64,000 nt of DNA from Longimicrobiales bacterium (lineage in GTDB: Bacteria; Gemmatimonadota; Gemmatimonadetes; Longimicrobiales; Gaopeijiaceae), in assembly GCA_965204735.1 (NCBI GenBank), contig OZ242008.1, forward strand, positions 704,001-768,000. Reading direction: 5' to 3'. The notes below the pieces were generated by a model. It had not been told where the DNA came from. It did no database searches and was given only the letters and a program-made list of their open reading frames with translations. The stretch's first letter is position 1; the number at the start of each line of letters is the position of its first letter. Positions 1 to 64,000 of this stretch are shown one piece after another. Made by a program: the position numbers and the translations under genes.

Positions 1-414
1 GTCCACGACGGAACGCTGCGCCTCGGCCCGACGTTCGTTTGGCAGGCGCAGTCGAAGATGCCGGCGCGAGGCGGAAGCTACACCTTGACCGGCTTCGACG
101 CGTCGGGTCGGCGGCTCTTCTCCCTGTCCTTCGAACCAGGAGCTCCCAACGACCTGGGCGGCCGCAGCTTCGTGTTCGCGGTGCCCTACCGGCCCGAGTG
201 GGATCAGAGGCTGGAGCAAATCGTGTTGCGGGGACCCGAGGGCTTCGTCGCCGTGGACCGGCCGGCGATCGACCAAGTGGCGGTCTTCGCCGACCGTGAC
301 AGCGGGCGGATTCGCAGCATCGCTTCCAGATCGACCGGGGGCGTGCCCGCGGCGATGGGCCGATCCGACCAGTTCCGGGTGAGCCGAGGACTCCAAGGAC
401 CGCGCCGGCGATAG
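1..414 (+). CDS. C-terminal part of a protein starting before the window (probably a large secreted/surface protein)
   Basis: Frame 1 is open from base 1 (VHDGTLRLGPTFVWQAQSKMPARGG...) to TAG at 412-414; the ATG at 58 is probably internal. Confidence 0.65.
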   Translation, partial: VHDGTLRLGPTFVWQAQSKMPARGGSYTLTGFDASGRRLFSLSFEPGAPNDLGGRSFVFAVPYRPEWDQRLEQIVLRGPEGFVAVDRPAIDQVAVFADRDSGRIRSIASRSTGGVPAAMGRSDQFRVSRGLQGPRRR

Positions 415-578
415 CATCCGCGTCGAAGCAAGACCCGGCCCGGAGCGGGAGCGGCCCCGTCGCCCCCGCTTCCGGGCCGGGCACCGCGGGACCGGCCGCG
501 ACCTTCCTGCCCAAGCTGCACGTTCTCGTCGGCGACGAAGTCGTCGGACGCCCGGAAGGCTGGGCACGGCTGCTCTCC

Positions 579-1238
579 GTGCTGGACGCGGGCGGAGCTT
601 CGCTGGCGCTTCACCTTCGGGCCCGCCGGACGTCGGCCCGGCGCCTCCACGACTTCGCGGTGCGGCTCGCGCCGGCGGCTGCCGCCCGCGGCGCTCTGCT
701 GCTCGTGAACGACCGCCTGGACGTGGCGCTGGCGGCAGGCGCGGACGGCGTCCACCTGCGGGAGGATTCGATTCCGCCCGTCGAGGCGCGGCGTCTCTTG
801 GAGGCCGGGCGCCTTGGGAAGCCCCCTCTCGCGGGGCGGGCCCGGCGCCGGTCGGCCGGAACCGGCGCCGTCGGCCCTCGTCTCGTCGGGCGGTCGATCC
901 ACTCGCCGACCCAGGCCGCCGGCTTCCCCGAGGGCGCCGTCGACTACTTCGTGCTGGGCGCGGTCTACGCCACCCCGTCGCATCCGGGTCGTGCGCCGCT
1001 GGGGCTGGGCGCCCTCGCCGCCGCCGCGGCGCAGGCCGCGGTTCCAGTAGTGGCCATCGGGGGAATCACGGCCGAGCGCACGGCCCCCGTGGTCGCTGCC
1101 GGAGCGTACGGTGTCGCGGTTGCCGGCGAAGTGTGGGGGAACCGCGACCCTGCCGAGGCCGCGAGACGCTGCTTGGACGCCTTCCCGCCGGCTCCCGTCT
1201 CGCGCGTCGAGCCCGGACCGTGCCGCCTCGGGCCTTGA
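579..1238 (+). CDS. thiE: Thiamine-phosphate synthase (true start may be ~70 nt upstream)
   Basis: LLVNDRLDVALAAGADGVHL, GRSIHS, VVAIGGIT motifs; directly upstream of thiS/thiG. Confidence 0.88.
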   Translation: MLDAGGASLALHLRARRTSARRLHDFAVRLAPAAAARGALLLVNDRLDVALAAGADGVHLREDSIPPVEARRLLEAGRLGKPPLAGRARRRSAGTGAVGPRLVGRSIHSPTQAAGFPEGAVDYFVLGAVYATPSHPGRAPLGLGALAAAAAQAAVPVVAIGGITAERTAPVVAAGAYGVAVAGEVWGNRDPAEAARRCLDAFPPAPVSRVEPGPCRLGP

Positions 1239-1269
1239 ACGACTCGCTTCCGTGGGCAAATTCGAGGTC

Positions 1270-1554
1270 ATGTCCTCCACCGACGCCCCAGCGGCAGGCG
1301 GCGGCCGGACCCCGGTCCCCGGCGATCGGGCTCCGAAGCCCCGCGACCGAGCGGTCTCGATCGTCCTGAACGGCAAGCCCCGGTCCGTGTCCGCAGGGCT
1401 TACCGTCGCTGCTCTCCTTAGCGACCTGGCGCTGCGCGCGGGGATGGTCGTCGTGGAGCGCAACTGGAAGATCCTGTCCCGCCACGGGCTGGAGGCGGTC
1501 CCGGTGGAAGAGGGCGACCGGATCGAGATCGTCCACTTCGTGGGAGGCGGGTGA
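1270..1554 (+). CDS. thiS: Sulfur carrier protein ThiS
   Basis: IVLNGK...VVVERN...GDRIEIVHFVGGG with C-terminal di-glycine; overlaps thiG start. Confidence 0.92.
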   Translation: MSSTDAPAAGGGRTPVPGDRAPKPRDRAVSIVLNGKPRSVSAGLTVAALLSDLALRAGMVVVERNWKILSRHGLEAVPVEEGDRIEIVHFVGGG

Positions 1555-2363
1555 GAATGGACGCGAAGGCAACGACGGCGACGACGGCGGATCCCCTCGC
1601 GATCGGCGGCCGGACCTTCGCGTCGCGGTTGATCCTCGGCACGGGCAAGTACCGGAGCGCTCGAGAGATGGTCGACGCGGTGCGGGCCAGCGGCGCCGAG
1701 ATGGTCACGGTCGCCGTGCGCCGGGTCGACCTGGACCGCGAGCGGGAGGAAGGCGTCCTCCACCACCTGGACCGCGACGAGTTCTTCCTCCTCCCGAACA
1801 CTGCCGGCTGCTTCACCGTCGCCGACGCCCTGCGCTACGCCCGGCTGGGCCGCGCGGCCGGCATGTCCGAATGGGTCAAGCTGGAGGTGATCGGCGACGA
1901 AGCCACTCTCCTTCCGGACGTGGCGGGAACGTTGGAGGCCGCCGTCGAGCTCGTGGCCGAAGGCTTCAAGGTGATGGCCTACACCAACGACGACCTGGTG
2001 ACCGCCTTGCGGCTGGAAGACGCGGGGTGCGTTGCGGTGATGCCCCTGGCCAGTCCGATCGGGAGCGGCCTGGGCGTGGTGAACCCCTTCTACGTCCGCG
2101 AGATCAAGCGCCGGCTGTCGGTGCCGGTGATCGTGGACGCCGGAGTGGGGACGGCCTCCGACGCCTGCGTGACGATGGAGCAGGGCGTGGACGGCGTGCT
2201 GATGAACACGGCCGTAGCCGCCGCCGACGACCCGGTGAAGATGGCCGCCGCCATGAGGCTGGCAGTCCAGGCCGGGCGGGCCGCCTACTTGGCGGGGCGG
2301 ATGCCCTCTCGCGAGATCGCGGTGCCGTCGTCGCCGTCGTCGGGAATGCTTCACCGCGCTTGA
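1551..2363 (+). CDS. thiG: Thiazole synthase
   Basis: SRLILGTGKY, LPNTAGC, WVKLEVIGD, VMPLASPIGSGLG, VIVDAGVG motifs. Confidence 0.97.
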   Translation: MRMDAKATTATTADPLAIGGRTFASRLILGTGKYRSAREMVDAVRASGAEMVTVAVRRVDLDREREEGVLHHLDRDEFFLLPNTAGCFTVADALRYARLGRAAGMSEWVKLEVIGDEATLLPDVAGTLEAAVELVAEGFKVMAYTNDDLVTALRLEDAGCVAVMPLASPIGSGLGVVNPFYVREIKRRLSVPVIVDAGVGTASDACVTMEQGVDGVLMNTAVAAADDPVKMAAAMRLAVQAGRAAYLAGRMPSREIAVPSSPSSGMLHRA

Positions 2364-3880
2364 CCAGCGCCCGCCACCGCAGCCGCGGGCGCAGGGCAGG
2401 CGGACGCTCGCCGGGCTCGTCGCGTCGGTCGGGCTCGCCGGGCCGTGCGCTGGCGGCCTCGATCCTGCAGGAAGTGGAGTCGGGCCGGCGCCTGGATGTG
2501 GCTTGGGAAGCGTCCGGCGCCTCTGCTGCTCCCGACAGGGCGTGGATCCGGTCGCTGACCTACGGAACCGTCCGCCTGAGGGGCCGGATCGACCATCTGC
2601 TCGCGACGGTGGGCGGTCGGGAAGTTGCGGCGCTGGACCCTCCCGTGCGCACGGCGCTCCGCATGGGCGCCTACCAGCTGCTGGAGATGGGCAGCGTTCC
2701 GGGCTACGCGGCCGTGTCCCAGTCGGTGGAGCAGGTGAAGGCGTCGCGAAGCCGTGCCGCGACCGGCTTGGTCAACGCCGTGCTGAGGAAGCTCGCCGAC
2801 GCGGTTGCGGGGCTGTCCGCGGAAGCGTCCCCCGGCGTCTGCTCCGCCGCGTGCCGCGCCAAGCTCGGCGTGCCCAGCCCCGTCGACGATCTGGAGAGCT
2901 ACCTGACGACCTGGGGGTCTCACCCCCGCTGGCTGGTGCGCCGCTGGACGAGCCGCTTCGGGGAAGCGGGCGCCCGGCGACTGGTGGAGGCCAACAACCG
3001 GGAGCCGGCCGTCTATCTGCGGCCCGTGGGCATGGACGCCGCCGCCGCGGCTGAAGCGCTCGCCGACGCCGGGCTCCTGCATCGGAGGAACGGCGCAAGG
3101 AACGGAGGCGGCTCCGACGAGCTTCCGTGCGGTCCCGCCCCGTTGCTGGGCCGCTGCCTCCGCCTGCGGCGCGGCACGGACCCGGAGGCCGCGCTCCAGG
3201 TCGCCCCCGGCGTGATTCAGGACCCTGCCGCGTCGCTGGTGGTCGACTACGCGGCGCCCGCGCCCGGGTCGCTGGTGGCGGATCTCTGCGCGGCGCCCGG
3301 GGGCAAGGCCCTGGCCCTGAGCGCGTCCGCGTCCGGCGTGGTTGCGGCGGACTTGCGGCCGCACCGACTCCGACGCGTCGACGAGGGCGCCCGCCGGCTG
3401 GACGCCAGAGTCTGGCCCGTCGCAGCCGATGCCCGCTTCCCGCCGCTGCACGGCGCGGCCACCGTCCTGGCGGACGTCCCCTGCACGGGCACAGGCGTCC
3501 TTCGACGGCGCCCCGACGGCCGCTGGAGGATCGGGGAACCGGACGTAGCCCGCTTGGCCTCCGTCCAGCGGCGAATCCTCGACGGCGCCGCATCCGTGGT
3601 TTCCCCAGGGGGAGTGCTGGTTTACGCTACATGCAGCCTCGAACCAGAGGAGAACTGGGATCAGGTGAAGGCGTTTCTCGCGCGCCGCCCCGACTTTCGC
3701 ATCGATCCCGGGCCCGGGCCGCCGCGGTTTCTGGACCAGCGGGGCTGCCTGGTGGTCCTGCCCCAGGAGACCGCCTGGGAACAACTCGACGACCAGGACG
3801 AAGCCGCAGCGGGCAGGCGTCGCAGGGGCGAAGGCTTCGACGGCGCCTTCGCCGCGCGCATGAGAAGGAGTGGAAGCTAG
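2360..3880 (+). CDS. rsmB: 16S rRNA m5C967 methyltransferase RsmB/Sun
   Basis: NusB-like N-terminus (LRMGAYQLL, GLVNAVLRK), DLCAAPGGK, DVPCTGTG, YATCSLEPEEN; TTG start at 2360 overlaps thiG stop. Confidence 0.9.
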   Translation: MTSARHRSRGRRAGGRSPGSSRRSGSPGRALAASILQEVESGRRLDVAWEASGASAAPDRAWIRSLTYGTVRLRGRIDHLLATVGGREVAALDPPVRTALRMGAYQLLEMGSVPGYAAVSQSVEQVKASRSRAATGLVNAVLRKLADAVAGLSAEASPGVCSAACRAKLGVPSPVDDLESYLTTWGSHPRWLVRRWTSRFGEAGARRLVEANNREPAVYLRPVGMDAAAAAEALADAGLLHRRNGARNGGGSDELPCGPAPLLGRCLRLRRGTDPEAALQVAPGVIQDPAASLVVDYAAPAPGSLVADLCAAPGGKALALSASASGVVAADLRPHRLRRVDEGARRLDARVWPVAADARFPPLHGAATVLADVPCTGTGVLRRRPDGRWRIGEPDVARLASVQRRILDGAASVVSPGGVLVYATCSLEPEENWDQVKAFLARRPDFRIDPGPGPPRFLDQRGCLVVLPQETAWEQLDDQDEAAAGRRRRGEGFDGAFAARMRRSGS

Positions 3881-4806
3881 TGGACCTTGGAGCTTCGATC
3901 CGTCGCCGGAGACGGGCGCAGGGGTCCACGTCCGGGTCGCCCCGCAGCAAGCGTCGGTCAGGGAGGCCCGGGCGTCGGGCGCGGAAAGAAGGGGGCGCCG
4001 GTCCCTTGGGCCGGCTCCGGAGGATCGGCCTCGCGCTGGCGGTCGCCGGCGGGGGTTTCGGAATCGGCTACGTGGCCGCAACCCGGGTGGTCTTCCCCCT
4101 GCCCGAGCTCCCGACGGACCTGCAGGAGGTCCCGGACCTGCGGGGAGCCCCGCTCCGGGTGGCGCTGGCGGCGCTGACGGAAGCCGGCTTGCAGGTGGAG
4201 AGGATCGATTCTCTTCGCCACCCCACGCTCCCGGCGGGCGTGGTCGTGGGCCAGAGCCCCTTGCCGGGCCCGACGGCCCTCCCCGGCGCCGCGCTGAGGG
4301 TCGCCGTGTCGGTGGGCCCCGAGACGCGCCTGGTTCCCGACGTCAGGAGGTGGCAGGAGGAGCGCGCGGCGGCGCTGATGCGGGAATCGGGCTTCAACGT
4401 CCGGATCGACACCGTCGAATCGGGCCTCCCGGCGGGCCAGATCGTCCGGACGCAGCCCCTGCCCGACGTCCAGGTCCCAGTGCCGTCGGACGTGCTTCTC
4501 CTGGTCAGCCTGGGCCCGCCCACATTCCCCCTGCCGGACCTGGACGGCCGCACCGAGGTGGAGGCGCTGCGGCGGCTCCGCCTGCTGGGACTTCGCGTGG
4601 TCGGCGTCGACAGGCGTCCGAGCCTCCTGAACGTGGGCGCCGTGTTCGGACAGTGGCCGGACCCGGGCGATCCCGTCCAGAAGGGCGACTCGGTGCGCCT
4701 GGTGGTGGGCCAGCGGATCCCGGGGCTCGTCGGAAGGAGCCTTCGGAGTCCGCCGCCCCCCGATTCCGGCGGTCTCGGACGGAGCGGGAACCCCGGTGGC
4801 CGGTAA
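3880..4806 (+). CDS. PASTA-domain membrane protein (3 PASTA repeats)
   Basis: One TM helix then repeats VPDLRG.../VPDVRR.../LPDLDG... with QSPLPG, TQPLP, QWPDPG. Confidence 0.85.
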   Translation: MDLGASIRRRRRAQGSTSGSPRSKRRSGRPGRRARKEGGAGPLGRLRRIGLALAVAGGGFGIGYVAATRVVFPLPELPTDLQEVPDLRGAPLRVALAALTEAGLQVERIDSLRHPTLPAGVVVGQSPLPGPTALPGAALRVAVSVGPETRLVPDVRRWQEERAAALMRESGFNVRIDTVESGLPAGQIVRTQPLPDVQVPVPSDVLLLVSLGPPTFPLPDLDGRTEVEALRRLRLLGLRVVGVDRRPSLLNVGAVFGQWPDPGDPVQKGDSVRLVVGQRIPGLVGRSLRSPPPPDSGGLGRSGNPGGR

Positions 4807-5413
4807 GCCCAGGAGGCGAACGCGCAGCGGGCGGTACCTTGCGGCCCTTCTTGCGGTGGCGGGCGCGGGCGCGGCGGCGTGGTTCTCCAAGGGGCGGGTC
4901 CAGCCCGTCGCGGCCGGCTACCCCGCCCCCGACTTCGAAGCGAGGGACGAGCGGGGAAGCGTCGTCACCCTGGCCGACTACGAAGGAAAGGTCCTCCTGC
5001 TCAACGTCTGGGCGACTTGGTGCGGTCCCTGCAAGGAGGAGATGCCCTCCATGCAGCGGCTCTACGACCAGTTCTCTCGCGACGACTTCGAGATCGCTGC
5101 CGTCAGCGTCGACGCGCAGGCGGGCGCTCTCGACCTCCTGGGCAACCCGGGCGGCGACCCGGTGGCCTTCGCCCAGGACCTGGGCTTGACCTTTCCGGTG
5201 CTCCTTGACCCGGCGGGAGCGATTCAGCGGAGCTACCGGACGACTGGCGTTCCCGAGTCCTTCCTGATCGGTCCCCGGGGGATGATCTGGAAGAAGGTGG
5301 CGGGGGCCACGGCGTGGGACTCGGAGGCGGCGGTCACCCAGGTGCGGCGGCTGGTGGAGGAACGCGCCAGGGGCGGAGACGGAAGGTCCCGAGAGCGCCC
5401 CGGAGACGGATAG
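4796..5413 (+). CDS. TlpA/ResA family thiol-disulfide oxidoreductase
   Basis: APDF..., LLNVWATWCGPCKEEMP (CxxC), GVPESFLI. Confidence 0.93.
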   Translation: MAGKPRRRTRSGRYLAALLAVAGAGAAAWFSKGRVQPVAAGYPAPDFEARDERGSVVTLADYEGKVLLLNVWATWCGPCKEEMPSMQRLYDQFSRDDFEIAAVSVDAQAGALDLLGNPGGDPVAFAQDLGLTFPVLLDPAGAIQRSYRTTGVPESFLIGPRGMIWKKVAGATAWDSEAAVTQVRRLVEERARGGDGRSRERPGDG

Positions 5414-5417
5414 GCCC

Positions 5418-6386
5418 GTGTCGCTTCCGAGCTTCCTGGTGCGCAACTGGCGGATCAAGGCCACCTCGCTTGCGCTTGCGACGTTGCTCTGGGTCACCAT
5501 GCAATTGCGCGACCAGGCCGACACCGGTCGTCGAGACTTGGGCGGCGTCGAAGTGCGCGTGGAGAACGTGGACCCGGAGTGGATGGCCCTGGGCGGCCCG
5601 TCGCCGGCCACGGTCGTCGTCGGGGTTCACGGAACCTTCGGCGACCTCTTCCGGGCGGCGCTCGCGCGACCCGTCGTAGTGATCCCGGTGGACTCGGTGC
5701 CGGGGGAGGACTCGGTCTTCGAGCTGGAGCCGGACTGGGTCGAGAACCTGGACCAGGATCGAGTCGCGATCGACGGATTCAGCCCCAGCACCGTGCGACT
5801 GCGCTTCGAGCGCAAGACGTCCGAGCCCGTTCCCGTGTCGTACCGAACGATCGGCGCCGTGCCCGACTCCCTGGCCATGACCGGCGAGATGAGGGTCAAC
5901 CCCCTCTTCGTCCAGGCGAAGGGACCCGCGTCGCTGGTGGACCGATTGGAGACGGTCTTCCTGGAGCCCTTCGACCTTGCCGCCCTGACGGGGTCGGGGC
6001 GCTTCGACGTGGCGGTGGACACCGCGGGCCTGGAGGGCGTGTCCGTCAGCCCGTCCAGCGCCGTCCTGACCGTGGAGGCGGGGACGAGGGGGCGCCGGGA
6101 GCTGGCGCCGCTGCCGGTGGAGCTGCCGGCGGACGCCGGAGAGCTGGAGTCGACGCCGCACTCGGTGGTCGTGACCCTCCACGGGGCGAGCGCGCTGCTG
6201 GCCGAAGCCGACACGACCGCCCTGCGCGTGCGCGCGACGCTGGACCTGGAGGCGGCTCGGGCTCGCCTGGAGGCGGGCGAAGAGGTGCGGGCGCCGATCG
6301 TGGTGGAGGGCGTCCCGCCGGATTCGTGGATCGAGTGGACGGCGCCGGTCGATTCGGTGACGGTGCGCCGGTCGGGGAGCGCATGA
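5418..6386 (+). CDS. YbbR/CdaR-like protein
   Basis: N-terminal NWRIKATSLALATLLW anchor followed by YbbR-type beta repeats (PSTVRLRFE, PVPV..., VxxxGP). Confidence 0.75.
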   Translation: MSLPSFLVRNWRIKATSLALATLLWVTMQLRDQADTGRRDLGGVEVRVENVDPEWMALGGPSPATVVVGVHGTFGDLFRAALARPVVVIPVDSVPGEDSVFELEPDWVENLDQDRVAIDGFSPSTVRLRFERKTSEPVPVSYRTIGAVPDSLAMTGEMRVNPLFVQAKGPASLVDRLETVFLEPFDLAALTGSGRFDVAVDTAGLEGVSVSPSSAVLTVEAGTRGRRELAPLPVELPADAGELESTPHSVVVTLHGASALLAEADTTALRVRATLDLEAARARLEAGEEVRAPIVVEGVPPDSWIEWTAPVDSVTVRRSGSA

Positions 6387-6393
6387 CGGGCGC

Positions 6394-7422
6394 ATGACCG
6401 GACCCGTGCTCGGGATCGAGACGACGTGCGACGAGACGTCGGCGGCGGTGCTGGACGCCGACGGTCGCATCGCCGGCTTGGTGATCCACTCCCAGGACGT
6501 GCACGAGGTCTACGGGGGCGTAGTGCCCGAGCTTGCCGCTCGGGACCACCTGAGGCGGATCGAGCCGGTGGCCGAAGCCGCCCTGCGCCAAGCGAACGCC
6601 GACCGGCGCGACCTGCGGGCGATCGCGGTGGCGGCGGGACCCGGCCTGATCGGCGCCCTGCTGGTCGGCGTGACGTGGTCTCGCGCGACGGCTTTCGCCC
6701 TGGGAACGCCCCTGGTCCCGGTTCACCACATGGAGGGGCACCTCTTCGGCCCCGTGCTGGAGGACCCGGACGCCGTGCCGCCCTTCGTCGCCCTCCTCGT
6801 CTCCGGCGGCCACACGCTGCTGACCTGGGCGCCGGAGTGGGGTCGCTACTTCCTGATGGGCCAGACCCGCGACGACGCCGCCGGAGAGGCTTTCGACAAG
6901 GTGGCCAAGCTGCTGGGACTCTCCTATCCGGGCGGGCCGGCGATCGAGGCCGCGGCGGCCCTGGGCGACCCCCTGCGCTACGCCTTCCCCAGGCCGCTGG
7001 CGTCTTCTTCGGGGAAGCCGGGCGATCCCGGGCGCTTCGACTTCTCCTTCTCGGGACTGAAGACGGCAGTGGTACGGGCCGTGGACGGCGCCCGCTTGGC
7101 CGGCGAGCGTGCTCACTTGGCCGCTTCCTTCCAGGAGGCCGCGGTGGACGTCCTGGCCCGCAAGACCCTCGACGCCGCAGAGGCCGTCGGCTGTCGGCGC
7201 GTCCTCGTCGGGGGCGGCGTCTCGGCCAACCTCGCCCTCAAGGCCCGCATCGTGGACGGCCTCGGTCCCGGCGGCAGGCTCTTCGCCGCCTCGCCCCGCC
7301 TGTCGATGGACAACGCGGCCATGATCGGCCGCGCGGGCCAGTTTCGGCTGGAGCTGGGCCGTTTCGGAGGAATGGACGAAGCGGCGGCCAGCGCGCCCCT
7401 GCCGGGCATGGTTCCCTGGTAG
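6394..7422 (+). CDS. tsaD: tRNA threonylcarbamoyltransferase TsaD
   Basis: VLGIETTCDETS, YGGVVPELAARDH, HHMEGH, LLVSGGHT, DDAAGEAFDK, DFSFSGLKT, DNAAMI. Confidence 0.97.
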   Translation: MTGPVLGIETTCDETSAAVLDADGRIAGLVIHSQDVHEVYGGVVPELAARDHLRRIEPVAEAALRQANADRRDLRAIAVAAGPGLIGALLVGVTWSRATAFALGTPLVPVHHMEGHLFGPVLEDPDAVPPFVALLVSGGHTLLTWAPEWGRYFLMGQTRDDAAGEAFDKVAKLLGLSYPGGPAIEAAAALGDPLRYAFPRPLASSSGKPGDPGRFDFSFSGLKTAVVRAVDGARLAGERAHLAASFQEAAVDVLARKTLDAAEAVGCRRVLVGGGVSANLALKARIVDGLGPGGRLFAASPRLSMDNAAMIGRAGQFRLELGRFGGMDEAAASAPLPGMVPW

Positions 7423-7526
7423 CCCGCATCAGTGCAGAATTGATCTTGCCGACCTAGCCCCGGGCGTCCCAGGGAACGCTTCCAGGTCGCCGGATTCGCC
7501 TTTTCCGCCCCGCCAAGCAGAAATCC

Positions 7527-8435
7527 ATGCTTCCGATCCTCTTCCGGCTTCCCGAGTGGCTCCCCGCCGTCGGCGGCGCCCCCGTCACCTCGTTCGGCGT
7601 CATGATGCTGCTCTCGTTCCTCACGGCGGGATGGGTCCTGCGGGCCGAGCTGGAGCGCATGGGAGAAGAGCGCGACCGGGCCTGGGACATCCTCTTCGCG
7701 GCCGTGATCGGCGGCGTCGTGGGCGCCAAGCTCTACTACGTCCTGCTCAACTACCCGCGCCTGGCGGCCGACCCGCTGGGAATGATCTTCTCGCGAGGCG
7801 GCATGGTGTGGTACGGCGGCTTCCTGCTGGCCACGGCCCTGGTGGTGCGGAAGACGAGAAGCCTCGGCCTGCCCCTTGGCAAGGTCGCCGACGGCACCGG
7901 CCTGGCGTTGCCCATCGCCTACGCCGTAGGACGAATCGGATGCTTCCTGGTGGGCGACGACTACGGCCGTCCGACGGACTCCTGGGTCGGGATCGCCTTC
8001 CCCAACGGCAGCCCTCCCACCCGCGCCGACGTGCTGGAGACCCACTTCGGGGTCGCGGTGGATCCGGCGCTGATCGAGAAGTACGGCCAAGTCCTGCCCG
8101 TCCACCCCACCCAGCTCTACGAGGTGGGCATCTCCGTCCTGATCTTCCTGATCCTGCTGCGGCTCCAGAACCACCCCCACCGGCCCGGCTGGCTCTTCAT
8201 GGCCTGGATGGCGATGGCCGGCGCCGAGCGCTTCCTGGTCGAGTTCTTCCGCGCCAAGGACGACCGGTTCCTCGGAGCGCTCACGCTGGCCCAGCTGATC
8301 TCGCTGGCGCTGGTGGCCGTGGGGTTGGCGTGGGGGGCGTCGCTGCGACGGAGCGCGTCCGACCGCAAGCGCCGCTCCGGCCCCGGCAAGGGCGGGGCGC
8401 CGGGAAGGAAGGGCAGGGGCGCCGCCCGGCCGTGA
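7527..8435 (+). CDS. lgt: Prolipoprotein diacylglyceryl transferase
   Basis: GGMVWYGG, GRIGCFL.GDDYG, HPTQLYE, RFLVEFFR; multiple TM helices. Confidence 0.93.
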   Translation: MLPILFRLPEWLPAVGGAPVTSFGVMMLLSFLTAGWVLRAELERMGEERDRAWDILFAAVIGGVVGAKLYYVLLNYPRLAADPLGMIFSRGGMVWYGGFLLATALVVRKTRSLGLPLGKVADGTGLALPIAYAVGRIGCFLVGDDYGRPTDSWVGIAFPNGSPPTRADVLETHFGVAVDPALIEKYGQVLPVHPTQLYEVGISVLIFLILLRLQNHPHRPGWLFMAWMAMAGAERFLVEFFRAKDDRFLGALTLAQLISLALVAVGLAWGASLRRSASDRKRRSGPGKGGAPGRKGRGAARP

Positions 8436-9343
8436 CCCTCCTGCAGCTCTCGGACCTCCACTTCGGCAAGCCGCACCGGCCCCCGGCGGCAGCCGCCGTG
8501 CTGCGCTTGGCCGACCAGCTCCGCCCCGACGCCGTCGTCGTCTCGGGAGACTTGACCCAGCGCGCCAAGGCGGAGGAGTACCGGGGGGCGGCGGCGCTCC
8601 TTGCGCGGCTGCGCTCGGCGGCGCCCCTGGTCGTCGTCCCGGGCAACCACGACGCGCCGCTCTACCGCCTCTGGGAGCGGCTGACCTCGCCCTACGGGAA
8701 GTACCGCCGCCACGTCTCGCCGGAGCTGGACTCGGTGCTGGACGTGCCTTCCCCCGGCGACGGCCCTGCAAGCGCTGCCGGCGCGCGCTTCGTCGCCCTG
8801 AACTCGACTGCGCCCCGCACCGCGATTGTCAACGGCCGCCTCTCCGGCCGTCAGCTGCGCTTCGCCGCGGGCGCCTTCGCCTCGGCCCCCCGCGCCGCCT
8901 GCCGAGTTCTGGTGCTGCACCACAACTTGGTGCCGCCGGAGGACGCCGAACCCGGGCCGGGGCCGGTCCGGACGCCCGGACCACCGCCCCTCCACGGCGC
9001 TTCCCGCGTGCTCGACCGGCTCGCCGAGTGGAAAGTGGACTTGGTGTTCTCCGGCCACGTCCACAGGAGCTGGACGACCTGTCGCCGAGGAACGCCGCTG
9101 ATCCACGCGGGCACGGCTTCGTCGAGCCGCGGGCGCGGCCCCGAGCGGGGGCTGAACTCGGTCAACGTCGTGGATGTTCAGCCGTCCGAAACATATGTTG
9201 TCGCTTACCTTTACTCCAAAGACGGCCGGCGCTTCCTCCCTGGCAAGGGAAGCCGGCATCGGCGTCGGAGCAGGGCGGTCCGCGGTTCCGACGGGCCGGG
9301 GCAGGAGAGAGAGCCTTCCGATGGAGCGGGTCCGCACCCCTAG
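8432..9343 (+). CDS. Calcineurin-like metallophosphoesterase
   Basis: SDLH, SGDL, PGNHD, LHH, SGHVH motifs; GTG start overlaps lgt stop. Confidence 0.9.
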   Translation: MTLLQLSDLHFGKPHRPPAAAAVLRLADQLRPDAVVVSGDLTQRAKAEEYRGAAALLARLRSAAPLVVVPGNHDAPLYRLWERLTSPYGKYRRHVSPELDSVLDVPSPGDGPASAAGARFVALNSTAPRTAIVNGRLSGRQLRFAAGAFASAPRAACRVLVLHHNLVPPEDAEPGPGPVRTPGPPPLHGASRVLDRLAEWKVDLVFSGHVHRSWTTCRRGTPLIHAGTASSSRGRGPERGLNSVNVVDVQPSETYVVAYLYSKDGRRFLPGKGSRHRRRSRAVRGSDGPGQEREPSDGAGPHP

Positions 9344-11648
9344 ACGGAGAACTGCAAGGGCCTTCGGGACCCGAGCGGCCGCGCTGGCGTCGGGGATCGG
9401 CGCGCTGGCCGGCTGGGGCGTCCTTCTCCCGGCGGCCGGGCAGACGGCCCGCGAACCGAGCCGTGCCGGCGATCTCGTGCAGGAGGAAGTCGTCTCCGTC
9501 TCCTTCACGGGGAATCAAGCGTTTACCGACGCGGAGCTTCGGCGCGCAATCGCCACCCGGGCCTCGTCGTGCCCCTTCGTCCTGGCGGTGACCACGTGCG
9601 CCGTCGGGCTCGACTGGGGCCGCGACCGGGCGTACTACAGCCCCAGGCTGGTCGAAGAGGACGTGGGACGGCTCCGCGTCCTCCTCTACCCGGCCAACGG
9701 CTTTCGGAGCGCGACCGTGCAGCCACGGGTCTCTCGCGTGGAGGGCGGGGTGGCGGTGGAGTTCGTCATCGACGAGGGCGAGGCGTTCCGCATAGGCTCC
9801 GTCAACTTTGCCGGAGACCCCCTGCCTGCGGGCCTGGGAATCGATCAGGACCTTCCAGTGGCCCCGGGCGACCCCCTCGGCGACCTGTCCGTGAAGGAAG
9901 CGCGGGACACCGTCCAGATGCGGCTGCGCAACGCCGGCTACGCTTGGGCCGAGGTCTTTCGCCGGCACCTTCGCCCGCCGGGCGCGGACACCGCCACCTT
10001 GACCTACCAGATCGAACTCGGTCCCCTGGCGTCGGTGGGCCCGGTCCGGGTCGTGGGCCACCAGCTGCTGGGCGCCGAGGCGATCCTGGACCGCCTGCCC
10101 TTTCGAGAAGGCGACCGCTTCAGCGAACGGCTGATCCAGGAGGCGCAGCGCAGCCTTCACGAGCTGGAGATCGTCGCCCGGGCCTCGGTGCGCCGAGACG
10201 CCGCCGCGGCCGGGGCCGACTCGGCGCTGCCCGTCGTCGTCGAGGTGCGGGAGGGGGACGCCCACAGGGTGCGGCTCGGCGGCGGGCTCAACAGCGCCGA
10301 GTGCATCAACTTCGAGGGTCGCTGGGCCAGTCGAAACTTCTTCGGCGGGGGCCGCACCCTCCAGCTCCGAGGTCGAGTCTCCAACCTGCTGGCGACCCTT
10401 CTCCAGCCCACCTTCCTCTGCGCGCACGCCGGCACGGAGGAGTTCGGGCGGCTCAACGGTCTCGTCGCCCTGGACTTCGCGGAGCCGACGTTCCTCTCCC
10501 CCAGGACCAGCCTGCTGGCCGGCGTGTTCGTCGAGCGCCAGTCCCAGAAGAACGTCTTCGTCCGCGACGCCCTGGGCATGGAGCTGGGCCTCAACCGCGC
10601 CGCCGGTCGGAACGCCCGCCTCAGCCTGCGCGTCCGCCCCGAGATCAGCCGGCTCGACGCCGCGGAAGTGACGCTCTGCGCCACCTTTCTGGCGTGCGCG
10701 CCCGCCGAGATCGAGGCGCTGGCCAGCAACCACTGGCTCTCTCCCGTCGCCCTTTCCTTCAGCCGGGACGGCACCGACGGCCTCTTGAGCCCGCGTCGGG
10801 GGTTCAGGGCCTTGGTGGACCTGGAGTACGCCGGGCGGCTGACCGGCTCGGACTACGCCTACTTCCGGGCCCTGGCCGACGGCAGCCTCTACCGCGAGAT
10901 CGACCGAGCGACGGTGCTGGCGCTCCGGTTGCGCGCCGGCGCGATCAGCTCCGGCGCTTTCGTGCAGCCGGTGGCCCGTTCGGGAGGTCCACTGGACGTG
11001 GTGCCTTCCCAAAAGCGCTTCTACGGAGGGGGGGCCGGCAGCGTCCGGGGGTTCGCCCAAGGCACTCTGGGGCCGAGAAGCCTCTCGATCGGCGTCGAGG
11101 AGCTCCTGCGCCGGCGGGCGTCGCAGAGCCCGGCCTGCGAGCCCCGTGCCGTGAGGGAGCTGACGTGCGACGGCTCCTCGCTGGTGGGCGCCGGCCTCTT
11201 TCAGCTCCGGCCGATCGGGGGACTGGGAACGCTGGAGGCCAGCGCAGAGCTCCGCTTCGACTTCTCCGGGGGGCTCTTCGGCGGCGCCGCCTTCGTGGAC
11301 GTGGGGCAGGTGTGGCCGCAGGGCATCTCGCTGGACGACTTGGAGGTGTCGCCGGGAGTGGGCGTGCGGTACAACACGGTCTTCGGCCCGATCCGACTCG
11401 ACTTGGCCTACTCCTTCCGGGATCAGGAGCCGCTGCCGGTGGTGACGTCCCAGATCCGGCCCTTCGTCCCCGGCCGGGACGACCCCTCGGTCCGGATCGA
11501 CGCCGGGCCCCCTGGGACCCAGGAGCCCATCGACTGGGTCGTGTCGGAAGACTTGGCCCTGCTCCGGCCGCCGGTGCTCTTCGGAGACGACCCCGGGTTC
11601 TCCTTCCGGCGCTTCCAGCTCCACTTCTCCGTGGGCCAGGCGTTCTGA
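9321..11648 (+). CDS. TamA/BamA-family outer-membrane protein (POTRA + Omp85 barrel)
   Basis: POTRA-like [43 protein letters not shown]-terminal SVGQAF. Confidence 0.9.
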
Positions 11649-11650
11649 CG

Positions 11651-14600
11651 ATGGAGAGACGGCGACTTGCCCGCAGCTTCCGGTGGGGCCTTGCGGCGGT
11701 CCTGGCCGTTGCCGGGGCGGGAACCGCCGTCGCCGTCGTCGTGGCGCGCACCGCGGCCGGGCGGGAGTTCGCTGTGCAGTGGGCGCTGGAACGGCTCGAG
11801 GCCAGGCTGGACGGGACGATCCACGTGGGTTCCGTGGGGCAAGGGGGGCTGTGGGGCGGCGCGACCCTCCACCGCGTGGAGATCGCCGACGGCGAAGGAC
11901 GCCCAGTGGCGACGGTGGACTCGATCCGCGCCCGATACTCGCTGCGGGACGTCCTGGGAGACGCGCCCGCCGTCGCCGACCTTCGCCTCTGGTCGCCCGT
12001 GGTGGTGCGCGAGCCGGGACCGGACGGCAGGAGTCGGCTGGCCGCCGTCTTCGCGCCCCTCTCGGTGCCGGGCGGGGACGCGCCCCCGTCCGACGCCGCC
12101 GACCGGGGCTTCGAGGCGGGGCTCGTGGTCCGCGGCGCCCGCATTCACGACGGCGCCCTCGTGCTGCGGAACGCCGACGGCGCCGAACGGCGCTTGGACG
12201 GCATCCAGGCGAAGCTCGCCTTCGTCGAGCTCGCCCCCAGTCCGGGCGTCGCCTTCGCGGCCGAAGTGGACACGTTGACCGGCTCGTACCTGCTGAAGGG
12301 GGGGCGGCTGCGCTTGGCGGCCGCCGAGGCGTCGGTGGAGGGGACGGCCCAGGAGGTCGCCCTCGTCGCGGAGCGGCTTCGTCTGCCGAACTCGGTGGCG
12401 GCGGGCCGGGCAACTGCTCGCCGGAACGAAGACGGGCGATGGAGCTTGGAGCTGGAAGTGGAGCGGGCGCGCTCGGCCCTGGCGGACTTCGCCTGGCTGG
12501 ACCCGGTCGGCGAACGCCTCGAAGGCGGGCTGGCGAAGGGCGTGGCGACGGGCGCGTGGCGGCTGGAGGCCGGTCCCGGCGGGCTGGCCCTGGACGCCGT
12601 CGACGGCGCCGTGGAGTGGGACGGGTCGCGGGTCGCGCTCTCCGGCGGCGTCGCATGGGCGAACACCGCTTCGGGCGCCGCCTCGGCCTCCCGCGCTCCA
12701 CCGCCGCCGCCAGCCGCGCCGTCGCCAGGGCCGAACTCCGCTTCGGGCGCCGCCTCGGCCTCCGGCGCTCCACCGCCGCCGCCAGCCGCGCCGTCGCCAG
12801 GGCCGAACTCCGCTTCGGGCGCCGCCTCGGCCTCCGGCGCCGAGTCCTTCCGCTTCCGCCGGCTTCGCGTGTTCGGCGCGTCGGTGGACGCCCGCGAAGC
12901 GGCCCGGCGGCTCTCTCCGACCGCAGCCGCCCGCCTCCGCGCCACCGGCGCGCAGACCGTCTCGGGCGACGTGGAGCTGGACGGGCCGCTGGACAGCCTC
13001 CACCTGACGGGCGGCCTCGTCCTGCACGGCCCCGGCGGAGACTCCCTGGTCGCGGCCTCGGGCGCCGGCACGGCGCTGGGGAGCCTCCGCTCGGTGCGGA
13101 ACTTCGCCGTCGACGCCACCGTCGCCGACTTCCGCCTGGCCCGCGCCCTCCACCCTCGCTTCCCGTGGACGGGGCCGGGCCGCGCCACCGTCCGGGCGAC
13201 GGGAGACCTGCCCACGGGGATGACGGTGCGGGCAGCGGCGACCCGAAGCGCGGCGCCCTTCCCGGCTCTCCCGCCTCCGGCGTCGGCGCCGGCCGACCGT
13301 CTCCTCGACTCCGTGTCCTTCGCAGGAGTCCTCTACGGCGCCGACGGCGTGGCGGTCGTGGAAGGCGAAGCGACCGCCGCGCCCCTCGCCCTTTCGGGGC
13401 TCGAGCCCCTCTGGCCCGGCGTCTCCCGTCTGGACGCCTCGCGGTTCGGCGCCGTCCGCGGCACGGCTGCCGTCTCCGGTCCCCTGGAGCGCCTTCGGGT
13501 GGCGGCGGAGCTGGCCACCCCGGCGGGTCCCCTCGTGGCGGAGGGCCAAGTCAGCCTCCGCAGCCCGGCCGTCGACTACGACCTTGCCCTCTCGGCCCGC
13601 GAGTTCCGCCTCTCGGAGCTGGCGCCCGGCGTTCCCGCGCCCACCGTGGTGTCGGGGACCGCAAGCCTCGTGGGAAGCGGCACGAGCCTCGCCTCCCTGC
13701 GCGGCGCCCTGGCGGTCGCCACCGGCCCGTCCACGGTCGGCCCGGTGCAGGTGGACACGCTGGACGCGCGAGTGCGGATCGGCGAAGACGGCCTCCTCCA
13801 CGTCGAGTCGATCTTCGCCCGGGCCGGCGGCCTCGACCTGCGCAGCGACGGCGGAACGCTGGCCCTCGGTCCCGACGCCGCCGGCAGCGCGCAGGGCGTC
13901 GTGGTGGACGTGTCGGCGGCGTCGATCCGTCCTCTGCGCCCCCTCTTCATGGGCAACGACCGAGTCGCCTGGGACGACCTCTCGGCGATCGAGCAGGGCT
14001 TCATGATCGAGACCGCCGGCGTGGACCCGGACACCTTTCCCGCCGCGCGCGACATCCGCTTCGAGGGCTCGGTGCAGGGCGAGCTGCGGCTCGAGGGCGA
14101 GATCGCCGACCTCACCGCCACCCTGTCGGCCACGGCGAAGGGAGTCCGCTACGGCGCCCACTCCGCCGGCGAGCTGACGATGGAAGGGGAAGCCCAGGGA
14201 CTCCGCGTCGCGCCGCCGGACGCGGCCGTGCAGACCGCCGCGCCGCCGCTGGTCCTCTCCGGCGCAATCGAGGCGACCGACTCGGTGGTCGTCGCGGGTC
14301 GGCGCTTTGCCGCCGCCCGGGTCGAGGGCAGCTACTCCCTGGACGGCTCGGGCCGCGCGCAAGTGCGCGTGGTTCGCTCGCCCGGCGAGTCCTACGAAGC
14401 CCTGGCAAGCGTCCGCGTCGATGGAGAGCAGCGTCGCGTCGACCTGGACCGCCTCGTGCTCGACTTCGGCGAGCTGCGCTGGAACCTCCAGGGCCCGGCG
14501 CGCTTCGCGTGGAGCCCGGATGCGGTGACGGTCCGCGACTTCGGTCTGGTCCGGCCAGGGTGGGGAGGGCTTCGCCTGCGCGCCGGCGGGCGCCTGGCCC

Positions 14601-16354
14601 TGAGCGGCGGCGAGTCCGACTTCGGCCTGGAGGCGACCGGGCTGAACCTGGCGTTGGTGGGACGCCTCCTCCAAGTGGACGAGGTGGTCGAGGGGGCGGC
14701 CCAGGCGGACGTGCGGGTCCACGGCACGGCGGACGCGCCCCGCTGGGACGGCTTCGCCCGGATCGTCGGCGCCGCCTGGGGCGACCTGCGCTTCGACAGC
14801 GTCTCGGCAGAGGCGAGGTACGCCCGCCGCGCGGCGGACGTTCGCGCCGGGTCGTGGATCGGAGGCCGCCGGGCCCTCGCCGTGACGGGCGAACTTCCCC
14901 TCGACCTGCGCTTCGCCGCCGAAGAGCGGCTGCCCGACGAGCCCATGGACCTGGAGATCGAAGCGGACGCCTTCCCGCTGGCGCTGGCGCTGGGCGCAGT
15001 GGACGGACTCGAGGACGCCAGCGGAAGCATCGGGGGCAGCCTGCGGCTTCAAGGAACGCGCGCGGCGCCGTCGCCCTCGGGCCGGCTCGGGATCGAGGAC
15101 GGGACCGCGCTGGTGGCGCCGCTGGGCGTCCGGCTCTCCGCCGCCGCCGTGGAGATGAGGGTGAGCCCCGACGGCAAGGTGCGCGTGAACGGCTCGGTGG
15201 AGTCGGGCGGCTCGGTGCAGGTCCGGGGCGTCGTCGACGCCGCCCGGCCCCTGGACCCCGGCTTCGACTTGGCGTTCTGGCCCCGCGGCCTGCAAGTCGT
15301 GAACCGGCGCGACATGGAAGCGGCGGTCACCGGCGACTCGGTGGCCCTCACCGGCTCCTACACGGCGCCGCTGGTGGAAGGAACCCTGGAAGTGGACGGC
15401 GGCACGGTGTACCTGGAGGAGTTCCAGCGCTCGGCGGAGACCCTCAGCTTCTACGACCGGAGCCTCTTCGAGGCGGCCACCGAAGGCGCAGACCGCGCCG
15501 CCCTCGCCGTGGCGCCCAACCCGTTCCTGGCCAACCTTCGCGTCCTGGTCGAGCTCGAGGTCGGTCGGGGCAACTGGCTCCGTTCGCAGGCGATGAACAT
15601 GGAGACCGAGGGCGACCTGACCGTCACCTTCGACCGGCAGCGCAACGAGCTGATCCTTTACGGCGCCATGGACGTCGTGCGAGGCGCCTACACCGGCCTG
15701 CCGCGCCCCTTCGCCATGACCGAGGGCGAGTTCGACTTCCCCGGAACGCCCGGCTTCGACCCCAACGTGTCGGTCGCCGCCGAGAGCCGCCTCCGCACCC
15801 ACGACGGCCAGCCGATGGTCGTCACCGCCGACATCTCCGGGCCGCTGCGTTCCCTCCGCCTGGCGCTCTCCAGCGACGCGGGACCGGGAGTCACCGAGGG
15901 CGACATCTACAGCTACCTGCTCACGGGACGCCCAGCGTCGGCAGGCCAGGCCCAAGTGGACGCGGGCGTCAACCTCGTAGTGGGACGGGTGGCCAACCAG
16001 ATCGGCGCCCTGCTGGCGCCGCAGCTCCGCCTGGATCATCTCTCCGTCTCGCAGGCCGAGCAGAGCCCGGCCGCGGCCACGATCGGCGCGTCCTCCCTGC
16101 AAGTCGAGTTCGGCCGCTACGTGCGCGAAAACGTCTTCCTCAAGGGGGTCTACCAGCGGGGCTACTGCGCCGATCCGGCCCTCCCCGTGAACAGCGGCGG
16201 TGCCCGCGCCGAAGTCGGGCTGCCCCAGGACGTCACGCTGGAAGGCTTCTTCGAGAACCGGTGCACCCGAGAGGGGTTCCGGGGCCTGGGCGGCCTCTCC
16301 CTGGACCAAGCGTGGGTCTGGGGACTCTTCTTCTTCCGCGAGTGGGGCTACTAG
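11651..16354 (+). CDS. TamB translocation/assembly module protein
   Basis: N-terminal anchor, ~1570 aa beta-rich, C-terminal DUF490-like region ([20 protein letters not shown]); follows tamA-like gene. Confidence 0.85.
12661..12841 (+). repeat. In-frame 72-bp tandem repeat (~2.5 copies) in tamB-like gene
   Basis: Units start at 12661, 12733, 12805; encode [24 protein letters not shown]. Confidence 0.95.
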
Positions 16355-16423
16355 CGGGCGGCTCCCCTTCGTACCTTTCGCTCCGGCAACGGCAGCGCAC
16401 CGCCAAGGACAAGGAGAGCCACC

Positions 16424-17269
16424 ATGCAGTACATGCGCATGTTCGTCCTGATGGCCGCCCTCACGGCCTTCCTGGGGTTCGTCGGCAACCTTCTCGGAGG
16501 CCAGGGCGGGATGGCGATCGCCCTGATCTTCGCCGTGGGCATGAACGCCTGGATGTACTGGCGCTCGGACCGGGCGGTCCTGCGCATGTACGGCGCCCGG
16601 ATCGTGGGACCCGAAGACGCGCCCGGCCTCTACCGGATGGTGGACCGCCTCCGCCGGCGGGCCGACCTGCCGATGCCCGTGGTGGCGGTCGCGCCCTCGC
16701 CCCAGCCCAACGCCTTCGCCACGGGCCGCTCTCCTTCCAAGGCCGTGGTGTGCTTCACCCAGGGCATCCTCAAGGCGCTCTCGCCCCAGGAGCTGGAAGG
16801 GGTGACCGCCCACGAGCTGGCCCACATCAAGCACCGCCACGTCCTCGTCGGCACGGTGGCGGCCACCATGGCGGGCGCGGTGGGGATCCTCGCCACCATG
16901 GCCCAGTGGGCGGCGATCTTCGGCGGCCGGGACGAGGACGACAACCCCTTGGCGCTCCTGGCCATGGCGATCGTGGCCCCCTTGGGCGCCGCCATCATCC
17001 AGACGGCGATCAGCCGCCAGAACGAGTTCCAGGCGGACCGCACCGGAGGCCGGATCGCCGGCAGCCCGCTCCACTTGGCCAACGCCCTGACCCGGCTGGA
17101 CCGCACCGCCCGCCGCATCCCCATGAAGGTGAACCCGGCCGCGGCCCAGCTGGCGATCGTCAACCCCTTGGCCGGGCGCAAGGCGGGCTTCTCCGGGTTG
17201 TTCAGCACCCATCCCCCCACCGAGGAACGGGTGGCCAGGCTCGCCGAGCAGGCGCGGAGGTCCGCCTAG
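16424..17269 (+). CDS. htpX: Zinc metalloprotease HtpX
   Basis: [14 protein letters not shown] (HEXXH), [28 protein letters not shown]. Confidence 0.93.
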
Positions 17270-17273
17270 ACCC

Positions 17274-20207
<2,934 letters not shown>

Positions 20208-20529
20208 CCCGCCCCGCGGCCCGGGGCGACGCCCACGAAGCCGAGACCGAGCCGCCGCCCGAGGAGAGCCTGCCCGCCAGCCCGTGGCGACGCCTTCGTG
20301 GAGCGCGTGGTCGACGCTGGCGACGATGCCCGCCCTCCAGCCCGTGGCGACGCCCCCTCGCCCGTGCGTAGCCCGATGCAGGACGGTCGTTCCCCTCGCG
20401 CACCGCCACGGACGCCCCCTCGCCCCGCGCGTAGCCCGACCAAGCCGCTCCGTGTTATCTTCACCTTGTGCGCCTGCCTGCCGACGGCGCCCGCGCACTT
20501 TGCTGCGAAGCCCACCGTCAGGAGACGAC

Positions 20530-20931
20530 GTGATCAGCCGAGAAGACCTGCAGAGCTACCTGATCCGCATGGACGCGGAGTTCGAGGAGGTGGACCATGG
20601 GATGTTCCTCGTCCATACCGACCACGACGGCGCGCCGATCGTGGTGCACCACTCCGACCCCCTCCTGCTGGTCCGGATGAAGGTCATGGACCTGCCAGAC
20701 GATTCGAGCGGGCTGGCCGAACTCTACGAGACGCTTCTCAAGCTGAACGCTTCGGACGTGGTGCACGGCGCCTACGGGATCGAGGAGGGGGAGCTGATCC
20801 TGAGCGACACGCTCCAGCTCGGGAACCTGGACTTCGAGGAGCTGCAGGCGTCGCTGGAGAGCGTTCAGCTGGCGGCATCGGCCCATATGGCGCGGATCCG
20901 CGGGCTGGCGGAAGCAGGAGGAAGCGAGTAG
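20530..20931 (+). CDS. CesT/YbjN-like chaperone-fold protein
   Basis: GTG at 20530 after CAGGAG; acidic ~133 aa, LYETLLKLNASDVVHGAYGI pattern; directly upstream of pspA. Confidence 0.7.
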   Translation: MISREDLQSYLIRMDAEFEEVDHGMFLVHTDHDGAPIVVHHSDPLLLVRMKVMDLPDDSSGLAELYETLLKLNASDVVHGAYGIEEGELILSDTLQLGNLDFEELQASLESVQLAASAHMARIRGLAEAGGSE

Positions 20932-20935
20932 CGCG

Positions 20936-21808
20936 ATGAGCATCTTCAGCAAGTTCTCGACGATGATCCGGTCGAACATCAACGACCTCATCTCCCGGGC
21001 GGAGAACCCGGAGAAGATGCTGAACCAGATCATCCTGGACATGCGGGACCAGCTGGCGAAGTCGAAGCGCGAAGTGGCGTCGGCGATCGCCGACGAGCGG
21101 AAGCTGAAGTCCCAGCTGGAAGGGGAGCGCAAGCAGGTCCGGGAGTGGGAGAGCCGGGCGATGCTGGCGGTCAACGAGGGCCGCGACGATCTGGCGAAGC
21201 AGGCTCTGGTGCGGCAACAGGAGCACGCGGAGCGGGCGGCGTCGCTGGAGGGGACCTGGCAGGCGCAGGCGGCGGAGACGGAGAAGCTGAAGGGGTCGCT
21301 GCGCCAGCTGAACGACAAGATCGAGGAGGCGAAGCGGAAGCGGAACCTTCTGGTGGCGAAGCAGAAGCGGGCGCAGGCGCAGCGGCGCATCCACGAGACG
21401 ATGTCGGGGCTGTCGGACACGTCGGCGTTCGAGGCGTTCAACCGCATGGCCGACAAGATCGAGGAGGAGGAGCGGCGCAATCTGGCGCAGGCCGAGGTGA
21501 CCGAAGCTCTCTCCGGCGACACGCTGGAGACGGAGTTTCTCCGGCTGGAGTCCGGATCCGGCGACGCCGGGATGGACGACCGCCTGCTGGACCTGAAGGC
21601 GAAGATGGGACTCCTGCCGAGCGGAAGCGGACCGAAGCAGCTGGGTTCGGGCGAGGAAGCCGCCGGCGACGGCGCGTCGGGCGCCGCCCGCTCCGACGCC
21701 AGCGACTCCGACGCCAAGTCGGCGGAGGACGCCCACGCGCCGCCGGAAGTCCGCGAAGCCGAGCTCCTAGAGGAGTTCGAGAAGCTGGAGCGCGGCGGCC
21801 GCTCGTGA
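20936..21808 (+). CDS. pspA: PspA/IM30 (ESCRT-III-like) protein
   Basis: MSIFSKFSTMIRSNINDLISRAENPEKMLNQ..., GRDDLAKQAL, AFEAFNRMADKIE; coiled coil. Confidence 0.93.
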   Translation: MSIFSKFSTMIRSNINDLISRAENPEKMLNQIILDMRDQLAKSKREVASAIADERKLKSQLEGERKQVREWESRAMLAVNEGRDDLAKQALVRQQEHAERAASLEGTWQAQAAETEKLKGSLRQLNDKIEEAKRKRNLLVAKQKRAQAQRRIHETMSGLSDTSAFEAFNRMADKIEEEERRNLAQAEVTEALSGDTLETEFLRLESGSGDAGMDDRLLDLKAKMGLLPSGSGPKQLGSGEEAAGDGASGAARSDASDSDAKSAEDAHAPPEVREAELLEEFEKLERGGRS

Positions 21809-22650
21809 GCGTGGTCCACCTGAACGGGGAGTACCTTCCGAAGGGCGAAGCCAAGGTTTCGGTGGACGAGCGAGGCTTCCTCTTCGCCGACGGAGTCTAC
21901 GAAGTCACGCCGGCCTACGGCGGCCGTCTCTTCCGCTGGCCCCAGCACCTGGATCGGATGCGGAAGGGGCTCGCGGCGCTGCGGATCGACTTCGACGCCG
22001 CCGCCCTGGAGGCAGTCAAGTACGAGCTGCTGGCCCGCAACGGGCTGGACAAGGCTCCTGCCGCCTACGTGTACGTGCAGGTGACCCGGGGCGCCGCCCC
22101 CAGAATGCACGCCTTCCCGGACCCGCCCGTGGCCCCCGGCGTCTACGCCTTCGCCAACCCCTACCACCGCCCGTCGATGGAGCGCTGGGAGCGGGGCTTC
22201 CGCGCCGTGACGGTGCCGGACCAGCGCTGGGCCCGGGCGGACGTCAAGGCGATCGCGCTGCTGCCCAACGTCATGGCCCAGCAAGCGGCGGTGGACGCCG
22301 GCGTGAGCAACGCGATCTTCGTCCGCGACGGGATGGCGATGGAGGGCGCCCACAACAACCTCTTCGCCGTCTGCGACGGGACGCTGATCACGGCGCCCAA
22401 GTCCAACTACATCCTCCACGGCGTCACCCGCGACTTCGTGATCGGCCTGGCCGCCGAGATGGGAATCGCCGTGGAGGAGCGGGCGATCCCGCTGCCGGAG
22501 CTCTACGCCGCCGCCGAGCTCTTCTTCACTGGCACCACGACCGAGATCAAGCCCGCCGTGGAGGTCGACGGCCGCCGGATCGGCAACGGCCGGCCGGGTC
22601 CGGCCACGCGACGGCTCTACGCGACGTTCCTGGAGGCGGTGGGCGGGTAG
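21805..22650 (+). CDS. Class IV (D-amino acid) aminotransferase
   Basis: ERGFLFADGVYEV, HLDRM, YVQVTRG, ILHGVTR, ELFFTGTTTEI. Confidence 0.9.
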   Translation: MSVVHLNGEYLPKGEAKVSVDERGFLFADGVYEVTPAYGGRLFRWPQHLDRMRKGLAALRIDFDAAALEAVKYELLARNGLDKAPAAYVYVQVTRGAAPRMHAFPDPPVAPGVYAFANPYHRPSMERWERGFRAVTVPDQRWARADVKAIALLPNVMAQQAAVDAGVSNAIFVRDGMAMEGAHNNLFAVCDGTLITAPKSNYILHGVTRDFVIGLAAEMGIAVEERAIPLPELYAAAELFFTGTTTEIKPAVEVDGRRIGNGRPGPATRRLYATFLEAVGG

Positions 22651-22965
22651 CGGAACGTTCGACGGCAGGACGACGGTCGACGCACACCCCCGTACGAGGA
22701 AGCACCCGACATCCCGGCGGCGCCGGAGATGGGCCGGTTGCGCTCCCTGCCGACAACCGACCTCGCGTGGCGGACGGGCGTGGTCAGGCAGTCGACCAAC
22801 CGGCGCGGCTGGGCAAAAAAATCTGTCCCATCCAGCCATGGAAATGGCGCACCCCCGGTGAGACACTGAGGCCAGGGCCGGAGACTGTCCCGGCCAGCTT
22901 CGGGGGAACTCCGTCCGCGACGCCTCCGAAGCGCCTCTCGTCTCGGACGCACTGGAGCCGCCGCC

Positions 22966-24102
22966 ATGGACCCCTCCACCAACGAACCGCCCACTCTCAC
23001 CAAGCCGGAACGCCGCCGCCACGACCAGAGCTACAAGCGCCTCTTCAACACCGTGGCTGCCGTCGTGGCCCTCGTCCGCGACTTGGCGGCCAAGGGCTGG
23101 GCCGACCAGCTCGACCTGCTGGCCGTCGATCCGTTCCCCACCGAGACCGTGGGCCCCGACCTGCGGCGCCGGCTCTGCGACTGCGCTTGGCGCGTCCGGT
23201 TCAAGGACGGTCGATGGGCCGTCTTCCTCTTCGAGTTCCAGTCCTCCGTCGATCCGGGCATGGTCCTCAGGACGCTGCGCTACAGCGAGGCCGCCCACAC
23301 GGTGCTGCACACGCACGAGCGGCAGCGCAACCCCGACGACACCATGCCCCTCGTGCTCTCGTTCGTCGTCTACACCGGCACGAGGCCATGGACGGCCGAG
23401 ACGACGCTGGCCGGGCTGGCCGGCCGGGAGGAGCCGTCGCCGGTCGTGGCGCGGGCGGTCGCTGGCTTGGCGACCACTCACGGCTACGGGCTGCTTGACT
23501 TGCGGTCGGCGCTGGCGCAAGGGTTGCTTCCCAGGGAGAGCGTGCTGGGCTGGGTCGCTGCACTGGAGGAGGACCCGTGGACGAACTTTCCGGCGGTGCA
23601 CGGGAGGATGGCGGAGCAGTGGGCCGGCCCGGACTATCTTGCAGAGCGGCAGGCGTTCGCGGACTGGACGGACGAGCGGCTGCGTATGGTGGGGGTGCCG
23701 GAGGAGGCACGTCAGGACATCGTGGAGCAGATCATCCAACCGAAGGAGGAGGAAGAGATGGGCCAGACCTATGCGGAGTGGGCGGAGGGCCACCGGCAGC
23801 GGGGCCTGGAGCAGGGGCTCGAACAGGGGCTCCAGCAGGGACGTGAGCAGGGGCTCGAACGGGGACGCGAGCAGGGGCGTGAGCAGGGGCTCGAACGGGG
23901 ACTCGAGCAGGGGCGTGCGGAAGGCCGAGCGATCATGCTGCTGCGTCTGGCTTCGCGGCGGTTCGGAGCCCAGACGGCGCGACGGCTGGAGGCGCGGGTG
24001 CGCTCCATGAGCGCCGAGCAGCTGGCCCGGGTCGGGGACGCGGTCGTGGAGTGCGACACTGCCGACGAGTTCCTGGCCGTGGCCGGCAACAGCGACTCGT
24101 AG
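22966..24102 (+). CDS. Rpn (YhgA-like) PD-(D/E)XK nuclease / putative transposase
   Basis: HDQSYKRLF, D..W......LFEFQSSVD..M..R...Y, VVYTG.RPW; C-terminal GLEQ/GREQ repeats and DUF4351-like tail. Confidence 0.88.
   Translation: MDPSTNEPPTLTKPERRRHDQSYKRLFNTVAAVVALVRDLAAKGWADQLDLLAVDPFPTETVGPDLRRRLCDCAWRVRFKDGRWAVFLFEFQSSVDPGMVLRTLRYSEAAHTVLHTHERQRNPDDTMPLVLSFVVYTGTRPWTAETTLAGLAGREEPSPVVARAVAGLATTHGYGLLDLRSALAQGLLPRESVLGWVAALEEDPWTNFPAVHGRMAEQWAGPDYLAERQAFADWTDERLRMVGVPEEARQDIVEQIIQPKEEEEMGQTYAEWAEGHRQRGLEQGLEQGLQQGREQGLERGREQGREQGLERGLEQGRAEGRAIMLLRLASRRFGAQTARRLEARVRSMSAEQLARVGDAVVECDTADEFLAVAGNSDS
23803..23925 (+). repeat. 12-bp tandem repeats encoding G(L/R)E(Q/R) tetrapeptides
   Basis: About 10 units such as ggggctcgaaca / gggacgtgagca. 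Confidence 0.9.
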
Positions 24103-24178
24103 TGGACGGAAGGCGACCCCAAGCCGTCGCTTCCCGGCAGAGTCGGGCCAGTACTACTGCCTGGAAGCCCCGACCCCC

Positions 24179-24916
24179 CTACCCGAACGGCACCACAAGT
24201 CCCGCCTGCAGCAGCAGAGTTCGGTTGCGCAGATCTTCCGGGTCGTCGGTCAATCTGGACAGTCCCAGGGTGTAGAGCCCCTCTGCGCCGAGCCGCAGGC
24301 CGGCAAAGAGCCCCACCTCCACTCCGGCGCCGGCGGCGACGCCGAAGTCCCAGCTGGCGACATTCAGTTCGTTGCCGTCTTCGTCGCACGTGCGGCTCAA
24401 GGTGATGTTCTGGGTCGTCGCCACGATCGTACACTTCAGCTGGTGGGCCACGGCCGGGCCGGCAAGGAAGTGGAGAGACACGGGTCCGTCCGGCGAGAGC
24501 GCTGCCTCGAACAGCGCTGAGAGTGCGACGTAGTCGAGTTGGGCGGTCCCCTCGGCCTGTCCGAACTCCGTCGAGGTGCTGCCTGTCGCGCCCTTCTGCA
24601 CGAAGCGCCCTTCGGCCCGGATGCCGAAGCGCTGGGCAACGGGCAGCGTCAGCGACGCACCGGCGACAAGCCCGCGACGAGACCCGTCGAGGCCTGGCAG
24701 GTTGGTTTCGGTCGCCAGCCTCGCCACGGCCACGCCTCCCCGAAGGGCGAGCTCGACCTGGGCGGCGACGGGAGACGCGACCCCGAGGGCGACAGCCGCT
24801 CCGAGCGCGACCGCCACCTGGGAGCCGGAGCCCGGAAAGACGCGCCGGACGCGGTTCCGGCGGACGCGTTCCGGAGCAGTGGATCGAGAGCGGAAGCAAC
24901 GCATGGGAGCATCCAT
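24179..24916 (-). CDS. Outer-membrane beta-barrel (porin family) protein
   Basis: Signal-peptide-like ...SPVAAQ, alternating beta strands, EGRFVQKG, DFGVAAGAG, YTLGL; start at 24916 or 24904. Confidence 0.75.
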   Translation of the reverse strand: MDAPMRCFRSRSTAPERVRRNRVRRVFPGSGSQVAVALGAAVALGVASPVAAQVELALRGGVAVARLATETNLPGLDGSRRGLVAGASLTLPVAQRFGIRAEGRFVQKGATGSTSTEFGQAEGTAQLDYVALSALFEAALSPDGPVSLHFLAGPAVAHQLKCTIVATTQNITLSRTCDEDGNELNVASWDFGVAAGAGVEVGLFAGLRLGAEGLYTLGLSRLTDDPEDLRNRTLLLQAGLVVPFG

Positions 24917-25002
24917 CCTTTCCGTTGTTGCCGGCGAACATGTCCGCCGGCTCATGTGGCCGAGCTGGGTCGGCGGCAAGCGCGCGCCGCAGAACGTCGG
25001 CG

Positions 25003-27273
25003 CTACCGCAGGTTGACCTGCACTCGAAACGTTCGGCCCGGCTGGGGCAGGCCGCACTGGTCGAACACCTTGGAGTCGGTGGCGTTGGACACGCCGATCG
25101 TTCCTTCCACTCTCCGCAGGAAGGAACCAGCGCCCCAGCGGAAGTTCCGGCGCGCCTCCAGGTCGAGGGTCGCGCTGGCGTCCAGCCGACCCTGGGCCGG
25201 CGACTCCACGTTTTCGCAGAACTGGTTGCCGCGGAAGTGCAGGAAGCCGGTGAAGGCCACCCGCCTCGGGCCTGCGACCGTCAGGTTCAAGTTGCCGGCG
25301 GCGGTGGGCTCGTACTCGGCGCGATGGTCGGAGCCGGGAGCCCCTGCGTCGCGGACTACGACGCGCTGCAGCGTCAAGTCGCCCCCGTAGGTCAGACGCC
25401 CCCAGGTCCCTGCCGCCAGGAACTCGACTCCGGTCGACAGGATTTCGTCCCGATTGACCCGCTGGAAGCGGGTGCCCTCGGGAGTGACGACGCGGCTGCG
25501 CACGATCCCTTCGTAGAGGTGGTGGTGGAAGCCGACGAGCTGCAGGTGGGCTTCCTCCACATCGAAGGTGACCCCCGCTTCGGCGGCGACGAGCTGCTCG
25601 GGGTGAAGTCCCGGGTTCGGCTCGAAGCGGCCCAGGGCGCCGGAGTAGAGTTCGCGCAGCGAAGGGAATCGAGTTCGGCGGCTGACGCCGGCGTGGTAGC
25701 GCACGTTCCCCCCGCGAGCCGCGTAAGTCGCTCCCGCCCGCAATCCCCAGTCCCACATGACGCCCAGCGGGGGCTTGTCTCCCGAAAGAGGCGTGTCCGC
25801 GCCGTCCAGGGCGCCGCCCAGGCTCACCCGCAGACCGCCGTCTCGGCCGTTGGGCGCACCACTTCCCCGTTCGCCCTCGCCGACGGCGCCCGCGTCGCCT
25901 CGGCTTCCTCCAAGGAGTCGGGCAGGGTTCGTCTCGATTTCGGCGCCCAGGCTCCACAAGCGCTGCTCGTAGCGAAACCGGTCGGCCGACGGAAAGCTCT
26001 CGGCGTGAGCGACGTCGGCCACGGTCAGCGCGCTTCGCACCTCCAGCGCGTTCCGGAACACATGGTCCGCCAGCAGCCGACCAGTGAGGGTCGTTGTGAC
26101 GCCGGTCTCGCCGTTCACCACGGTCTGGTACCCCGCCGTGGCGTACTCGTCGATCTCGGAGACGGAGCGGTCGATCCCGAAGCTGGCCTCCAGGTCGCCC
26201 CGTCCCCACCGCGTCGGACGCTCTCCCGAGCCGCCGGAGAGGGTCGCGAAGATGCGGCCCTGGTTCGGGTACCGCCACAACCGCGGGTCCGCCACGTGCG
26301 CCTCCGGAGGGACGCCTCGGGTCACGTCCGAGACCGCCGCCAGCCCCGACGCCCAAGCGCCTCCCGTGCGCAGGTAGTGCGCCGAGACGAAGCCGTCCAG
26401 TTGCCGCCTGTCCGAGTTCAGCCGCTGCGCGGTGCCCCGCTGGCCGGCGAGGAACTCCAGTCGCAAGGCTGGATCATTGAAGGCGTCTTCGGGAACCGGG
26501 ACCCCTGGGCGGTTTCGGTAGCTGGCGCCGCCGCGCACCACCCAGCTCGAGTAGTTCCGCTCGAGCAGGGTCCCGCCGGCGGCGGTCGCGTTCCTTCCGC
26601 CGCTGGGGGCCAAGGAGAGCGCCCCCGTCCACGTCGGCGACGCCCGGTGGGACGTTCCCCGGGCCACGTCGAACTCCAGCGCGCCGCCCAGGACGTTGGG
26701 GCCGTGGACCATCGACGACAGACCCCGGAGGAGGGTCATCTGGCGCACCGCCGTCATGGGAATCACGGACAGATCGGTCCGGTGGTCCCAGCCCAAGGTC
26801 AGGGGTATGCCGTCGAGCAGCACCGCGATCTGCCTGTCCTCTGCGCCCCGCAGGGCGGGCTGGGCCTCGCCTCGGGAGTTGGCGCGGATCTGGATCAGCG
26901 GCATCCGTCGCAGGAAGTCCTCCATGGTGGGAGCGGCCAGGACGCCGGCCGAGTCCACCGACACCTCCACCGCGCTGGTGCCCCCGGTGGTGGTCGTGGG
27001 GCGCGGGACCTCCACCCGCACGCCCTCGACCGGCACCACGGCCACCGAGTCCTGGACCCGTGAGAGTGCCCCGGGCGAAGCCCCTGGCGCGGGCGGCGTC
27101 GTGGGCGCCGCCGCCGCCGGTGCGCTCCAGGCGACGAGCGCAAGAGCAGCGGCGGCCAGATGCGCCGAAGACCGAAGCGCCTGCGGCCCCGCCGAACTCC
27201 GCGACCCCGCCGACTGCCGCAACCGGCGTCCGGTCGTCGCCCGCCCTGGCGTCTCTGCTTCTTGCCTAGTCAT
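25003..27273 (-). CDS. TonB-dependent receptor
   Basis: Plug LRGAEDRQIAVLLDGIPL, LRGLSSMVHGPNVLGG; FPSLRELY, PNPGLHPE; C-terminal PQPGRTFRVQVNLR. Confidence 0.92.
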   Translation of the reverse strand: MTRQEAETPGRATTGRRLRQSAGSRSSAGPQALRSSAHLAAAALALVAWSAPAAAAPTTPPAPGASPGALSRVQDSVAVVPVEGVRVEVPRPTTTTGGTSAVEVSVDSAGVLAAPTMEDFLRRMPLIQIRANSRGEAQPALRGAEDRQIAVLLDGIPLTLGWDHRTDLSVIPMTAVRQMTLLRGLSSMVHGPNVLGGALEFDVARGTSHRASPTWTGALSLAPSGGRNATAAGGTLLERNYSSWVVRGGASYRNRPGVPVPEDAFNDPALRLEFLAGQRGTAQRLNSDRRQLDGFVSAHYLRTGGAWASGLAAVSDVTRGVPPEAHVADPRLWRYPNQGRIFATLSGGSGERPTRWGRGDLEASFGIDRSVSEIDEYATAGYQTVVNGETGVTTTLTGRLLADHVFRNALEVRSALTVADVAHAESFPSADRFRYEQRLWSLGAEIETNPARLLGGSRGDAGAVGEGERGSGAPNGRDGGLRVSLGGALDGADTPLSGDKPPLGVMWDWGLRAGATYAARGGNVRYHAGVSRRTRFPSLRELYSGALGRFEPNPGLHPEQLVAAEAGVTFDVEEAHLQLVGFHHHLYEGIVRSRVVTPEGTRFQRVNRDEILSTGVEFLAAGTWGRLTYGGDLTLQRVVVRDAGAPGSDHRAEYEPTAAGNLNLTVAGPRRVAFTGFLHFRGNQFCENVESPAQGRLDASATLDLEARRNFRWGAGSFLRRVEGTIGVSNATDSKVFDQCGLPQPGRTFRVQVNLR

Positions 27274-27395
27274 CTCCCGGTGCCCGTTTCTCGACTTTCT
27301 CGCCCAATTCGTCCGCTCCCGGCGGCAGCCCGAGTGCCCCGACTTTCAGTGCGCTCAACGGTTGGACCCCGGATCGGCCCGAATTGTTCCGCGCG

Positions 27396-29570
27396 CTACT
27401 CGCGCACGCGCCGACGCACCTGCCGGCGCACGGCCTCGCACACCGCGTCGGTGGTGATCCCGTACCGCCGGTAGACTTCCTCATGCGGCGCCGAGGCCCC
27501 GAAGCGGTCGATGCCGACGGCTGCTCCCCCCGTTCCCAGCCAGCGGTCCCAGCCCATGGAAGCGCCGGCCTCGACGGAGACCCTTGGCACGCCCTCGGGC
27601 AGCACCTCCGCCCGGTACTCGGCGGACTGGGCGGCGAAGAGGCGCCAGCTGGGAAGACTCGCCACCCGAACCCCCACGCCTTCCCCGGCCAAGCGGCTCT
27701 GGGCTTCCAGCGCCAAGGCGACTTCCGAGCCGGAGGCGAGGATCACCGCGTCGATCCCCCTGGAGCTGCGCGCGACTCGGCCGTCGGCGGCAAGCTCGCC
27801 GCCGGCGGTCCGCTCCCCGTCGGGGACGTCCTGGTCGGGGCCGTCCTCGTCGACCGCCGGCGCCTCCGCACGCCCCACCGGCTCCCGCAGCACGTACCCG
27901 CCCCGGTGGAGTCCCTTGGCGGACCCGGTCCCGGGTGCCTTCCGGTCGATCACCGGCACCGTCTGGCGGGTCAGGGAGAGGAACGACGGGCCGGTCGCGT
28001 TCCCCAGCGCCGCTCGCCACGCCTCCACCGTCTCCGGGCCGTCGGCGGGGCGCAGATCCAGCAGCCCGGGAATCGCGCGCAGGGCGGCCAAGTGCTCCAC
28101 GGGCTGGTGGGTCGGCCCGTCCTCGCCCAGCCCGATGCTGTCGTGGGTGAAGACGTGGACGACCGGAAGCCCCATCAGCGCCGCCAGCCGGATCGCCGGC
28201 CGCATGTAGTCGGAAAAGACGAGGAAGGTGCCGCCGAAGGGCCGGACGCCCCCGTGGAGGGCTATGCCGTTCATGATCGCCCCCATGGCGTGCTCCCGGA
28301 CGCCGAAGTGGACGATCCGCCCGCCGGGCGCGCTCGCCAGCAAGTCGCCTCCGCCGACGATGTCGGTCTTGTTCGACCCCCCCAAGTCGGCGGAGCCCCC
28401 GACCATGTTGGGCAACGCGCGCGCCGCAGCCTGGAGCGCCTTCCCCGAGTGGTTGCGCGTGGCGGTGGCAGGCGCCTCCGACAGATCCGGCAGGGCGTCG
28501 TCCCAGCCCTTGGGCAGCTTCCCGGCCAGCTCCGCCTCCATCGCCGTCGCAGCATCCGGGTGCGCGGCCCGATACGCGTCGAAGCGCCGTCGCCAAGCCG
28601 CCTGCCGCTCCGCTCCCCGAGCCACGCACTGCCGCCAGTGCTCCAGCGCCGCCGGCTCCACATGGAACGGCTCCAGCGACGGGTAGCCGATCGCGCGCTT
28701 CGTGGCCTCCACCTCTCCGGCCCCCAGGGGCGCCCCGTGGGTCGAGGCCAGCCCGGCCATGTTGGGGCTGCCTTCGGCGATCGTCGTGCGCAGCACGATC
28801 AGCGTCGGCCGCTCCGTCTCCGCCTTGGCGGCGGCCAGGGCCGCGTCGATCTCCTCCAGGTCGGTTCCGTCTTCCACCGAGAGCGTGTGCCATCCGTAGC
28901 CCTCGAAGCGACGAGCCTGGTCCGTGGCCGTGGCCAGCGCCGTGTCGCCCTCGATCGTGATCCGGTTGTCGTCGAAGATCCACGTGAGCTTGCCTAGCCG
29001 CTGGTGTCCGGCGATCTCGGCCGCCTCGTGGGAGAGGCCCTCCATGAGGTCGCCGTCGGAGCAGACGGCCCACGTGCGGTGGTCCACGACCCGGTGGCCG
29101 GGACGGTTCCAGCGCTCCGCCAGCCAGCGCTCCGCCAGCGCCATTCCCACCGTGTTGGCGACGCCCTGCCCGAGGGGTCCCGTCGTGGTCTCGACGCCGG
29201 CCGTGTGGCCGTGCTCCGGGTGGCCGGGCGTCTTGCTTCCCCACTGGCGGAAGTTGCGCACCTCGTCCAGCGACAGCTCGTACCCCGTCAGATGGAGCAG
29301 GCTGTAGAGGAGCATCGAGGCGTGGCCCGCCGAGAGCACGAAGCGGTCCCGGTCCGGCCACTTCGGGTCCCTCGGGTTGTGGCGCAGGTGGCGGGTCCAG
29401 AGGACGTAGCCGACGGGGGCCAGGGCCATGGGGGCGCCCGGATGTCCCGAGGCGGCCGCCTGCACCGCATCCATGGAGAGGACCTTGACCGCGTCCACGG
29501 CGAGCTTCTCGACCGAGCCGCTCGCCGCCCGCTCCTGGAATCCGCCGGAAGGAGCCGCAGCCGAAGTCAT
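27396..29570 (-). CDS. tkt: Transketolase
   Basis: [64 protein letters not shown] overlaps leuS stop. Confidence 0.97.
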
Positions 29571-32101
29571 GCGGCCACGAAGTTGAGGAGGCGGTCCGGC
29601 ACATGCACGATCTTCCGCACCTTCAAGCCGTCGAGGTGTCGCGCCACGTTCCCCTCGGTGCGGGCCAGCGCCGCCACCGCGTCCCGCTCCGACCCCGCCG
29701 GCGCCGACACCGTGGCCCGCACCCGGCCGTTCACCTGCACCGCGATCCTCACCTGCTTCTCGGCCGCCTTCTCCGGGTCGAACGCCGGCCAGTGGGCGCC
29801 GTCGAAGATGCTGCCCCGCCGCCCCATCCTCCGCCAAAGCTCCTCGGCGACATGGGGCGCGAACGGCGCGACCATGCGCACCAGCGGCTCGATCTCCCCC
29901 CGGCGCGGCGCCCTCCCCCCGGCCCTGGCCGCGTTCAAGTACTCCATCATCGCCGCGATCGCCGTGTTGTAGCGCAGCTCGGCCAGCTGCTCCGTCACTT
30001 GGCGGATCGTCTGGTGAAGCTTCCGCTCCACGGCCGGCTCCGGCGGCTCGTCGGGCGCCTCGCCCTCTCGCGGCGCCACCGACTCCCACAGGCGATGCAG
30101 GAAGCCGTGAGGCCCCGCAATCCCCTTGTCCTGGTAGTCGCCCCCCTCCAGGAACGGCCCCAGGAACATGAGGTAGAGCCGGAAGGTGTCGGCGCCGTAC
30201 TTCTCGATGATCGCGTCGGGGATGATCACGTTCCCCTTGCTCTTCGACATCTTGGCGCCCTCCCGGATGATCAGGCCGTGCGCGCGAAATCGGTCGTAGG
30301 GCTCCTCGAACGCCAGCAGTCCCATGTCGTGGAGCGCCATGACGACGAAGCGCGAATACAGCAGGTGCAGGACCGCGTGTTCGTTGCCCCCGATGTAGGC
30401 GTCCACCGGGAGCCAGCGTCGGGTGATCTCGTCGTCGAAGGGACGATCGGCGAAATCGGTGGACGGGTAGCGGAGAAAGTACCAGGCGCTGTCCACGAAG
30501 ACGTCGGAAACATCTGTTTCACGGACAGCGTCGCGGTCGCAGGCGGGGCAGGGGACCTCGTACCACTCCTGGATCCGCGCCAGGGGGCTGACGCCGGAGT
30601 CGTCGGGCCTGAAGTCCTCTGCATGAGGAAGCACGACGGGCAGCTCCTCCTCGGGCACCGGAACCGGCCCGCACGCATCGCAGTGGACGATGGGGATCGG
30701 CGGCCCCCAGTATCGCTGCCGCGACACGCACCAGTCGTGGAGGCGGTAGTTGACCTTCCGCTCGGCCAGCCCGCGGGCGGCCAGGTCGTCCACCACCGCG
30801 CGCTTCGCGTCGGCGACGGACATGCCGTCGTAGCGCCCCGAGTTGACCAGGACGCCGGCGTGGGTCTCGTACGCCGCGACGGGCTCGCCTTTCCCGCCGC
30901 CTCCCTCCCCGGGCGGCAGCACCACCGGGACGATCGGCAGGCCGAAGGCGGAGGCGAAGTCGAAGTCGCGCTGATCGTGGCCCGGCACCGCCATGATCGC
31001 CCCGGTCCCGTACCCCATGAGCACGTAGTCGGCAACCCACACCGGCACCGGCCGTCCCGTCGCCGGGTTGACGCAGAAGCCTCCGGTGAAGACCCCCGTC
31101 TTCTCCTTGTCGGCCTTCTGGCGGGCCACCAGATCCATCGCCTTGGTGCGCGCCCGGTACTCGTCCACGGCCCGGCGGCGGGAGTCGGCGGTGATCCGGT
31201 CCACCATCGGGTGCTCCGGGGCCAGCACGACGTAGGTCGCGCCGAAGACTGTGTCGGGGCGCGTGGTGAAGACGGGAACGGCCGCTTCGGGCTCGCCGAA
31301 GGAATCCAGCCGTTCGTCGCCGGAGTCGGCCACGCCGGAGTCGGCCGCCCCGGCCCCGGCTCCAGCCACCGGAAAGCGCAGCTCCGCGCCCTCGGATCGC
31401 CCGATCCAGTTGCTCTGCGCCTTCAGAGTGGCGGCCGACCAGTCGATGTGGTCCAGGTTCTTCAGGAGCCTTTCGGCGTACTCGGTGATCTTGAAGAACC
31501 ACTGGCGGATCTGCCGCTGCTCCACCGGCGTGACGCACCGCTCGCACTCGCCGGCGATCACCTGCTCGTTGGCCAGCACCGTCATGCAGGACGGGCACCA
31601 GTTGACCGGCGCCTCCTTCTGCACCGCCAGTCCTCGCTTGAAGAACTGCACGAAGATCCACTGCGTCCATCCGTAGTAGCGGACGTCGGTGGTGTCCACG
31701 GTGTGGGTCCAGTCGAACATCCCCCCGATCCGGCGCAGCTGGCGACGGAAGTTGGCCACGTTGCGGGGGATCAGCTCCATCGGGTGCACGCCGGTCTTCA
31801 GGGCGAAGTTCTCCGAGTGGATGCCGAAGGCGTCGAAGCCGATCGGCTCGAATACGTCGTAGCCCTGCATCCGTTTGAAGCGGCCGTGCACGTCGGCGCC
31901 GGTGAAGGCGTAGATGTTGCCCACGTGGAGCCCCTCGGCGGAGGGGTAGGGGAACATCATCAGGTTGAAGAAGGGCCGGCGCGCGGTGCGCAGCTCCTCC
32001 AGCGTGAAGGAGTTGGTCCCGTCCTCCTCCCAGCGCCGCTGCCAGTGCGCTTCCACGGCGACGGGGTCGTAGGCCCGGTTGGCGGGGTCGTAGGCGGACA
32101 T
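29567..32101 (-). CDS. leuS: Leucine--tRNA ligase
   Basis: [14 protein letters not shown] (HIGH-like), [15 protein letters not shown], editing domain FTTRPDT. Confidence 0.97.
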
Positions 32102-32339
32102 GAGGGAGACTAGATTGAACGGGGAACCGTTGGTGGTTGGGGTAGGTTAGGCTGGTCGGAACAGGGGCTGCGCGAAATGCGGCATAAAGGTTGAAGCGAA
32201 GCCGAACCGGGTCGGTGTAGTCCGCTGGCGGACTGCCCCTGAAGTGCCGCACTGCAAGCCATGTATTCCGGGATCCATCGTCGCCTAGTGTAGAACGCGA
32301 GCAGAGCGATGGTATCCGTCAATGCTCCGCTTCCCCCGC

Positions 32340-33005
32340 TTAGTCCGCTAGCGACAAGGTACACGTCCAGTAGCCGTCTACTCTGCCGTCGTCATCTTCG
32401 TCCCCGCCCCCACTAGTCTCATGGAATCTGCAAGTCAAAGTGGAATCGGACGTCAGTGATCTCATGGCCCTGCGCTCACAAACGTTCAGGAGCCAGTTAT
32501 TGAAACTACACAGTCCCATATACATATTATCAAAGCTCCCGTTCATGTCGTAAGACCTGGCTGCAGACTCGCACCACCAATTCCTATTGGACGCTATCCG
32601 TGCACAAGCACTATGCCGCGTATAACGAGGTGTGCGGACCAGGTCAGAAAGAGTAGACTGAGGTAGCACACAAGTACCCAGAGGATCCGTTGGGGGCGTA
32701 GGCGAAGGCGACACGGATAGTGCTAGAGTACCAATGAGACACATGGTTCCCTTACCGTGATGACGACTGGAGCGTCGTTCCGATAAGCTCACCATCCACA
32801 TGCCGAGTGCGACGATCGGCACCAACCAGATCGCTCTAGCCATGATAGCAGCCAGGGGAGCCCATCCGGGGATCGCCATGAGCTTCTTGAGGTCTTCGAC
32901 GTCTCCAGCGATCGAGACCAGTACCGGGGCCAGCCACAGGACCGCCGTGAGCAACGTCACGCCGACCAGCAGGATGGTGATGAGCGACCTAGTCCTTATC
33001 TTCAT
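32340..33005 (-). CDS. Hypothetical membrane-anchored Cys-rich protein (low GC)
   Basis: Open frame in a lower-GC segment; 2-3 hydrophobic N-terminal segments then a domain with ~7 Cys; start could be 33005 or 33077. Confidence 0.5.
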   Translation of the reverse strand: MKIRTRSLITILLVGVTLLTAVLWLAPVLVSIAGDVEDLKKLMAIPGWAPLAAIMARAIWLVPIVALGMWMVSLSERRSSRHHGKGTMCLIGTLALSVSPSPTPPTDPLGTCVLPQSTLSDLVRTPRYTRHSACARIASNRNWWCESAARSYDMNGSFDNMYMGLCSFNNWLLNVCERRAMRSLTSDSTLTCRFHETSGGGDEDDDGRVDGYWTCTLSLAD

Positions 33006-33202
33006 GTCCAGAGTCTCCGTCGGTTGGACTGCGCTTGAATGGGGGTGGAAGTTCTGCCTCTTGGGCTCACAAGTCAAGAGGTCGGGACTCCATCAGTGTC
33101 GTACCAATTTAGAAGTGTCTGGATCTGGATATCCTCTTTCGGGCGATGTTCGGCGGGAGTCGACCGGGTCTGACGGCGTCCGACGAGGTAGTAGCTAGCT
33201 AG

Positions 33203-35048
33203 CTAGTGTCTGCCAGAAAATAGGGGTCTGGCGCGATCTGGCGAGTCGCCAGGCGCGCCGAGTGGCTGTGACGGGGCCTGGAAGGTGCTGGCGACCGGGT
33301 CCAGAAGAGGTTGCGTGGGCGTTTTGGAGGCGCTGCGCGAGCGATTTGGAGGCACGGATCCGCTTGATCCGGGCTGCTGGAGACTCGTGTCCGCATCCCT
33401 CCCGAGGAAGGGCGGTGGAGCCCGGTCGTCCGAGAATGCCGCGTCGTTACGCGGCCCGTCGTCGTCGCTTTCCGTTCTTGAGAGCGTTGCGCCTGATCTG
33501 GAGCGCGCGCCGCTCGCGGCGCTGGAGCAAGACGCCGAGCGTGTGCACGTTGGCGGCCACGATCGACAAGGCGACGCTCCGGGCGAAGCCCGCAGCGCCC
33601 CGGGTCCGAACCCGAGCGAGGCCGTGGTGCTGCAAGTGGTTGATCCCCGACTCGACGGACGGGTGGCGCCGCCGCGCGGCGACGAACGCGGGATCGAGTT
33701 CCCTGACCTTGGCCGCCTTGCCCAGCTTGCCCTTCTGCGGCAACACGTTGCCGTCGGGCAGCAGCGCGTCCAGGCGCGCCCGGTTGGCCGGGCTGTGGAA
33801 GCCCTTGTCGAAGCTGCACGCCCGCAAGTCCGGATACGTCGCCCGGACCGCCTCGATCAGCGGGACGGCCACATGCACGTCCTCGCCTTCCCACAACACC
33901 GACCAGCCGAGCACGAACCGGTACTGGTCTTCGACGACGCACACCGGCACGCCCAACTCCACCGGGTTGCCCGCCTTCCCCTTCGACACCCAGCGCGTGT
34001 GCGGCTCGAACACCGAGAACACCTTCTCCGCGTGGGCGATCTTCTCGCCCTTCACCAACCGGCGCTCCACCTGGTCCACCTGCCGCAGCGCGTGGCCCAG
34101 CCAGTGCAGGATCGGCAGCATCTCGTCGCTCCCTGCGCCCGCCCGCTCCAGCCGGCGCACCGACTCGGCCGCCCGGTCGGCCAGCTTCCGGCAAAGCTCC
34201 ACGTACTCCGCCACGGCGCCCGGCCACCGCTTGCGCTGCCGTGCCGTGCAGACCCGCCTGGCCAGCTGCTTCGCCTGTTGCGTCAGATGGGCGTGCTGAC
34301 GCCAACCGCCGATGCCGCGACGCGCGCACGCCCGAGTCGCTTCGCGGACCATGCAGCGCACGGCGTCCATGAGCAGGCCCACGTCGGTGGGGTGTCGGAC
34401 GTCGGTCTTCGCGACGAACGAGTCACACCGCCCGCGCAACGTTGCGCCAGACTTTTTTTTTACGACCCGGTGCCCCGTCTCCACCACCAGCCGGTTCACC
34501 TCCCGCAGCAGCTCCGGCGTCAGCAGACTCACGTTGTCCACCACCGTCTGGTACTGGTACTCGTGCACGTCGAAGTCGCCGTGGCCCAGCATCGCCCGCA
34601 CCGTCCGATGCTGGTTCGCCAGCTCGTGCAGCCGGTCGAAGTCGCAGGCCAGACCCTGCTTCAGCACGCCCAGCACGAGGATGCGCCACAGCTCCATCCC
34701 CGGACGGCCCAGCCGATGGTCCGACTCGGGACACACGCCGGCCTCCAGCAACGCCCACAGCTCCGGCCGCCGCTCCTCGTACAGCAGCTGCAGCCCCCTC
34801 AGCACCGCCGGGATGTCGTCGCGCGACTTGGGATCGAGATCGATCTCGCCGATCGGCACTTGGCCGAGACCGAACTGGCACTCCTGCACCTTCCGCATGG
34901 CAGCAACCCTCCGCGAAGATCCCGCCAAACAGGGCCTCGCAAGGCCCCCGAACCTCAAAAACTACTGCAACCGCCCAATCTTCGGTACCTTCACCCCCTC
35001 GAATCCCCTGTCAGTCCAACGAAAACCGACTTCTCTGGCAGACACTAG
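33203..35048 (-). mobile_element. Intact insertion sequence (ISNCY/IS5-like) inserted at CTAG
   Basis: Terminal IRs CTAGTGTCTGCCAGA(A/G)AA at both ends with extra CTAG copies outside; ends could be 33207/35044 if the inner CTAG is the duplication. Confidence 0.88.
33447..34898 (-). CDS. DDE transposase (ISNCY/IS5-like)
   Basis: SRDDIP, GRPGM.LWRILVLG, RCDSFV..TDV.HPTD, KVFSVFEPHT..W.SKGKA, SFDKGF, H..VESGIN.L. Confidence 0.9.
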   Translation of the reverse strand: MRKVQECQFGLGQVPIGEIDLDPKSRDDIPAVLRGLQLLYEERRPELWALLEAGVCPESDHRLGRPGMELWRILVLGVLKQGLACDFDRLHELANQHRTVRAMLGHGDFDVHEYQYQTVVDNVSLLTPELLREVNRLVVETGHRVVKKKSGATLRGRCDSFVAKTDVRHPTDVGLLMDAVRCMVREATRACARRGIGGWRQHAHLTQQAKQLARRVCTARQRKRWPGAVAEYVELCRKLADRAAESVRRLERAGAGSDEMLPILHWLGHALRQVDQVERRLVKGEKIAHAEKVFSVFEPHTRWVSKGKAGNPVELGVPVCVVEDQYRFVLGWSVLWEGEDVHVAVPLIEAVRATYPDLRACSFDKGFHSPANRARLDALLPDGNVLPQKGKLGKAAKVRELDPAFVAARRRHPSVESGINHLQHHGLARVRTRGAAGFARSVALSIVAANVHTLGVLLQRRERRALQIRRNALKNGKRRRRAA

Positions 35049-35169
35049 CTAGGTGGTCGTGCACGGGCTCTGGGGTCGGAGGTTGAACCGGTCGCTGCCG
35101 TCGGAGACGTGGGAGCAGCTGCTGGCCATGGCCAGGGGCGCCGACTACGCCCGACTTCGGTGCCACGCA

Positions 35170-35400
35170 GACGGACACGCACGTCATGGCCCGCGACTTC
35201 ACCGTGCGCTTCGAGAACCGCTTCTGGCAGGTCACGGCCCTCGATACGGAGGCGGCCGTCGTCGCGGCTGCTACCTGGCACCCAAGGCTTTGGGGGCGGT
35301 CCGGTCGGCGACGCCCAAGCCGCCAAAGCCGGGAACGGATCACCCGTGGCGCAAGCACTTCCGCGCCAGCGTGGCCCAGGCCGTGGCCAAGCGGGAACAC
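35170..35400 (+). pseudogene. Frameshifted C-terminal remnant of an IS1202/ISNCY-type transposase
   Basis: RHVMARDFTVRFENRFWQV in one frame and PKPPKPGTDHPWRK in another; both resemble the C-terminus of these transposases. Confidence 0.6.
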
Positions 35401-35752
35401 CGCTCACTCCAACGGGACCGGTCCCGAGCGGTGCAGGGCCTCGTCCTGAGCCTGCAGACGGGGACGGCGGCCTGTAATTCCCTTCCCGCAAGGTCGGGCG
35501 CGACCGCAGAGTCGGTATCCGTGCCTCCGAGGCTTGCCGGTGCTGCCAGGTTGCTCGGCGCACCACGACCGTCCGAGCTGGCAAGCTCAGTGCGCACTGC
35601 GAGCCATCGGGGCAGCAGTGTCCGGACCGTCCGCGTTGGCCTCCACCCGGCCAGAGCTTTGGCCACGGCGACCATCTCGACTCGCGGCCGCCACTGGCCT
35701 TGAAGTGCCCGGGCCAGGGTTCTACTTGGGCTTGACAGGGCTCGGGACTCCA

Positions 35753-36844
35753 TCAGCCTGTATTCTCCAACAATGCCTCGAACGGGTCCTCCGCCTGCTC
35801 CACCGCCGTCTCCAGCTCCCGGACCGCCCTTGCCAGCGAACCGCCGTGCCGCTCCCGGAAGCGCTCGAACTCCGGCAGGCGGTGGTAGTAGCGCATCCGG
35901 CTGAGCAGCGTCGCGTTGTTGAGGGGGCCGGACTCGAAGCGGCTGAAGGCGAGGGAGTTGAAGGCGGGCTGGACCTCGTCTCGGAACCGGGCCAAGTGGC
36001 GTTCGAAGACGAACTCGCGACGGGCGATCTTCTCGTCGCGAGAAAGCCGCGGGTCCCCGTAGACGGCCTCCAGGTCGCCCACCAGTCCGTCGATGAAGGT
36101 CGAGAAGCGCTGCGCGTCGTCCCAGCGGTCCTGGGCGCGGTTGCACCAGACCGTGTCCGGCCCGCCTCCCGCGCGCGTGCAGAAGAACTCGATCGCCGCC
36201 GTTCGTCCCACCCAGGTCGCGAAGCTCTCGTTGAAGCGGACTTGCCCCGGCACGAAGAGGTGGTTGTGGGAGAGTTCGTGGAGCACGGTGACCACAAGCT
36301 CCACCTCGTCGTAGCGGACGACGGTGGAGAGAAGCGGGTCCGAGAACCAGCCCAGCGTGCTGAAGGCGGCCGTGGGGCGGAGCAGCGTGTCCCAGCCCTC
36401 GTCTTCGAGCTCGCCCTGCTCCCGCTGCGCGTCCTCCAAGTCGAAGAACCCTCGGTAGGGGACCCGGCCCACGATCGGGAACCACCACGTCCGCGCCGCC
36501 AGCCGATCCCGGTGCGCGGCGGAGAGGACCATCGCCAGCGTGTCCCGCTCCAACTTCACGTAGGTGGTGTAGCTGTCCCCCACGTCCAGCCCCAGCGTCG
36601 TCATGGCGAACTCGCGCGCCTCCCGGGCCAAGAGCAGCTTGCCCCGGGTGCGCTGGTCGGTGTCGGGGGAGAGGACGACTTCGGGGATCGGACGGCGGGC
36701 GCGGAGGATCTTGGCCTCCTCCCAGCCGGCGCGGATCACGTACCCGGGGGAACAGGCCCCGGGCCACAGCGCCGCGACCACCACGACGGCGGCCGCGACG
36801 CCCGCCGCGAACTTGCGGACGGAGCGGCTCCTAGCTGCCGCCAA
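35753..36844 (-). CDS. Putative zinc aminopeptidase
   Basis: WWFPIVGRVPYRGFF, AFSTLGWFSDP, HELSH (HEXXH), FNESFAT, LNNA. Confidence 0.85.
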   Translation of the reverse strand: MAAARSRSVRKFAAGVAAAVVVVAALWPGACSPGYVIRAGWEEAKILRARRPIPEVVLSPDTDQRTRGKLLLAREAREFAMTTLGLDVGDSYTTYVKLERDTLAMVLSAAHRDRLAARTWWFPIVGRVPYRGFFDLEDAQREQGELEDEGWDTLLRPTAAFSTLGWFSDPLLSTVVRYDEVELVVTVLHELSHNHLFVPGQVRFNESFATWVGRTAAIEFFCTRAGGGPDTVWCNRAQDRWDDAQRFSTFIDGLVGDLEAVYGDPRLSRDEKIARREFVFERHLARFRDEVQPAFNSLAFSRFESGPLNNATLLSRMRYYHRLPEFERFRERHGGSLARAVRELETAVEQAEDPFEALLENTG

Positions 36845-37715
36845 GGCTGCGGATCAGGGGGATGCCCCCTTCGGTCGGCACGTAGACCACCGAGCCGTCG
36901 GGCATCTCCGAGAGCTGCTGGATGTAGAAGAACGTCAGGTACTCCGGCGTCAGCCCTTCCGAGATGATCTGCTGGGCGTCGGCGATTCCCTTGGCCTCCT
37001 CGGCCTGCTGCCGCGCCCGCTCCTGGATGATCTGGGTCTGGAACTCCTCGGCGGCGACCTGCTGCTCCCGCTCCAGCTTCTGCTCGATCGCTTCGCGAAC
37101 CCGCGGCGGGGCCTGGATGTCCCGGACGAACACGTCCACCACGACGATCCGATCCCCTGCCTTGGCCTGGATCTCCTGCTTCATGCTGTTCGCCACCTCG
37201 CGTCGGTCCGGCGAGAAGATCTCGTTGATGGACTTGGTGGCCACCGCGTCGCGAACCCCGTTGCGAACCGCGTTGAGGACGATGTTTCGCTTGATCTGTT
37301 CCTCGGAACCGATCCGGCCGTAGAGATCCGGCGCCGTGGCGCCGTCGATTCGGAAGTTGAGGGAGACGTCCATCTCCACGTTCAGCTGCTCCGAAGTCTG
37401 GGCTTCGATCTTCTCGATGCCGCCCTGGGCCGGGAACGTCTGCTCGCGGACGGACATTCGCTCCACGACGGCCAGCGGGTTGATCAGGTGGACTCCCTGC
37501 ACGATCGGGTCAGGATCCACCCTTTCCAGAAACTTCTTGATCCCCACCTCCCCGACCGGAATGACCACGATCGCGTTCATCCCGAAGAGGCCGAGGCCGA
37601 CGAACATGATGACGTAGCCGGCCAGCTTGTTGGGGATGCCGGTCTTGCTGGTGGGAAGGGAGCGAACGATTGCGCCGATGGCGATGAGTACCACTGCTGC
37701 CGCTGCAAAGCCCAT
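36831..37715 (-). CDS. SPFH/prohibitin (band 7) protein
   Basis: Two TM helices, VIPVGEVG, GVHLINP, VRDIQAP..VREAIEQK, EAKGIADAQ. Confidence 0.9.
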   Translation of the reverse strand: MGFAAAAVVLIAIGAIVRSLPTSKTGIPNKLAGYVIMFVGLGLFGMNAIVVIPVGEVGIKKFLERVDPDPIVQGVHLINPLAVVERMSVREQTFPAQGGIEKIEAQTSEQLNVEMDVSLNFRIDGATAPDLYGRIGSEEQIKRNIVLNAVRNGVRDAVATKSINEIFSPDRREVANSMKQEIQAKAGDRIVVVDVFVRDIQAPPRVREAIEQKLEREQQVAAEEFQTQIIQERARQQAEEAKGIADAQQIISEGLTPEYLTFFYIQQLSEMPDGSVVYVPTEGGIPLIRSLGGS

Positions 37716-37824
37716 GCGGTTCTCCTTGAGGTGTTGGTGATTTCGCGGTGCTGGCGCTTCACGGCCGCGCCCGGCGGCGTGCGCGCCGACGCCTTTCGGC
37801 TACGCAACTCCCGCCCTCCGACCT

Positions 37825-39243
37825 TCAGCGCCTGCGGATCCGGCCGCCGGGGTAGGCCACCGGGCTCTCGTTGCCGTCGGCCCCTACCGCCGCCACGCCG
37901 AAAAGGTAGTTGTCGATGACCAGCCCTTCCAGCGTGAACGACGTTCGGTTGCCCACCCATCGGGAGCGTTGCCACCGGGGCGCCGTGGTGTCCCGCCAGT
38001 AGACCTTGTAGCCGGCAAGTCGAGGGTCGTCCACGGCTTCCCACTCCAGTGCGGCGGACGGCCGCACGGCGCCGCCGATCCGGACGTCGGACGGGGCGGG
38101 AGGCGCCCAGGCAAGCTGCGCCAGGACGGCCGCGTTGAGGGCGGTCATCTTGGCCGCGTAGTCGAAGTCGACCCCCTCCACCACGTCTCCGTAGGCGATG
38201 CCGTTCTCGGTGCGGAGGTCCTGATGCTGCCGCACGTAGTTCTCGTGCGTCTCCATGATGCGCACCGCCGGGAAGCCCGCGTCGTTGAAGGGCCGGTGGT
38301 GGCCGCCGCGGCCGAAGCGGTCCAGGCGGTAGATCATGATCGGGTCCAGGTTGGGGACGTATTCGTCGGCGGTGCGGGCCACGTAGCGCGCAAGCTGGCG
38401 CGAGGGTCCGTCCACCTCGCCGCCGTACACTCGCCGGCGGGCGTGGTCCTGCTCGCTGTCGGTGGCGGGAACCGGCTCGGAGAAGACGCGGAAGGTGTTG
38501 TTCTCGATCACGCCGTCCACGCCCTCGATGTTGCCGATCATGTCGTTGTTGAGCACGCCGACGATCTCCCAGCCCTCCTCGCGGGCGACTCGTGCCATGT
38601 GCCGTCCGCCCCACAGCCCCTGCTCCTCGCCCGAAAGCCCGGCCAGGACCACCGTGCTGCCGAACTCGTGCCCCGCCAGCAGCCGCGCCGCTTCGACGGC
38701 GCCCGCCATGCCCGACGCGTTGTCGTTGGCTCCGGGAGCGTCGGACTCGGCGTCGTAGCTGCTGGACGCCCGCGAGTCGATGTCGCCGGACATGATCACG
38801 TAGCGGTTCGGCGCCACCGTCCCCCGCTTGATCGCCAGCACGTTGACCACCCACGTGTCCTGGGGGATGCGGGGGCTGTCCTCGGCGGTCACCAGGCTCC
38901 GCTGGTAGACGACTTCGTAGCAGCCGCCGCACGCCGCCGAGATGCGGTCGAACTCGGCCTTGATCCAGCGGCGGGCCGCCCCGATGCCGCGGATCTCCGA
39001 CAGGGTGTCCGAGAAGGTGTTGCGGGTGCCGAACCCCGCCAGCCGGCGGATGTCGGCCTCGACGCGCTCGGGGGACGCCGCCTCCACGATCTCGTAGATG
39101 CGGGGGTCCACTTCGGGGGGCGACGCCTGGGCGGCTGCGGGGCGAACGGCCCCTGTCGCGACGGCGAGGACGGCAAAGGCGGCGAGGAGCGCCGGCGGGA
39201 CGAGCCCGGCGAGCGTCGCGGCAGGGTTGGTCGGATAGCTCAT
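37825..39243 (-). CDS. M28 family metallopeptidase, secreted
   Basis: LAGFGTR, SGDIDSR, APGANDNASG, SGEEQGL.G, NNDMIG, GRGGHH; signal peptide; Fn3-like C-terminus. Confidence 0.9.
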   Translation of the reverse strand: MSYPTNPAATLAGLVPPALLAAFAVLAVATGAVRPAAAQASPPEVDPRIYEIVEAASPERVEADIRRLAGFGTRNTFSDTLSEIRGIGAARRWIKAEFDRISAACGGCYEVVYQRSLVTAEDSPRIPQDTWVVNVLAIKRGTVAPNRYVIMSGDIDSRASSSYDAESDAPGANDNASGMAGAVEAARLLAGHEFGSTVVLAGLSGEEQGLWGGRHMARVAREEGWEIVGVLNNDMIGNIEGVDGVIENNTFRVFSEPVPATDSEQDHARRRVYGGEVDGPSRQLARYVARTADEYVPNLDPIMIYRLDRFGRGGHHRPFNDAGFPAVRIMETHENYVRQHQDLRTENGIAYGDVVEGVDFDYAAKMTALNAAVLAQLAWAPPAPSDVRIGGAVRPSAALEWEAVDDPRLAGYKVYWRDTTAPRWQRSRWVGNRTSFTLEGLVIDNYLFGVAAVGADGNESPVAYPGGRIRRR

Positions 39244-39482
39244 CTGGCTCTTCCTGCTTGATTGGAGGTGCCCGGTCCGGCTGCCTTGCCAGTGCTTGAC
39301 ATGCGGGCGCCGCCCGGGCGAAGCTTGCGGAAGCGGCGCATCCTGACTTGGTTGCGGGAGCTGGAGCGGGAGGGCGGCAAGATGGAGAACGTCCGGGCGG
39401 TGCTGCAACCTTCTGTCGGACAACTCGGGCCAGGGAGCATGGAGCGATGAAGGTGGCCGGCCGGCGGAGGCCGTAGAGGCGG

Positions 39483-41063
39483 ATGCGCTACTTCAACACG
39501 TCCGGTCCGGTCGTGGCGGACGACCACTACCACGTCCCGCCCCTCGACCGACTCGACCTTGCCGAGGTCCGGGAGCTGATCGACGACCAGCGGTACTTCG
39601 TGCTTCACGCCCCCCGGCAGACCGGCAAGACGTCGGCCCTGCTGGCGCTCCAGGACCTGCTCAACGCGGAGGGCGGTTGCCGCTGCGTCTACGTCAACGT
39701 CGAAGGCGCCCAGGCGATGCGCGAAGACGTGGAGCGCGCGACTCGGGTCATGCTGGGCCAGATGGCCTTGCGGGCTCGGGACGCGCTTGGCGACGACTTC
39801 TTGTCCGGCGCATGGTCCGGCATCGCCGACGAGTTCCGGGAGGGTGCGCTGGGCGAGGCCCTGTCGCGTTGGGCGGAGGCCGACGAGAGGCCGCTGGTGC
39901 TGCTGATCGACGAGATCGACTCGCTGGTGGGCGACACGCTCCTGTCGGTGCTGCGTCAGCTTCGCGCAGACTATCCCCACCGGCCCGCCAGGTTCCCCCA
40001 GAGCGTGGTCCTGTGCGGTGTCCGGGACGTGCGCGACTACCGCATCTGGTCCAGCTCGGCGAAGACGATGGTCACGGGCGGCAGCGGCTTCAACATCGTG
40101 GCCGAGTCCCTGCGCCTGGCCGACTTCTCCCAGGCCGAGGTGCGCGACCTGCTCGGACAGCACACCGAAGAGACCGGCCAGCCGTTCACCGAAGCCGCGC
40201 TGGACGCGGTCTGGACCCAGACCCAGGGCCAGCCGTGGCTCGTCAACGCCCTGGCCTACGAGACCTGCTTCCGCGGCGACCTGGCCGCCGACCGGTCGCG
40301 ACCCGTGACCGAGGCGGACGTGCTGGATGCCCGCGAGCGGTTGATCCAGCGTCGCGACACCCACCTGGACCAGCTGACCGACAAGCTGCGGGAGGACCGC
40401 GTCCGGCGGGTCGTCGAGCCGCTCCTCGTGGGCGGCGAAGGGTTCGATGCCACGGCCGACGACATCGAGTACGTGCAGGACCTGGGCTTGGTCGCCCGAG
40501 ACGCTCCGCTCCGCTTGGCCAACCCGATCTACGCGGAGGCCGTGCCTCGCCAGCTCACGTGGCCGACCCAGCTCAAGATTCGGGAGGACCCGGCGTGGTA
40601 CGTGGACGCCGACGGCGCGTTGCTGCTGGACAAGCTGCTGGCGCGCTTCCAGGAGTTCTTCCGCGAGAACGCCGAGAGCTGGGTCGAGCGGTTCGACTAC
40701 AAAGAGGCGGGACCGCACCTGCTGCTGCAGGCGTTCTTGCAGCGGGTTGTCAACAGGGGCGGGCGGGTCGAGCGGGAGCACGGGCTGGGCCGAGGGCGCG
40801 CGGACCTGCTGATCCGGTGGCCGGAGGGCGACGAAGCGCGCAGCTACGTGGTCGAGTGCAAGGTTCGCCACGACCGCCGGGGCCTGGAGCGCACCGTGGC
40901 CAAGGGGGTGGAGCAGACGGCGGCCTACATGGACCGCTGCGGGGCCGAAGCGGGGCACCTGGTCGTCTTCGACCGCAGCGACGAGCGCAGCTGGGACGAG
41001 AAGGTCTTCCGCGACGTCCGCACCGCCGAGAGCGGGGCCGAGATCGCCGTGTGGGGGATGTGA
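39483..41063 (+). CDS. P-loop ATPase + C-terminal PD-(D/E)XK nuclease, copy 1
   Basis: Walker A HAPRQTGKTS, Walker B LLIDEID, GRADLLIRW...VVECKV. Confidence 0.9.
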   Translation: MRYFNTSGPVVADDHYHVPPLDRLDLAEVRELIDDQRYFVLHAPRQTGKTSALLALQDLLNAEGGCRCVYVNVEGAQAMREDVERATRVMLGQMALRARDALGDDFLSGAWSGIADEFREGALGEALSRWAEADERPLVLLIDEIDSLVGDTLLSVLRQLRADYPHRPARFPQSVVLCGVRDVRDYRIWSSSAKTMVTGGSGFNIVAESLRLADFSQAEVRDLLGQHTEETGQPFTEAALDAVWTQTQGQPWLVNALAYETCFRGDLAADRSRPVTEADVLDARERLIQRRDTHLDQLTDKLREDRVRRVVEPLLVGGEGFDATADDIEYVQDLGLVARDAPLRLANPIYAEAVPRQLTWPTQLKIREDPAWYVDADGALLLDKLLARFQEFFRENAESWVERFDYKEAGPHLLLQAFLQRVVNRGGRVEREHGLGRGRADLLIRWPEGDEARSYVVECKVRHDRRGLERTVAKGVEQTAAYMDRCGAEAGHLVVFDRSDERSWDEKVFRDVRTAESGAEIAVWGM

Positions 41064-42667
41064 TGTCGCCCCCAGACCCGTCGGCGATGCGCCGCTTCAA
41101 CAGATCCGGTCCGGTAGTGGAGGGGCGCCACTACTGCATCGCGCCCCTCGACCGACTCGACCTTGCCGAGGTCCGGGAGCTGATCGACGACCAGCAGTAC
41201 TTCGTGCTTCACGCCCCCCGGCAGACCGGCAAGACGTCGGCCTTGCTGGCGCTCCAGGACCTGCTCAACGCGGAGGGCGGCTGCCGCTGCGTATACGTCA
41301 ACGTCGAAGGCGCCCAGGCGATGCGCGAAGACGTGGAGCGCGCGACTCGGGTCATGCTGGGCCAGATGGCCTTGCGGGCTCGAGACGCGCTTGGCGACGA
41401 CTTCTTGTCCGGCGCATGGTCTGGCATCGCCGACGAGTTCCGCGACGGTGCGCTGGGAGCGGCCCTGACCCTCTGGGCCGAGGCCGACGCAAGGCCGCTG
41501 GTGCTGCTGATCGACGAGATCGACTCGCTGGTGGGCGACACGCTCCTGTCGGTGCTGCGCCAGCTTCGCGCTGGCTACGACATGCGGCCCGTCAGGTTCC
41601 CCCAGAGCGTGATCCTGTGCGGAGTCCGGGACGTGCGCGACTACCGCATCTGGTCCAGCTCGGAGAAGACGATGGTTGCGGGTGGCAGCGCCTTCAACAT
41701 CAAGGCCGAGTCCCTGCGCCTGGGCGACTTCTCCAAGGACGATGTGCACGACCTGCTCGGACAGCACACCGAGGAGACCGGCCAGCTGTTCACCGAAGCC
41801 GCGCTGGACGCGATCTGGACCCAGACCCAGGGCCAGCCGTGGCTGGTCAACGCCTTGGCCTACGAGACGTGCTTTCGCGGCGAGTTGGCCGCCGACCGGT
41901 CGCGACCCGTGACCGAGGCGGACGTGCTGGATGCCCGCGAGCGGTTGATCCAGCGTCGCGACACGCACCTGGACCAGCTGACCGACAAGCTGCGCGAGGA
42001 CCGCGTCCGGCGGGTCGTCGAGCCGCTCCTCGTGGGCGGCGAAGGGTTCGATGCCACGGCCGACGACATCGAGTACGTGCAGGACCTGGGCTTGGTCGCC
42101 CGAGACGCGCCGCTCCGCTTGGCCAACCCGATCTACGCGGAGGTCGTGCCTCGCCAGCTCACGTGGCCGACCCAGCTCAAGATTCGGGAGGACCCGGCGT
42201 GGTACGTGGACGCCGACGGCGCGTTGCTGCTGGACAAGCTGCTGGCGCGCTTCCAGGAGTTCTTCCGCGAGAACGCCGAGAGCTGGGTCGAGCGGTTCGA
42301 CTACAAGGAGGCCGGACCGCACCTGCTGCTGCAGGCGTTCTTGCAGCGGGTCGTCAACAGCGGCGGGCGGGTCGAGCGGGAGCACGGGCTGGGCCGAGGG
42401 CGCGCGGACCTGCTGATCCGGTGGCCGGAGGGCGACGAAGGGCGCAGCTACGTGGTCGAGTGCAAGGTTCGCCACGACCGCCGGGGCCTGGAGCGGACCG
42501 TGGCCGAGGGGGTGGAGCAGACGGCGGCGTACATGGACCGTTGCGGGGCCGAAGCGGGGCACCTGGTCGTCTTCGACCGCAGCGACGAGCGCAGCTGGGA
42601 CGAGAAGGTGTTCCGCGACGTCCGCACCGCCGAGAGCGGGGCCGAGATCGCTGTGTGGGGGATGTGA
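41063..42667 (+). CDS. P-loop ATPase + PD-(D/E)XK nuclease, copy 2
   Basis: Same motifs; TGATG overlap with copy 1 (alternative ATG at 41087). Confidence 0.9.
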   Translation: MSPPDPSAMRRFNRSGPVVEGRHYCIAPLDRLDLAEVRELIDDQQYFVLHAPRQTGKTSALLALQDLLNAEGGCRCVYVNVEGAQAMREDVERATRVMLGQMALRARDALGDDFLSGAWSGIADEFRDGALGAALTLWAEADARPLVLLIDEIDSLVGDTLLSVLRQLRAGYDMRPVRFPQSVILCGVRDVRDYRIWSSSEKTMVAGGSAFNIKAESLRLGDFSKDDVHDLLGQHTEETGQLFTEAALDAIWTQTQGQPWLVNALAYETCFRGELAADRSRPVTEADVLDARERLIQRRDTHLDQLTDKLREDRVRRVVEPLLVGGEGFDATADDIEYVQDLGLVARDAPLRLANPIYAEVVPRQLTWPTQLKIREDPAWYVDADGALLLDKLLARFQEFFRENAESWVERFDYKEAGPHLLLQAFLQRVVNSGGRVEREHGLGRGRADLLIRWPEGDEGRSYVVECKVRHDRRGLERTVAEGVEQTAAYMDRCGAEAGHLVVFDRSDERSWDEKVFRDVRTAESGAEIAVWGM

Positions 42668-44268
42668 TGTCGCCCCCAGGCCCGCCGGCGGTGCGCCGCT
42701 TCAACAGGTCCGGTCCGGTAGTGGAGGGGCGCCACTACTGCATCGCTCCCCTCGACCGACTCGACCTTGCCGAGGTCCGGGAGCTGATCGACGACCAGCA
42801 GTACTTCGTGCTTCACGCCCCCCGGCAGACCGGCAAGACGTCGGCCTTGCTGGCGCTCCAGGACCTGCTCAACGCGGAGGGCGGCTGCCGTTGCGTCTAC
42901 GTCAACGTCGAAGGCGCACAGGCGATGCGCGAAGACGTGGAGCGCGCGACTCGGGTCATACTGAGCCAGATGGCTCGCCAGGCACGGCGAACGGGCGACG
43001 ACTTCCTGACCGGGGCATGGTCTGAGATCGCCGCCGAACACGGCGCTGATGCGCTGGGCGAGGCCCTGTCGCGCTGGGCCGAGGCCGACGAGAGGCCGCT
43101 GGTGCTGCTGATCGACGAGATCGACTCGCTGGTGGGCGACACGCTCCTGTCGGTGCTGCGCCAGCTTCGCGCAGACTATCCCCACCGGCCCGCCAGGTTC
43201 CCCCAGAGCGTGATCCTGTGCGGCGTCCGCGACGTGCGCGACTGTCGCATCTGGTCCAGCTCGGCAAAGACGATGGTCACGGGCGGCAGCGGCTTCAACA
43301 TCGCGGCCGAGTCCCTGCGCTTGGGCGACTTCTCCCGGGACGAGGTGCACGACCTGCTCGGACAGCACACCGAAGAGACCGGCCAGCCGTTCACCGAAGC
43401 CGGGCTGGACACGATCTGGACCCAGACCCAGGGCCAGCCGTGGCTCGTCAACGCCCTGGCCTACGAGACGTGCTTTCGCGGCGAACTAGCGAAGGACCGG
43501 TCCCGCCCAGTGACCGAGGCGGACGTGCTGGACGCCCGCGAGCAGCTGATCCAGCACCGCGACACCCACCTGGACCAGCTGACCGACAAGCTGCGCGAGG
43601 ACCGCGTGTGGCGAGTCGTCGAACCGCTCCTGACCGGCGCCAGCGAGTCCAGCTACACCGCTCGGGACGTGGAGTACGTTCGGGACCTGGGCCTGATCGC
43701 CCACGCCCCCCCGATCCGCATGGCCAACCCCATCTACGCCGAGGTCGTGCCTCGGGAGCTGACTTGGCTGGCCCAGGACGACCTGCCGCACGACCCAGCC
43801 TGGTACGTGGACGCCTCCGGCGCCTTGCGCCTGGGCAAGCTGCTCGAAGCGTTCCAGGAGTTCTACCGCGAGAACTCGGAGCACTGGGTCGAGCGCTACG
43901 GCTTCAAGGAGGCGGGCCCGCAGCTGCTCTTGCAGGCGTTCCTGCAGCGGGTCGTCAACAGCGGCGGACGGATCGAGCGGGAGTACGCGCTGGGCGGTGG
44001 TCGCACCGACCTGCTGATCGTGTGGCCGCAGAGCGGGCGCGCGAGCAAGCATGTGGTCGAATGCAAGGTTCGCCACGAGCGCCGGGGCCGGGAGCGGACC
44101 GTGGCCGAAGGCGTGGAGCAGACGGCGGCCTACATGGACCGTTGCGGGGCCGAGGCCGGGCACCTGGTCGTCTTCGACCGCAGCGACGAGCGCAGCTGGG
44201 ACGAGAAGGTGTTCCGCGACGTCCGCACCGCCGAGAGCGGGGCCGAGATCGCAGTGTGGGGGATGTGA
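42667..44268 (+). CDS. P-loop ATPase + PD-(D/E)XK nuclease, copy 3
   Basis: Same motifs; TGATG overlap with copy 2; GRTDLLIVW...VVECKV. Confidence 0.9.
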   Translation: MSPPGPPAVRRFNRSGPVVEGRHYCIAPLDRLDLAEVRELIDDQQYFVLHAPRQTGKTSALLALQDLLNAEGGCRCVYVNVEGAQAMREDVERATRVILSQMARQARRTGDDFLTGAWSEIAAEHGADALGEALSRWAEADERPLVLLIDEIDSLVGDTLLSVLRQLRADYPHRPARFPQSVILCGVRDVRDCRIWSSSAKTMVTGGSGFNIAAESLRLGDFSRDEVHDLLGQHTEETGQPFTEAGLDTIWTQTQGQPWLVNALAYETCFRGELAKDRSRPVTEADVLDAREQLIQHRDTHLDQLTDKLREDRVWRVVEPLLTGASESSYTARDVEYVRDLGLIAHAPPIRMANPIYAEVVPRELTWLAQDDLPHDPAWYVDASGALRLGKLLEAFQEFYRENSEHWVERYGFKEAGPQLLLQAFLQRVVNSGGRIEREYALGGGRTDLLIVWPQSGRASKHVVECKVRHERRGRERTVAEGVEQTAAYMDRCGAEAGHLVVFDRSDERSWDEKVFRDVRTAESGAEIAVWGM

Positions 44269-45872
44269 TGTCGCCCCCAGGCCCGTCGGCGATGCGCTAC
44301 TTCAACACGTCCGGTCCAGTAGTGGCGGACGACCACTACCATGTCCCGCCCCTCTCTCGGGTCGACTTGGCCGAACTCCGTCTGTTGATCGACCAGAAGC
44401 GCTACTTCGTGCTTCACGCCCCCCGGCAGACCGGCAAGACGTCGGCCCTGCTTGCGCTCCAGGACCTGCTCAACGCGGAAGGCGGCTACCGCTGCGTCTA
44501 CGTCAACGTCGAAGGCGCACAGGCGATGCGCGAAGACGTGGAGCGCGCGACTCGGGTCATACTGGGCCAGCTGGCCTTGCGGGATCGAGACGCGCTTGGC
44601 GACGACTTCTTGTCCGGCGCATGGTCTGGCATCGCCGACGAGTTCCGCGACGGTGCGCTGGGAGCGGCCCTGACCCTCTGGGCCGAGGCCGACGCAAGGC
44701 CGCTGGTGCTGCTGATCGACGAGATCGACTCGCTGGTGGGCGACACGCTCCTGTCGGTGCTGCGCCAGCTTCGCGCCGGCTACGACATGCGGCCCGTCAG
44801 GTTCCCCCAGAGCGTGATCCTGTGCGGAGTCCGGGACGTGCGCGACTACCGCATCTGGTCCAGCTCGGAGAAGACGATGGTCACGGGCGGCAGCGCCTTC
44901 AACATCAAGGCCGAGTCCCTGCGCCTGGGCGACTTCTCCAAGGACGAGGTGCGCGACCTGCTCGGACAGCACACCGAAGAGACCGGCCAGCCGTTCACCG
45001 AAGCCGGGCTGGACGCGATCTGGACCCAGACCCAGGGCCAGCCGTGGCTCGTCAACGCCCTGGCCTACGAGACGTGCTTTCGCGGCGAACTAGCGAAGGA
45101 CCGGTCCCGCCCAGTGACCGAGGCGGACGTGCTGGACGCCCGCGATCAGCTGATCCAGCGCCGCGACACCCACCTGGACCAGCTGACCGACAAGCTGCGC
45201 GAGGACCGCGTGTGGCGAGTCGTCGAACCGCTCCTGACCGGCGCCAGCGAGTCCAGCTACACCGCTCGGGACGTGGAGTACGTTCGGGACCTGGGCCTGA
45301 TCGCCCACGCCCCCCCGATCCGCATGGCCAACCCCATCTACGCCGAGGTCGTGCCTCGGGAGCTGACTTGGCTGGCCCAGGACGACCTTCCCCACGACCC
45401 AGCCTGGTACGTGGACGCCTCCGGCGCCTTGCGCCTGGGCAAGCTGCTCGAAGCGTTCCAGGAGTTCTACCGCGAGAACTCGGAGCACTGGGTCGAGCGC
45501 TACGGCTTCAAGGAGGCGGGCCCGCAGCTGCTCTTGCAGGCGTTCCTGCAGCGGGTCGTCAACAGCGGCGGACGGATCGAGCGGGAGTACGCGCTGGGCG
45601 GTGGTCGCACCGACCTGCTGATCGTGTGGCCGCAGAGCGGGCGCGCGAGCAAGCATGTGGTCGAATGCAAGGTTCGCCACGAGCGCCGGGGCCGGGAGCG
45701 GACCGTGGCCGAAGGCGTGGAGCAGACGGCGGCCTACATGGACCGTTGCGGGGCCGAGGCCGGGCACCTGGTCGTCTTCGACCGCAGCGACGAGCGCAGC
45801 TGGGACGAGAAGGTCTTCCGCGACGCCCGCACAGCCGAGAACGGCGCCGAGATCGCAGTGTGGGGAGCGTGA
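44268..45872 (+). CDS. P-loop ATPase + PD-(D/E)XK nuclease, copy 4
   Basis: Same motifs; TGATG overlap with copy 3; stop overlaps GTG of the SNF2 helicase. Confidence 0.9.
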   Translation: MSPPGPSAMRYFNTSGPVVADDHYHVPPLSRVDLAELRLLIDQKRYFVLHAPRQTGKTSALLALQDLLNAEGGYRCVYVNVEGAQAMREDVERATRVILGQLALRDRDALGDDFLSGAWSGIADEFRDGALGAALTLWAEADARPLVLLIDEIDSLVGDTLLSVLRQLRAGYDMRPVRFPQSVILCGVRDVRDYRIWSSSEKTMVTGGSAFNIKAESLRLGDFSKDEVRDLLGQHTEETGQPFTEAGLDAIWTQTQGQPWLVNALAYETCFRGELAKDRSRPVTEADVLDARDQLIQRRDTHLDQLTDKLREDRVWRVVEPLLTGASESSYTARDVEYVRDLGLIAHAPPIRMANPIYAEVVPRELTWLAQDDLPHDPAWYVDASGALRLGKLLEAFQEFYRENSEHWVERYGFKEAGPQLLLQAFLQRVVNSGGRIEREYALGGGRTDLLIVWPQSGRASKHVVECKVRHERRGRERTVAEGVEQTAAYMDRCGAEAGHLVVFDRSDERSWDEKVFRDARTAENGAEIAVWGA

Positions 45873-48800
45873 CGGACGTCCCCCGCCCCGGAATGCTGGC
45901 CACCGTCCGCAACCGGCGCGGCGTGGTGGCGGCGGTGGAACCCCACGACGGCGAGCGCGGGCGGGTCCACCTGGTCCACTTGGAGTACGCGGACCATCAG
46001 TCGCCCCGAGAGGAGCGCCTTCTGTGGGAGATCGAAGGCAGGCCGTCTCTCCTGGAGCCCAACGCCCTGCCCAATCCGGCCCGTTCGCCCATGGCCGCGC
46101 CCGACTTCGACGCCATGCTTCGGGCGGCTCGGTGGACGGCCCTCTCGCCCTACCTCGACCCGTCCGGCGACGGCCGCCCGGCCCAGGAGCCCCTGGCCAG
46201 CCCCTTCCACGGCGGCGTCCGCATCGAGAACTACCAGCTGGTTCCTCTCTTGAAGGCGTTGCGCATGCCCCGGGTCAACCTGCTCATCGCCGACGACGTG
46301 GGGCTGGGCAAGACCGTGGAAGCCGGGTTGGTCCTGTCCGAGCTGCTGCTGCGCCGCCGCATCCGCCGGGTGCTGGTGCTGACGCCCGCGTCGCTCCGCC
46401 GTCAGTGGAGCGAGGAGATGCAGGAGAAGTTTTCGTTGCCCTTCGAGATCGTGGACCGGCTGAGCACGGAGAAGCTGCGCCGCCGCCAAGGCATGGACGC
46501 CAACCCCTGGCGCTCCTTCAGCCGCGTCGTGGCGTCGTACCACTACCTGCGCCAGCCGGACGTGCTGGAGCACTTCCGGGCGGCCTGCGACCACCAGACT
46601 CGCGAAGGCTCTCCACACCTGCCATGGGACCTGCTGATCGTCGACGAGTGCCACAACCTTATGCCGTCCCCGTTCGGCGAAGACAGCGAGCTGTGCAAGA
46701 TGCTGCGCTTTGTGGCCCCGCGCTTCGAGCACCGGCTCTTCCTGTCGGCCACGCCCCACAACGGCCACACCCGCTCGTTCACCGGGCTGCTGGAGATGCT
46801 GGACCCGGTCCGCTTCTCGCGCACCGGCGAGATGACGCCCGCCATGCGCGGACGCATCGACGACGTGGTGATTCGCCGGCTCAAGCGCGACATCAACGCG
46901 ACCGCGACCGGCGAGGGGACCGGCCCCCGCTTCTGCACCCGGTGCCCGCCCAAGGCCCTGACGCTCGCCTTCAGCCCGCACGAGACCCGCCTTTCTGCCG
47001 CCTTCGACGCCTTTCGCAGCGCCATCCGGGAGCAAGTCGCGGAAGGAGGCAAGCGCCGTCGCCGCGCCGGTGCGTTCGCGGTCGAGATCTTCGGCAAGCG
47101 GCTGCTCTCCTGCCCGACCGCCTTCGCCGAGTCGTGGAGCCGCGCCAAGCAGGGGTTCGAGGACCCGCAGGCCGCCGGCGACCGACAGCTTGCGACGGCG
47201 GAACGCTCGCTGCGCCAAGACACGGGCGACGATCGCGAGGCCCAGCAGCGCCAGGCCACGGCGTCGACGGTCGTAGGGGCGTGGCTGAAGAACTTCGCGG
47301 GCGACTTGACGGCCGAGGTCCATGGGATTGAAGACGCTCTTGCCCGGCTGGAGTTCGACTTGGACGCCGGCGCTGCGCCCGTCGTGTCCCAAACGCCCAT
47401 TGCCGACGCCCGCTTCGACCGGCTCTTGAAGCTCGTCGAGGGCCGTCTGCGCGGCGAGGGCCGGTTCCGCGGTGGCGAGCGGCTGGTCGTCTTCACGGAG
47501 TACAAGACGACCCTGGATTATGTGGCCCGCCGCCTGCGGGAGCGCTACGGAGACGAACGTATCCTGACCCTGTTCGGCGCGGGCGGCCCCGGCGGGATGG
47601 ACGAGTCGGGACGCGAGCACGTCAAGGCGGCGTTCAACGACCGCGTGTCCCCCGTGCGCATCCTCGTGGCCACCGACGCCGCGTCGGAGGGGCTCAACCT
47701 GCACCGCACGGCCCGCTACCTGCTCCACTGGGACTGTCCCTGGAACCCGTCTCGGCTGGAGCAGCGGAACGGCCGCCTGGACCGCTACGGCCAAGCCCGC
47801 GACGTGACCGTCCACCACTTCGTGAGCGACACGGACCCGGACTTGCGCTTTCTGGACCACGTGGTTCGCAAGGCCGACGACATCCGGGAGGACCTGGGGT
47901 CGGTCAACGAGGTCTTCGACCGTGCCGTTCACCGCCGCTTGGTTCGGGGCGAGGACGCCGCCGCCGTGCAGGCCGGGCTGGACTTGGAAGTGGAGGCGGC
48001 GCGAGGCCGTGCCAGCCTTGGCGGCGACGGAGCCGCCGACCGGACGTCCAACGGGACATCCGATGGGACATCAAACGGCGAAAATCGGGACATTTCGCTG
48101 GACATTTTAGCCGCCGAAATCGATTTCGACCCCGAAGCGGTCCGGGACACGCTGGAGGCGGCGATGGCTGACACCGCCGGGCGACCGCAGCTCGAGCCCG
48201 CCGCGCGCGCCCACGACACGGGGAGCAGCAGCAACGGCCGCGACGGCCTTCATCGCCTTGTGAACCCCGGCTTGCCCGGCTGGAGCCAAGTCGTGGACGA
48301 GTCCGTCCGCCGCCCCGGACTCGGCGGGGCGCAGGGACCGGTTCCCGCACTGGCTTTCAGTCCAAAGCCGTTCATCAAGAAGCGGGGCGACTTGAGCGTC
48401 TTTCGGCCGCGCAAGGATGCGTTGTTCGTCCACTTGGCCCACCCGATCATGCGTCATGCCTTGGGCGTGCTGGCGAAGCGGCGATACCCGGGCGCCGGGA
48501 GCGAGGCGTCGCGCTGGACCGCGCGTTACGGCGGCGTGCCGGAAGGAGCCGAGGCGGCGGTTCTGCTCAGCGTGGAGGAGATCGGCGTGAACAAGCTGCG
48601 GGAGACGTTCCACCGCTGGGTGCGGACGGTCGTGTTCCCGATGCGCGACGGCGAACTTGGATCGCCCCTTCCCCACGCGCCCGCCCGGTCGCTCCTGGGC
48701 GCAAGCGAGTGCGAGGACGCGGCTCGCCGGGAACAGGCCGCCGAGATCCTGGAAGCCGCCGCGCCGGCGCTCAAGCAGTGGATGCGCGATCACAGGCGCG

Positions 48801-49207
48801 CGCTCGGCGAGCGCTTGGCCGCCCAGCTCGAAGACGACGGCGCCGCCGCCCGGAAGCGCGAGCGCGACAGCTACCGACAGCGCCTGGCCGAAGTTTCCGA
48901 ACTGATCACACGCACCACGATGGACAGGTTGGGCCGTGAAATCGAGCGACTCAAGGGGCAGCGCGACCAAGGACAGCTCTTCAACGAAGCCGAGCGCTTG
49001 GCCGAGTTGGAGCGATCTATCGAGGAATGGGAAGAAGAGCTGAAGCGCCGTCGCTTCCATCACGACGAGATTCGCGACCAGCTCCAGCGAGAGCGCGACC
49101 GCACAGTGAAACGGCTGTTTCCCAAGCGCTTCGCCTTGGCGGGGACCGCCCAACTCTTTCCGGTGGCCGTGGAAGTGCGCCTTCCGGCAACGCGGCGTCG
49201 TCCGTGA
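45869..49207 (+). CDS. drmD: DISARM DrmD-like SNF2 helicase
   Basis: YQLVPLLKALRMPRVNLLIADDVGLGKT, LIVDECH, LSATPHNG, ATDAASEGLNL, WNPSRLEQRNGRLDRYGQ. Confidence 0.85.
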   Translation: MTDVPRPGMLATVRNRRGVVAAVEPHDGERGRVHLVHLEYADHQSPREERLLWEIEGRPSLLEPNALPNPARSPMAAPDFDAMLRAARWTALSPYLDPSGDGRPAQEPLASPFHGGVRIENYQLVPLLKALRMPRVNLLIADDVGLGKTVEAGLVLSELLLRRRIRRVLVLTPASLRRQWSEEMQEKFSLPFEIVDRLSTEKLRRRQGMDANPWRSFSRVVASYHYLRQPDVLEHFRAACDHQTREGSPHLPWDLLIVDECHNLMPSPFGEDSELCKMLRFVAPRFEHRLFLSATPHNGHTRSFTGLLEMLDPVRFSRTGEMTPAMRGRIDDVVIRRLKRDINATATGEGTGPRFCTRCPPKALTLAFSPHETRLSAAFDAFRSAIREQVAEGGKRRRRAGAFAVEIFGKRLLSCPTAFAESWSRAKQGFEDPQAAGDRQLATAERSLRQDTGDDREAQQRQATASTVVGAWLKNFAGDLTAEVHGIEDALARLEFDLDAGAAPVVSQTPIADARFDRLLKLVEGRLRGEGRFRGGERLVVFTEYKTTLDYVARRLRERYGDERILTLFGAGGPGGMDESGREHVKAAFNDRVSPVRILVATDAASEGLNLHRTARYLLHWDCPWNPSRLEQRNGRLDRYGQARDVTVHHFVSDTDPDLRFLDHVVRKADDIREDLGSVNEVFDRAVHRRLVRGEDAAAVQAGLDLEVEAARGRASLGGDGAADRTSNGTSDGTSNGENRDISLDILAAEIDFDPEAVRDTLEAAMADTAGRPQLEPAARAHDTGSSSNGRDGLHRLVNPGLPGWSQVVDESVRRPGLGGAQGPVPALAFSPKPFIKKRGDLSVFRPRKDALFVHLAHPIMRHALGVLAKRRYPGAGSEASRWTARYGGVPEGAEAAVLLSVEEIGVNKLRETFHRWVRTVVFPMRDGELGSPLPHAPARSLLGASECEDAARREQAAEILEAAAPALKQWMRDHRRALGERLAAQLEDDGAAARKRERDSYRQRLAEVSELITRTTMDRLGREIERLKGQRDQGQLFNEAERLAELERSIEEWEEELKRRRFHHDEIRDQLQRERDRTVKRLFPKRFALAGTAQLFPVAVEVRLPATRRRP

Positions 49208-52200
49208 CGACCGCCTCGCGCGCTGGTCAAGAGGTCCCCGGCTGGCGAGACCTGCGTCACGGCGGGCTCCTGCTGGACGGCCAACGTCTGGCCGACTTGG
49301 CGCCGCACACGCCCGACCCCTTGGACGGCTGGACCGAGCATCTGCTGCGGCGCCGCGCCACCGACCTGCGCCGCCACGCCACGGACGGAGCCCCGGCGTT
49401 CGCGAAGTTCGTGCTGGAGGAGGTGTGCGGGTTCGACGCCGGCACGGGCGCGTGGACCCGTGGCGCCAAGGTCTCGCCCGAGTGGAGTCGTCGAGCCCCG
49501 ACCGGAGAGGTCGTCAAGCCGCGCCAGCTGTGGGAGGGTCTCGGGGGCGGACGTCTGCCGGTGTTCATGGAACCCGGACCGCGCGTCGGGATCGGCAAGG
49601 GCCGCCGAACGGTCAGCCGGGTGCTCGGATGGCTTCGCGCCGGCAACGACCACTTGGCCCTGATCACCAACGGCAAGCAGTGGCGACTCCTCTTCGCCGG
49701 GTTGGACTTCGAGGCGTGGTGCGAGTGGGACATGGACCTGTGGTTCCAGGACGGCAAGCCCGCGCCCCAGGTGGACGCGCTCCGGACGCTGTTGCAGCCC
49801 AAGCTCTGGACTCCCGCGTCAAAGGACGCCGCCTCGCCTCTGCTCCAAGCGATTCGGGACACGCGCAAGGGACAGGCCGAGCTCTCGGAGACGCTGGGCG
49901 AGCGCGTGCGGGAAGCCGTCGAGGTCCTGATCCAGGGCCACGGAGAGGCGCTCAAGGAGCAGTGCTCCGACGTGGACCCCGCCGACATCTACCGGGCCGC
50001 CTGCCGAGTCGCGATGCGCCTCGTGGTGATCCTCTTCGCCGAGGCCCGGGACCTGTTGCCGAGGGACAACCCCGTCTACCACGCCAGCTACGGCCTCAAC
50101 GGCCTGATGGAGCGGCTGCAGTCGGCGGCCGGCGGCCATGCCCTGTCCCGCCGCTTCAGCGCATGGCCCCAGGTGCAGGCCCTCTTCACCTTGGTGCACG
50201 ACGGCTCCCACCTTCCCCAGATGCCGGTCAAGGACTACGGCGGCGAGCTCTTCAAGCCCGGCAGCGCGGAGTCGGCCGACGGCCTCTCCCGAGCCTTGGC
50301 GGTGTTCGAGACCGCCTGCTTGAAGCACGACGTACTGCCGGACGACGACGTTCGGCGCATGCTGGAGCGGATGACGCTCACGCGGGTCCGAATCCGCCAG
50401 GGCCGGGGCGGCACATGGGTCACCGTGCCCGTGGACTTCTCGGACCTGTCCTCCGACTACATCGGCATACTGTACGAAGGCTTGCTGGACTACGAGCTCA
50501 AGACGTCGCCGCCCGGCGAGCCCGTCATCTTCCTGGCGGCGGGCCACTACCCGGCATTGCCGTTGTCGCGCCTGGAGGCGATGGACGACAAGGCGATCAA
50601 GGCGCTGTTCAGCAACCTGAAGAAGGATGTTGCGACGGACGACGACGGACCGGAGGAGTCGGAGGGCCAAGCCGTTGCCAAAGGCGAGGCGAACGAAGCC
50701 GAAGGCGCCGCCGGGCCACTCGGCGACCCCAGCGAGGCTTCGCCGGACGGCGCCGACCCGCGATTTGCCAACCGCACCCGCGCCGAGAAGTGGGCGCGGA
50801 GGGCCGCGCACGTGGCTGGACTGGTCAAGAAACCCCGTGGCAAGCTCACCCCGGAGTGCCGACTGAAGGCCGAGGACGACTTGGCCCGAAAGGCCCGCAA
50901 GCTGGTCGCTCGCGTCGTGTTGCCCGGCGAGTGGTACTTGGTGCGGTGGGGCGGCACCCGAAAGGGGTCGGGCAGCTTCTACACGCGACCCGGCTTGGTC
51001 GTGCCCACGGTGCAGCGCACGTTGCGGCCTTTGGCCTACGACCCTCCGCTCGGCAAGGACGGCGAACCCGACCGAGACGCTCCTGCCGCAAAGTGGACGC
51101 CCAAGCGCCCCGAGCAGATCCTTGAACTGAAGGTGTGCGACCCGGCCTGTGGTTCGGGCGCGTTCGTGCTGTCGGCTTTGCGCTTCCTGACCAACGCGCT
51201 CTTCGCTTCTCTTCAGCGCCACGGACGCATCGAGCCGGACGGGGAGCGCACGCTGATTCGGTTGCTGGGCGCGCCGACCGAACACGAGCCGCACACCGAG
51301 CGTTTGGGCGACGAGATGATCCCCTGTCCGCAGGACCATGACGACTTCGAGCCCCGTCTGCGGGCCGTGCTGCGCCGCCACGTGGTGGAGCGCTGCATCT
51401 ACGCCGTGGACATCGACCCCTTGGCCGTCGAGCTCTGCCGCCTGTCGCTGTGGATCGAGACCATGGACCGGGGCCTGCCCTTCGGCTTCTTGGATCACAA
51501 GGTCAAGTGCGGCAACTCCCTCGTGGGCGCGTGGCTCGACCAGTTCGCCCACTACCCGGTCATGGCCTGGAAGAACCGCGAAGGCGGTGACAAGAACCAC
51601 GGCAACGGCATCCACTTCAAGAAGGGCGCCCGGACGAAAGCGATCAAGGCGTTCGTGAAGGACCGGTTGACGCCGGACTTGGCCTCGTTCCTCCGCGACC
51701 CCGACCTCTTCCTCGACGACCACCTGAAGCGCCACGACAACGCCCACCGCAGCGCGCTGGCCGTTCTGGAGAAAATGCACGCCCTGCCCGTGCAAGACGC
51801 GACGGAAAGGGCGCGGCTCTACCGCGACGAATTCGTGGGCTCGTCGGAGTGGTTGGCACTCAAGGAGGCGATGGACCTGTGGTGCGCCTGTTGGTTCTGG
51901 CCCGCCGACGACATCGCGTGCGCACCGTTGCCCTTGAGCTTCGCCGATCCGCCCCAAGAGACACGAGAGATCGCACGGCGCCTATCCGCCAAGATCCGTT
52001 TTTTCCACTGGGAGCTAGAGTTTCCGGATGTGTTCTGGGAAGAGGGCTCTGGCTTCAACGCGGTCCTCGGGAACCCCCCGTGGGACACCCGTCAGCCCAA
52101 CTCTAAAGAGTACTTTTCGAACATCGATCCAATCTATAGCTCCTACCCAAAACAGGAAGCATTGAGACGCCAAAGGGAATTTTTTTGTTGCTACGTCACA

Positions 52201-54297
52201 GAGCAACAATGGCTTGACTACACTGCCAGTTTTGCAAACGAATCACACTATATGAAATGCGTCTCGGATCCTTTTGGCGATTTCGCCAAGATCGTCAAGA
52301 AATCATCAATAAGATACAACAGTCATGCATGCACTCCACATCCGTATGTACACAGAGGTACAGGAAAGGCATACACTTACAAGTTGTTCTTGGAATACGC
52401 GCATGCCTTGTGTCGGACTAGCGGCAGGATCGGACTCATTGTACCATCGGGGGTTTATTCCGATAAAGGCACTAGTGCGCTCAGAGACTTGTTCTTGTCC
52501 TGTTGCCAATGGGAATGGCTGTTCGGATTGGAAAACCGAGATCGTATTTTTCCAATTTCAAGCAATTACAAGTTCAATCCCGTCATCATTGAGAAGGGTG
52601 GTTCTACTCGTGCGATCCGCACTGCCTTTATGCGTCGGAAGCTTGATGATTGGGAGGAGGCCGAAAGGATCGTAACCCAGTACTCCTACCAGCAGATCGA
52701 AAAATTCAATCCAAAGAGCCAAGCACTTTTGGAAATTCAGTCTAAACGTGACCTTGACATACTAGAGACGATGTCCGCCAGTGGTTGCCCCCTTGGCGAT
52801 GGCGGTGGAGTTGCCCCGGTTCGTGGTCCAGTAGAATCGGCGTGGCGATTTAGATATGCTACTGAGTTTAACATGACTAGCGATTCCAAGTTGTTTCCCT
52901 TAGTCCACCACTGGGAGGCGAAGAGGTACAGGCCCGACGAGTACAGTCGGTGGTTACACGGCGAATGGCTGCCCATCCACGAGTTGTGGGCGACAATGGG
53001 CATTGACCATTCTCATTCCCCTTCTCCACATCGGGATCGGAGCTTACGGTGTGCCCAGCCTCCATACGACATCTTGCCCATTCCGAGGGCCAAGGTGCCC
53101 CCCGGCATAATCCTGTCTCGCACGGGAGATGCTTGGATTCATGAGGATCAAGTGCAGGGCGTGGCACTGCCACTTATCGAAGGTAAGATGATGTATGTTG
53201 GTACATGGGCCGCGAGTGGCCTTCAATTCGACTCGACTGACCACCGGATTGATATCACCCCGAAGTACATGATCGATTCCCGTCACATTCGGAACGCTAG
53301 CGGACCGAAGCCGACGGGTAGGATAGCATTTCGACTTATCTCACGCAGTACAAATGAACGCACTGTCGTCGCCTCTGTAATTCCCAGATGGTACCCCTGC
53401 GCAAACTCGCTGGGGGTCTTGAATGTAGATCACCGTCTCGGTATTACGGACCTCTTGGAGCTCAGTGCCTATATGTCAAGCATTGTACTTGACTGGTCGG
53501 TTCGCCAGCGGATGGCGGGAGCTAATCTGAACTGGCATATTGTAGAATCCGTTAGCGTGCCCTCACCCAAATCTCTGTCCGGCGAGCTTGTTGCAAAATT
53601 CGCCAGCCATATGCTGTCAGGCATTCAGTTTGCGGCGGAATGGCTGTGTCTTGTGCATGACGTGCATCGTCCACAACCGTTTCTGGGCACTCTTCATGAA
53701 CGCACGCGCGTTTCTGTCATAGCTGATGTTGTGACAGCCGCTGTAATGGGATACTCGGAAAACGACGTTCGGCATGTCTTGGACGGATGTGATCTTCCTA
53801 GAGAAGCAATAGACAGTCGGGCGAGGAAGAAAGTACTGTCCAGAAAAGGATTCTGGCGTGTGGATCAGAGTCGACACCCCGAATGTCGTCGCACTGTTCT
53901 AACACTTGTGGCGTTTAGAGACTTGCAGTCCAGAATCAATAGTAGTGCGAATCAAGATGAAGGCATCCGGGCGTGGTTGAACCAGAACGACGGCGAAGGT
54001 TGGCGCATTCCCGAGGTCATTCGCCTAGCGGACTACGGTCTCGGAAATGACGGACGCGCCGAACGTCTGCAGCCAGTCGCCAGCAGTCTTGGTCCCAGAT
54101 TCTACAACTGGCAGATTGCCCAGGGCACCGAGGAGGCGTGGCAAGAATGTCACCTGCACGCTCGGAACCTACTCGGAAGGGAGGAGTATGCTAGATTTCT
54201 GAGGGACTTAGTAGCTCGTTGTCTTCAAGAAGGTTACACTGATATCAGTCGTTTGTACAACGACTACACGCTTAGCTTGGTCCGTGACCCGTCATGA
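49204..54297 (+). CDS. DrmMI/Type IIG-like N6-adenine DNA methyltransferase (large, with target-recognition region)
   Basis: GILYEGLL, RKGSGSFYT, CDPACGSG (motif I), FFHWELEFP, LGNPPW (motif IV); GTG overlaps drmD stop. Confidence 0.88.
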   Translation: MTTASRAGQEVPGWRDLRHGGLLLDGQRLADLAPHTPDPLDGWTEHLLRRRATDLRRHATDGAPAFAKFVLEEVCGFDAGTGAWTRGAKVSPEWSRRAPTGEVVKPRQLWEGLGGGRLPVFMEPGPRVGIGKGRRTVSRVLGWLRAGNDHLALITNGKQWRLLFAGLDFEAWCEWDMDLWFQDGKPAPQVDALRTLLQPKLWTPASKDAASPLLQAIRDTRKGQAELSETLGERVREAVEVLIQGHGEALKEQCSDVDPADIYRAACRVAMRLVVILFAEARDLLPRDNPVYHASYGLNGLMERLQSAAGGHALSRRFSAWPQVQALFTLVHDGSHLPQMPVKDYGGELFKPGSAESADGLSRALAVFETACLKHDVLPDDDVRRMLERMTLTRVRIRQGRGGTWVTVPVDFSDLSSDYIGILYEGLLDYELKTSPPGEPVIFLAAGHYPALPLSRLEAMDDKAIKALFSNLKKDVATDDDGPEESEGQAVAKGEANEAEGAAGPLGDPSEASPDGADPRFANRTRAEKWARRAAHVAGLVKKPRGKLTPECRLKAEDDLARKARKLVARVVLPGEWYLVRWGGTRKGSGSFYTRPGLVVPTVQRTLRPLAYDPPLGKDGEPDRDAPAAKWTPKRPEQILELKVCDPACGSGAFVLSALRFLTNALFASLQRHGRIEPDGERTLIRLLGAPTEHEPHTERLGDEMIPCPQDHDDFEPRLRAVLRRHVVERCIYAVDIDPLAVELCRLSLWIETMDRGLPFGFLDHKVKCGNSLVGAWLDQFAHYPVMAWKNREGGDKNHGNGIHFKKGARTKAIKAFVKDRLTPDLASFLRDPDLFLDDHLKRHDNAHRSALAVLEKMHALPVQDATERARLYRDEFVGSSEWLALKEAMDLWCACWFWPADDIACAPLPLSFADPPQETREIARRLSAKIRFFHWELEFPDVFWEEGSGFNAVLGNPPWDTRQPNSKEYFSNIDPIYSSYPKQEALRRQREFFCCYVTEQQWLDYTASFANESHYMKCVSDPFGDFAKIVKKSSIRYNSHACTPHPYVHRGTGKAYTYKLFLEYAHALCRTSGRIGLIVPSGVYSDKGTSALRDLFLSCCQWEWLFGLENRDRIFPISSNYKFNPVIIEKGGSTRAIRTAFMRRKLDDWEEAERIVTQYSYQQIEKFNPKSQALLEIQSKRDLDILETMSASGCPLGDGGGVAPVRGPVESAWRFRYATEFNMTSDSKLFPLVHHWEAKRYRPDEYSRWLHGEWLPIHELWATMGIDHSHSPSPHRDRSLRCAQPPYDILPIPRAKVPPGIILSRTGDAWIHEDQVQGVALPLIEGKMMYVGTWAASGLQFDSTDHRIDITPKYMIDSRHIRNASGPKPTGRIAFRLISRSTNERTVVASVIPRWYPCANSLGVLNVDHRLGITDLLELSAYMSSIVLDWSVRQRMAGANLNWHIVESVSVPSPKSLSGELVAKFASHMLSGIQFAAEWLCLVHDVHRPQPFLGTLHERTRVSVIADVVTAAVMGYSENDVRHVLDGCDLPREAIDSRARKKVLSRKGFWRVDQSRHPECRRTVLTLVAFRDLQSRINSSANQDEGIRAWLNQNDGEGWRIPEVIRLADYGLGNDGRAERLQPVASSLGPRFYNWQIAQGTEEAWQECHLHARNLLGREEYARFLRDLVARCLQEGYTDISRLYNDYTLSLVRDPS

Positions 54298-56264
54298 AGA
54301 CCATCCTCCCTGTCAACCTGGACGACCTTCTCGACTGCCGAACCGTCGAGTCGGAGCGGGTCGAGTTCAAGTGCTCCTGGGACCCCAAGACGACTGGCCC
54401 GCAGGTGCTCCGAACGATCTGCGCCTTCGCCAACGACCACCACAACCTCAACGGGGGGTACGTTGTCGTTGGCGTGGAGGAGCGGAACGGTCGGGCCGTG
54501 CTGCCGCCCGTGGGCCTGGTGCCCGAGACGGCCGAGGCGGCGGAGAAGTGGATTCGCGGCAACTGTAGACGCATCGATCCAGACTACCAACCGGTTCTGT
54601 CCCGCGAGTGGGTCGACGACCGACTGATTCTGGTGGCGTGGGCGTTTGCGAGTCAGGTGAGGCCGCACCGGGCGCCCGACGGGAAGGGGCGGCGACGGTA
54701 CTGGGTTCGTGTCGGCGCCGAAACCGTGGACGCGGAGCATGGCGGCCTATTGCAGCCGCTGGTGCAGCAGGCCGGCCGTGTGCCGTGGGACGATCGCAGG
54801 GCTATGGACGCGTGCGTCGAAGACATGCGGGAAACGAGGGTTCGGCAGTTCCTGCACGACGTGGGGAGCGGGCTCTTGGACGAGCCGGAGACCGAGACCG
54901 TCTATCGTGGAATGCGCCTTACCACCAAGGTGAACGATCACGAAGTGCCCAGGAACGTTGGACTGTTGTTGTTCTCGTCGGACCCTGCAGCGTGGTTTCG
55001 AGGTGCGTGGATCGAGGTCGTGCAGTTTGCGGCCGACCGTGACGGCGATGTCCAGGAAGAGCGCGTCTTCAAGGGCAGCCTCTTGGATCAGTTCCGCGAC
55101 TGCATGACTTACCTCGAGAACCTCTCGGTGAATCACGTCCAGAAGCAGAACCATCGCAGCCAAGTTCGAGGATGGGTCAACTTTCCGGTGCCCGCGATTC
55201 GAGAGGCCTTGGTCAACGCGCTCTACCATCGCAGCTACGACGTGGAGCACCCCGATCCCACGAAAGTCTACCTGTTTCCCGGCAAGGTGGAGATCGTCAG
55301 CTACCCCGGCCCGGTGCCAGGCGTGCAGTCGGAACACCTGGTGCCCGGCGCCGCATTTCGGGGCGCTCCCGCTCGAAACCGCCGGATCGGCGAGTTCTTC
55401 AAGGAGCTGAAGCTCGCCGAGCTGCGGCTGACAGGGCTTCCGAAGATGTATCGAGCGATGGAGGCCAACGGCTCGCCGCCGCCGCGGTTCAGGTTCGACG
55501 AGTCGCGGACGTACTTCCAGGTGACTCTGCCGGCCCACCCCGAGTACGCGGCGCTCTCTGCTCTTCGAGACGCGGCCCACCTGCGGGTGCTGGGGGACGA
55601 GGCAGAGGCGTCTCGCCGCGTCGAGGTCGCCTGGCAGGGCAACCCAGGCTCGGGAGCGCTCGCGGTCGAACTGATCCGAGCCTACGCCAAGAAGGGGGAG
55701 ACGGCCCGCGCCGAAGACGTGTTCCGCGCCTTCAAGGCTCAAGGACCGGGAGTCGCGGCTGTTCACGTGGCCAACGCGCTGGCGGAAGTCTTGGTGGCGG
55801 CCGGCGACCCCGAACGGGCGCGGCAGCTGCTCCAGCCGGACGACGCGGCCCGGTTCGGCCAGGACGCCATCGACGCCGCCATCGTGGCGCGACGAGCCCG
55901 CGACTCGCAGTTGGCGCACCAGCACTTCGAGCGCGCCGGCGAAGTCGTCTACGCCGACCCCCGCGCGATGCTTGAATTCGCCCAGACGAAGATGTGGCTG
56001 GCCAACGAGGCCCTGCGCAGCGGCATCCCCGAGTCCAACCGGCGCCTCCTTGCCGAGGCCCGGACCCTCCTGGAGCGCGTGCTGCAGCTGGACACGTCCC
56101 CGGCTTGCCACGCCTGGGCTTGGCGGGAACTCGCCCGCACCTTGACTTGGCTGGGAGCACCCCGGCGCGAAGCGGAGGAGGCCTACCAGAGGGCCATCGC
56201 GCTGCTGCCGTCGGAGGAACGGTTTCGGGAGGAGCTGGAGGGGCTGCGGGAGAACTCGGGGTGA
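54294..56264 (+). CDS. AlbA_2/Schlafen-domain + RecG-C-like (HATPase_c_4) + TPR protein
   Basis: ESERVEFK, RTICAFAN..GGY.VVGV, AIREALVNALYHRSY, RNRRIGEFFKEL..E...TG; helical TPR-like C-terminus. Confidence 0.8.
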   Translation: MKTILPVNLDDLLDCRTVESERVEFKCSWDPKTTGPQVLRTICAFANDHHNLNGGYVVVGVEERNGRAVLPPVGLVPETAEAAEKWIRGNCRRIDPDYQPVLSREWVDDRLILVAWAFASQVRPHRAPDGKGRRRYWVRVGAETVDAEHGGLLQPLVQQAGRVPWDDRRAMDACVEDMRETRVRQFLHDVGSGLLDEPETETVYRGMRLTTKVNDHEVPRNVGLLLFSSDPAAWFRGAWIEVVQFAADRDGDVQEERVFKGSLLDQFRDCMTYLENLSVNHVQKQNHRSQVRGWVNFPVPAIREALVNALYHRSYDVEHPDPTKVYLFPGKVEIVSYPGPVPGVQSEHLVPGAAFRGAPARNRRIGEFFKELKLAELRLTGLPKMYRAMEANGSPPPRFRFDESRTYFQVTLPAHPEYAALSALRDAAHLRVLGDEAEASRRVEVAWQGNPGSGALAVELIRAYAKKGETARAEDVFRAFKAQGPGVAAVHVANALAEVLVAAGDPERARQLLQPDDAARFGQDAIDAAIVARRARDSQLAHQHFERAGEVVYADPRAMLEFAQTKMWLANEALRSGIPESNRRLLAEARTLLERVLQLDTSPACHAWAWRELARTLTWLGAPRREAEEAYQRAIALLPSEERFREELEGLRENSG

Positions 56265-56383
56265 GCCTCGCCCGAACCGTCGACCTCAGATCACGGCCGC
56301 CTCTGACAGTCTCGTCTTGGTTGTCGGTACAGTCTCGCTTGGTTGTCGCTCAATACCAGGATCCCCTGTCGCGACGGCTTGAC

Positions 56384-56614
56384 CTATTCGCCGCGCTGCT
56401 CAAAGACCTGCCGTCCTAGCCCCGAGTGGCGGATTATCGCACCCAGGGTTCCTTGGGCGACTTGGCGGTGGTTAGGGACTACGACCGTGGTTGTTCCCTC
56501 GCCGGCCTGCCGTTGCATAACGATGTGGCTGCCACGCCGCCGGGCCTCCAGGAAGCCGTGACGTTCAAGAATTCGGCAGACCTCGCGTGCAGAAAATACC
56601 CCCAGCCTACCCAA
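56384..56614 (-). CDS. hicA: HicA-family mRNA interferase toxin
   Basis: LERHGF...RRRGSHIVM...VVVPNH....GTL.AI. Confidence 0.9.
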   Translation of the reverse strand: MGRLGVFSAREVCRILERHGFLEARRRGSHIVMQRQAGEGTTTVVVPNHRQVAQGTLGAIIRHSGLGRQVFEQRGE

Positions 56615-56828
56615 CGGCGACTTCGACGTCGGTAACGTAGAACTCCGGTCGAACCCTTGCCATCTTCTCGGCGGGCGACGCGCATTCGATGAACAGCTCG
56701 ACGGCTTCCTTGAGATTGTCTCGAGCTTCTTGAATGGTGTGTCCTTGCGTAACCACGTCGAAGTGTGGACAGGTCGCGACGTACAGGTCGCCCTCGCGTT
56801 CGATGATTGCGGTCAGCGTTCTCGTCAC
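56607..56828 (-). CDS. hicB: HicB-family antitoxin (short form)
   Basis: AIIEREGDLYVATCP...VTQG.TIQEARDNLKEAVELF; AAGGAGG RBS before GTG at 56828. Confidence 0.9.
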   Translation of the reverse strand: MTRTLTAIIEREGDLYVATCPHFDVVTQGHTIQEARDNLKEAVELFIECASPAEKMARVRPEFYVTDVEVAVG

Positions 56829-57105
56829 CTGCGTCCTCCTTGGTATCCGATTGTCCGGGGGCTTGCACGCTCGTAGTAACGTACCGTAGCTCCCAGTGGC
56901 TCCAAAGTCAAGTCCGTCTGCTCCAGTCGCGGCCAGAGAAGGCAGCGGTTCAAGGCGGACGATGACCAAGCTACCCCGTTGTCACGGCCTCCTCGCCGAC
57001 CGCCAGCGCTGTTTGACGGGAGCGCATGAGAGGGCGCCTAGCGCGCCGGGTCTGGTGGTCCGCATTTCCGACTCGACCTTCTCCCCGCGCTTGGTCAATT
57101 CTCAC

Positions 57106-57474
57106 TCAGAGTTCCTCGGGCACCTCTTCCAGCCATGACATGACTCGGTCGAGTTCCTCTCGGCTGTGCTCCAGGAAGCTTCCTTCCTTGCTCTCCTCGC
57201 TCAACGTGCGGCTGACGTAGTACCCGACGCTGCCATCCTCTTCGGTGCCGATCTCGACCCTGCCGTACCCGCTGCGCCAGATGATGCAGATCTCCCACGC
57301 CTCGTCGGCGTAGACTTCATCAGGCCGCTTCCATTTGTCGCGCCATCCCAGCAACGTTGCGATTCGGCCCCTGTTGACCTCGATCTGAGGCATGGCCCCT
57401 CCCTTGACCCGGGCTGCCCTCAAGGTGTCGGCGTCGATCGCGTCCAGGATCCGTTCCCCGTCCAGCTCTTCCAC
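57106..57474 (-). CDS. Hypothetical acidic protein (122 aa)
   Basis: Protein-like composition with AGGAG upstream; no recognisable motif. Confidence 0.55.
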   Translation of the reverse strand: MEELDGERILDAIDADTLRAARVKGGAMPQIEVNRGRIATLLGWRDKWKRPDEVYADEAWEICIIWRSGYGRVEIGTEEDGSVGYYVSRTLSEESKEGSFLEHSREELDRVMSWLEEVPEEL

Positions 57475-57580
57475 CTACTACATGCTCCTGTTCTCCGGGT
57501 GTCTGAACTGAAGTCCGTGTCCCGCTGAAAGCAATATGCCCGCCGGAACCTTGGCCGTCAACTGCCTGGCTCATCGCGCT

Positions 57581-57762
57581 CCGCGCGTGCGACTCGCCCT
57601 CGGACAGCCCGATCCCGCCAGCCCCGCCCTGCGGAGCGGCATCCCCGAGTCCAATCGGCGCATCCTTGCAGGGGCCGGGACCCTCCTGGAGCGCGTGCCG
57701 CGGCTCGACGCCTCCCCGACACGACTGGGCTTGGCGGGAACTCGCCCGTACCTGGACCGGCT
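57581..57762 (+). pseudogene. Degenerate duplicate of the 3' (TPR) part of the AlbA_2 gene
   Basis: 57626-57762 closely matches 56010-56152 (gccctgcg.agcggcatccccgagtccaa.cggcgc...ctgggcttggcgggaactcgcccg) with an indel. Confidence 0.8.
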
Positions 57763-57885
57763 TCCGGAGGAGCTCCCGCCGCTGCCAGGGGTCGCGGTCG
57801 GAAGAAGTCGACACGCCGGAGGATGTTGCCTGTCGGTGAGCAATCTGGGGGCCGACGCGCTCGGGCGTGAGCTTGCGCAGCAACC

Positions 57886-57915
57886 TTGACAAGCGTCGCA
57901 TTGATGTGTTACGAT
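57886..57915 (+). promoter_or_regulatory. Sigma70-type promoter for the Panacea gene (and possibly the helicase)
   Basis: TTGACA (57886-57891), 18 bp, extended -10 TGnTACGAT (57907-57915) in an AT-rich patch; GAGGAGG RBS before ATG 57987. Confidence 0.7.
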
Positions 57916-57986
57916 CAAATAGTGAGTGGTGACCAAGTTCGTTGGATGCCCGGACCGCCCATTTCCCCGGCAAGAGGAGGCCGCAG

Positions 57987-58499
57987 ATGGGCTACACCGC
58001 GAAAGCAGTCGCGAATCACTTCCTGGACTTCGGACGAACCCGCACGAAAGAGATATCGCCGCTGATGATTCAGAAGCTCGTGTACATCTCTCACGGCTGG
58101 CATCTCGCGCTCAGCGGAGGGAAGCCATTGGTCTCGGACGAATACGTCGAGGCATGGGAGTACGGCCCGGTCTTCCCGTCCGTTTACCACGAGTTCAAGC
58201 ACTACGGCGCGTCGCCCATACTCGACTACGCGACCGACTTCGAGCTCGTGGGAACCGACTTCAAGCTGGTTACGCCTCGTGTCGAGACGGACGACGTCAA
58301 TGCGGTCGCGCTCCTTGGACGAGTGTGGAAGGTCTACGGCGACTTCAGCGGTCTGCAACTGTCCGGCATGGCCCACGCGCCGGGCACGCCGTGGGACATC
58401 GTGTGGAACAAGAACAGGGGCATGAGAAACGTGCACATTCCCAACGAGCTGATTGGCAAGTACTACCTGCGAATCATGGAGAGCCGAAATGGCAATTGA
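57987..58499 (+). CDS. Panacea (DUF4065/SocA-like) antitoxin
   Basis: AVANHFL...ISPLMIQKLVY.SHGWHL......EAWEYGPVFPSVYHEFK...LSGMAH..GTPW. Confidence 0.88.
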   Translation: MGYTAKAVANHFLDFGRTRTKEISPLMIQKLVYISHGWHLALSGGKPLVSDEYVEAWEYGPVFPSVYHEFKHYGASPILDYATDFELVGTDFKLVTPRVETDDVNAVALLGRVWKVYGDFSGLQLSGMAHAPGTPWDIVWNKNRGMRNVHIPNELIGKYYLRIMESRNGN

Positions 58500-58557
58500 C
58501 TCCGACGAGAAGAACCTGCCTATCCTTGACGTTGATTGACAAGATCAGCCTCCGAAG

Positions 58558-61500
58558 ATGGCCCTGAACCCCGTCGCCTACACCGAGAAGGTCGTCGGCA
58601 GCTTCTTGCGGTACCAGCTCACGGCCTATCCGTTCATGGACGAGGGGCTTCGCGGCCAGATGCGCGACCTCCTCTCTCTGGACGAGACCCGGCAGTCGCC
58701 CCTGCTGAAGGGACCTTACGTCAGCCTGTCCCGCCCGTTCAGGCAGGGCGCGGCGGTGAAGGACTTGGTGGCCGACGGGCTGTTGCACCCGCATCTCCGC
58801 GAACGCATTCCCGAGGCGATCACTCACCTGTACAGCCACCAGGAAAAGGCGGTTCGGGCCGTCGCCGAGGGACGGACCACACTGGTGTCCACAGGCACCG
58901 GCTCGGGCAAGACCGAGTGCTTTCTCTACCCCATCGTCAGCAAGTGCCTGGCGTTGCGGGACGAGGACGCGCCGCCGGGCGTCAGCGCCGTGATCGTCTA
59001 CCCCATGAACGCGCTCGCCGAGGACCAGCTGCTGCGGCTCCGGGACCTGCTGGCCGGGACCGGTGTTTCGTTCGGCATCTACGTCGGCAAGACGCCGGAA
59101 GGGGAGTCGGGAGTGACGGGCCTCCGCTTGCCCGCCGGTTCGTCCCGGGCTGACTACCGGGCGAGGTTGGAGCAGGCGCGAAAAGACGGTCAGGGAGAAG
59201 CCGTCTACCCCGCTGAGGAAGTGTGCTCGCGCGAAGCGATGCGGACGCCGGGCCGCCAGCCGCGCATCCTGCTCACCAACGTGAAGCAGCTGGAGCTCCT
59301 GCTGACCCGCCGCCGCGACATCGAACTTTTCGCCGGCGCGCGCCTGGACTACTTGGTGTTCGACGAGGCCCACACCTTCGCGGGCGTCATGGGGGCCGAA
59401 TCCGCCTGCCTGCTCCGCCGCCTTCGCGCCTTCTGCGACGCGGGGCCGGAGCGCACGACGTGCATCGCCACTTCCGCCACCATCGTGGACCGGGAGGACC
59501 CGGAAGCGGCGCGCAACTTCGCCGCCCGGTTCTTCGGCGTCGCGCCGGGGGACGTGGCAACCGTCGGCGAGGACTACGAGGCCGAGGTCTGGGCCAACCG
59601 GCGGTTCCTGCCGCCCACGCCCCAGGACGACGACGCAGGCATCCTCAACGAGTGCGTGCGCGCAGTCGAAGACGAAGACTCGGCAGGAGGCAGGGTTCGC
59701 GCGGCCTACCGGTCCCTGTCGGGCCGAACGCTTCCGGGCGCGGATGACGACGGCGATGGCAACGGCAACAGCAGCGGCTGGCGGGAGGCGCTGCACGCGG
59801 CCCTGTCGCACAACGAAGTCGTCTACGCGCTGAACGAGGAGCTTGTCGAGCCCCGTGCCCTGGAGGCGTTGCCCGCCGCCCTGGAGCAACGGATCGGACG
59901 GCCCGTGTCCCAAGCCGAGATCCTGTCCTGGCTCACGCTGGGGGCGGCGGCACGCCTGCAAGGGCGCCCATTGCTTCGCCCCGTCGTGCATGCGTTCGTG
60001 CGCGGCGTCGGCGGCGCGGTCGCGTCGTTCCCCGACGGAGCCTCCGGTCCCAGGCTCTGGCTGGCCGCCGAAGACGAAGCCGCCAGCAACGGACCCGACG
60101 GCGCCCGCGCCCGCTTCCCCGTGACCACCTGCACCACGTGCGGACAGCACTACTTCGTCGCGTTCCTGAAGGACTTCACGTTCACGGGAACCAAGCCGGG
60201 CGGGGGCAACGCGAGCCCCAGCGGTCCCTGGTGGGAGCGACTGGACCAGAAGGCGGGCGGAAAGCGAGTCCTGGTCACCGACCGGCTCATCGGCGCCGAC
60301 GAAACAGACGACGACGCGCCGCCCCACAAGCGCACGGCGTCCCTGGCCTTCTGCCGCCGCTGCGGCGCGGCTCACGCAAGCGCGCAGTCGAGCTGCTCGG
60401 CCTGCGGTCGCCCGGGACCGCTCTTGGAGCTGCGGGCGGTCCGGCAGAAGCAGGACAACCCGGGCCTCCTCACGAGCTGCCTGTCGTGCGGCTCGGTGGG
60501 TCGCCGTCCCAGCGGCGGCCGATACCGGGAACCGGCCCGCGAGGTGCGCGCCGTCAACGTTGCCGACGTGCATGTCCTTTCGCAGGACATGGTGCAGCAC
60601 GCCGAGCGGCGGCGCCTTCTCGTCTTCTGCGACAACCGGCAGGACGCCGCGTTCCAGGCCGGCTGGATGAAGGACCACGCCCGCCGCTTCCGCCTGCGCG
60701 CACTGATGAGCCAAGCGCTGGAGGCCGACACGACGTCCGTCGGCGACTTGACGGCCTGCCTGGACGACCGACTGGACGAGGACGAAGCCCTCTCTCGGGC
60801 GCTGATCCCCGAAGTCTGGCAGGCCGCGCCGAGCGACGGCGCCGGAGTCCGTCACAGGCAGGAGCGCCGGAAGTACCTGCGCATTCAAGTGCTGCGCGAG
60901 GTGGCCCTTTCCCCGCGCCAAGCATACGGCCTGGAGCCGTGGGGCCGGATGAAGGTGGAGTACGACGGCCTGAGTTCGACGGACCCGTGGATTCGCCGCC
61001 ACGCCCACCAGCTGGGCATCCCGCCCGACAAGATGCGCGAAGGCGTCGCCAGCGTCCTGGACTATCTGCGCCGCAAGCGCGCGCTCTTCGACCCCGTGCA
61101 CGAGGTCTTCACCAAGCATTGGATGGACGGCGATCGGGAAGTTCAGCAGGGCTACCTTCCCGGCTTCCTCAAGCCCAACGCCACGAAGCTGCGCCGAGAG
61201 CCGACGGAGAAGCCCGCGCAAGTCACCCAGTGGCTGAGCACCGGCGGCGGCGACACCACCATGCGCCAGGTCGCCAGGAAGTGGGGCGTGGCGGGCGACG
61301 CGGTCGAGGCGTTTCTGGAGGGCCTGTTCGAGTACGTGGTCGAGGCGGGGCTGCTTGTCCGGGTCGTCCTCAAGGGGTCCAAGAAGAGACCGTTGCCGGG
61401 TGTAAGCGGGGTGTTTCAGGTGGCCGCCGACAAGCTGCTGCTGAAGCCGAACAGGGGCGTGTGGCGTTGCAGGAAGTGCAGGCGCAAGGCAACCCGCGAC

Positions 61501-64000
61501 GTGCCCCACGGCTTGTGCCCGGCCTGGCGGTGCGACGGCCCGCTGGAGTGGATCAAGGAGGACCCCGACGACTACAACTTGCGGCTGCTGGACGGCGACT
61601 ACTCGATGCTTCGCTCCGAGGAGCACACCGCCATGGTGCCGCCCGACGAGCGCGACCGGCTGGAGAACCGATTCAAGGGCGAGTCCGATGCCGTGAACTG
61701 CCTCGTGTGCACGCCGACGCTGGAGCTCGGGATCGACATCGGTCGGCTGGACTCGGTGCTCATGCGCAACGTGCCGCCCCTGCCCGCCAACTACTGGCAA
61801 CGCGCCGGACGGGCGGGACGGCGTCACCGCATGGCCGTGAACGTGACCTACTGCCGGCCCGTCTCCCACGATCGGGCCTACTTCGCCGACCCGCCGAAGC
61901 TGCTCGGCGGCAAGATCGACCCGCCGGCGTTCAACCTTCGCAACGAGGTGATGGTCGCCAAGCACGTTCACGCCGTCGCGATCGGCGCCCTGTACCGGTA
62001 CAGCCAGGACCCGGAACGACCCGAGGCCGAGCGAAACCGCATTCGCAACGTGCTGAACTCGGCCCTGCCCCGGCGAGTGGCGCCCTACCTGTTCGCCGAC
62101 GGAGAGGTGCGGGATGCGTCCTTCGACTTCGACCCTCTGCGGCACTTGGTGGAGGACCTTTCGGACAGCTTGGCGCACGACCCGAAGCGCGTGTTCCGTC
62201 AGGGCTGGCCCGAGGCGGACGCGGCCGTCGTCGCCGACGCGGCGCTGCAAGGCCACGTGCAGCGATTCGCCGACGAGCTCGAAGAGGTCGTGGCGCGCCT
62301 GCGGCACCGGTTGAAGTGGGCGATGAGGCAGATCGGGCGCTTGAACCGCGAGCAGGAGCGGAAGGGAAGCTTGGAGCCGCCCGAGGAGGCGCTGCGCCGA
62401 CGTTGCGACCGGCTGGTCAAGCAGCTGAAGGGCACATCGCCGAGAAACTGGAGACATGCGGAGGGACACGACGACGCCAACACCTTCGGCGTGCTCGCCG
62501 CGGAGGGATTCCTGCCCGGATACGGCCTGGAGACCGGCGCGGTGACGGGCTGGGCCGAAGTGCCCTTCTGGAAGGCGGGGCCGGCGGAGTTCCGGCTTCC
62601 GCGTCCGCCGGCCACCGCGCTGCGCGAGTACGTGCCCGGCAACCTGATCTACGCCAACGGCCATCGCTTCGCCGCTCGCCGCTTTCACAGGGACGCCAAC
62701 GAGCGCCGGACCGACATGGCGACCTACGCGGTGTCGCGGAAGCGGCGGGCCGTTGCCGAGGTGCACGGCGCCAGCGGCACCGACGGCGACGCAACGCTGC
62801 CCACCATGGCCGTCTGCGACGTCGACCTCGTGCACACGTCCCACATCTCCGACGAAGAGGACCTTCGCTTTCAACTGGGAGTCGCCGTCGCGGGCGTCGA
62901 GCGCGACCAGCACAGCGGCGGAGATGCCTATCGGTGGGGCGCGCAATCGTTGCTGCTTCGCCGGGGCGTGCGGATGCGTCTGGTCAACGTGGGTCCCGCG
63001 ACCTCCATGGACGGCGGGGGCGCGCTCGGCTACCCCGTGTGCTCGGTTTGCGGCCACAGCGTCTCGCCGTTCGCGTCGGACCGCCAGCGGGAGGAGTTCG
63101 ACAAGGGCCACGAGGAGCGGTGCAACCGCAAGCCGGGACTCGTGGGCTTCCATGCGGACGTGATCGCGGACGCCCTTTCCCTGCCGGCGTGCGACGGCCA
63201 GACTACGGCGCACAGCGTCTTGGAGGCCCTGCGCTTCGGCGCTGCCCGCGTGCTCGACATGCACATCGACGACCTGCAGGTCCTGGTCGTCGGCAAGATG
63301 CACGAGGAGGCCGTGGACGCGCTGCTCTGGGACCCGATGCCCGGCGGCTCCGGCCTCTTGGAGCGGATCTGCGACCGCTTTGGAGAAGTGGTCGCGGCGG
63401 CCCGGCGAGTCGTCGGCGAATGCCCCGCCCTGTGCGAATCGGCGTGCACCGACTGCCTCCAGACCTTCCGCAACGCCTACTATCACCGCTTCCTCGACCG
63501 CGGAAACGCAGTCAAGCGCTTCGACAAGTGGGGGAGCAGCCTGGCGTGGGAGCACAAGGTTCCGCCCCGTCAGCCGGACGCGACTCTTCCGCGCAACAGC
63601 GCCGTCCCCGTCAACGCCGCCGAGGCCAAGCTCCGTCGATTGCTGTTGCGGGCCGGCTTCGGGGAAGGCGGGCGCGGCGAGCAGATTCGGCTGGACCGCG
63701 CCCTGGGCACCACGACGCCCGACGTGATCTACCGAGGTCCCGGCCACGACGCCGACGAAGGCGTGTGCATCTACCTGGACGGCCTCAGCCGACACCTCCA
63801 CGGCAACCCCGAGACCGCCGAACGCGACGCGCAGATTCGGAGCTGGTTGCAGAACAAAGGCTACGACGTGGTCGAGGTCGCCGTGCACGACTTGGACGAC
63901 GCGGACGCCATGGCGCGCCACTTCCGCCGCCTGGCCCGCTGCTTGGGCATGGGCGAGAGGGCGAAGAAGCTGGGCACCGACCGGTCATGGTTTCCGGCTC
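58558..64000 (+). CDS. YprA/DrmAB-like DEAH helicase with DUF1998 and C-terminal putative nuclease; 3' end beyond window
   Basis: Manual translation of frame 1: MALNPVAYTEK..., TGTGSGKTE, YPMNALAEDQ, LVFDEAH, FCDNRQDAA, TPTLELGIDIG, QRAGRAGRR, GGSG, C..C..AC..CL, TPDVIY...IYLDG...H; still open at 64000. Confidence 0.88.
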   Translation, partial: MALNPVAYTEKVVGSFLRYQLTAYPFMDEGLRGQMRDLLSLDETRQSPLLKGPYVSLSRPFRQGAAVKDLVADGLLHPHLRERIPEAITHLYSHQEKAVRAVAEGRTTLVSTGTGSGKTECFLYPIVSKCLALRDEDAPPGVSAVIVYPMNALAEDQLLRLRDLLAGTGVSFGIYVGKTPEGESGVTGLRLPAGSSRADYRARLEQARKDGQGEAVYPAEEVCSREAMRTPGRQPRILLTNVKQLELLLTRRRDIELFAGARLDYLVFDEAHTFAGVMGAESACLLRRLRAFCDAGPERTTCIATSATIVDREDPEAARNFAARFFGVAPGDVATVGEDYEAEVWANRRFLPPTPQDDDAGILNECVRAVEDEDSAGGRVRAAYRSLSGRTLPGADDDGDGNGNSSGWREALHAALSHNEVVYALNEELVEPRALEALPAALEQRIGRPVSQAEILSWLTLGAAARLQGRPLLRPVVHAFVRGVGGAVASFPDGASGPRLWLAAEDEAASNGPDGARARFPVTTCTTCGQHYFVAFLKDFTFTGTKPGGGNASPSGPWWERLDQKAGGKRVLVTDRLIGADETDDDAPPHKRTASLAFCRRCGAAHASAQSSCSACGRPGPLLELRAVRQKQDNPGLLTSCLSCGSVGRRPSGGRYREPAREVRAVNVADVHVLSQDMVQHAERRRLLVFCDNRQDAAFQAGWMKDHARRFRLRALMSQALEADTTSVGDLTACLDDRLDEDEALSRALIPEVWQAAPSDGAGVRHRQERRKYLRIQVLREVALSPRQAYGLEPWGRMKVEYDGLSSTDPWIRRHAHQLGIPPDKMREGVASVLDYLRRKRALFDPVHEVFTKHWMDGDREVQQGYLPGFLKPNATKLRREPTEKPAQVTQWLSTGGGDTTMRQVARKWGVAGDAVEAFLEGLFEYVVEAGLLVRVVLKGSKKRPLPGVSGVFQVAADKLLLKPNRGVWRCRKCRRKATRDVPHGLCPAWRCDGPLEWIKEDPDDYNLRLLDGDYSMLRSEEHTAMVPPDERDRLENRFKGESDAVNCLVCTPTLELGIDIGRLDSVLMRNVPPLPANYWQRAGRAGRRHRMAVNVTYCRPVSHDRAYFADPPKLLGGKIDPPAFNLRNEVMVAKHVHAVAIGALYRYSQDPERPEAERNRIRNVLNSALPRRVAPYLFADGEVRDASFDFDPLRHLVEDLSDSLAHDPKRVFRQGWPEADAAVVADAALQGHVQRFADELEEVVARLRHRLKWAMRQIGRLNREQERKGSLEPPEEALRRRCDRLVKQLKGTSPRNWRHAEGHDDANTFGVLAAEGFLPGYGLETGAVTGWAEVPFWKAGPAEFRLPRPPATALREYVPGNLIYANGHRFAARRFHRDANERRTDMATYAVSRKRRAVAEVHGASGTDGDATLPTMAVCDVDLVHTSHISDEEDLRFQLGVAVAGVERDQHSGGDAYRWGAQSLLLRRGVRMRLVNVGPATSMDGGGALGYPVCSVCGHSVSPFASDRQREEFDKGHEERCNRKPGLVGFHADVIADALSLPACDGQTTAHSVLEALRFGAARVLDMHIDDLQVLVVGKMHEEAVDALLWDPMPGGSGLLERICDRFGEVVAAARRVVGECPALCESACTDCLQTFRNAYYHRFLDRGNAVKRFDKWGSSLAWEHKVPPRQPDATLPRNSAVPVNAAEAKLRRLLLRAGFGEGGRGEQIRLDRALGTTTPDVIYRGPGHDADEGVCIYLDGLSRHLHGNPETAERDAQIRSWLQNKGYDVVEVAVHDLDDADAMARHFRRLARCLGMGERAKKLGTDRSWFPA

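Follow-up and report, generated by a model that had tools for sequence, protein, structure and literature searches.

Four tandem, putative ATPase-nuclease genes heading a DISARM-like island in a Longimicrobiales bacterium form a block mosaic, in all likelihood produced by recombination

In the window, a stretch of 64,000 nt of contig OZ242008.1 of a Longimicrobiales bacterium, four stop-free ORFs follow each other on the forward strand (39483-41063, 41087-42667, 42691-44268 and 44292-45872), separated by spacers of 23 nt. They are the four intact tandem ATPase-nuclease genes that an earlier note on this DNA had described. Copy 1 (39483..41063) encodes 526 aa. Copy 2 (41063..42667) probably starts at 41063, where its ATG and the stop of copy 1 share a TGATG, and it has an inner ATG at 41087; the longer start is the one used in the database call P0129. 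Copy 3 (42667..44268) probably starts at 42667, making the GTG at 42691 internal; it has a Cys replacing the otherwise invariant Tyr186, an allele present in other assemblies too. Copy 4 (44268..45872) is the terminal copy, with the C-terminal end VWGA, and the GTG with which drmD starts overlaps its stop. No sigma-70-like promoter was found in 39100-46200 (0.1 expected), and the Rfam search of the window gave no matches.

The array heads a mobile DISARM-like island of DrmD, methylase and helicase genes, all on the forward strand. The DrmD-like SNF2 helicase (45869..49207), coupled to copy 4, reaches 656 bits with NF038317 (cut-off 610) and is DrmD according to PADLOC. It is followed by a type IIG/DrmMI-like methylase ORF (49027..54297) with 405 bits for DrmMI and a higher score for type IIG; its true start is probably later than 49027. 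In the 3' part of the methylase the GC is 0.52 and identity with the sister species falls to 63%, against 90-95% in the remaining island, a divergence consistent with a putatively swapped specificity region. The cargo includes a Schlafen/AlbA_2 - HATPase_c_4 - TPR protein (54294..56264), common to the sister species, and a SocA/Panacea antitoxin-like gene (57942..58499). A large DruE-like helicase with DEAD, helicase C and DUF1998 (MZB) domains (58558..64000) closes the island and continues beyond the window end. On the left, the core-genome border is an M28 peptidase (37825..39243, reverse strand); in G001 and G002, other defence-type genes are found a few genes away from this peptidase. In the sister species the island lies at a different site, headed by a three-copy array containing only the Q-type described below.

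DISARM class I genes include separate drmA, drmB (DUF1998) and drmC (PLD). The island resembles this class in its drmD above the cut-off, DrmMI/IIG adenine methylase and DUF1998 helicase, but among its called genes separate drmA, drmB and drmC are absent, with one fused DruE-like helicase and no PLD. The likeness to Druantia-like helicases resides in this same DUF1998 protein. The ATPase-nuclease array is not known as a DISARM component.

The structure model (pLDDT 85.5) predicts a STAND/Orc1-like NTPase, a winged helix and a PD-(D/E)XK nuclease. In copy 1, the NTPase (Walker A at residues 42-51, Walker B at 140-146) is followed by the GQPW lid, the winged helix (293-365) and the nuclease (410-526). 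The Walker A HAPRQTGKT shows little or no variation across 105 sequences. STAND-type helical lids have a Gly-x-Pro motif, and GQPW is present in 50 of the 51 array copies. For residues 1-356 the top structural match is the archaeal PAB2304 (2qen; Z 20.4, rmsd 3.7, 312 aligned), and SSO1545 (2fna) also matches (Z 17.8, rmsd 4.1). These STAND-type proteins share the NTPase, helical lid and winged helix, although the identity is 14-15% and their chains, about 350 residues long, lack anything equivalent to the fused nuclease. Initiator-clade proteins (Cdc6/Orc1 and TnsC/MuB) match with Z 14-15; unlike them, the proteins described here have a fused nuclease and no transposase or origin context. The nuclease domain model matches CinB (Z 8.7), BamHI (Z 8.1) and McrC (Z 7.6), most of the 50 matches listed being PD-(D/E)XK nucleases. 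The restriction-endonuclease fold, acidic residues and (D/E)xK of these enzymes are all predicted here, with the putative catalytic residues E432/D441/E458/K460 present in 46 of 51 array copies. By sequence, no solved relative was found (best E 0.017), and the ATPase matches no model in NCBIfam or PADLOC.

The copies differ in two-state blocks and read, from 1 to 4, A-l-u-X-P, B-l-u-Y-P, B-l-v-X-Q and A-s-u-Y-Q. The A/B (nt 7-55 of copy 1) and l/s (nt 64-111) blocks lie upstream of Walker A, within the N-terminal variable segment (39489..39593). The helical insert (39708..39887; aa 76-135, between strand 2 and the Walker B strand) contains u/v and the first half of X/Y, while the second half (39968..40131, aa 162-217) comes after Walker B and assorts independently of the first in other assemblies. 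The P/Q block comprises the winged helix, the linker and the first half of the nuclease, with P in copies 1 (40280..40952) and 2 (41884-42556) and Q in copies 3 (43485-44157) and 4 (45089-45761), the two versions having about 69% amino-acid identity. All these segments are on the forward strand. Between these old diverged modules lie nearly identical stretches, around Walker A, around Walker B and around the C-terminal tail.

The mosaic AXP, BYP, BXQ, AYQ pointed out in the earlier note is real, and so are the integrity and translational coupling of the four copies. There are 161 two-against-two sites, 16 joining copies 1 and 4 (12 within nt 7-55, A/B), 20 joining copies 1 and 3 (nt 297-649, X/Y) and 125 joining copies 1 and 2 (123 at nt 716-1470, P/Q). 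These sites fall in 6 runs against 60.9 expected, with 0 of 5000 shuffles as extreme, and there are 4 runs if only the 5' 700 nt are taken (p 5e-5). In three quartets of dispersed paralogues used as controls, the sites also cluster, though weakly (52 runs vs 61, 64 vs 81 and 66 vs 77; p 0.03, 0.001 and 0.02). The same note took the mosaic as balanced, which did not stand. The array has at least five blocks, not three, and the segments supposed to be private to copies 3 and 4 are really further two-state blocks, recurring in other assemblies. If four copies have 5-7 such blocks, chance alone yields all three copy pairings with a probability of 0.11-0.25. Pairwise identity is 95.0% for copies 1/2, 93.2% for 3/4 and 87-88% for the remaining four pairs, which makes the array a P,P,Q,Q series whose members have swapped short N-terminal tracts. 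We reject a balanced design on these unequal identities, the block sizes, the chance pairing odds and the other combinations found elsewhere; the four-way balance in the present genome looks like a chance snapshot.

The earlier note had also proposed a search for other combinations and copy numbers, and both exist. Other assemblies contain sets of 2-3 copies, and the 24 close homologues found in them fall into 15 block combinations, of which 12 do not occur in the present array. Among 28 close proteins all four gametes are found for 13 of 15 block pairs. Whole proteins nearly identical to copy 1 (P0124, 99%; P0123, 98%) and to copy 4 (P0007 and P0135, 98%) were recovered, the combination of copy 2 being the only one of the four not found among the 24. 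Hybrid u/v inserts are also present, which indicates that breakpoints vary.

The tree of the core (nt 406-870) groups the copies by species (G000 array 96/97, G003 arrays 99/98), whereas the P/Q block rejects both species groups (p-AU 1e-56 and 1e-36), as does the helical insert. A single clade (100/99) unites the P copies of three species; this group was named only after the first tree had been viewed. By these trees, copies of one species have a homogenised ATPase core, and the P/Q and helical-insert variants are older than the species split. Block clustering, conflicting trees and the four gametes bear out the recombination or gene conversion between paralogues suggested before, and we are highly confident that the array is a recombinational mosaic. 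The dispersed paralogues once suggested as donors fared worse, since the three full ones (d1, d2 and d3) have only 72-82% DNA identity and no identical tract of at least 60 nt with copies 1-4, and we reject them as recent donors.

Across the family, the helical insert is the most often exchanged cassette. Of 18 arrays, drawn from 11 genomes or contigs, 12 have an excessively divergent insert; in L029, for instance, 30 of 59 insert residues differ vs 1 of 464 elsewhere. Module shuffling, by these comparisons, is a trait of the whole ATPase-nuclease family. In the present array the mean insert/rest ratio is 1.3, below the family-wide 2.0, which counts against the reading that follows.

We suggest, as the probable reading, that the genes encode a conflict nuclease whose ancient specificity modules are reshuffled by ordinary homologous recombination. 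Exchange in the near-identical stretches, between copies and strains, has shuffled the modules, altered the copy number and homogenised the ATPase core, presumably by gene conversion and unequal crossing-over. The helical insert, the winged helix-nuclease half and the N-terminal segment would set the recognition target or the assembly, nucleotide binding would then license DNA cutting, and several versions would be retained because each covers different foreign targets. We consider it reasonably probable that selection on specificity maintains the modules, and lean slightly towards defence as the role; the coupling to drmD and the co-transfer with the island support this reading. Orc1 contacts DNA through its ATPase insert (ISM) as well as its winged helix, and both determine its specificity (PMC3089459); by topology, our two main variable modules would sit at analogous places. 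Basic winged-helix residues are a mark of the initiator clade. The insert is where an ISM is expected by secondary structure, yet it is net acidic, like the winged helix (means of -3.2 and -3.8), so direct DNA readout is not favoured.

The mosaic could instead be a neutral by-product of a selfish or loosely constrained expanding family, in which similar parts are converted and diverged segments, below the identity needed, persist with no functional meaning. This is rather unlikely, even if several observations agree with it. The variable blocks are the least conserved regions, the helical insert above all (40% between arrays), so diverged segments may simply escape conversion. Four of the five genomes searched have 18-28 family matches, most annotated copies outside the island sit among housekeeping genes, every copy of G001 is broken, and end-anchoring would by itself place an A-type copy first and a Q-type copy last. 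Against it, P and Q are each under purifying selection across species (dN/dS 0.16-0.17 within types), yet the value doubles between them (0.33) with similar dS, a gap absent from the core; positive selection was not detected, all mean dN/dS values, from non-independent pairs, being <1. None of the four copies is broken, a defence operon is coupled to the array, and all 7 multi-member contig sets contain both P and Q. This last association, also seen in both G003 arrays, would be expected if P- and Q-type (or all four) subunits made a fixed hetero-oligomer encoded by one operon, as would translational coupling and closest folds that include oligomeric initiator-clade ATPases. Such a complex, one of the two outcomes proposed in the earlier note, or a designed set is improbable, since single copies are common, the orthologous array of the sister species G002 is Q,Q,Q, a second G002 array has solely a third type, neither P nor Q, combinations and copy numbers vary between assemblies, and one site is occupied by three copies in G003 but by a single one in G000.

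As the source is a metagenome-assembled genome, strain variants of one or two genes could have been strung together by the assembly. Among the 32 pieces listed of 1642, none covers the whole array and none crosses a junction into a B-type copy, the copy 2 combination is the one missing among the 24 other proteins, and in run X1 the P-block contig has a depth of 129 vs 130-165 in the flanks, a weak hint of one P copy, depth not being equal to copy number. We find this very improbable in view of the single contig of 4.14 Mb (98% complete), the pieces that cross head-to-tail junctions in three studies (runs X2, X4 and X5), both array edges recovered in independent runs, the same spacers in the orthologous G002 array, and the 2-3 distinct copies with exactly one terminal copy on each of 7 other contigs. 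Recurrent block boundaries and the conserved spacer recall a programmed shufflon, with a site-specific recombinase or cassette donor mechanism switching modules. That idea is largely refuted and hardly credible: every copy is a complete direct repeat, the best inverted repeats have at most 33 nt with 70-82% complementarity, no recombinase is among the called genes of the window, and the hybrid u/v inserts imply variable breakpoints.

Under the preferred reading, the re-dealing of specificity modules, array shuffling may let a marine bacterium vary the targets recognised by these enzymes. The arrays reveal, in what is otherwise a vague 'ATP-binding protein', three surfaces kept different while all else is homogenised. 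Modules that determine specificity would make this a bacterial parallel to recombining NLR clusters with no dedicated recombinase; otherwise it would be a clear natural case of conversion escape in a gene expansion. Speculatively, the family could be a widespread undescribed class of variable immune nucleases of bacteria, with an NLR-like ATPase switch, an exchangeable sensor cassette in the ATPase fold and an exchangeable winged helix-nuclease half. Balancing selection would preserve ancient versions of both beyond single species, and recombination within tandem arrays would supply each strain with its own repertoire, here plugged into a DISARM-like island with a putatively swapped methylase specificity region. 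In plant NLR clusters and type I R-M hsdS, tandem paralogues exchange specificity modules and old alleles are kept across species. Unlike those, our array has no repeat sensor domain and no invertase, and the likeness drawn is one of evolution. Avs and bacterial NLR receptors are described with an N-terminal effector, a central STAND and a C-terminal repeat sensor (bioRxiv 10.64898/2026.10.19.760177), whereas here the nuclease is C-terminal, with no repeats and no PADLOC match.

Clustered at 90%, the family numbers 8000 proteins or more, and 1706 representatives match at E <= 1e-30. A phage origin was rejected, with 0 matches in 50,697 phage records, and 15 of 72,556 plasmid records match, at identities of at most 42%. 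Transposon-like ends were also discarded, since the 600-nt flanks (25 upstream, 24 downstream) share only orthologous neighbours, plus 40-80 nt upstream of three G008 copies. We found no published work on the family, its tested function or its module shuffling (most subscription papers lay outside the search). Leipe et al. 2004, reportedly on STAND NTPases, and Zhang et al. 2016, said to treat NTPase+REase elements, may already discuss such expansions. The available parts of PMC7159879 and PMC10952713 contain nothing on the family.

Among the closest parallels is the sister family DUF1703, which combines PF09820 (AAA-ATPase_like) and PF08011 (PDDEXK_9) (Knizewski 2007, PMC1913061; Siozios 2019, PMC6387759) and is described as having lineage-specific expansions in symbionts, intragenic recombination and an unknown function. 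As far as these descriptions go, both families have an AAA+ module, a helical region, a C-terminal PD-(D/E)XK domain and recombining expansions. However, the four copies have no PF09820 match, nor has the genome (the control matched in 2 of 14 genomes), and PF08011 is below the cut-off (19.6-21.5 bits in copies 1 and 2 vs 25.5), matching 24 of 69 relatives at E <= 0.05 (best 1.9e-6). The Walker A differs as well, being of the form RPRRFGKS in DUF1703 according to PMC1913061 and HAPRQTGKT here. The available parts of PMC6387759 give a mean identity of 39% and no homogenisation, while the tandem copies here are core-homogenised and keep trans-species modules.

Four tandem paralogues encoding an ATPase-nuclease occupy 39483-41063, 41087-42667, 42691-44268 and 44292-45872 (copies 1 to 4), all with stop-free ORFs, as the earlier note had read them. 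An in-frame ATG overlaps the stop of the preceding copy (TGATG), making the next copy 8 residues longer, and the stop of the last copy overlaps the GTG of the following gene, the SNF2 helicase gene drmD; from these overlaps the array is considered one coupled operon. At 161 sites the copies split two against two (16 sites joining copies 1 and 4, 20 joining 1 and 3, 125 joining 1 and 2), and these sites fall into just 6 runs where 60.9 would be expected, which 0 of 5000 shuffles reproduced. In three control quartets of dispersed paralogues, by comparison, clustering is weak. On these results the mosaic of shared blocks is real, and it is a family-wide and testable pattern. The array was also described as balanced, coded AXP, BYP, BXQ and AYQ (A/B, N-terminal; X/Y, middle; P/Q, C-terminal), which did not hold: copies 1/2 (95.0% identity) and 3/4 (93.2%) are closer than the remaining pairs (87-88%), and 5-7 two-state blocks over four copies give all three pairings by chance in 11-25% of cases. 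That symmetry is incidental.

Only AAA_22 was found above the Pfam cut-off. The predicted model (pLDDT 85.5) contains an NTPase with Walker A at residues 42-51 and Walker B at 140-146, a helical insert (~76-135) that separates strand 2 from the Walker B strand, a GQPW-bearing lid, a winged-helix region (293-365) and a C-terminal alpha/beta domain. For residues 1-356 the top structural matches are two archaeal ATPases, PAB2304 (Z 20.4) and SSO1545 (Z 17.8), followed by a plant resistosome, Cdc6/Orc1, TnsC and MuB (Z 14-15). The C-terminal domain, folded alone, matches the PD-(D/E)XK nucleases CinB (Z 8.7) and BamHI (Z 8.1), and 46 of 51 array copies retain E432, D441, E458 and K460. The P/Q block covers the winged helix, the linker and the first half of the nuclease, while the helical insert holds a further two-version block, u/v, and half of X/Y. 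Some family members of 341-369 aa (L027:7867-8973, L050:5392, L055:5679 and L047:6277) end just past the winged helix, being either natural nuclease-free forms or the result of recurrent truncation. About a dozen copies in G327 match query residues 1-450 only, and the L029 array is alike, with an insertion there; these copies may represent a subfamily whose nuclease has a lengthened internal loop.

Among described families DUF1703 (PMC1913061) comes nearest, and the ATPase-nuclease is a sister family to it, falling outside it on three tests (PF09820, the PF08011 cut-off and the Walker A form). PMC6387759 describes a DUF1703 expansion that shows intragenic recombination but no homogenisation, whereas the copies here are homogenised in the core. 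Our literature search found no paper on module shuffling in the ATPase-nuclease family.

The source genome is a single 4.14-Mb contig, 98% complete. Assembled contigs of four runs (of 21) from four studies were used as read evidence; the labels of X4 and X5 are sponge metagenome and marine metagenome, respectively. In the 32 of 1642 pieces examined, the right edge into drmD and the P block occur in all four runs, the left edge in X1 and X4, the Q block in X1, X2 and X4, and the tail-spacer-head junction into an A-type copy in X2, X4 and X5; the P piece in X1 has depth only at flank level. None of these 32 pieces spans the whole array, so the copy order and number in the source DNA, read from the assembly, are not proven. 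In another species of the genus (G002), three copies and a 37-codon relic with the same spacers adjoin the same drmD (95% identical), which supports the array independently. L142, the best-matching named relative (79%), is labelled Longimicrobiales.

Homologue and cluster look-ups returned 26 proteins from other assemblies, of which the fragments P0125 and P0136 were left out. The 24 counted have 91-99% identity to a window copy and carry 15 block combinations, 12 of them new relative to the window; with the window's four copies, all four gametes are present for 13 of 15 block pairs. In the three-block code they are AXP (9), AXQ (7), AYQ (4), BYQ (2), AYP (1) and BXQ (1), and BYP, the combination of copy 2, was not found among them. 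Segments once thought private to copies 3 and 4 recur in these assemblies on both P and Q backgrounds. Copy numbers also vary, as the earlier note had suggested looking for: each of the seven multi-member sets (proteins on contigs of equal size) includes P as well as Q among its 2-3 copies, of which exactly one is terminal and ends in VWGA. Terminal copies are Q-type in 12 of 12 cases and internal ones in 3 of 13, in sets that are not independent, from clusters seeded by window-like proteins and with short-read chimeras possible.

Trees were built from 24 of 36 aligned copies, belonging to the window's genome (G000), G002, G003 and G008. In the core (nucleotides 406-870), copies of one species cluster together (G000 array 96/97, G003 arrays 99/98). 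Both species groupings are rejected by the P/Q block (p-AU 1e-56 and 1e-36) and likewise by the helical insert, and P copies from three species form one clade (100/99), a group defined only after an earlier tree had been seen. Together with the four-gamete result, this bears out the proposed recombination between paralogues. A wider comparison took in 18 tandem arrays, each with 2-5 copies, drawn from 11 genomes or contigs; three fetched regions with fewer than two long copies were left out. The helical insert is the segment of lowest identity in 13 of 18 arrays, and 12 of 18 have an adjacent pair above the family-wide twofold insert rate, with residues taken as independent. In the exceptions, variation lies at the N-terminus, winged helix or linker. 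The window array has a mean insert/rest ratio of 1.3, below expectation because P/Q dominates. A block mosaic of like kind is present in the five-copy array L221.

Exchange within conserved stretches has re-dealt old modules and homogenised the core. Ordinary homologous recombination is the probable mechanism: neither a recombinase nor inverted sites could be found among the window genes and array sequence, and the breakpoints of hybrid inserts in other assemblies are variable. Somewhat on balance, we favour the view that the modules are kept since they differ in specificity. According to the account in PMC3089459, the DNA specificity of Orc1 is set by both its ATPase insert and its winged helix, and the positions of the variable insert and winged helix here would fit those elements. 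Both are net acidic, however, which makes it as likely that they bind a protein or form an interface between subunits. The main rival to specificity is that the diverged modules escaped conversion neutrally. Between P and Q, mean dN/dS (Nei-Gojobori, GC-rich non-independent pairs) reaches 0.33, compared with 0.16-0.17 for pairs of one type with similar dS; the core shows no matching gap, and all means are below 1. A fixed hetero-oligomer of the copies, the other possibility in the earlier note, is unlikely since the orthologous G002 array is Q-only.

Downstream of the array, the island encodes DrmD (profile match above cut-off), a IIG/DrmMI-like methylase, an AlbA_2-HATPase-TPR protein, a HicA toxin (PF07927; 56384-56828, minus strand), Panacea and a DruE-like helicase of ~1990 aa (58558-64000, continued at L005:51-2522) with a Peptidase_S24-like domain at its end. 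No separate drmA, drmB or drmC was found among its called genes. The 3' part of the methylase gene (52200-54297) is low in GC (0.52; GC3 0.54) and only 63% identical to its G002 orthologue, against 90-95% for the rest of the island, and is probably a swapped specificity region. The short ORF beside the HicA gene has no Pfam match and is possibly its antitoxin. In G002, the cassette and array are flanked by other core genes than in the window, so the island behaves as mobile. That genome also has an extra AAA/nSTAND3-like gene after the AlbA_2 gene (L140:14575-15591, minus strand), with no window counterpart there.

Most other annotated family copies have housekeeping-gene surroundings, and at one site G003 has three copies where G000 has one. 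Within the phylum the family has a patchy distribution, occurring in 29 of 301 genomes and 6 of 127 genera. It has 18-28 matches in 4 of 5 genomes from other phyla, and in G001 all copies are broken. A deleted remnant in G000 (L004:6608-7140; G000:C1:2087607-2088118) lies between two Cas_GSU0053 (type I-G CRISPR) genes, with IrrE-like and DUF4411 genes also nearby. The chromosomal site beside the M28 peptidase gene at the island's left border varies in content between genomes (loci L137, L138 and L136): G001 has an Eco57I-type methylase nearby, G002 has nucleotidyltransferase-HEPN and Fic genes, and G003 has a ThiF gene. This marks the site as a hot spot for defence-type cargo. In the window, an ISNCY transposase gene (33447-34958, minus strand; NF033593 above cut-off) lies between leuS and an aminopeptidase gene, 4.5 kb left of the array, and YhgA-like (Transposase_31) PD-(D/E)XK genes are found one on each side of the region (22966-24099 and L005:8414-9463).

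Follow-up and report, generated by a model that had tools for sequence, protein, structure and literature searches.

A defence cassette with the gene layout of ARMADA type I was found in a 64,000-nt stretch of a Longimicrobiales genome (contig OZ242008.1; hereafter the window, of host genome G000), and it likely blocks invading DNA on its own. The four ATPase-nuclease genes directly ahead of it are recombined members of a dispersed family, which would have been captured once and be carried as cargo, not as a subunit; we put the probability of this reading at roughly 0.6. The gene content, a scattered family amplified site by site, a single ATPase-bearing clade of cassettes and the mosaic of the four copies were observed directly, and modelling predicts a Vsr fold on the YprA helicase of the cassette.

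Gene content and coupling of the locus

The ATPase-nuclease copies A1 (39483..41063, 526 aa), A2 (41063..42667), A3 (42667..44268) and A4 (44268..45872) lie on the forward strand. They are followed on the same strand by a Snf2/RapA-like helicase gene (45869..49207; DrmD-like, ArmA of ARMADA), a large adenine methyltransferase gene (49204..54297; ArmB-like) and, as variable cargo, a Schlafen/AlbA_2-RecG_C-TPR gene (54294..56264; domain search). The initial annotation had described seven consecutive genes joined by six stop/start overlaps, and this was borne out: all seven frames are open, and the overlaps lie at 41061, 42665 and 44266 (TGATG), at 45869 and 49204 (GTGA, the former joining the A4 stop to the Snf2 start) and at 54294 (ATGA). 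Domain searches upheld its labels for the seven genes. However, its gene list left out the third core gene, a YprA-family helicase of 1,988 aa (ArmC-like; 58558..64524, forward strand) that runs 524 bases beyond the window end, from 64000 to 64524. A minus-strand ORF of 1,815 aa at 58474-63921 was rejected as a gene, being the shadow of the YprA gene.

Further small genes lie ahead of YprA. A variable slot on the minus strand (56384..56969) holds a HicB-like gene (UPF0150 E 1e-4, below cut-off) and a second gene that is presumably HicA-like, judging by a motif; PADLOC matched neither. A SocA/Panacea antitoxin-like gene (57942..58499, forward strand) scored 57.5 bits with PF13274, above cut-off. 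The AlbA_2-RecG_C-TPR cargo is common to all three ATPase-bearing cassettes described below (95% identity in the sister species G002, 85% in G041); elsewhere, a 25% paralog occurs in G420 only, with none in the other seven cassettes.

The three TGATG junctions within the array are copies of one junction. In A2-A4 the conserved start of the family (M/V-R-x-F-N) is found 24 nt after the TGATG start, and translation of these copies from the overlapping ATG is plausible from the sequence. Overlaps of this kind are nothing unusual here: crude gene calls allow a -4 or -1 start for 153 of 392 close same-strand neighbours. Many family members end in ATG-TGA, so that a GTGA is built in.

The core cassette resembles ARMADA type I

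The claim of a methylation-linked defence cassette held. The Snf2-methyltransferase-YprA trio is also present in 8 of 8 other Gemmatimonadota loci. The initial annotation had called the core DISARM-like, with the array perhaps standing in for DrmC. Class I DISARM likewise combines a DrmD-like Snf2 with an adenine methyltransferase (PMC9142583, accessible part); the Snf2 here exceeds the DISARM_DrmD cut-off (NF038317, 659 bits against 610), the methyltransferase matches DrmMI models, and DrmC is indeed absent from the window, with no phospholipase D gene in the locus and the nearest PLDc_2 match about 77 kb beyond the cassette. Yet two class I DISARM-type DrmDs of the same genome score about 1,000, and the one placed in the tree falls in a clade separate from the array-linked Snf2. 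The methyltransferase (DPACGSG at 646, NPPW at 957) scored 1,217 bits with the PADLOC type IIG model versus 405 with DrmMI, while a DISARM-type methyltransferase at another locus in the genome reaches 1,187 bits with DrmMI and a DISARM locus elsewhere scores 852 bits with DrmA. Separate DrmA and DrmB genes, which distinguish DISARM from this locus, as does DrmC (PMC9142583, same part), were not found: DEAD, Helicase_C and MZB domains share the one YprA ORF, whose DUF1998 is fused and whose best PADLOC matches are DruE, with no DrmA model at E<=1e-15. DrmC is itself often missing from DISARM and is reported to be dispensable (PMC9142583), and the Vsr-fold domain modelled on YprA leaves no need for a substitute. 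Class I DISARM with the array in the role of DrmC is thus largely refuted and very improbable.

Sequence and models together favour an ARMADA type I-like core, not DISARM. ARMADA was defined by Bell et al. (bioRxiv 10.1101/2025.09.15.676423), to whose accessible portion the following comparisons are limited. The locus shares with type I a RapA/Snf2 helicase, a linked large PglX-like adenine methyltransferase and a DruE-like YprA, nearer to DruE than to DrmA, with fused DUF1998 and, by model, a C-terminal Vsr-type nuclease fold. Gemmatimonadota are among the groups for which Table S1 of the same source gives type I helicases. A UvrD/GajB helicase (ArmD, the mark of type II) was not seen when the ORFs downstream of YprA were read. 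The locus differs from type I in its Snf2-methyltransferase-[cargo]-YprA order, which Bell et al. describe for many archaea and cyanobacteria, in an S24 domain after the Vsr domain and, in one clade, in the ATPase-nuclease array ahead of the core. The best plasmid match of YprA (CP101713, 46%) has the same gene order; among matches at 27-34% identity, AP025604 and NC_017457 carry the label ARMADA I, and CP013238 is given as Druantia III-B-like.

The predicted nuclease fold rests on a model of the YprA C-terminal domain (pLDDT 73), which resembled 3r3p (Z 10.5, rmsd 2.8, 93 residues), then 3hrl (Z 8.7), the type I Vsr match of Bell et al. and second here, and Vsr 1cw0 (Z 8.4). Sequence searches with this domain were blank or weak (DUF559 at E 0.023 in one of ten), and Foldseek returned no match at E<=0.001, with 3r3p ranked first. 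A BrxA-like insert and a zinc-binding beta-barrel also characterise type I; in this YprA, CxxC motifs lie at residues 525, 599, 613 and 641. The Vsr-fold domain thus gives the cassette a predicted nuclease of its own.

By analogy with ARMADA type II, the type tested for anti-phage activity in the accessible part of Bell et al. (10.1101/2025.09.15.676423), the methyltransferase would mark self DNA at targets set by its exchangeable C-terminal half, and unmarked DNA would be stopped by the two helicases together with the Vsr domain. This C-terminal half has been exchanged and is low in GC (about 0.51 at 52-54 kb): the methyltransferase is 85-97% identical to that of G002 over residues 1-900 and 33-61% beyond.

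The ATPase-nuclease family

The A1 protein combines an ORC/Cdc6-STAND AAA+ ATPase (Walker A 42-50, Walker B D143/E144), a winged helix and a putative PD-(D/E)XK-type C-terminus (D441, E458-x-K460). Pfam placed AAA_22 above cut-off and PDDEXK_9 weakly on A1, and matches of the C-terminal domain to PDDEXK_9 and NucS_C were both weak; D441 is nearly invariant in the family, and the displayed copies have ExK with the exception of one ExR. The A1 model (pLDDT 92.8) matched 2qen (Z 17.9, rmsd 3.8, 310 residues) and 2fna (Z 15.7) best, followed by Cdc6/Orc1 (Z 14.3), with MuB and TnsC also among the fold matches. PADLOC and NCBIfam models gave 0 matches each to the ATPase copies, in line with the earlier statement that these genes are no known defence subunit, and a PDB sequence search returned Walker-motif matches only. 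The family comprises 996 clusters at 50% identity (E<=1e-30). We infer that each array protein acts as a stand-alone ATP-gated DNase independently of ARMADA, in which the AAA+ domain would serve as a switch, the winged helix would bind DNA and the nuclease would cut.

Proteins that join an Orc/CDC6-STAND NTPase to a restriction endonuclease domain were reportedly described as prokaryotic relatives of CR effectors by Zhang et al. in 2016. In the modelled fold and in domain order, the array proteins resemble these and the archaeal ATPases 2qen and 2fna. The Orc/CDC6-STAND NTPase + REase class is also treated in PMC10853773, PMC5289972 and PMC11342252. DUF1703 proteins, composed of PF09820 (AAA-ATPase_like) and PF08011 (PDDEXK_9), share the architecture of ATPase and PD-(D/E)XK domain, lineage-specific expansion in a symbiont, recombination among paralogs and a function given as unknown (PMC6387759, accessible part). 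The array family differs as a separate subfamily with weak matches only: at E<=0.01, the two Pfam models matched 13 and 16 of the 70 members, and in the four copies PF08011 reached about 20 bits at most (cut-off 25.5) and PF09820 was not listed. A description of the subfamily beside ARMADA or DISARM was not found in the open-access literature searched, and the accessible part of PMC3632139 held nothing relevant.

Distribution of the family and of the cassette

Besides the array, the host genome holds three solo ATPase-nuclease copies and a fragment, and G002 has 21 family sites, one of them beside an array-type Snf2. G003 has six, including two triple arrays, and lacks a close Snf2 (35-36% at best); one triple array occupies the trxA site, which in G000 holds one copy. 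The initial annotation had tied the family to drmD and had named scatter in unrelated contexts as the first observation against this, and such scatter was found in the host genome and its relatives. What stood is a recurrence beside the Snf2, in two more genomes (G002, G041) and in a single clade: of 13 loci with this Snf2 subtype, three have an ATPase-nuclease gene directly in front, and these three group with support 1.0. Within about 9 kb upstream of eight further Gemmatimonadota cassettes (Snf2 52-65% identical) no family member occurs, while three of these eight genomes carry the family elsewhere; it is also lacking at L050, where the upstream sequence covers just 994 bases, and at the degraded locus L051. 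Among 78 metagenome loci of the family, most on short contigs, none has the array-type Snf2 subtype, two have Snf2 matches of 25-27% and one a weak YprA match. In eight other genomes with both, the family adjoins an over-cut-off DrmD in none of the 2-3 candidates scored each, and the nearest pair is about 20 kb apart (G179). The phylum-wide counts are lower bounds, with only 2-3 candidates scored per genome.

Among 50 family sites not chosen for nearness to Snf2, with the ATPase-bearing clade counted as one event, five lie within 4 kb of a methylation-defence gene versus 5.4% of random G000 positions (p=0.13). This lack of significant enrichment, the array-free cassettes, the single clade and the coreless solo copies and triple arrays carry the preferred reading of captured cargo; in addition, a solo copy (L037) is TGATG-coupled to an unrelated gene. 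One copy would have come to the start of Snf2 and then been duplicated in tandem, the three genomes having 1, 3 and 4 copies, and the array would be read on the same transcript as the cassette.

Several observations stand against this reading. Counting the three related cassettes separately gives 6 of 43 sites (p=0.027). In the clade, the -4 overlap of ATPase and Snf2 is kept in 3 of 3 members (GTGA here, ATGA in G002, GTGA in G041) despite Snf2 proteins down to 76% identical. The array stayed attached to the cassette at three different chromosomal sites, and all four copies are intact with dN/dS of 0.23-0.57. Other copies lie near defence loci. G279 has copies 0.2 kb ahead of a further Snf2 gene and 5 nt ahead of a methylase-like gene; in G289 a copy and a type III R-M pair stand tail-to-tail; copies of G204, G234 and G100 are 2-3 kb away from a YprA-first cassette; and in G179 one follows a DrmC-containing DISARM at a distance of about 8 kb. 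Their orientation varies, and most were chosen for nearness to a Snf2 match. Moreover, in the accessible text of Bell et al. (10.1101/2025.09.15.676423), activity was assayed for type II, not type I. The kept overlap, the joint movement, the purifying selection on four allele combinations and the R-M-like neighbours would also suit co-option in this clade as an accessory effector, a back-up or auxiliary nuclease of the cassette whose block shuffling diversifies DNA recognition, and boundary-encoded nucleases were proposed as back-ups of another modification system (PMC10853773, part accessible). We consider this possible yet unlikely, as ATPase-nucleases are absent from 10 of 13 loci with the Snf2 subtype, the YprA of the cassette already bears a Vsr-fold domain, triple arrays are found apart from it as well, and enrichment of the family near methylation-defence genes is not significant with the clade as one event.

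A mosaic of four copies

A1-A4 are 87-95% identical to one another and form a three-block recombinant mosaic, in which each of the four combines the two alleles differently. In blocks I, II and III, A2 groups with A3, A4 and A1, respectively, and A3 with A2, A1 and A4; 161 informative sites fall into six runs, versus a mean of 61 in 10,000 shuffles. Unequal crossing-over or gene conversion would have shuffled the tandem copies. A whole-gene tree of 51 copies was not used for the order of events because it is confounded by recombination. The high identity could suggest an assembly artefact, and none of the contigs listed spans the whole array. However, the blocks are clean, G002 has in this position a three-copy array of its own, the junction of ATPase end and Snf2 start is bridged by contigs of three runs, each from a different study (one run may be the source sample), and one contig bridges A2/A3, so that an artefact is hardly credible.

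Flanks and mobility

Just upstream of the array, at 39270..39405, lies a remnant of a dispersed repeat of an Rpn/YhgA-like gene. It has nine other copies of 100-137 nt in G000 (87-89% identity) and lies within Rpn-like ORFs in G002; the M28 peptidase gene adjoins a different gene in G001, G002 and G003. This repeat is likely a rearrangement breakpoint.

Alternatively, the ATPase-nuclease might be a one-gene mobile element whose single chain unites a TnsC/MuB-like ATPase with a restriction-fold nuclease. It would insert close to the ends of genes and would have moved the whole ATPase-to-YprA unit via a circular or head-to-tail intermediate. Filled and empty sites, as looked for in a transposon, were found: four solo copies of G002 (L137, L133, L132, L140) and its cassette site have empty counterparts in G000, the solo sites measuring 7-49 nt versus about 1.7-1.9 kb. 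The cassettes of G000 and G002 are 95.5% identical (15 chunks) versus a median of 79% for 124 other chunks. In G002, the 36 nt ahead of the first ATPase gene agree with the final 36 nt of that genome's YprA gene at 29/36, the best non-self match across all compared loci (best in G000, 26); the S24-bearing genes of G002 and G003 did not explain this piece. The MuB and TnsC fold matches fit as well, as do links of Orc/CDC6-NTPase+REase proteins to Tn7/Mu transposases (PMC10853773, accessible part). Against it, neither common termini nor inverted repeats nor target duplications were seen at seven compared sites, where flank identity of about 80% blurs the ends; the proteins of different copies diverge by 20-40%, and some sites are common to several species; 50,697 phage records gave no match and plasmid records only 14; gain and loss at empty sites are indistinguishable; and the G000 site is explicable by rearrangement at Rpn-like repeats. 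Such an element is improbable, and equally so the bolder version in which an undescribed one-gene element that moves DNA without terminal repeats captured the ARMADA cassette, carried it as an ATPase-to-YprA circle between symbiont species and reshuffles three blocks among its tandem copies.

Implications

Under the preferred reading of a self-sufficient cassette with captured cargo, the locus is an example of ARMADA type I that cut-off-based annotation would call DISARM. It also cautions against taking a gene for a subunit just because it shares a stop/start overlap with a defence gene. As a natural example, the array shows block shuffling cleanly in a large and uncharacterised family of ATPase-nucleases, and the matched solo, arrayed and cassette-linked copies suit the question of whether such proteins behave as selfish elements or serve as stand-alone defences. 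Should the family mobilise the cassette, this would be a new route for the spread of defence islands.

Identity of the cassette core

The seven open reading frames and six stop/start overlaps of the initial annotation were confirmed when the ORFs were re-read: four tandem ATPase-nuclease genes (A1 to A4, 39483-45872), followed by genes for an Snf2 protein (45869-49207), a methyltransferase (MTase, 49204-54297) and an AlbA_2-TPR protein (54294-56264). The annotation had called the core DISARM-like, which was not sustained, as the YprA-family helicase further downstream (1,988 aa, 58558-64524; DEAD, Helicase_C, fused MZB/DUF1998 and S24 domains) matches DruE models and not DrmA. HicAB-like and SocA genes lie in the same stretch, beyond the region first annotated. 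DISARM, according to PMC9142583, has a DrmA/DrmB split and usually DrmC; the split pair is absent from the cassette, and so is DrmC, as already remarked in the annotation. The Snf2 protein exceeds the DrmD cut-off (659 vs 610) but stands apart from the DrmDs of DISARM loci, whose scores are near 1,000. In the predicted model, the post-DUF1998 domain of the helicase folds like Vsr (3r3p, Z 10.5; 3hrl, Z 8.7; 1cw0, Z 8.4). According to Bell et al. (10.1101/2025.09.15.676423), ARMADA type I combines YprA, a RapA-like helicase and a PglX-like MTase; a Vsr domain is present at the C-terminus, UvrD is lacking, and some lineages show the reverse gene order. For this Vsr domain they likewise name 3hrl as the structural match. 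Labelled plasmid matches to YprA were distant and of mixed type; judged by its architecture, the cassette is likely ARMADA type I. Two more DISARM-type loci occur in the window's genome, G000 (L006-L009; C1:2681791-2696143 and C1:3445777-3462872), neither with a PLD match; at the former, the MTase is split and an ORF of 1,731 aa matches DrmA strongly (852 bits).

The N-terminal half of the MTase is conserved, whereas the low-GC C-terminal half (51900-54297) varies among G000 and the compared genomes G002 and G041. Since residues 1-900 are 85-97% identical to the G002 MTase and the remainder only 33-61%, this half, a putative specificity region, was likely exchanged. The slot between MTase and YprA held different cargo in every cassette read; in G002 it includes an IetA gene (L048:20667-21695; 495 bits with PADLOC) that overlaps AlbA_2. 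A frameshifted remnant of the AlbA_2-TPR 3' end lies at 57560-57800, and G002 has one too.

The ATPase-nuclease array and its family

Taken alone, the stop/start overlaps carry little weight. Of 392 gene neighbours lying close together on one strand in G000, 153 permit a -4 or -1 start (crude gene calls), many of 51 family copies end in ATG-TGA with GTGA built in, and TGATG also couples a solo copy to an unrelated gene at L037. A conserved family start lies in frame 24 nt 3' of the TGATG start, with an equally long spacer in G002. Contigs from three studies, one run of which may be the source sample, bridge the ATPase/Snf2 junction, while none of the listed contigs spans the full array; sponge metagenomes are among the runs containing the locus.

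The four copies share 87-95% DNA identity, and their 161 informative sites fall into three main blocks with a different pairing in each: A1 with A4 and A2 with A3 (nt 1-160), A1 with A3 and A2 with A4 (nt 300-650), and A1 with A2 and A3 with A4 (nt 715-1470). Six runs of sites were counted against 61 expected and a minimum of 45 in 10,000 shuffles. With dN/dS of 0.23-0.57, the proteins are maintained. Several broken copies in G002 and G003, and solely partial matches in G001, are as expected under birth-and-death turnover.

The ATPase model (pLDDT 92.8) best matched the archaeal ATPases 2qen (Z 17.9) and 2fna (15.7), with NLR cores, Cdc6/Orc1, MuB and TnsC ranking lower. The C-terminus carries a D...ExK motif, and PDDEXK_9 matches were weak; defence and NCBIfam models gave no match to the copies. 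The family comprises 996 clusters (E<=1e-30). The family resembles the Orc/CDC6-NTPase+REase class, which is described in PMC10853773 and was reportedly treated by Zhang et al. in 2016. It also resembles DUF1703, a functionally uncharacterised family that, according to PMC6387759, has undergone expansion and recombination in Cardinium. By eye, a TTGC...17 nt...CAAGTT/CACCTT motif precedes many solo copies (L040-L042, L046, L130, L132, L141, L158); as it ends 5-7 nt before the ATG, it suggests leaderless transcripts from their own promoters. G383 has two equal-scoring copies in inverted orientation (L244-L245; C1:4433-6013 and 21415-22995), and large genes for repeat-rich surface proteins flank both.

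Probable movement of the unit

The three ATPase-bearing cassettes occupy three different sites; the G002 site is empty in G000, and where G041 has its cassette, G002 carries a solo copy. The cassettes of G000 and G002 are 95.5% identical (15 chunks) against a median of 79% elsewhere (124 chunks), which suggests horizontal transfer, and other R-M and mobile islands are about as close. A 24-codon ATPase stub in G002 precedes a stretch of 36 nt that agrees at 29/36 positions with the end of the G002 YprA gene, and no other non-self match in the loci compared was as good; this resemblance would fit an earlier head-to-tail or circular form. An Rpn-like remnant (39270-39405) may account for the position in G000. 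An ORF of 503 aa (33447-34958, minus strand; no Pfam match), which we take to be transposase-like, adjoins a low-GC 245-aa ORF (32340-33077). Another dispersed, tandemly amplified family, presumably Rpn/YhgA-like, was found in G000 (C1:2825429-2828271, 3162648-3170000 and 2171956-2173814); partial copies of it are numerous in both G000 and G002.

Linkage and interpretation

Thirteen loci with the window's Snf2 subtype were compared: the window itself, four loci from one search and eight from another. An ATPase gene lay directly upstream of Snf2 in three, with four copies in the window, three in G002 and one in G041; these form one clade (support 1.0) and all have the AlbA_2-TPR gene. Among the other ten, one is degraded and another could be followed upstream for just 994 bases, and in three genomes the family is present elsewhere and absent at the cassette. 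As speaking against its expanded defence system, the initial annotation had named scatter of the family in unrelated contexts together with a lack of recurrence beside drmD. Scatter was indeed found: besides the array, G000 holds a fragment and three solo copies, and G002 has 21 family sites; recurrence beside this Snf2 was seen in the one clade. Six sites were counted in G003, a genome with no close Snf2, and two of these are triple arrays. One triple occupies a position where G000 carries a single copy, so that arrays expand individually at each site. The Snf2 subtype was contained in none of 78 metagenome family loci, most of them short.

That the array was co-opted as an accessory nuclease is unlikely in our estimate. 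A methylation-defence gene lay near 10 of 58 family sites (14-protein panel, 4-kb flanks); with seven rows picked by Snf2 proximity removed, the window included and the three related cassettes counted as one, 5/50 remained against a 5.4% background (p=0.13), this background coming from G000 alone and a few sites being orthologous. The uncollapsed count was 6/43 (p=0.027; nine last-added sites left out). What weighs against a mere passenger is that other defence loci lie near copies in G279, G235, G289, G204/G234/G100 and G179, although orientation and distance vary; some of their labels (DUF1156, DUF499, type III R-M) are putative, being read from motifs. In G204, G100 and G234 (L238, L242, L243), a YprA-first helicase-Snf2-MTase cassette is followed 2-3 kb beyond by a convergent ATPase-nuclease gene; this is another association, less tight than the first, and belongs to a single further genus. 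A mobilising role of the ATPase-nuclease itself is likewise unlikely in our estimate. Empty counterparts exist for solo copies, no element ends are visible at these in the filled/empty comparison, and no integrase gene was seen within the unit. We favour, at a probability of roughly 60%, the reading that the cassette is likely ARMADA type I and that the ATPase-nuclease is a passenger which was captured and is amplifying.
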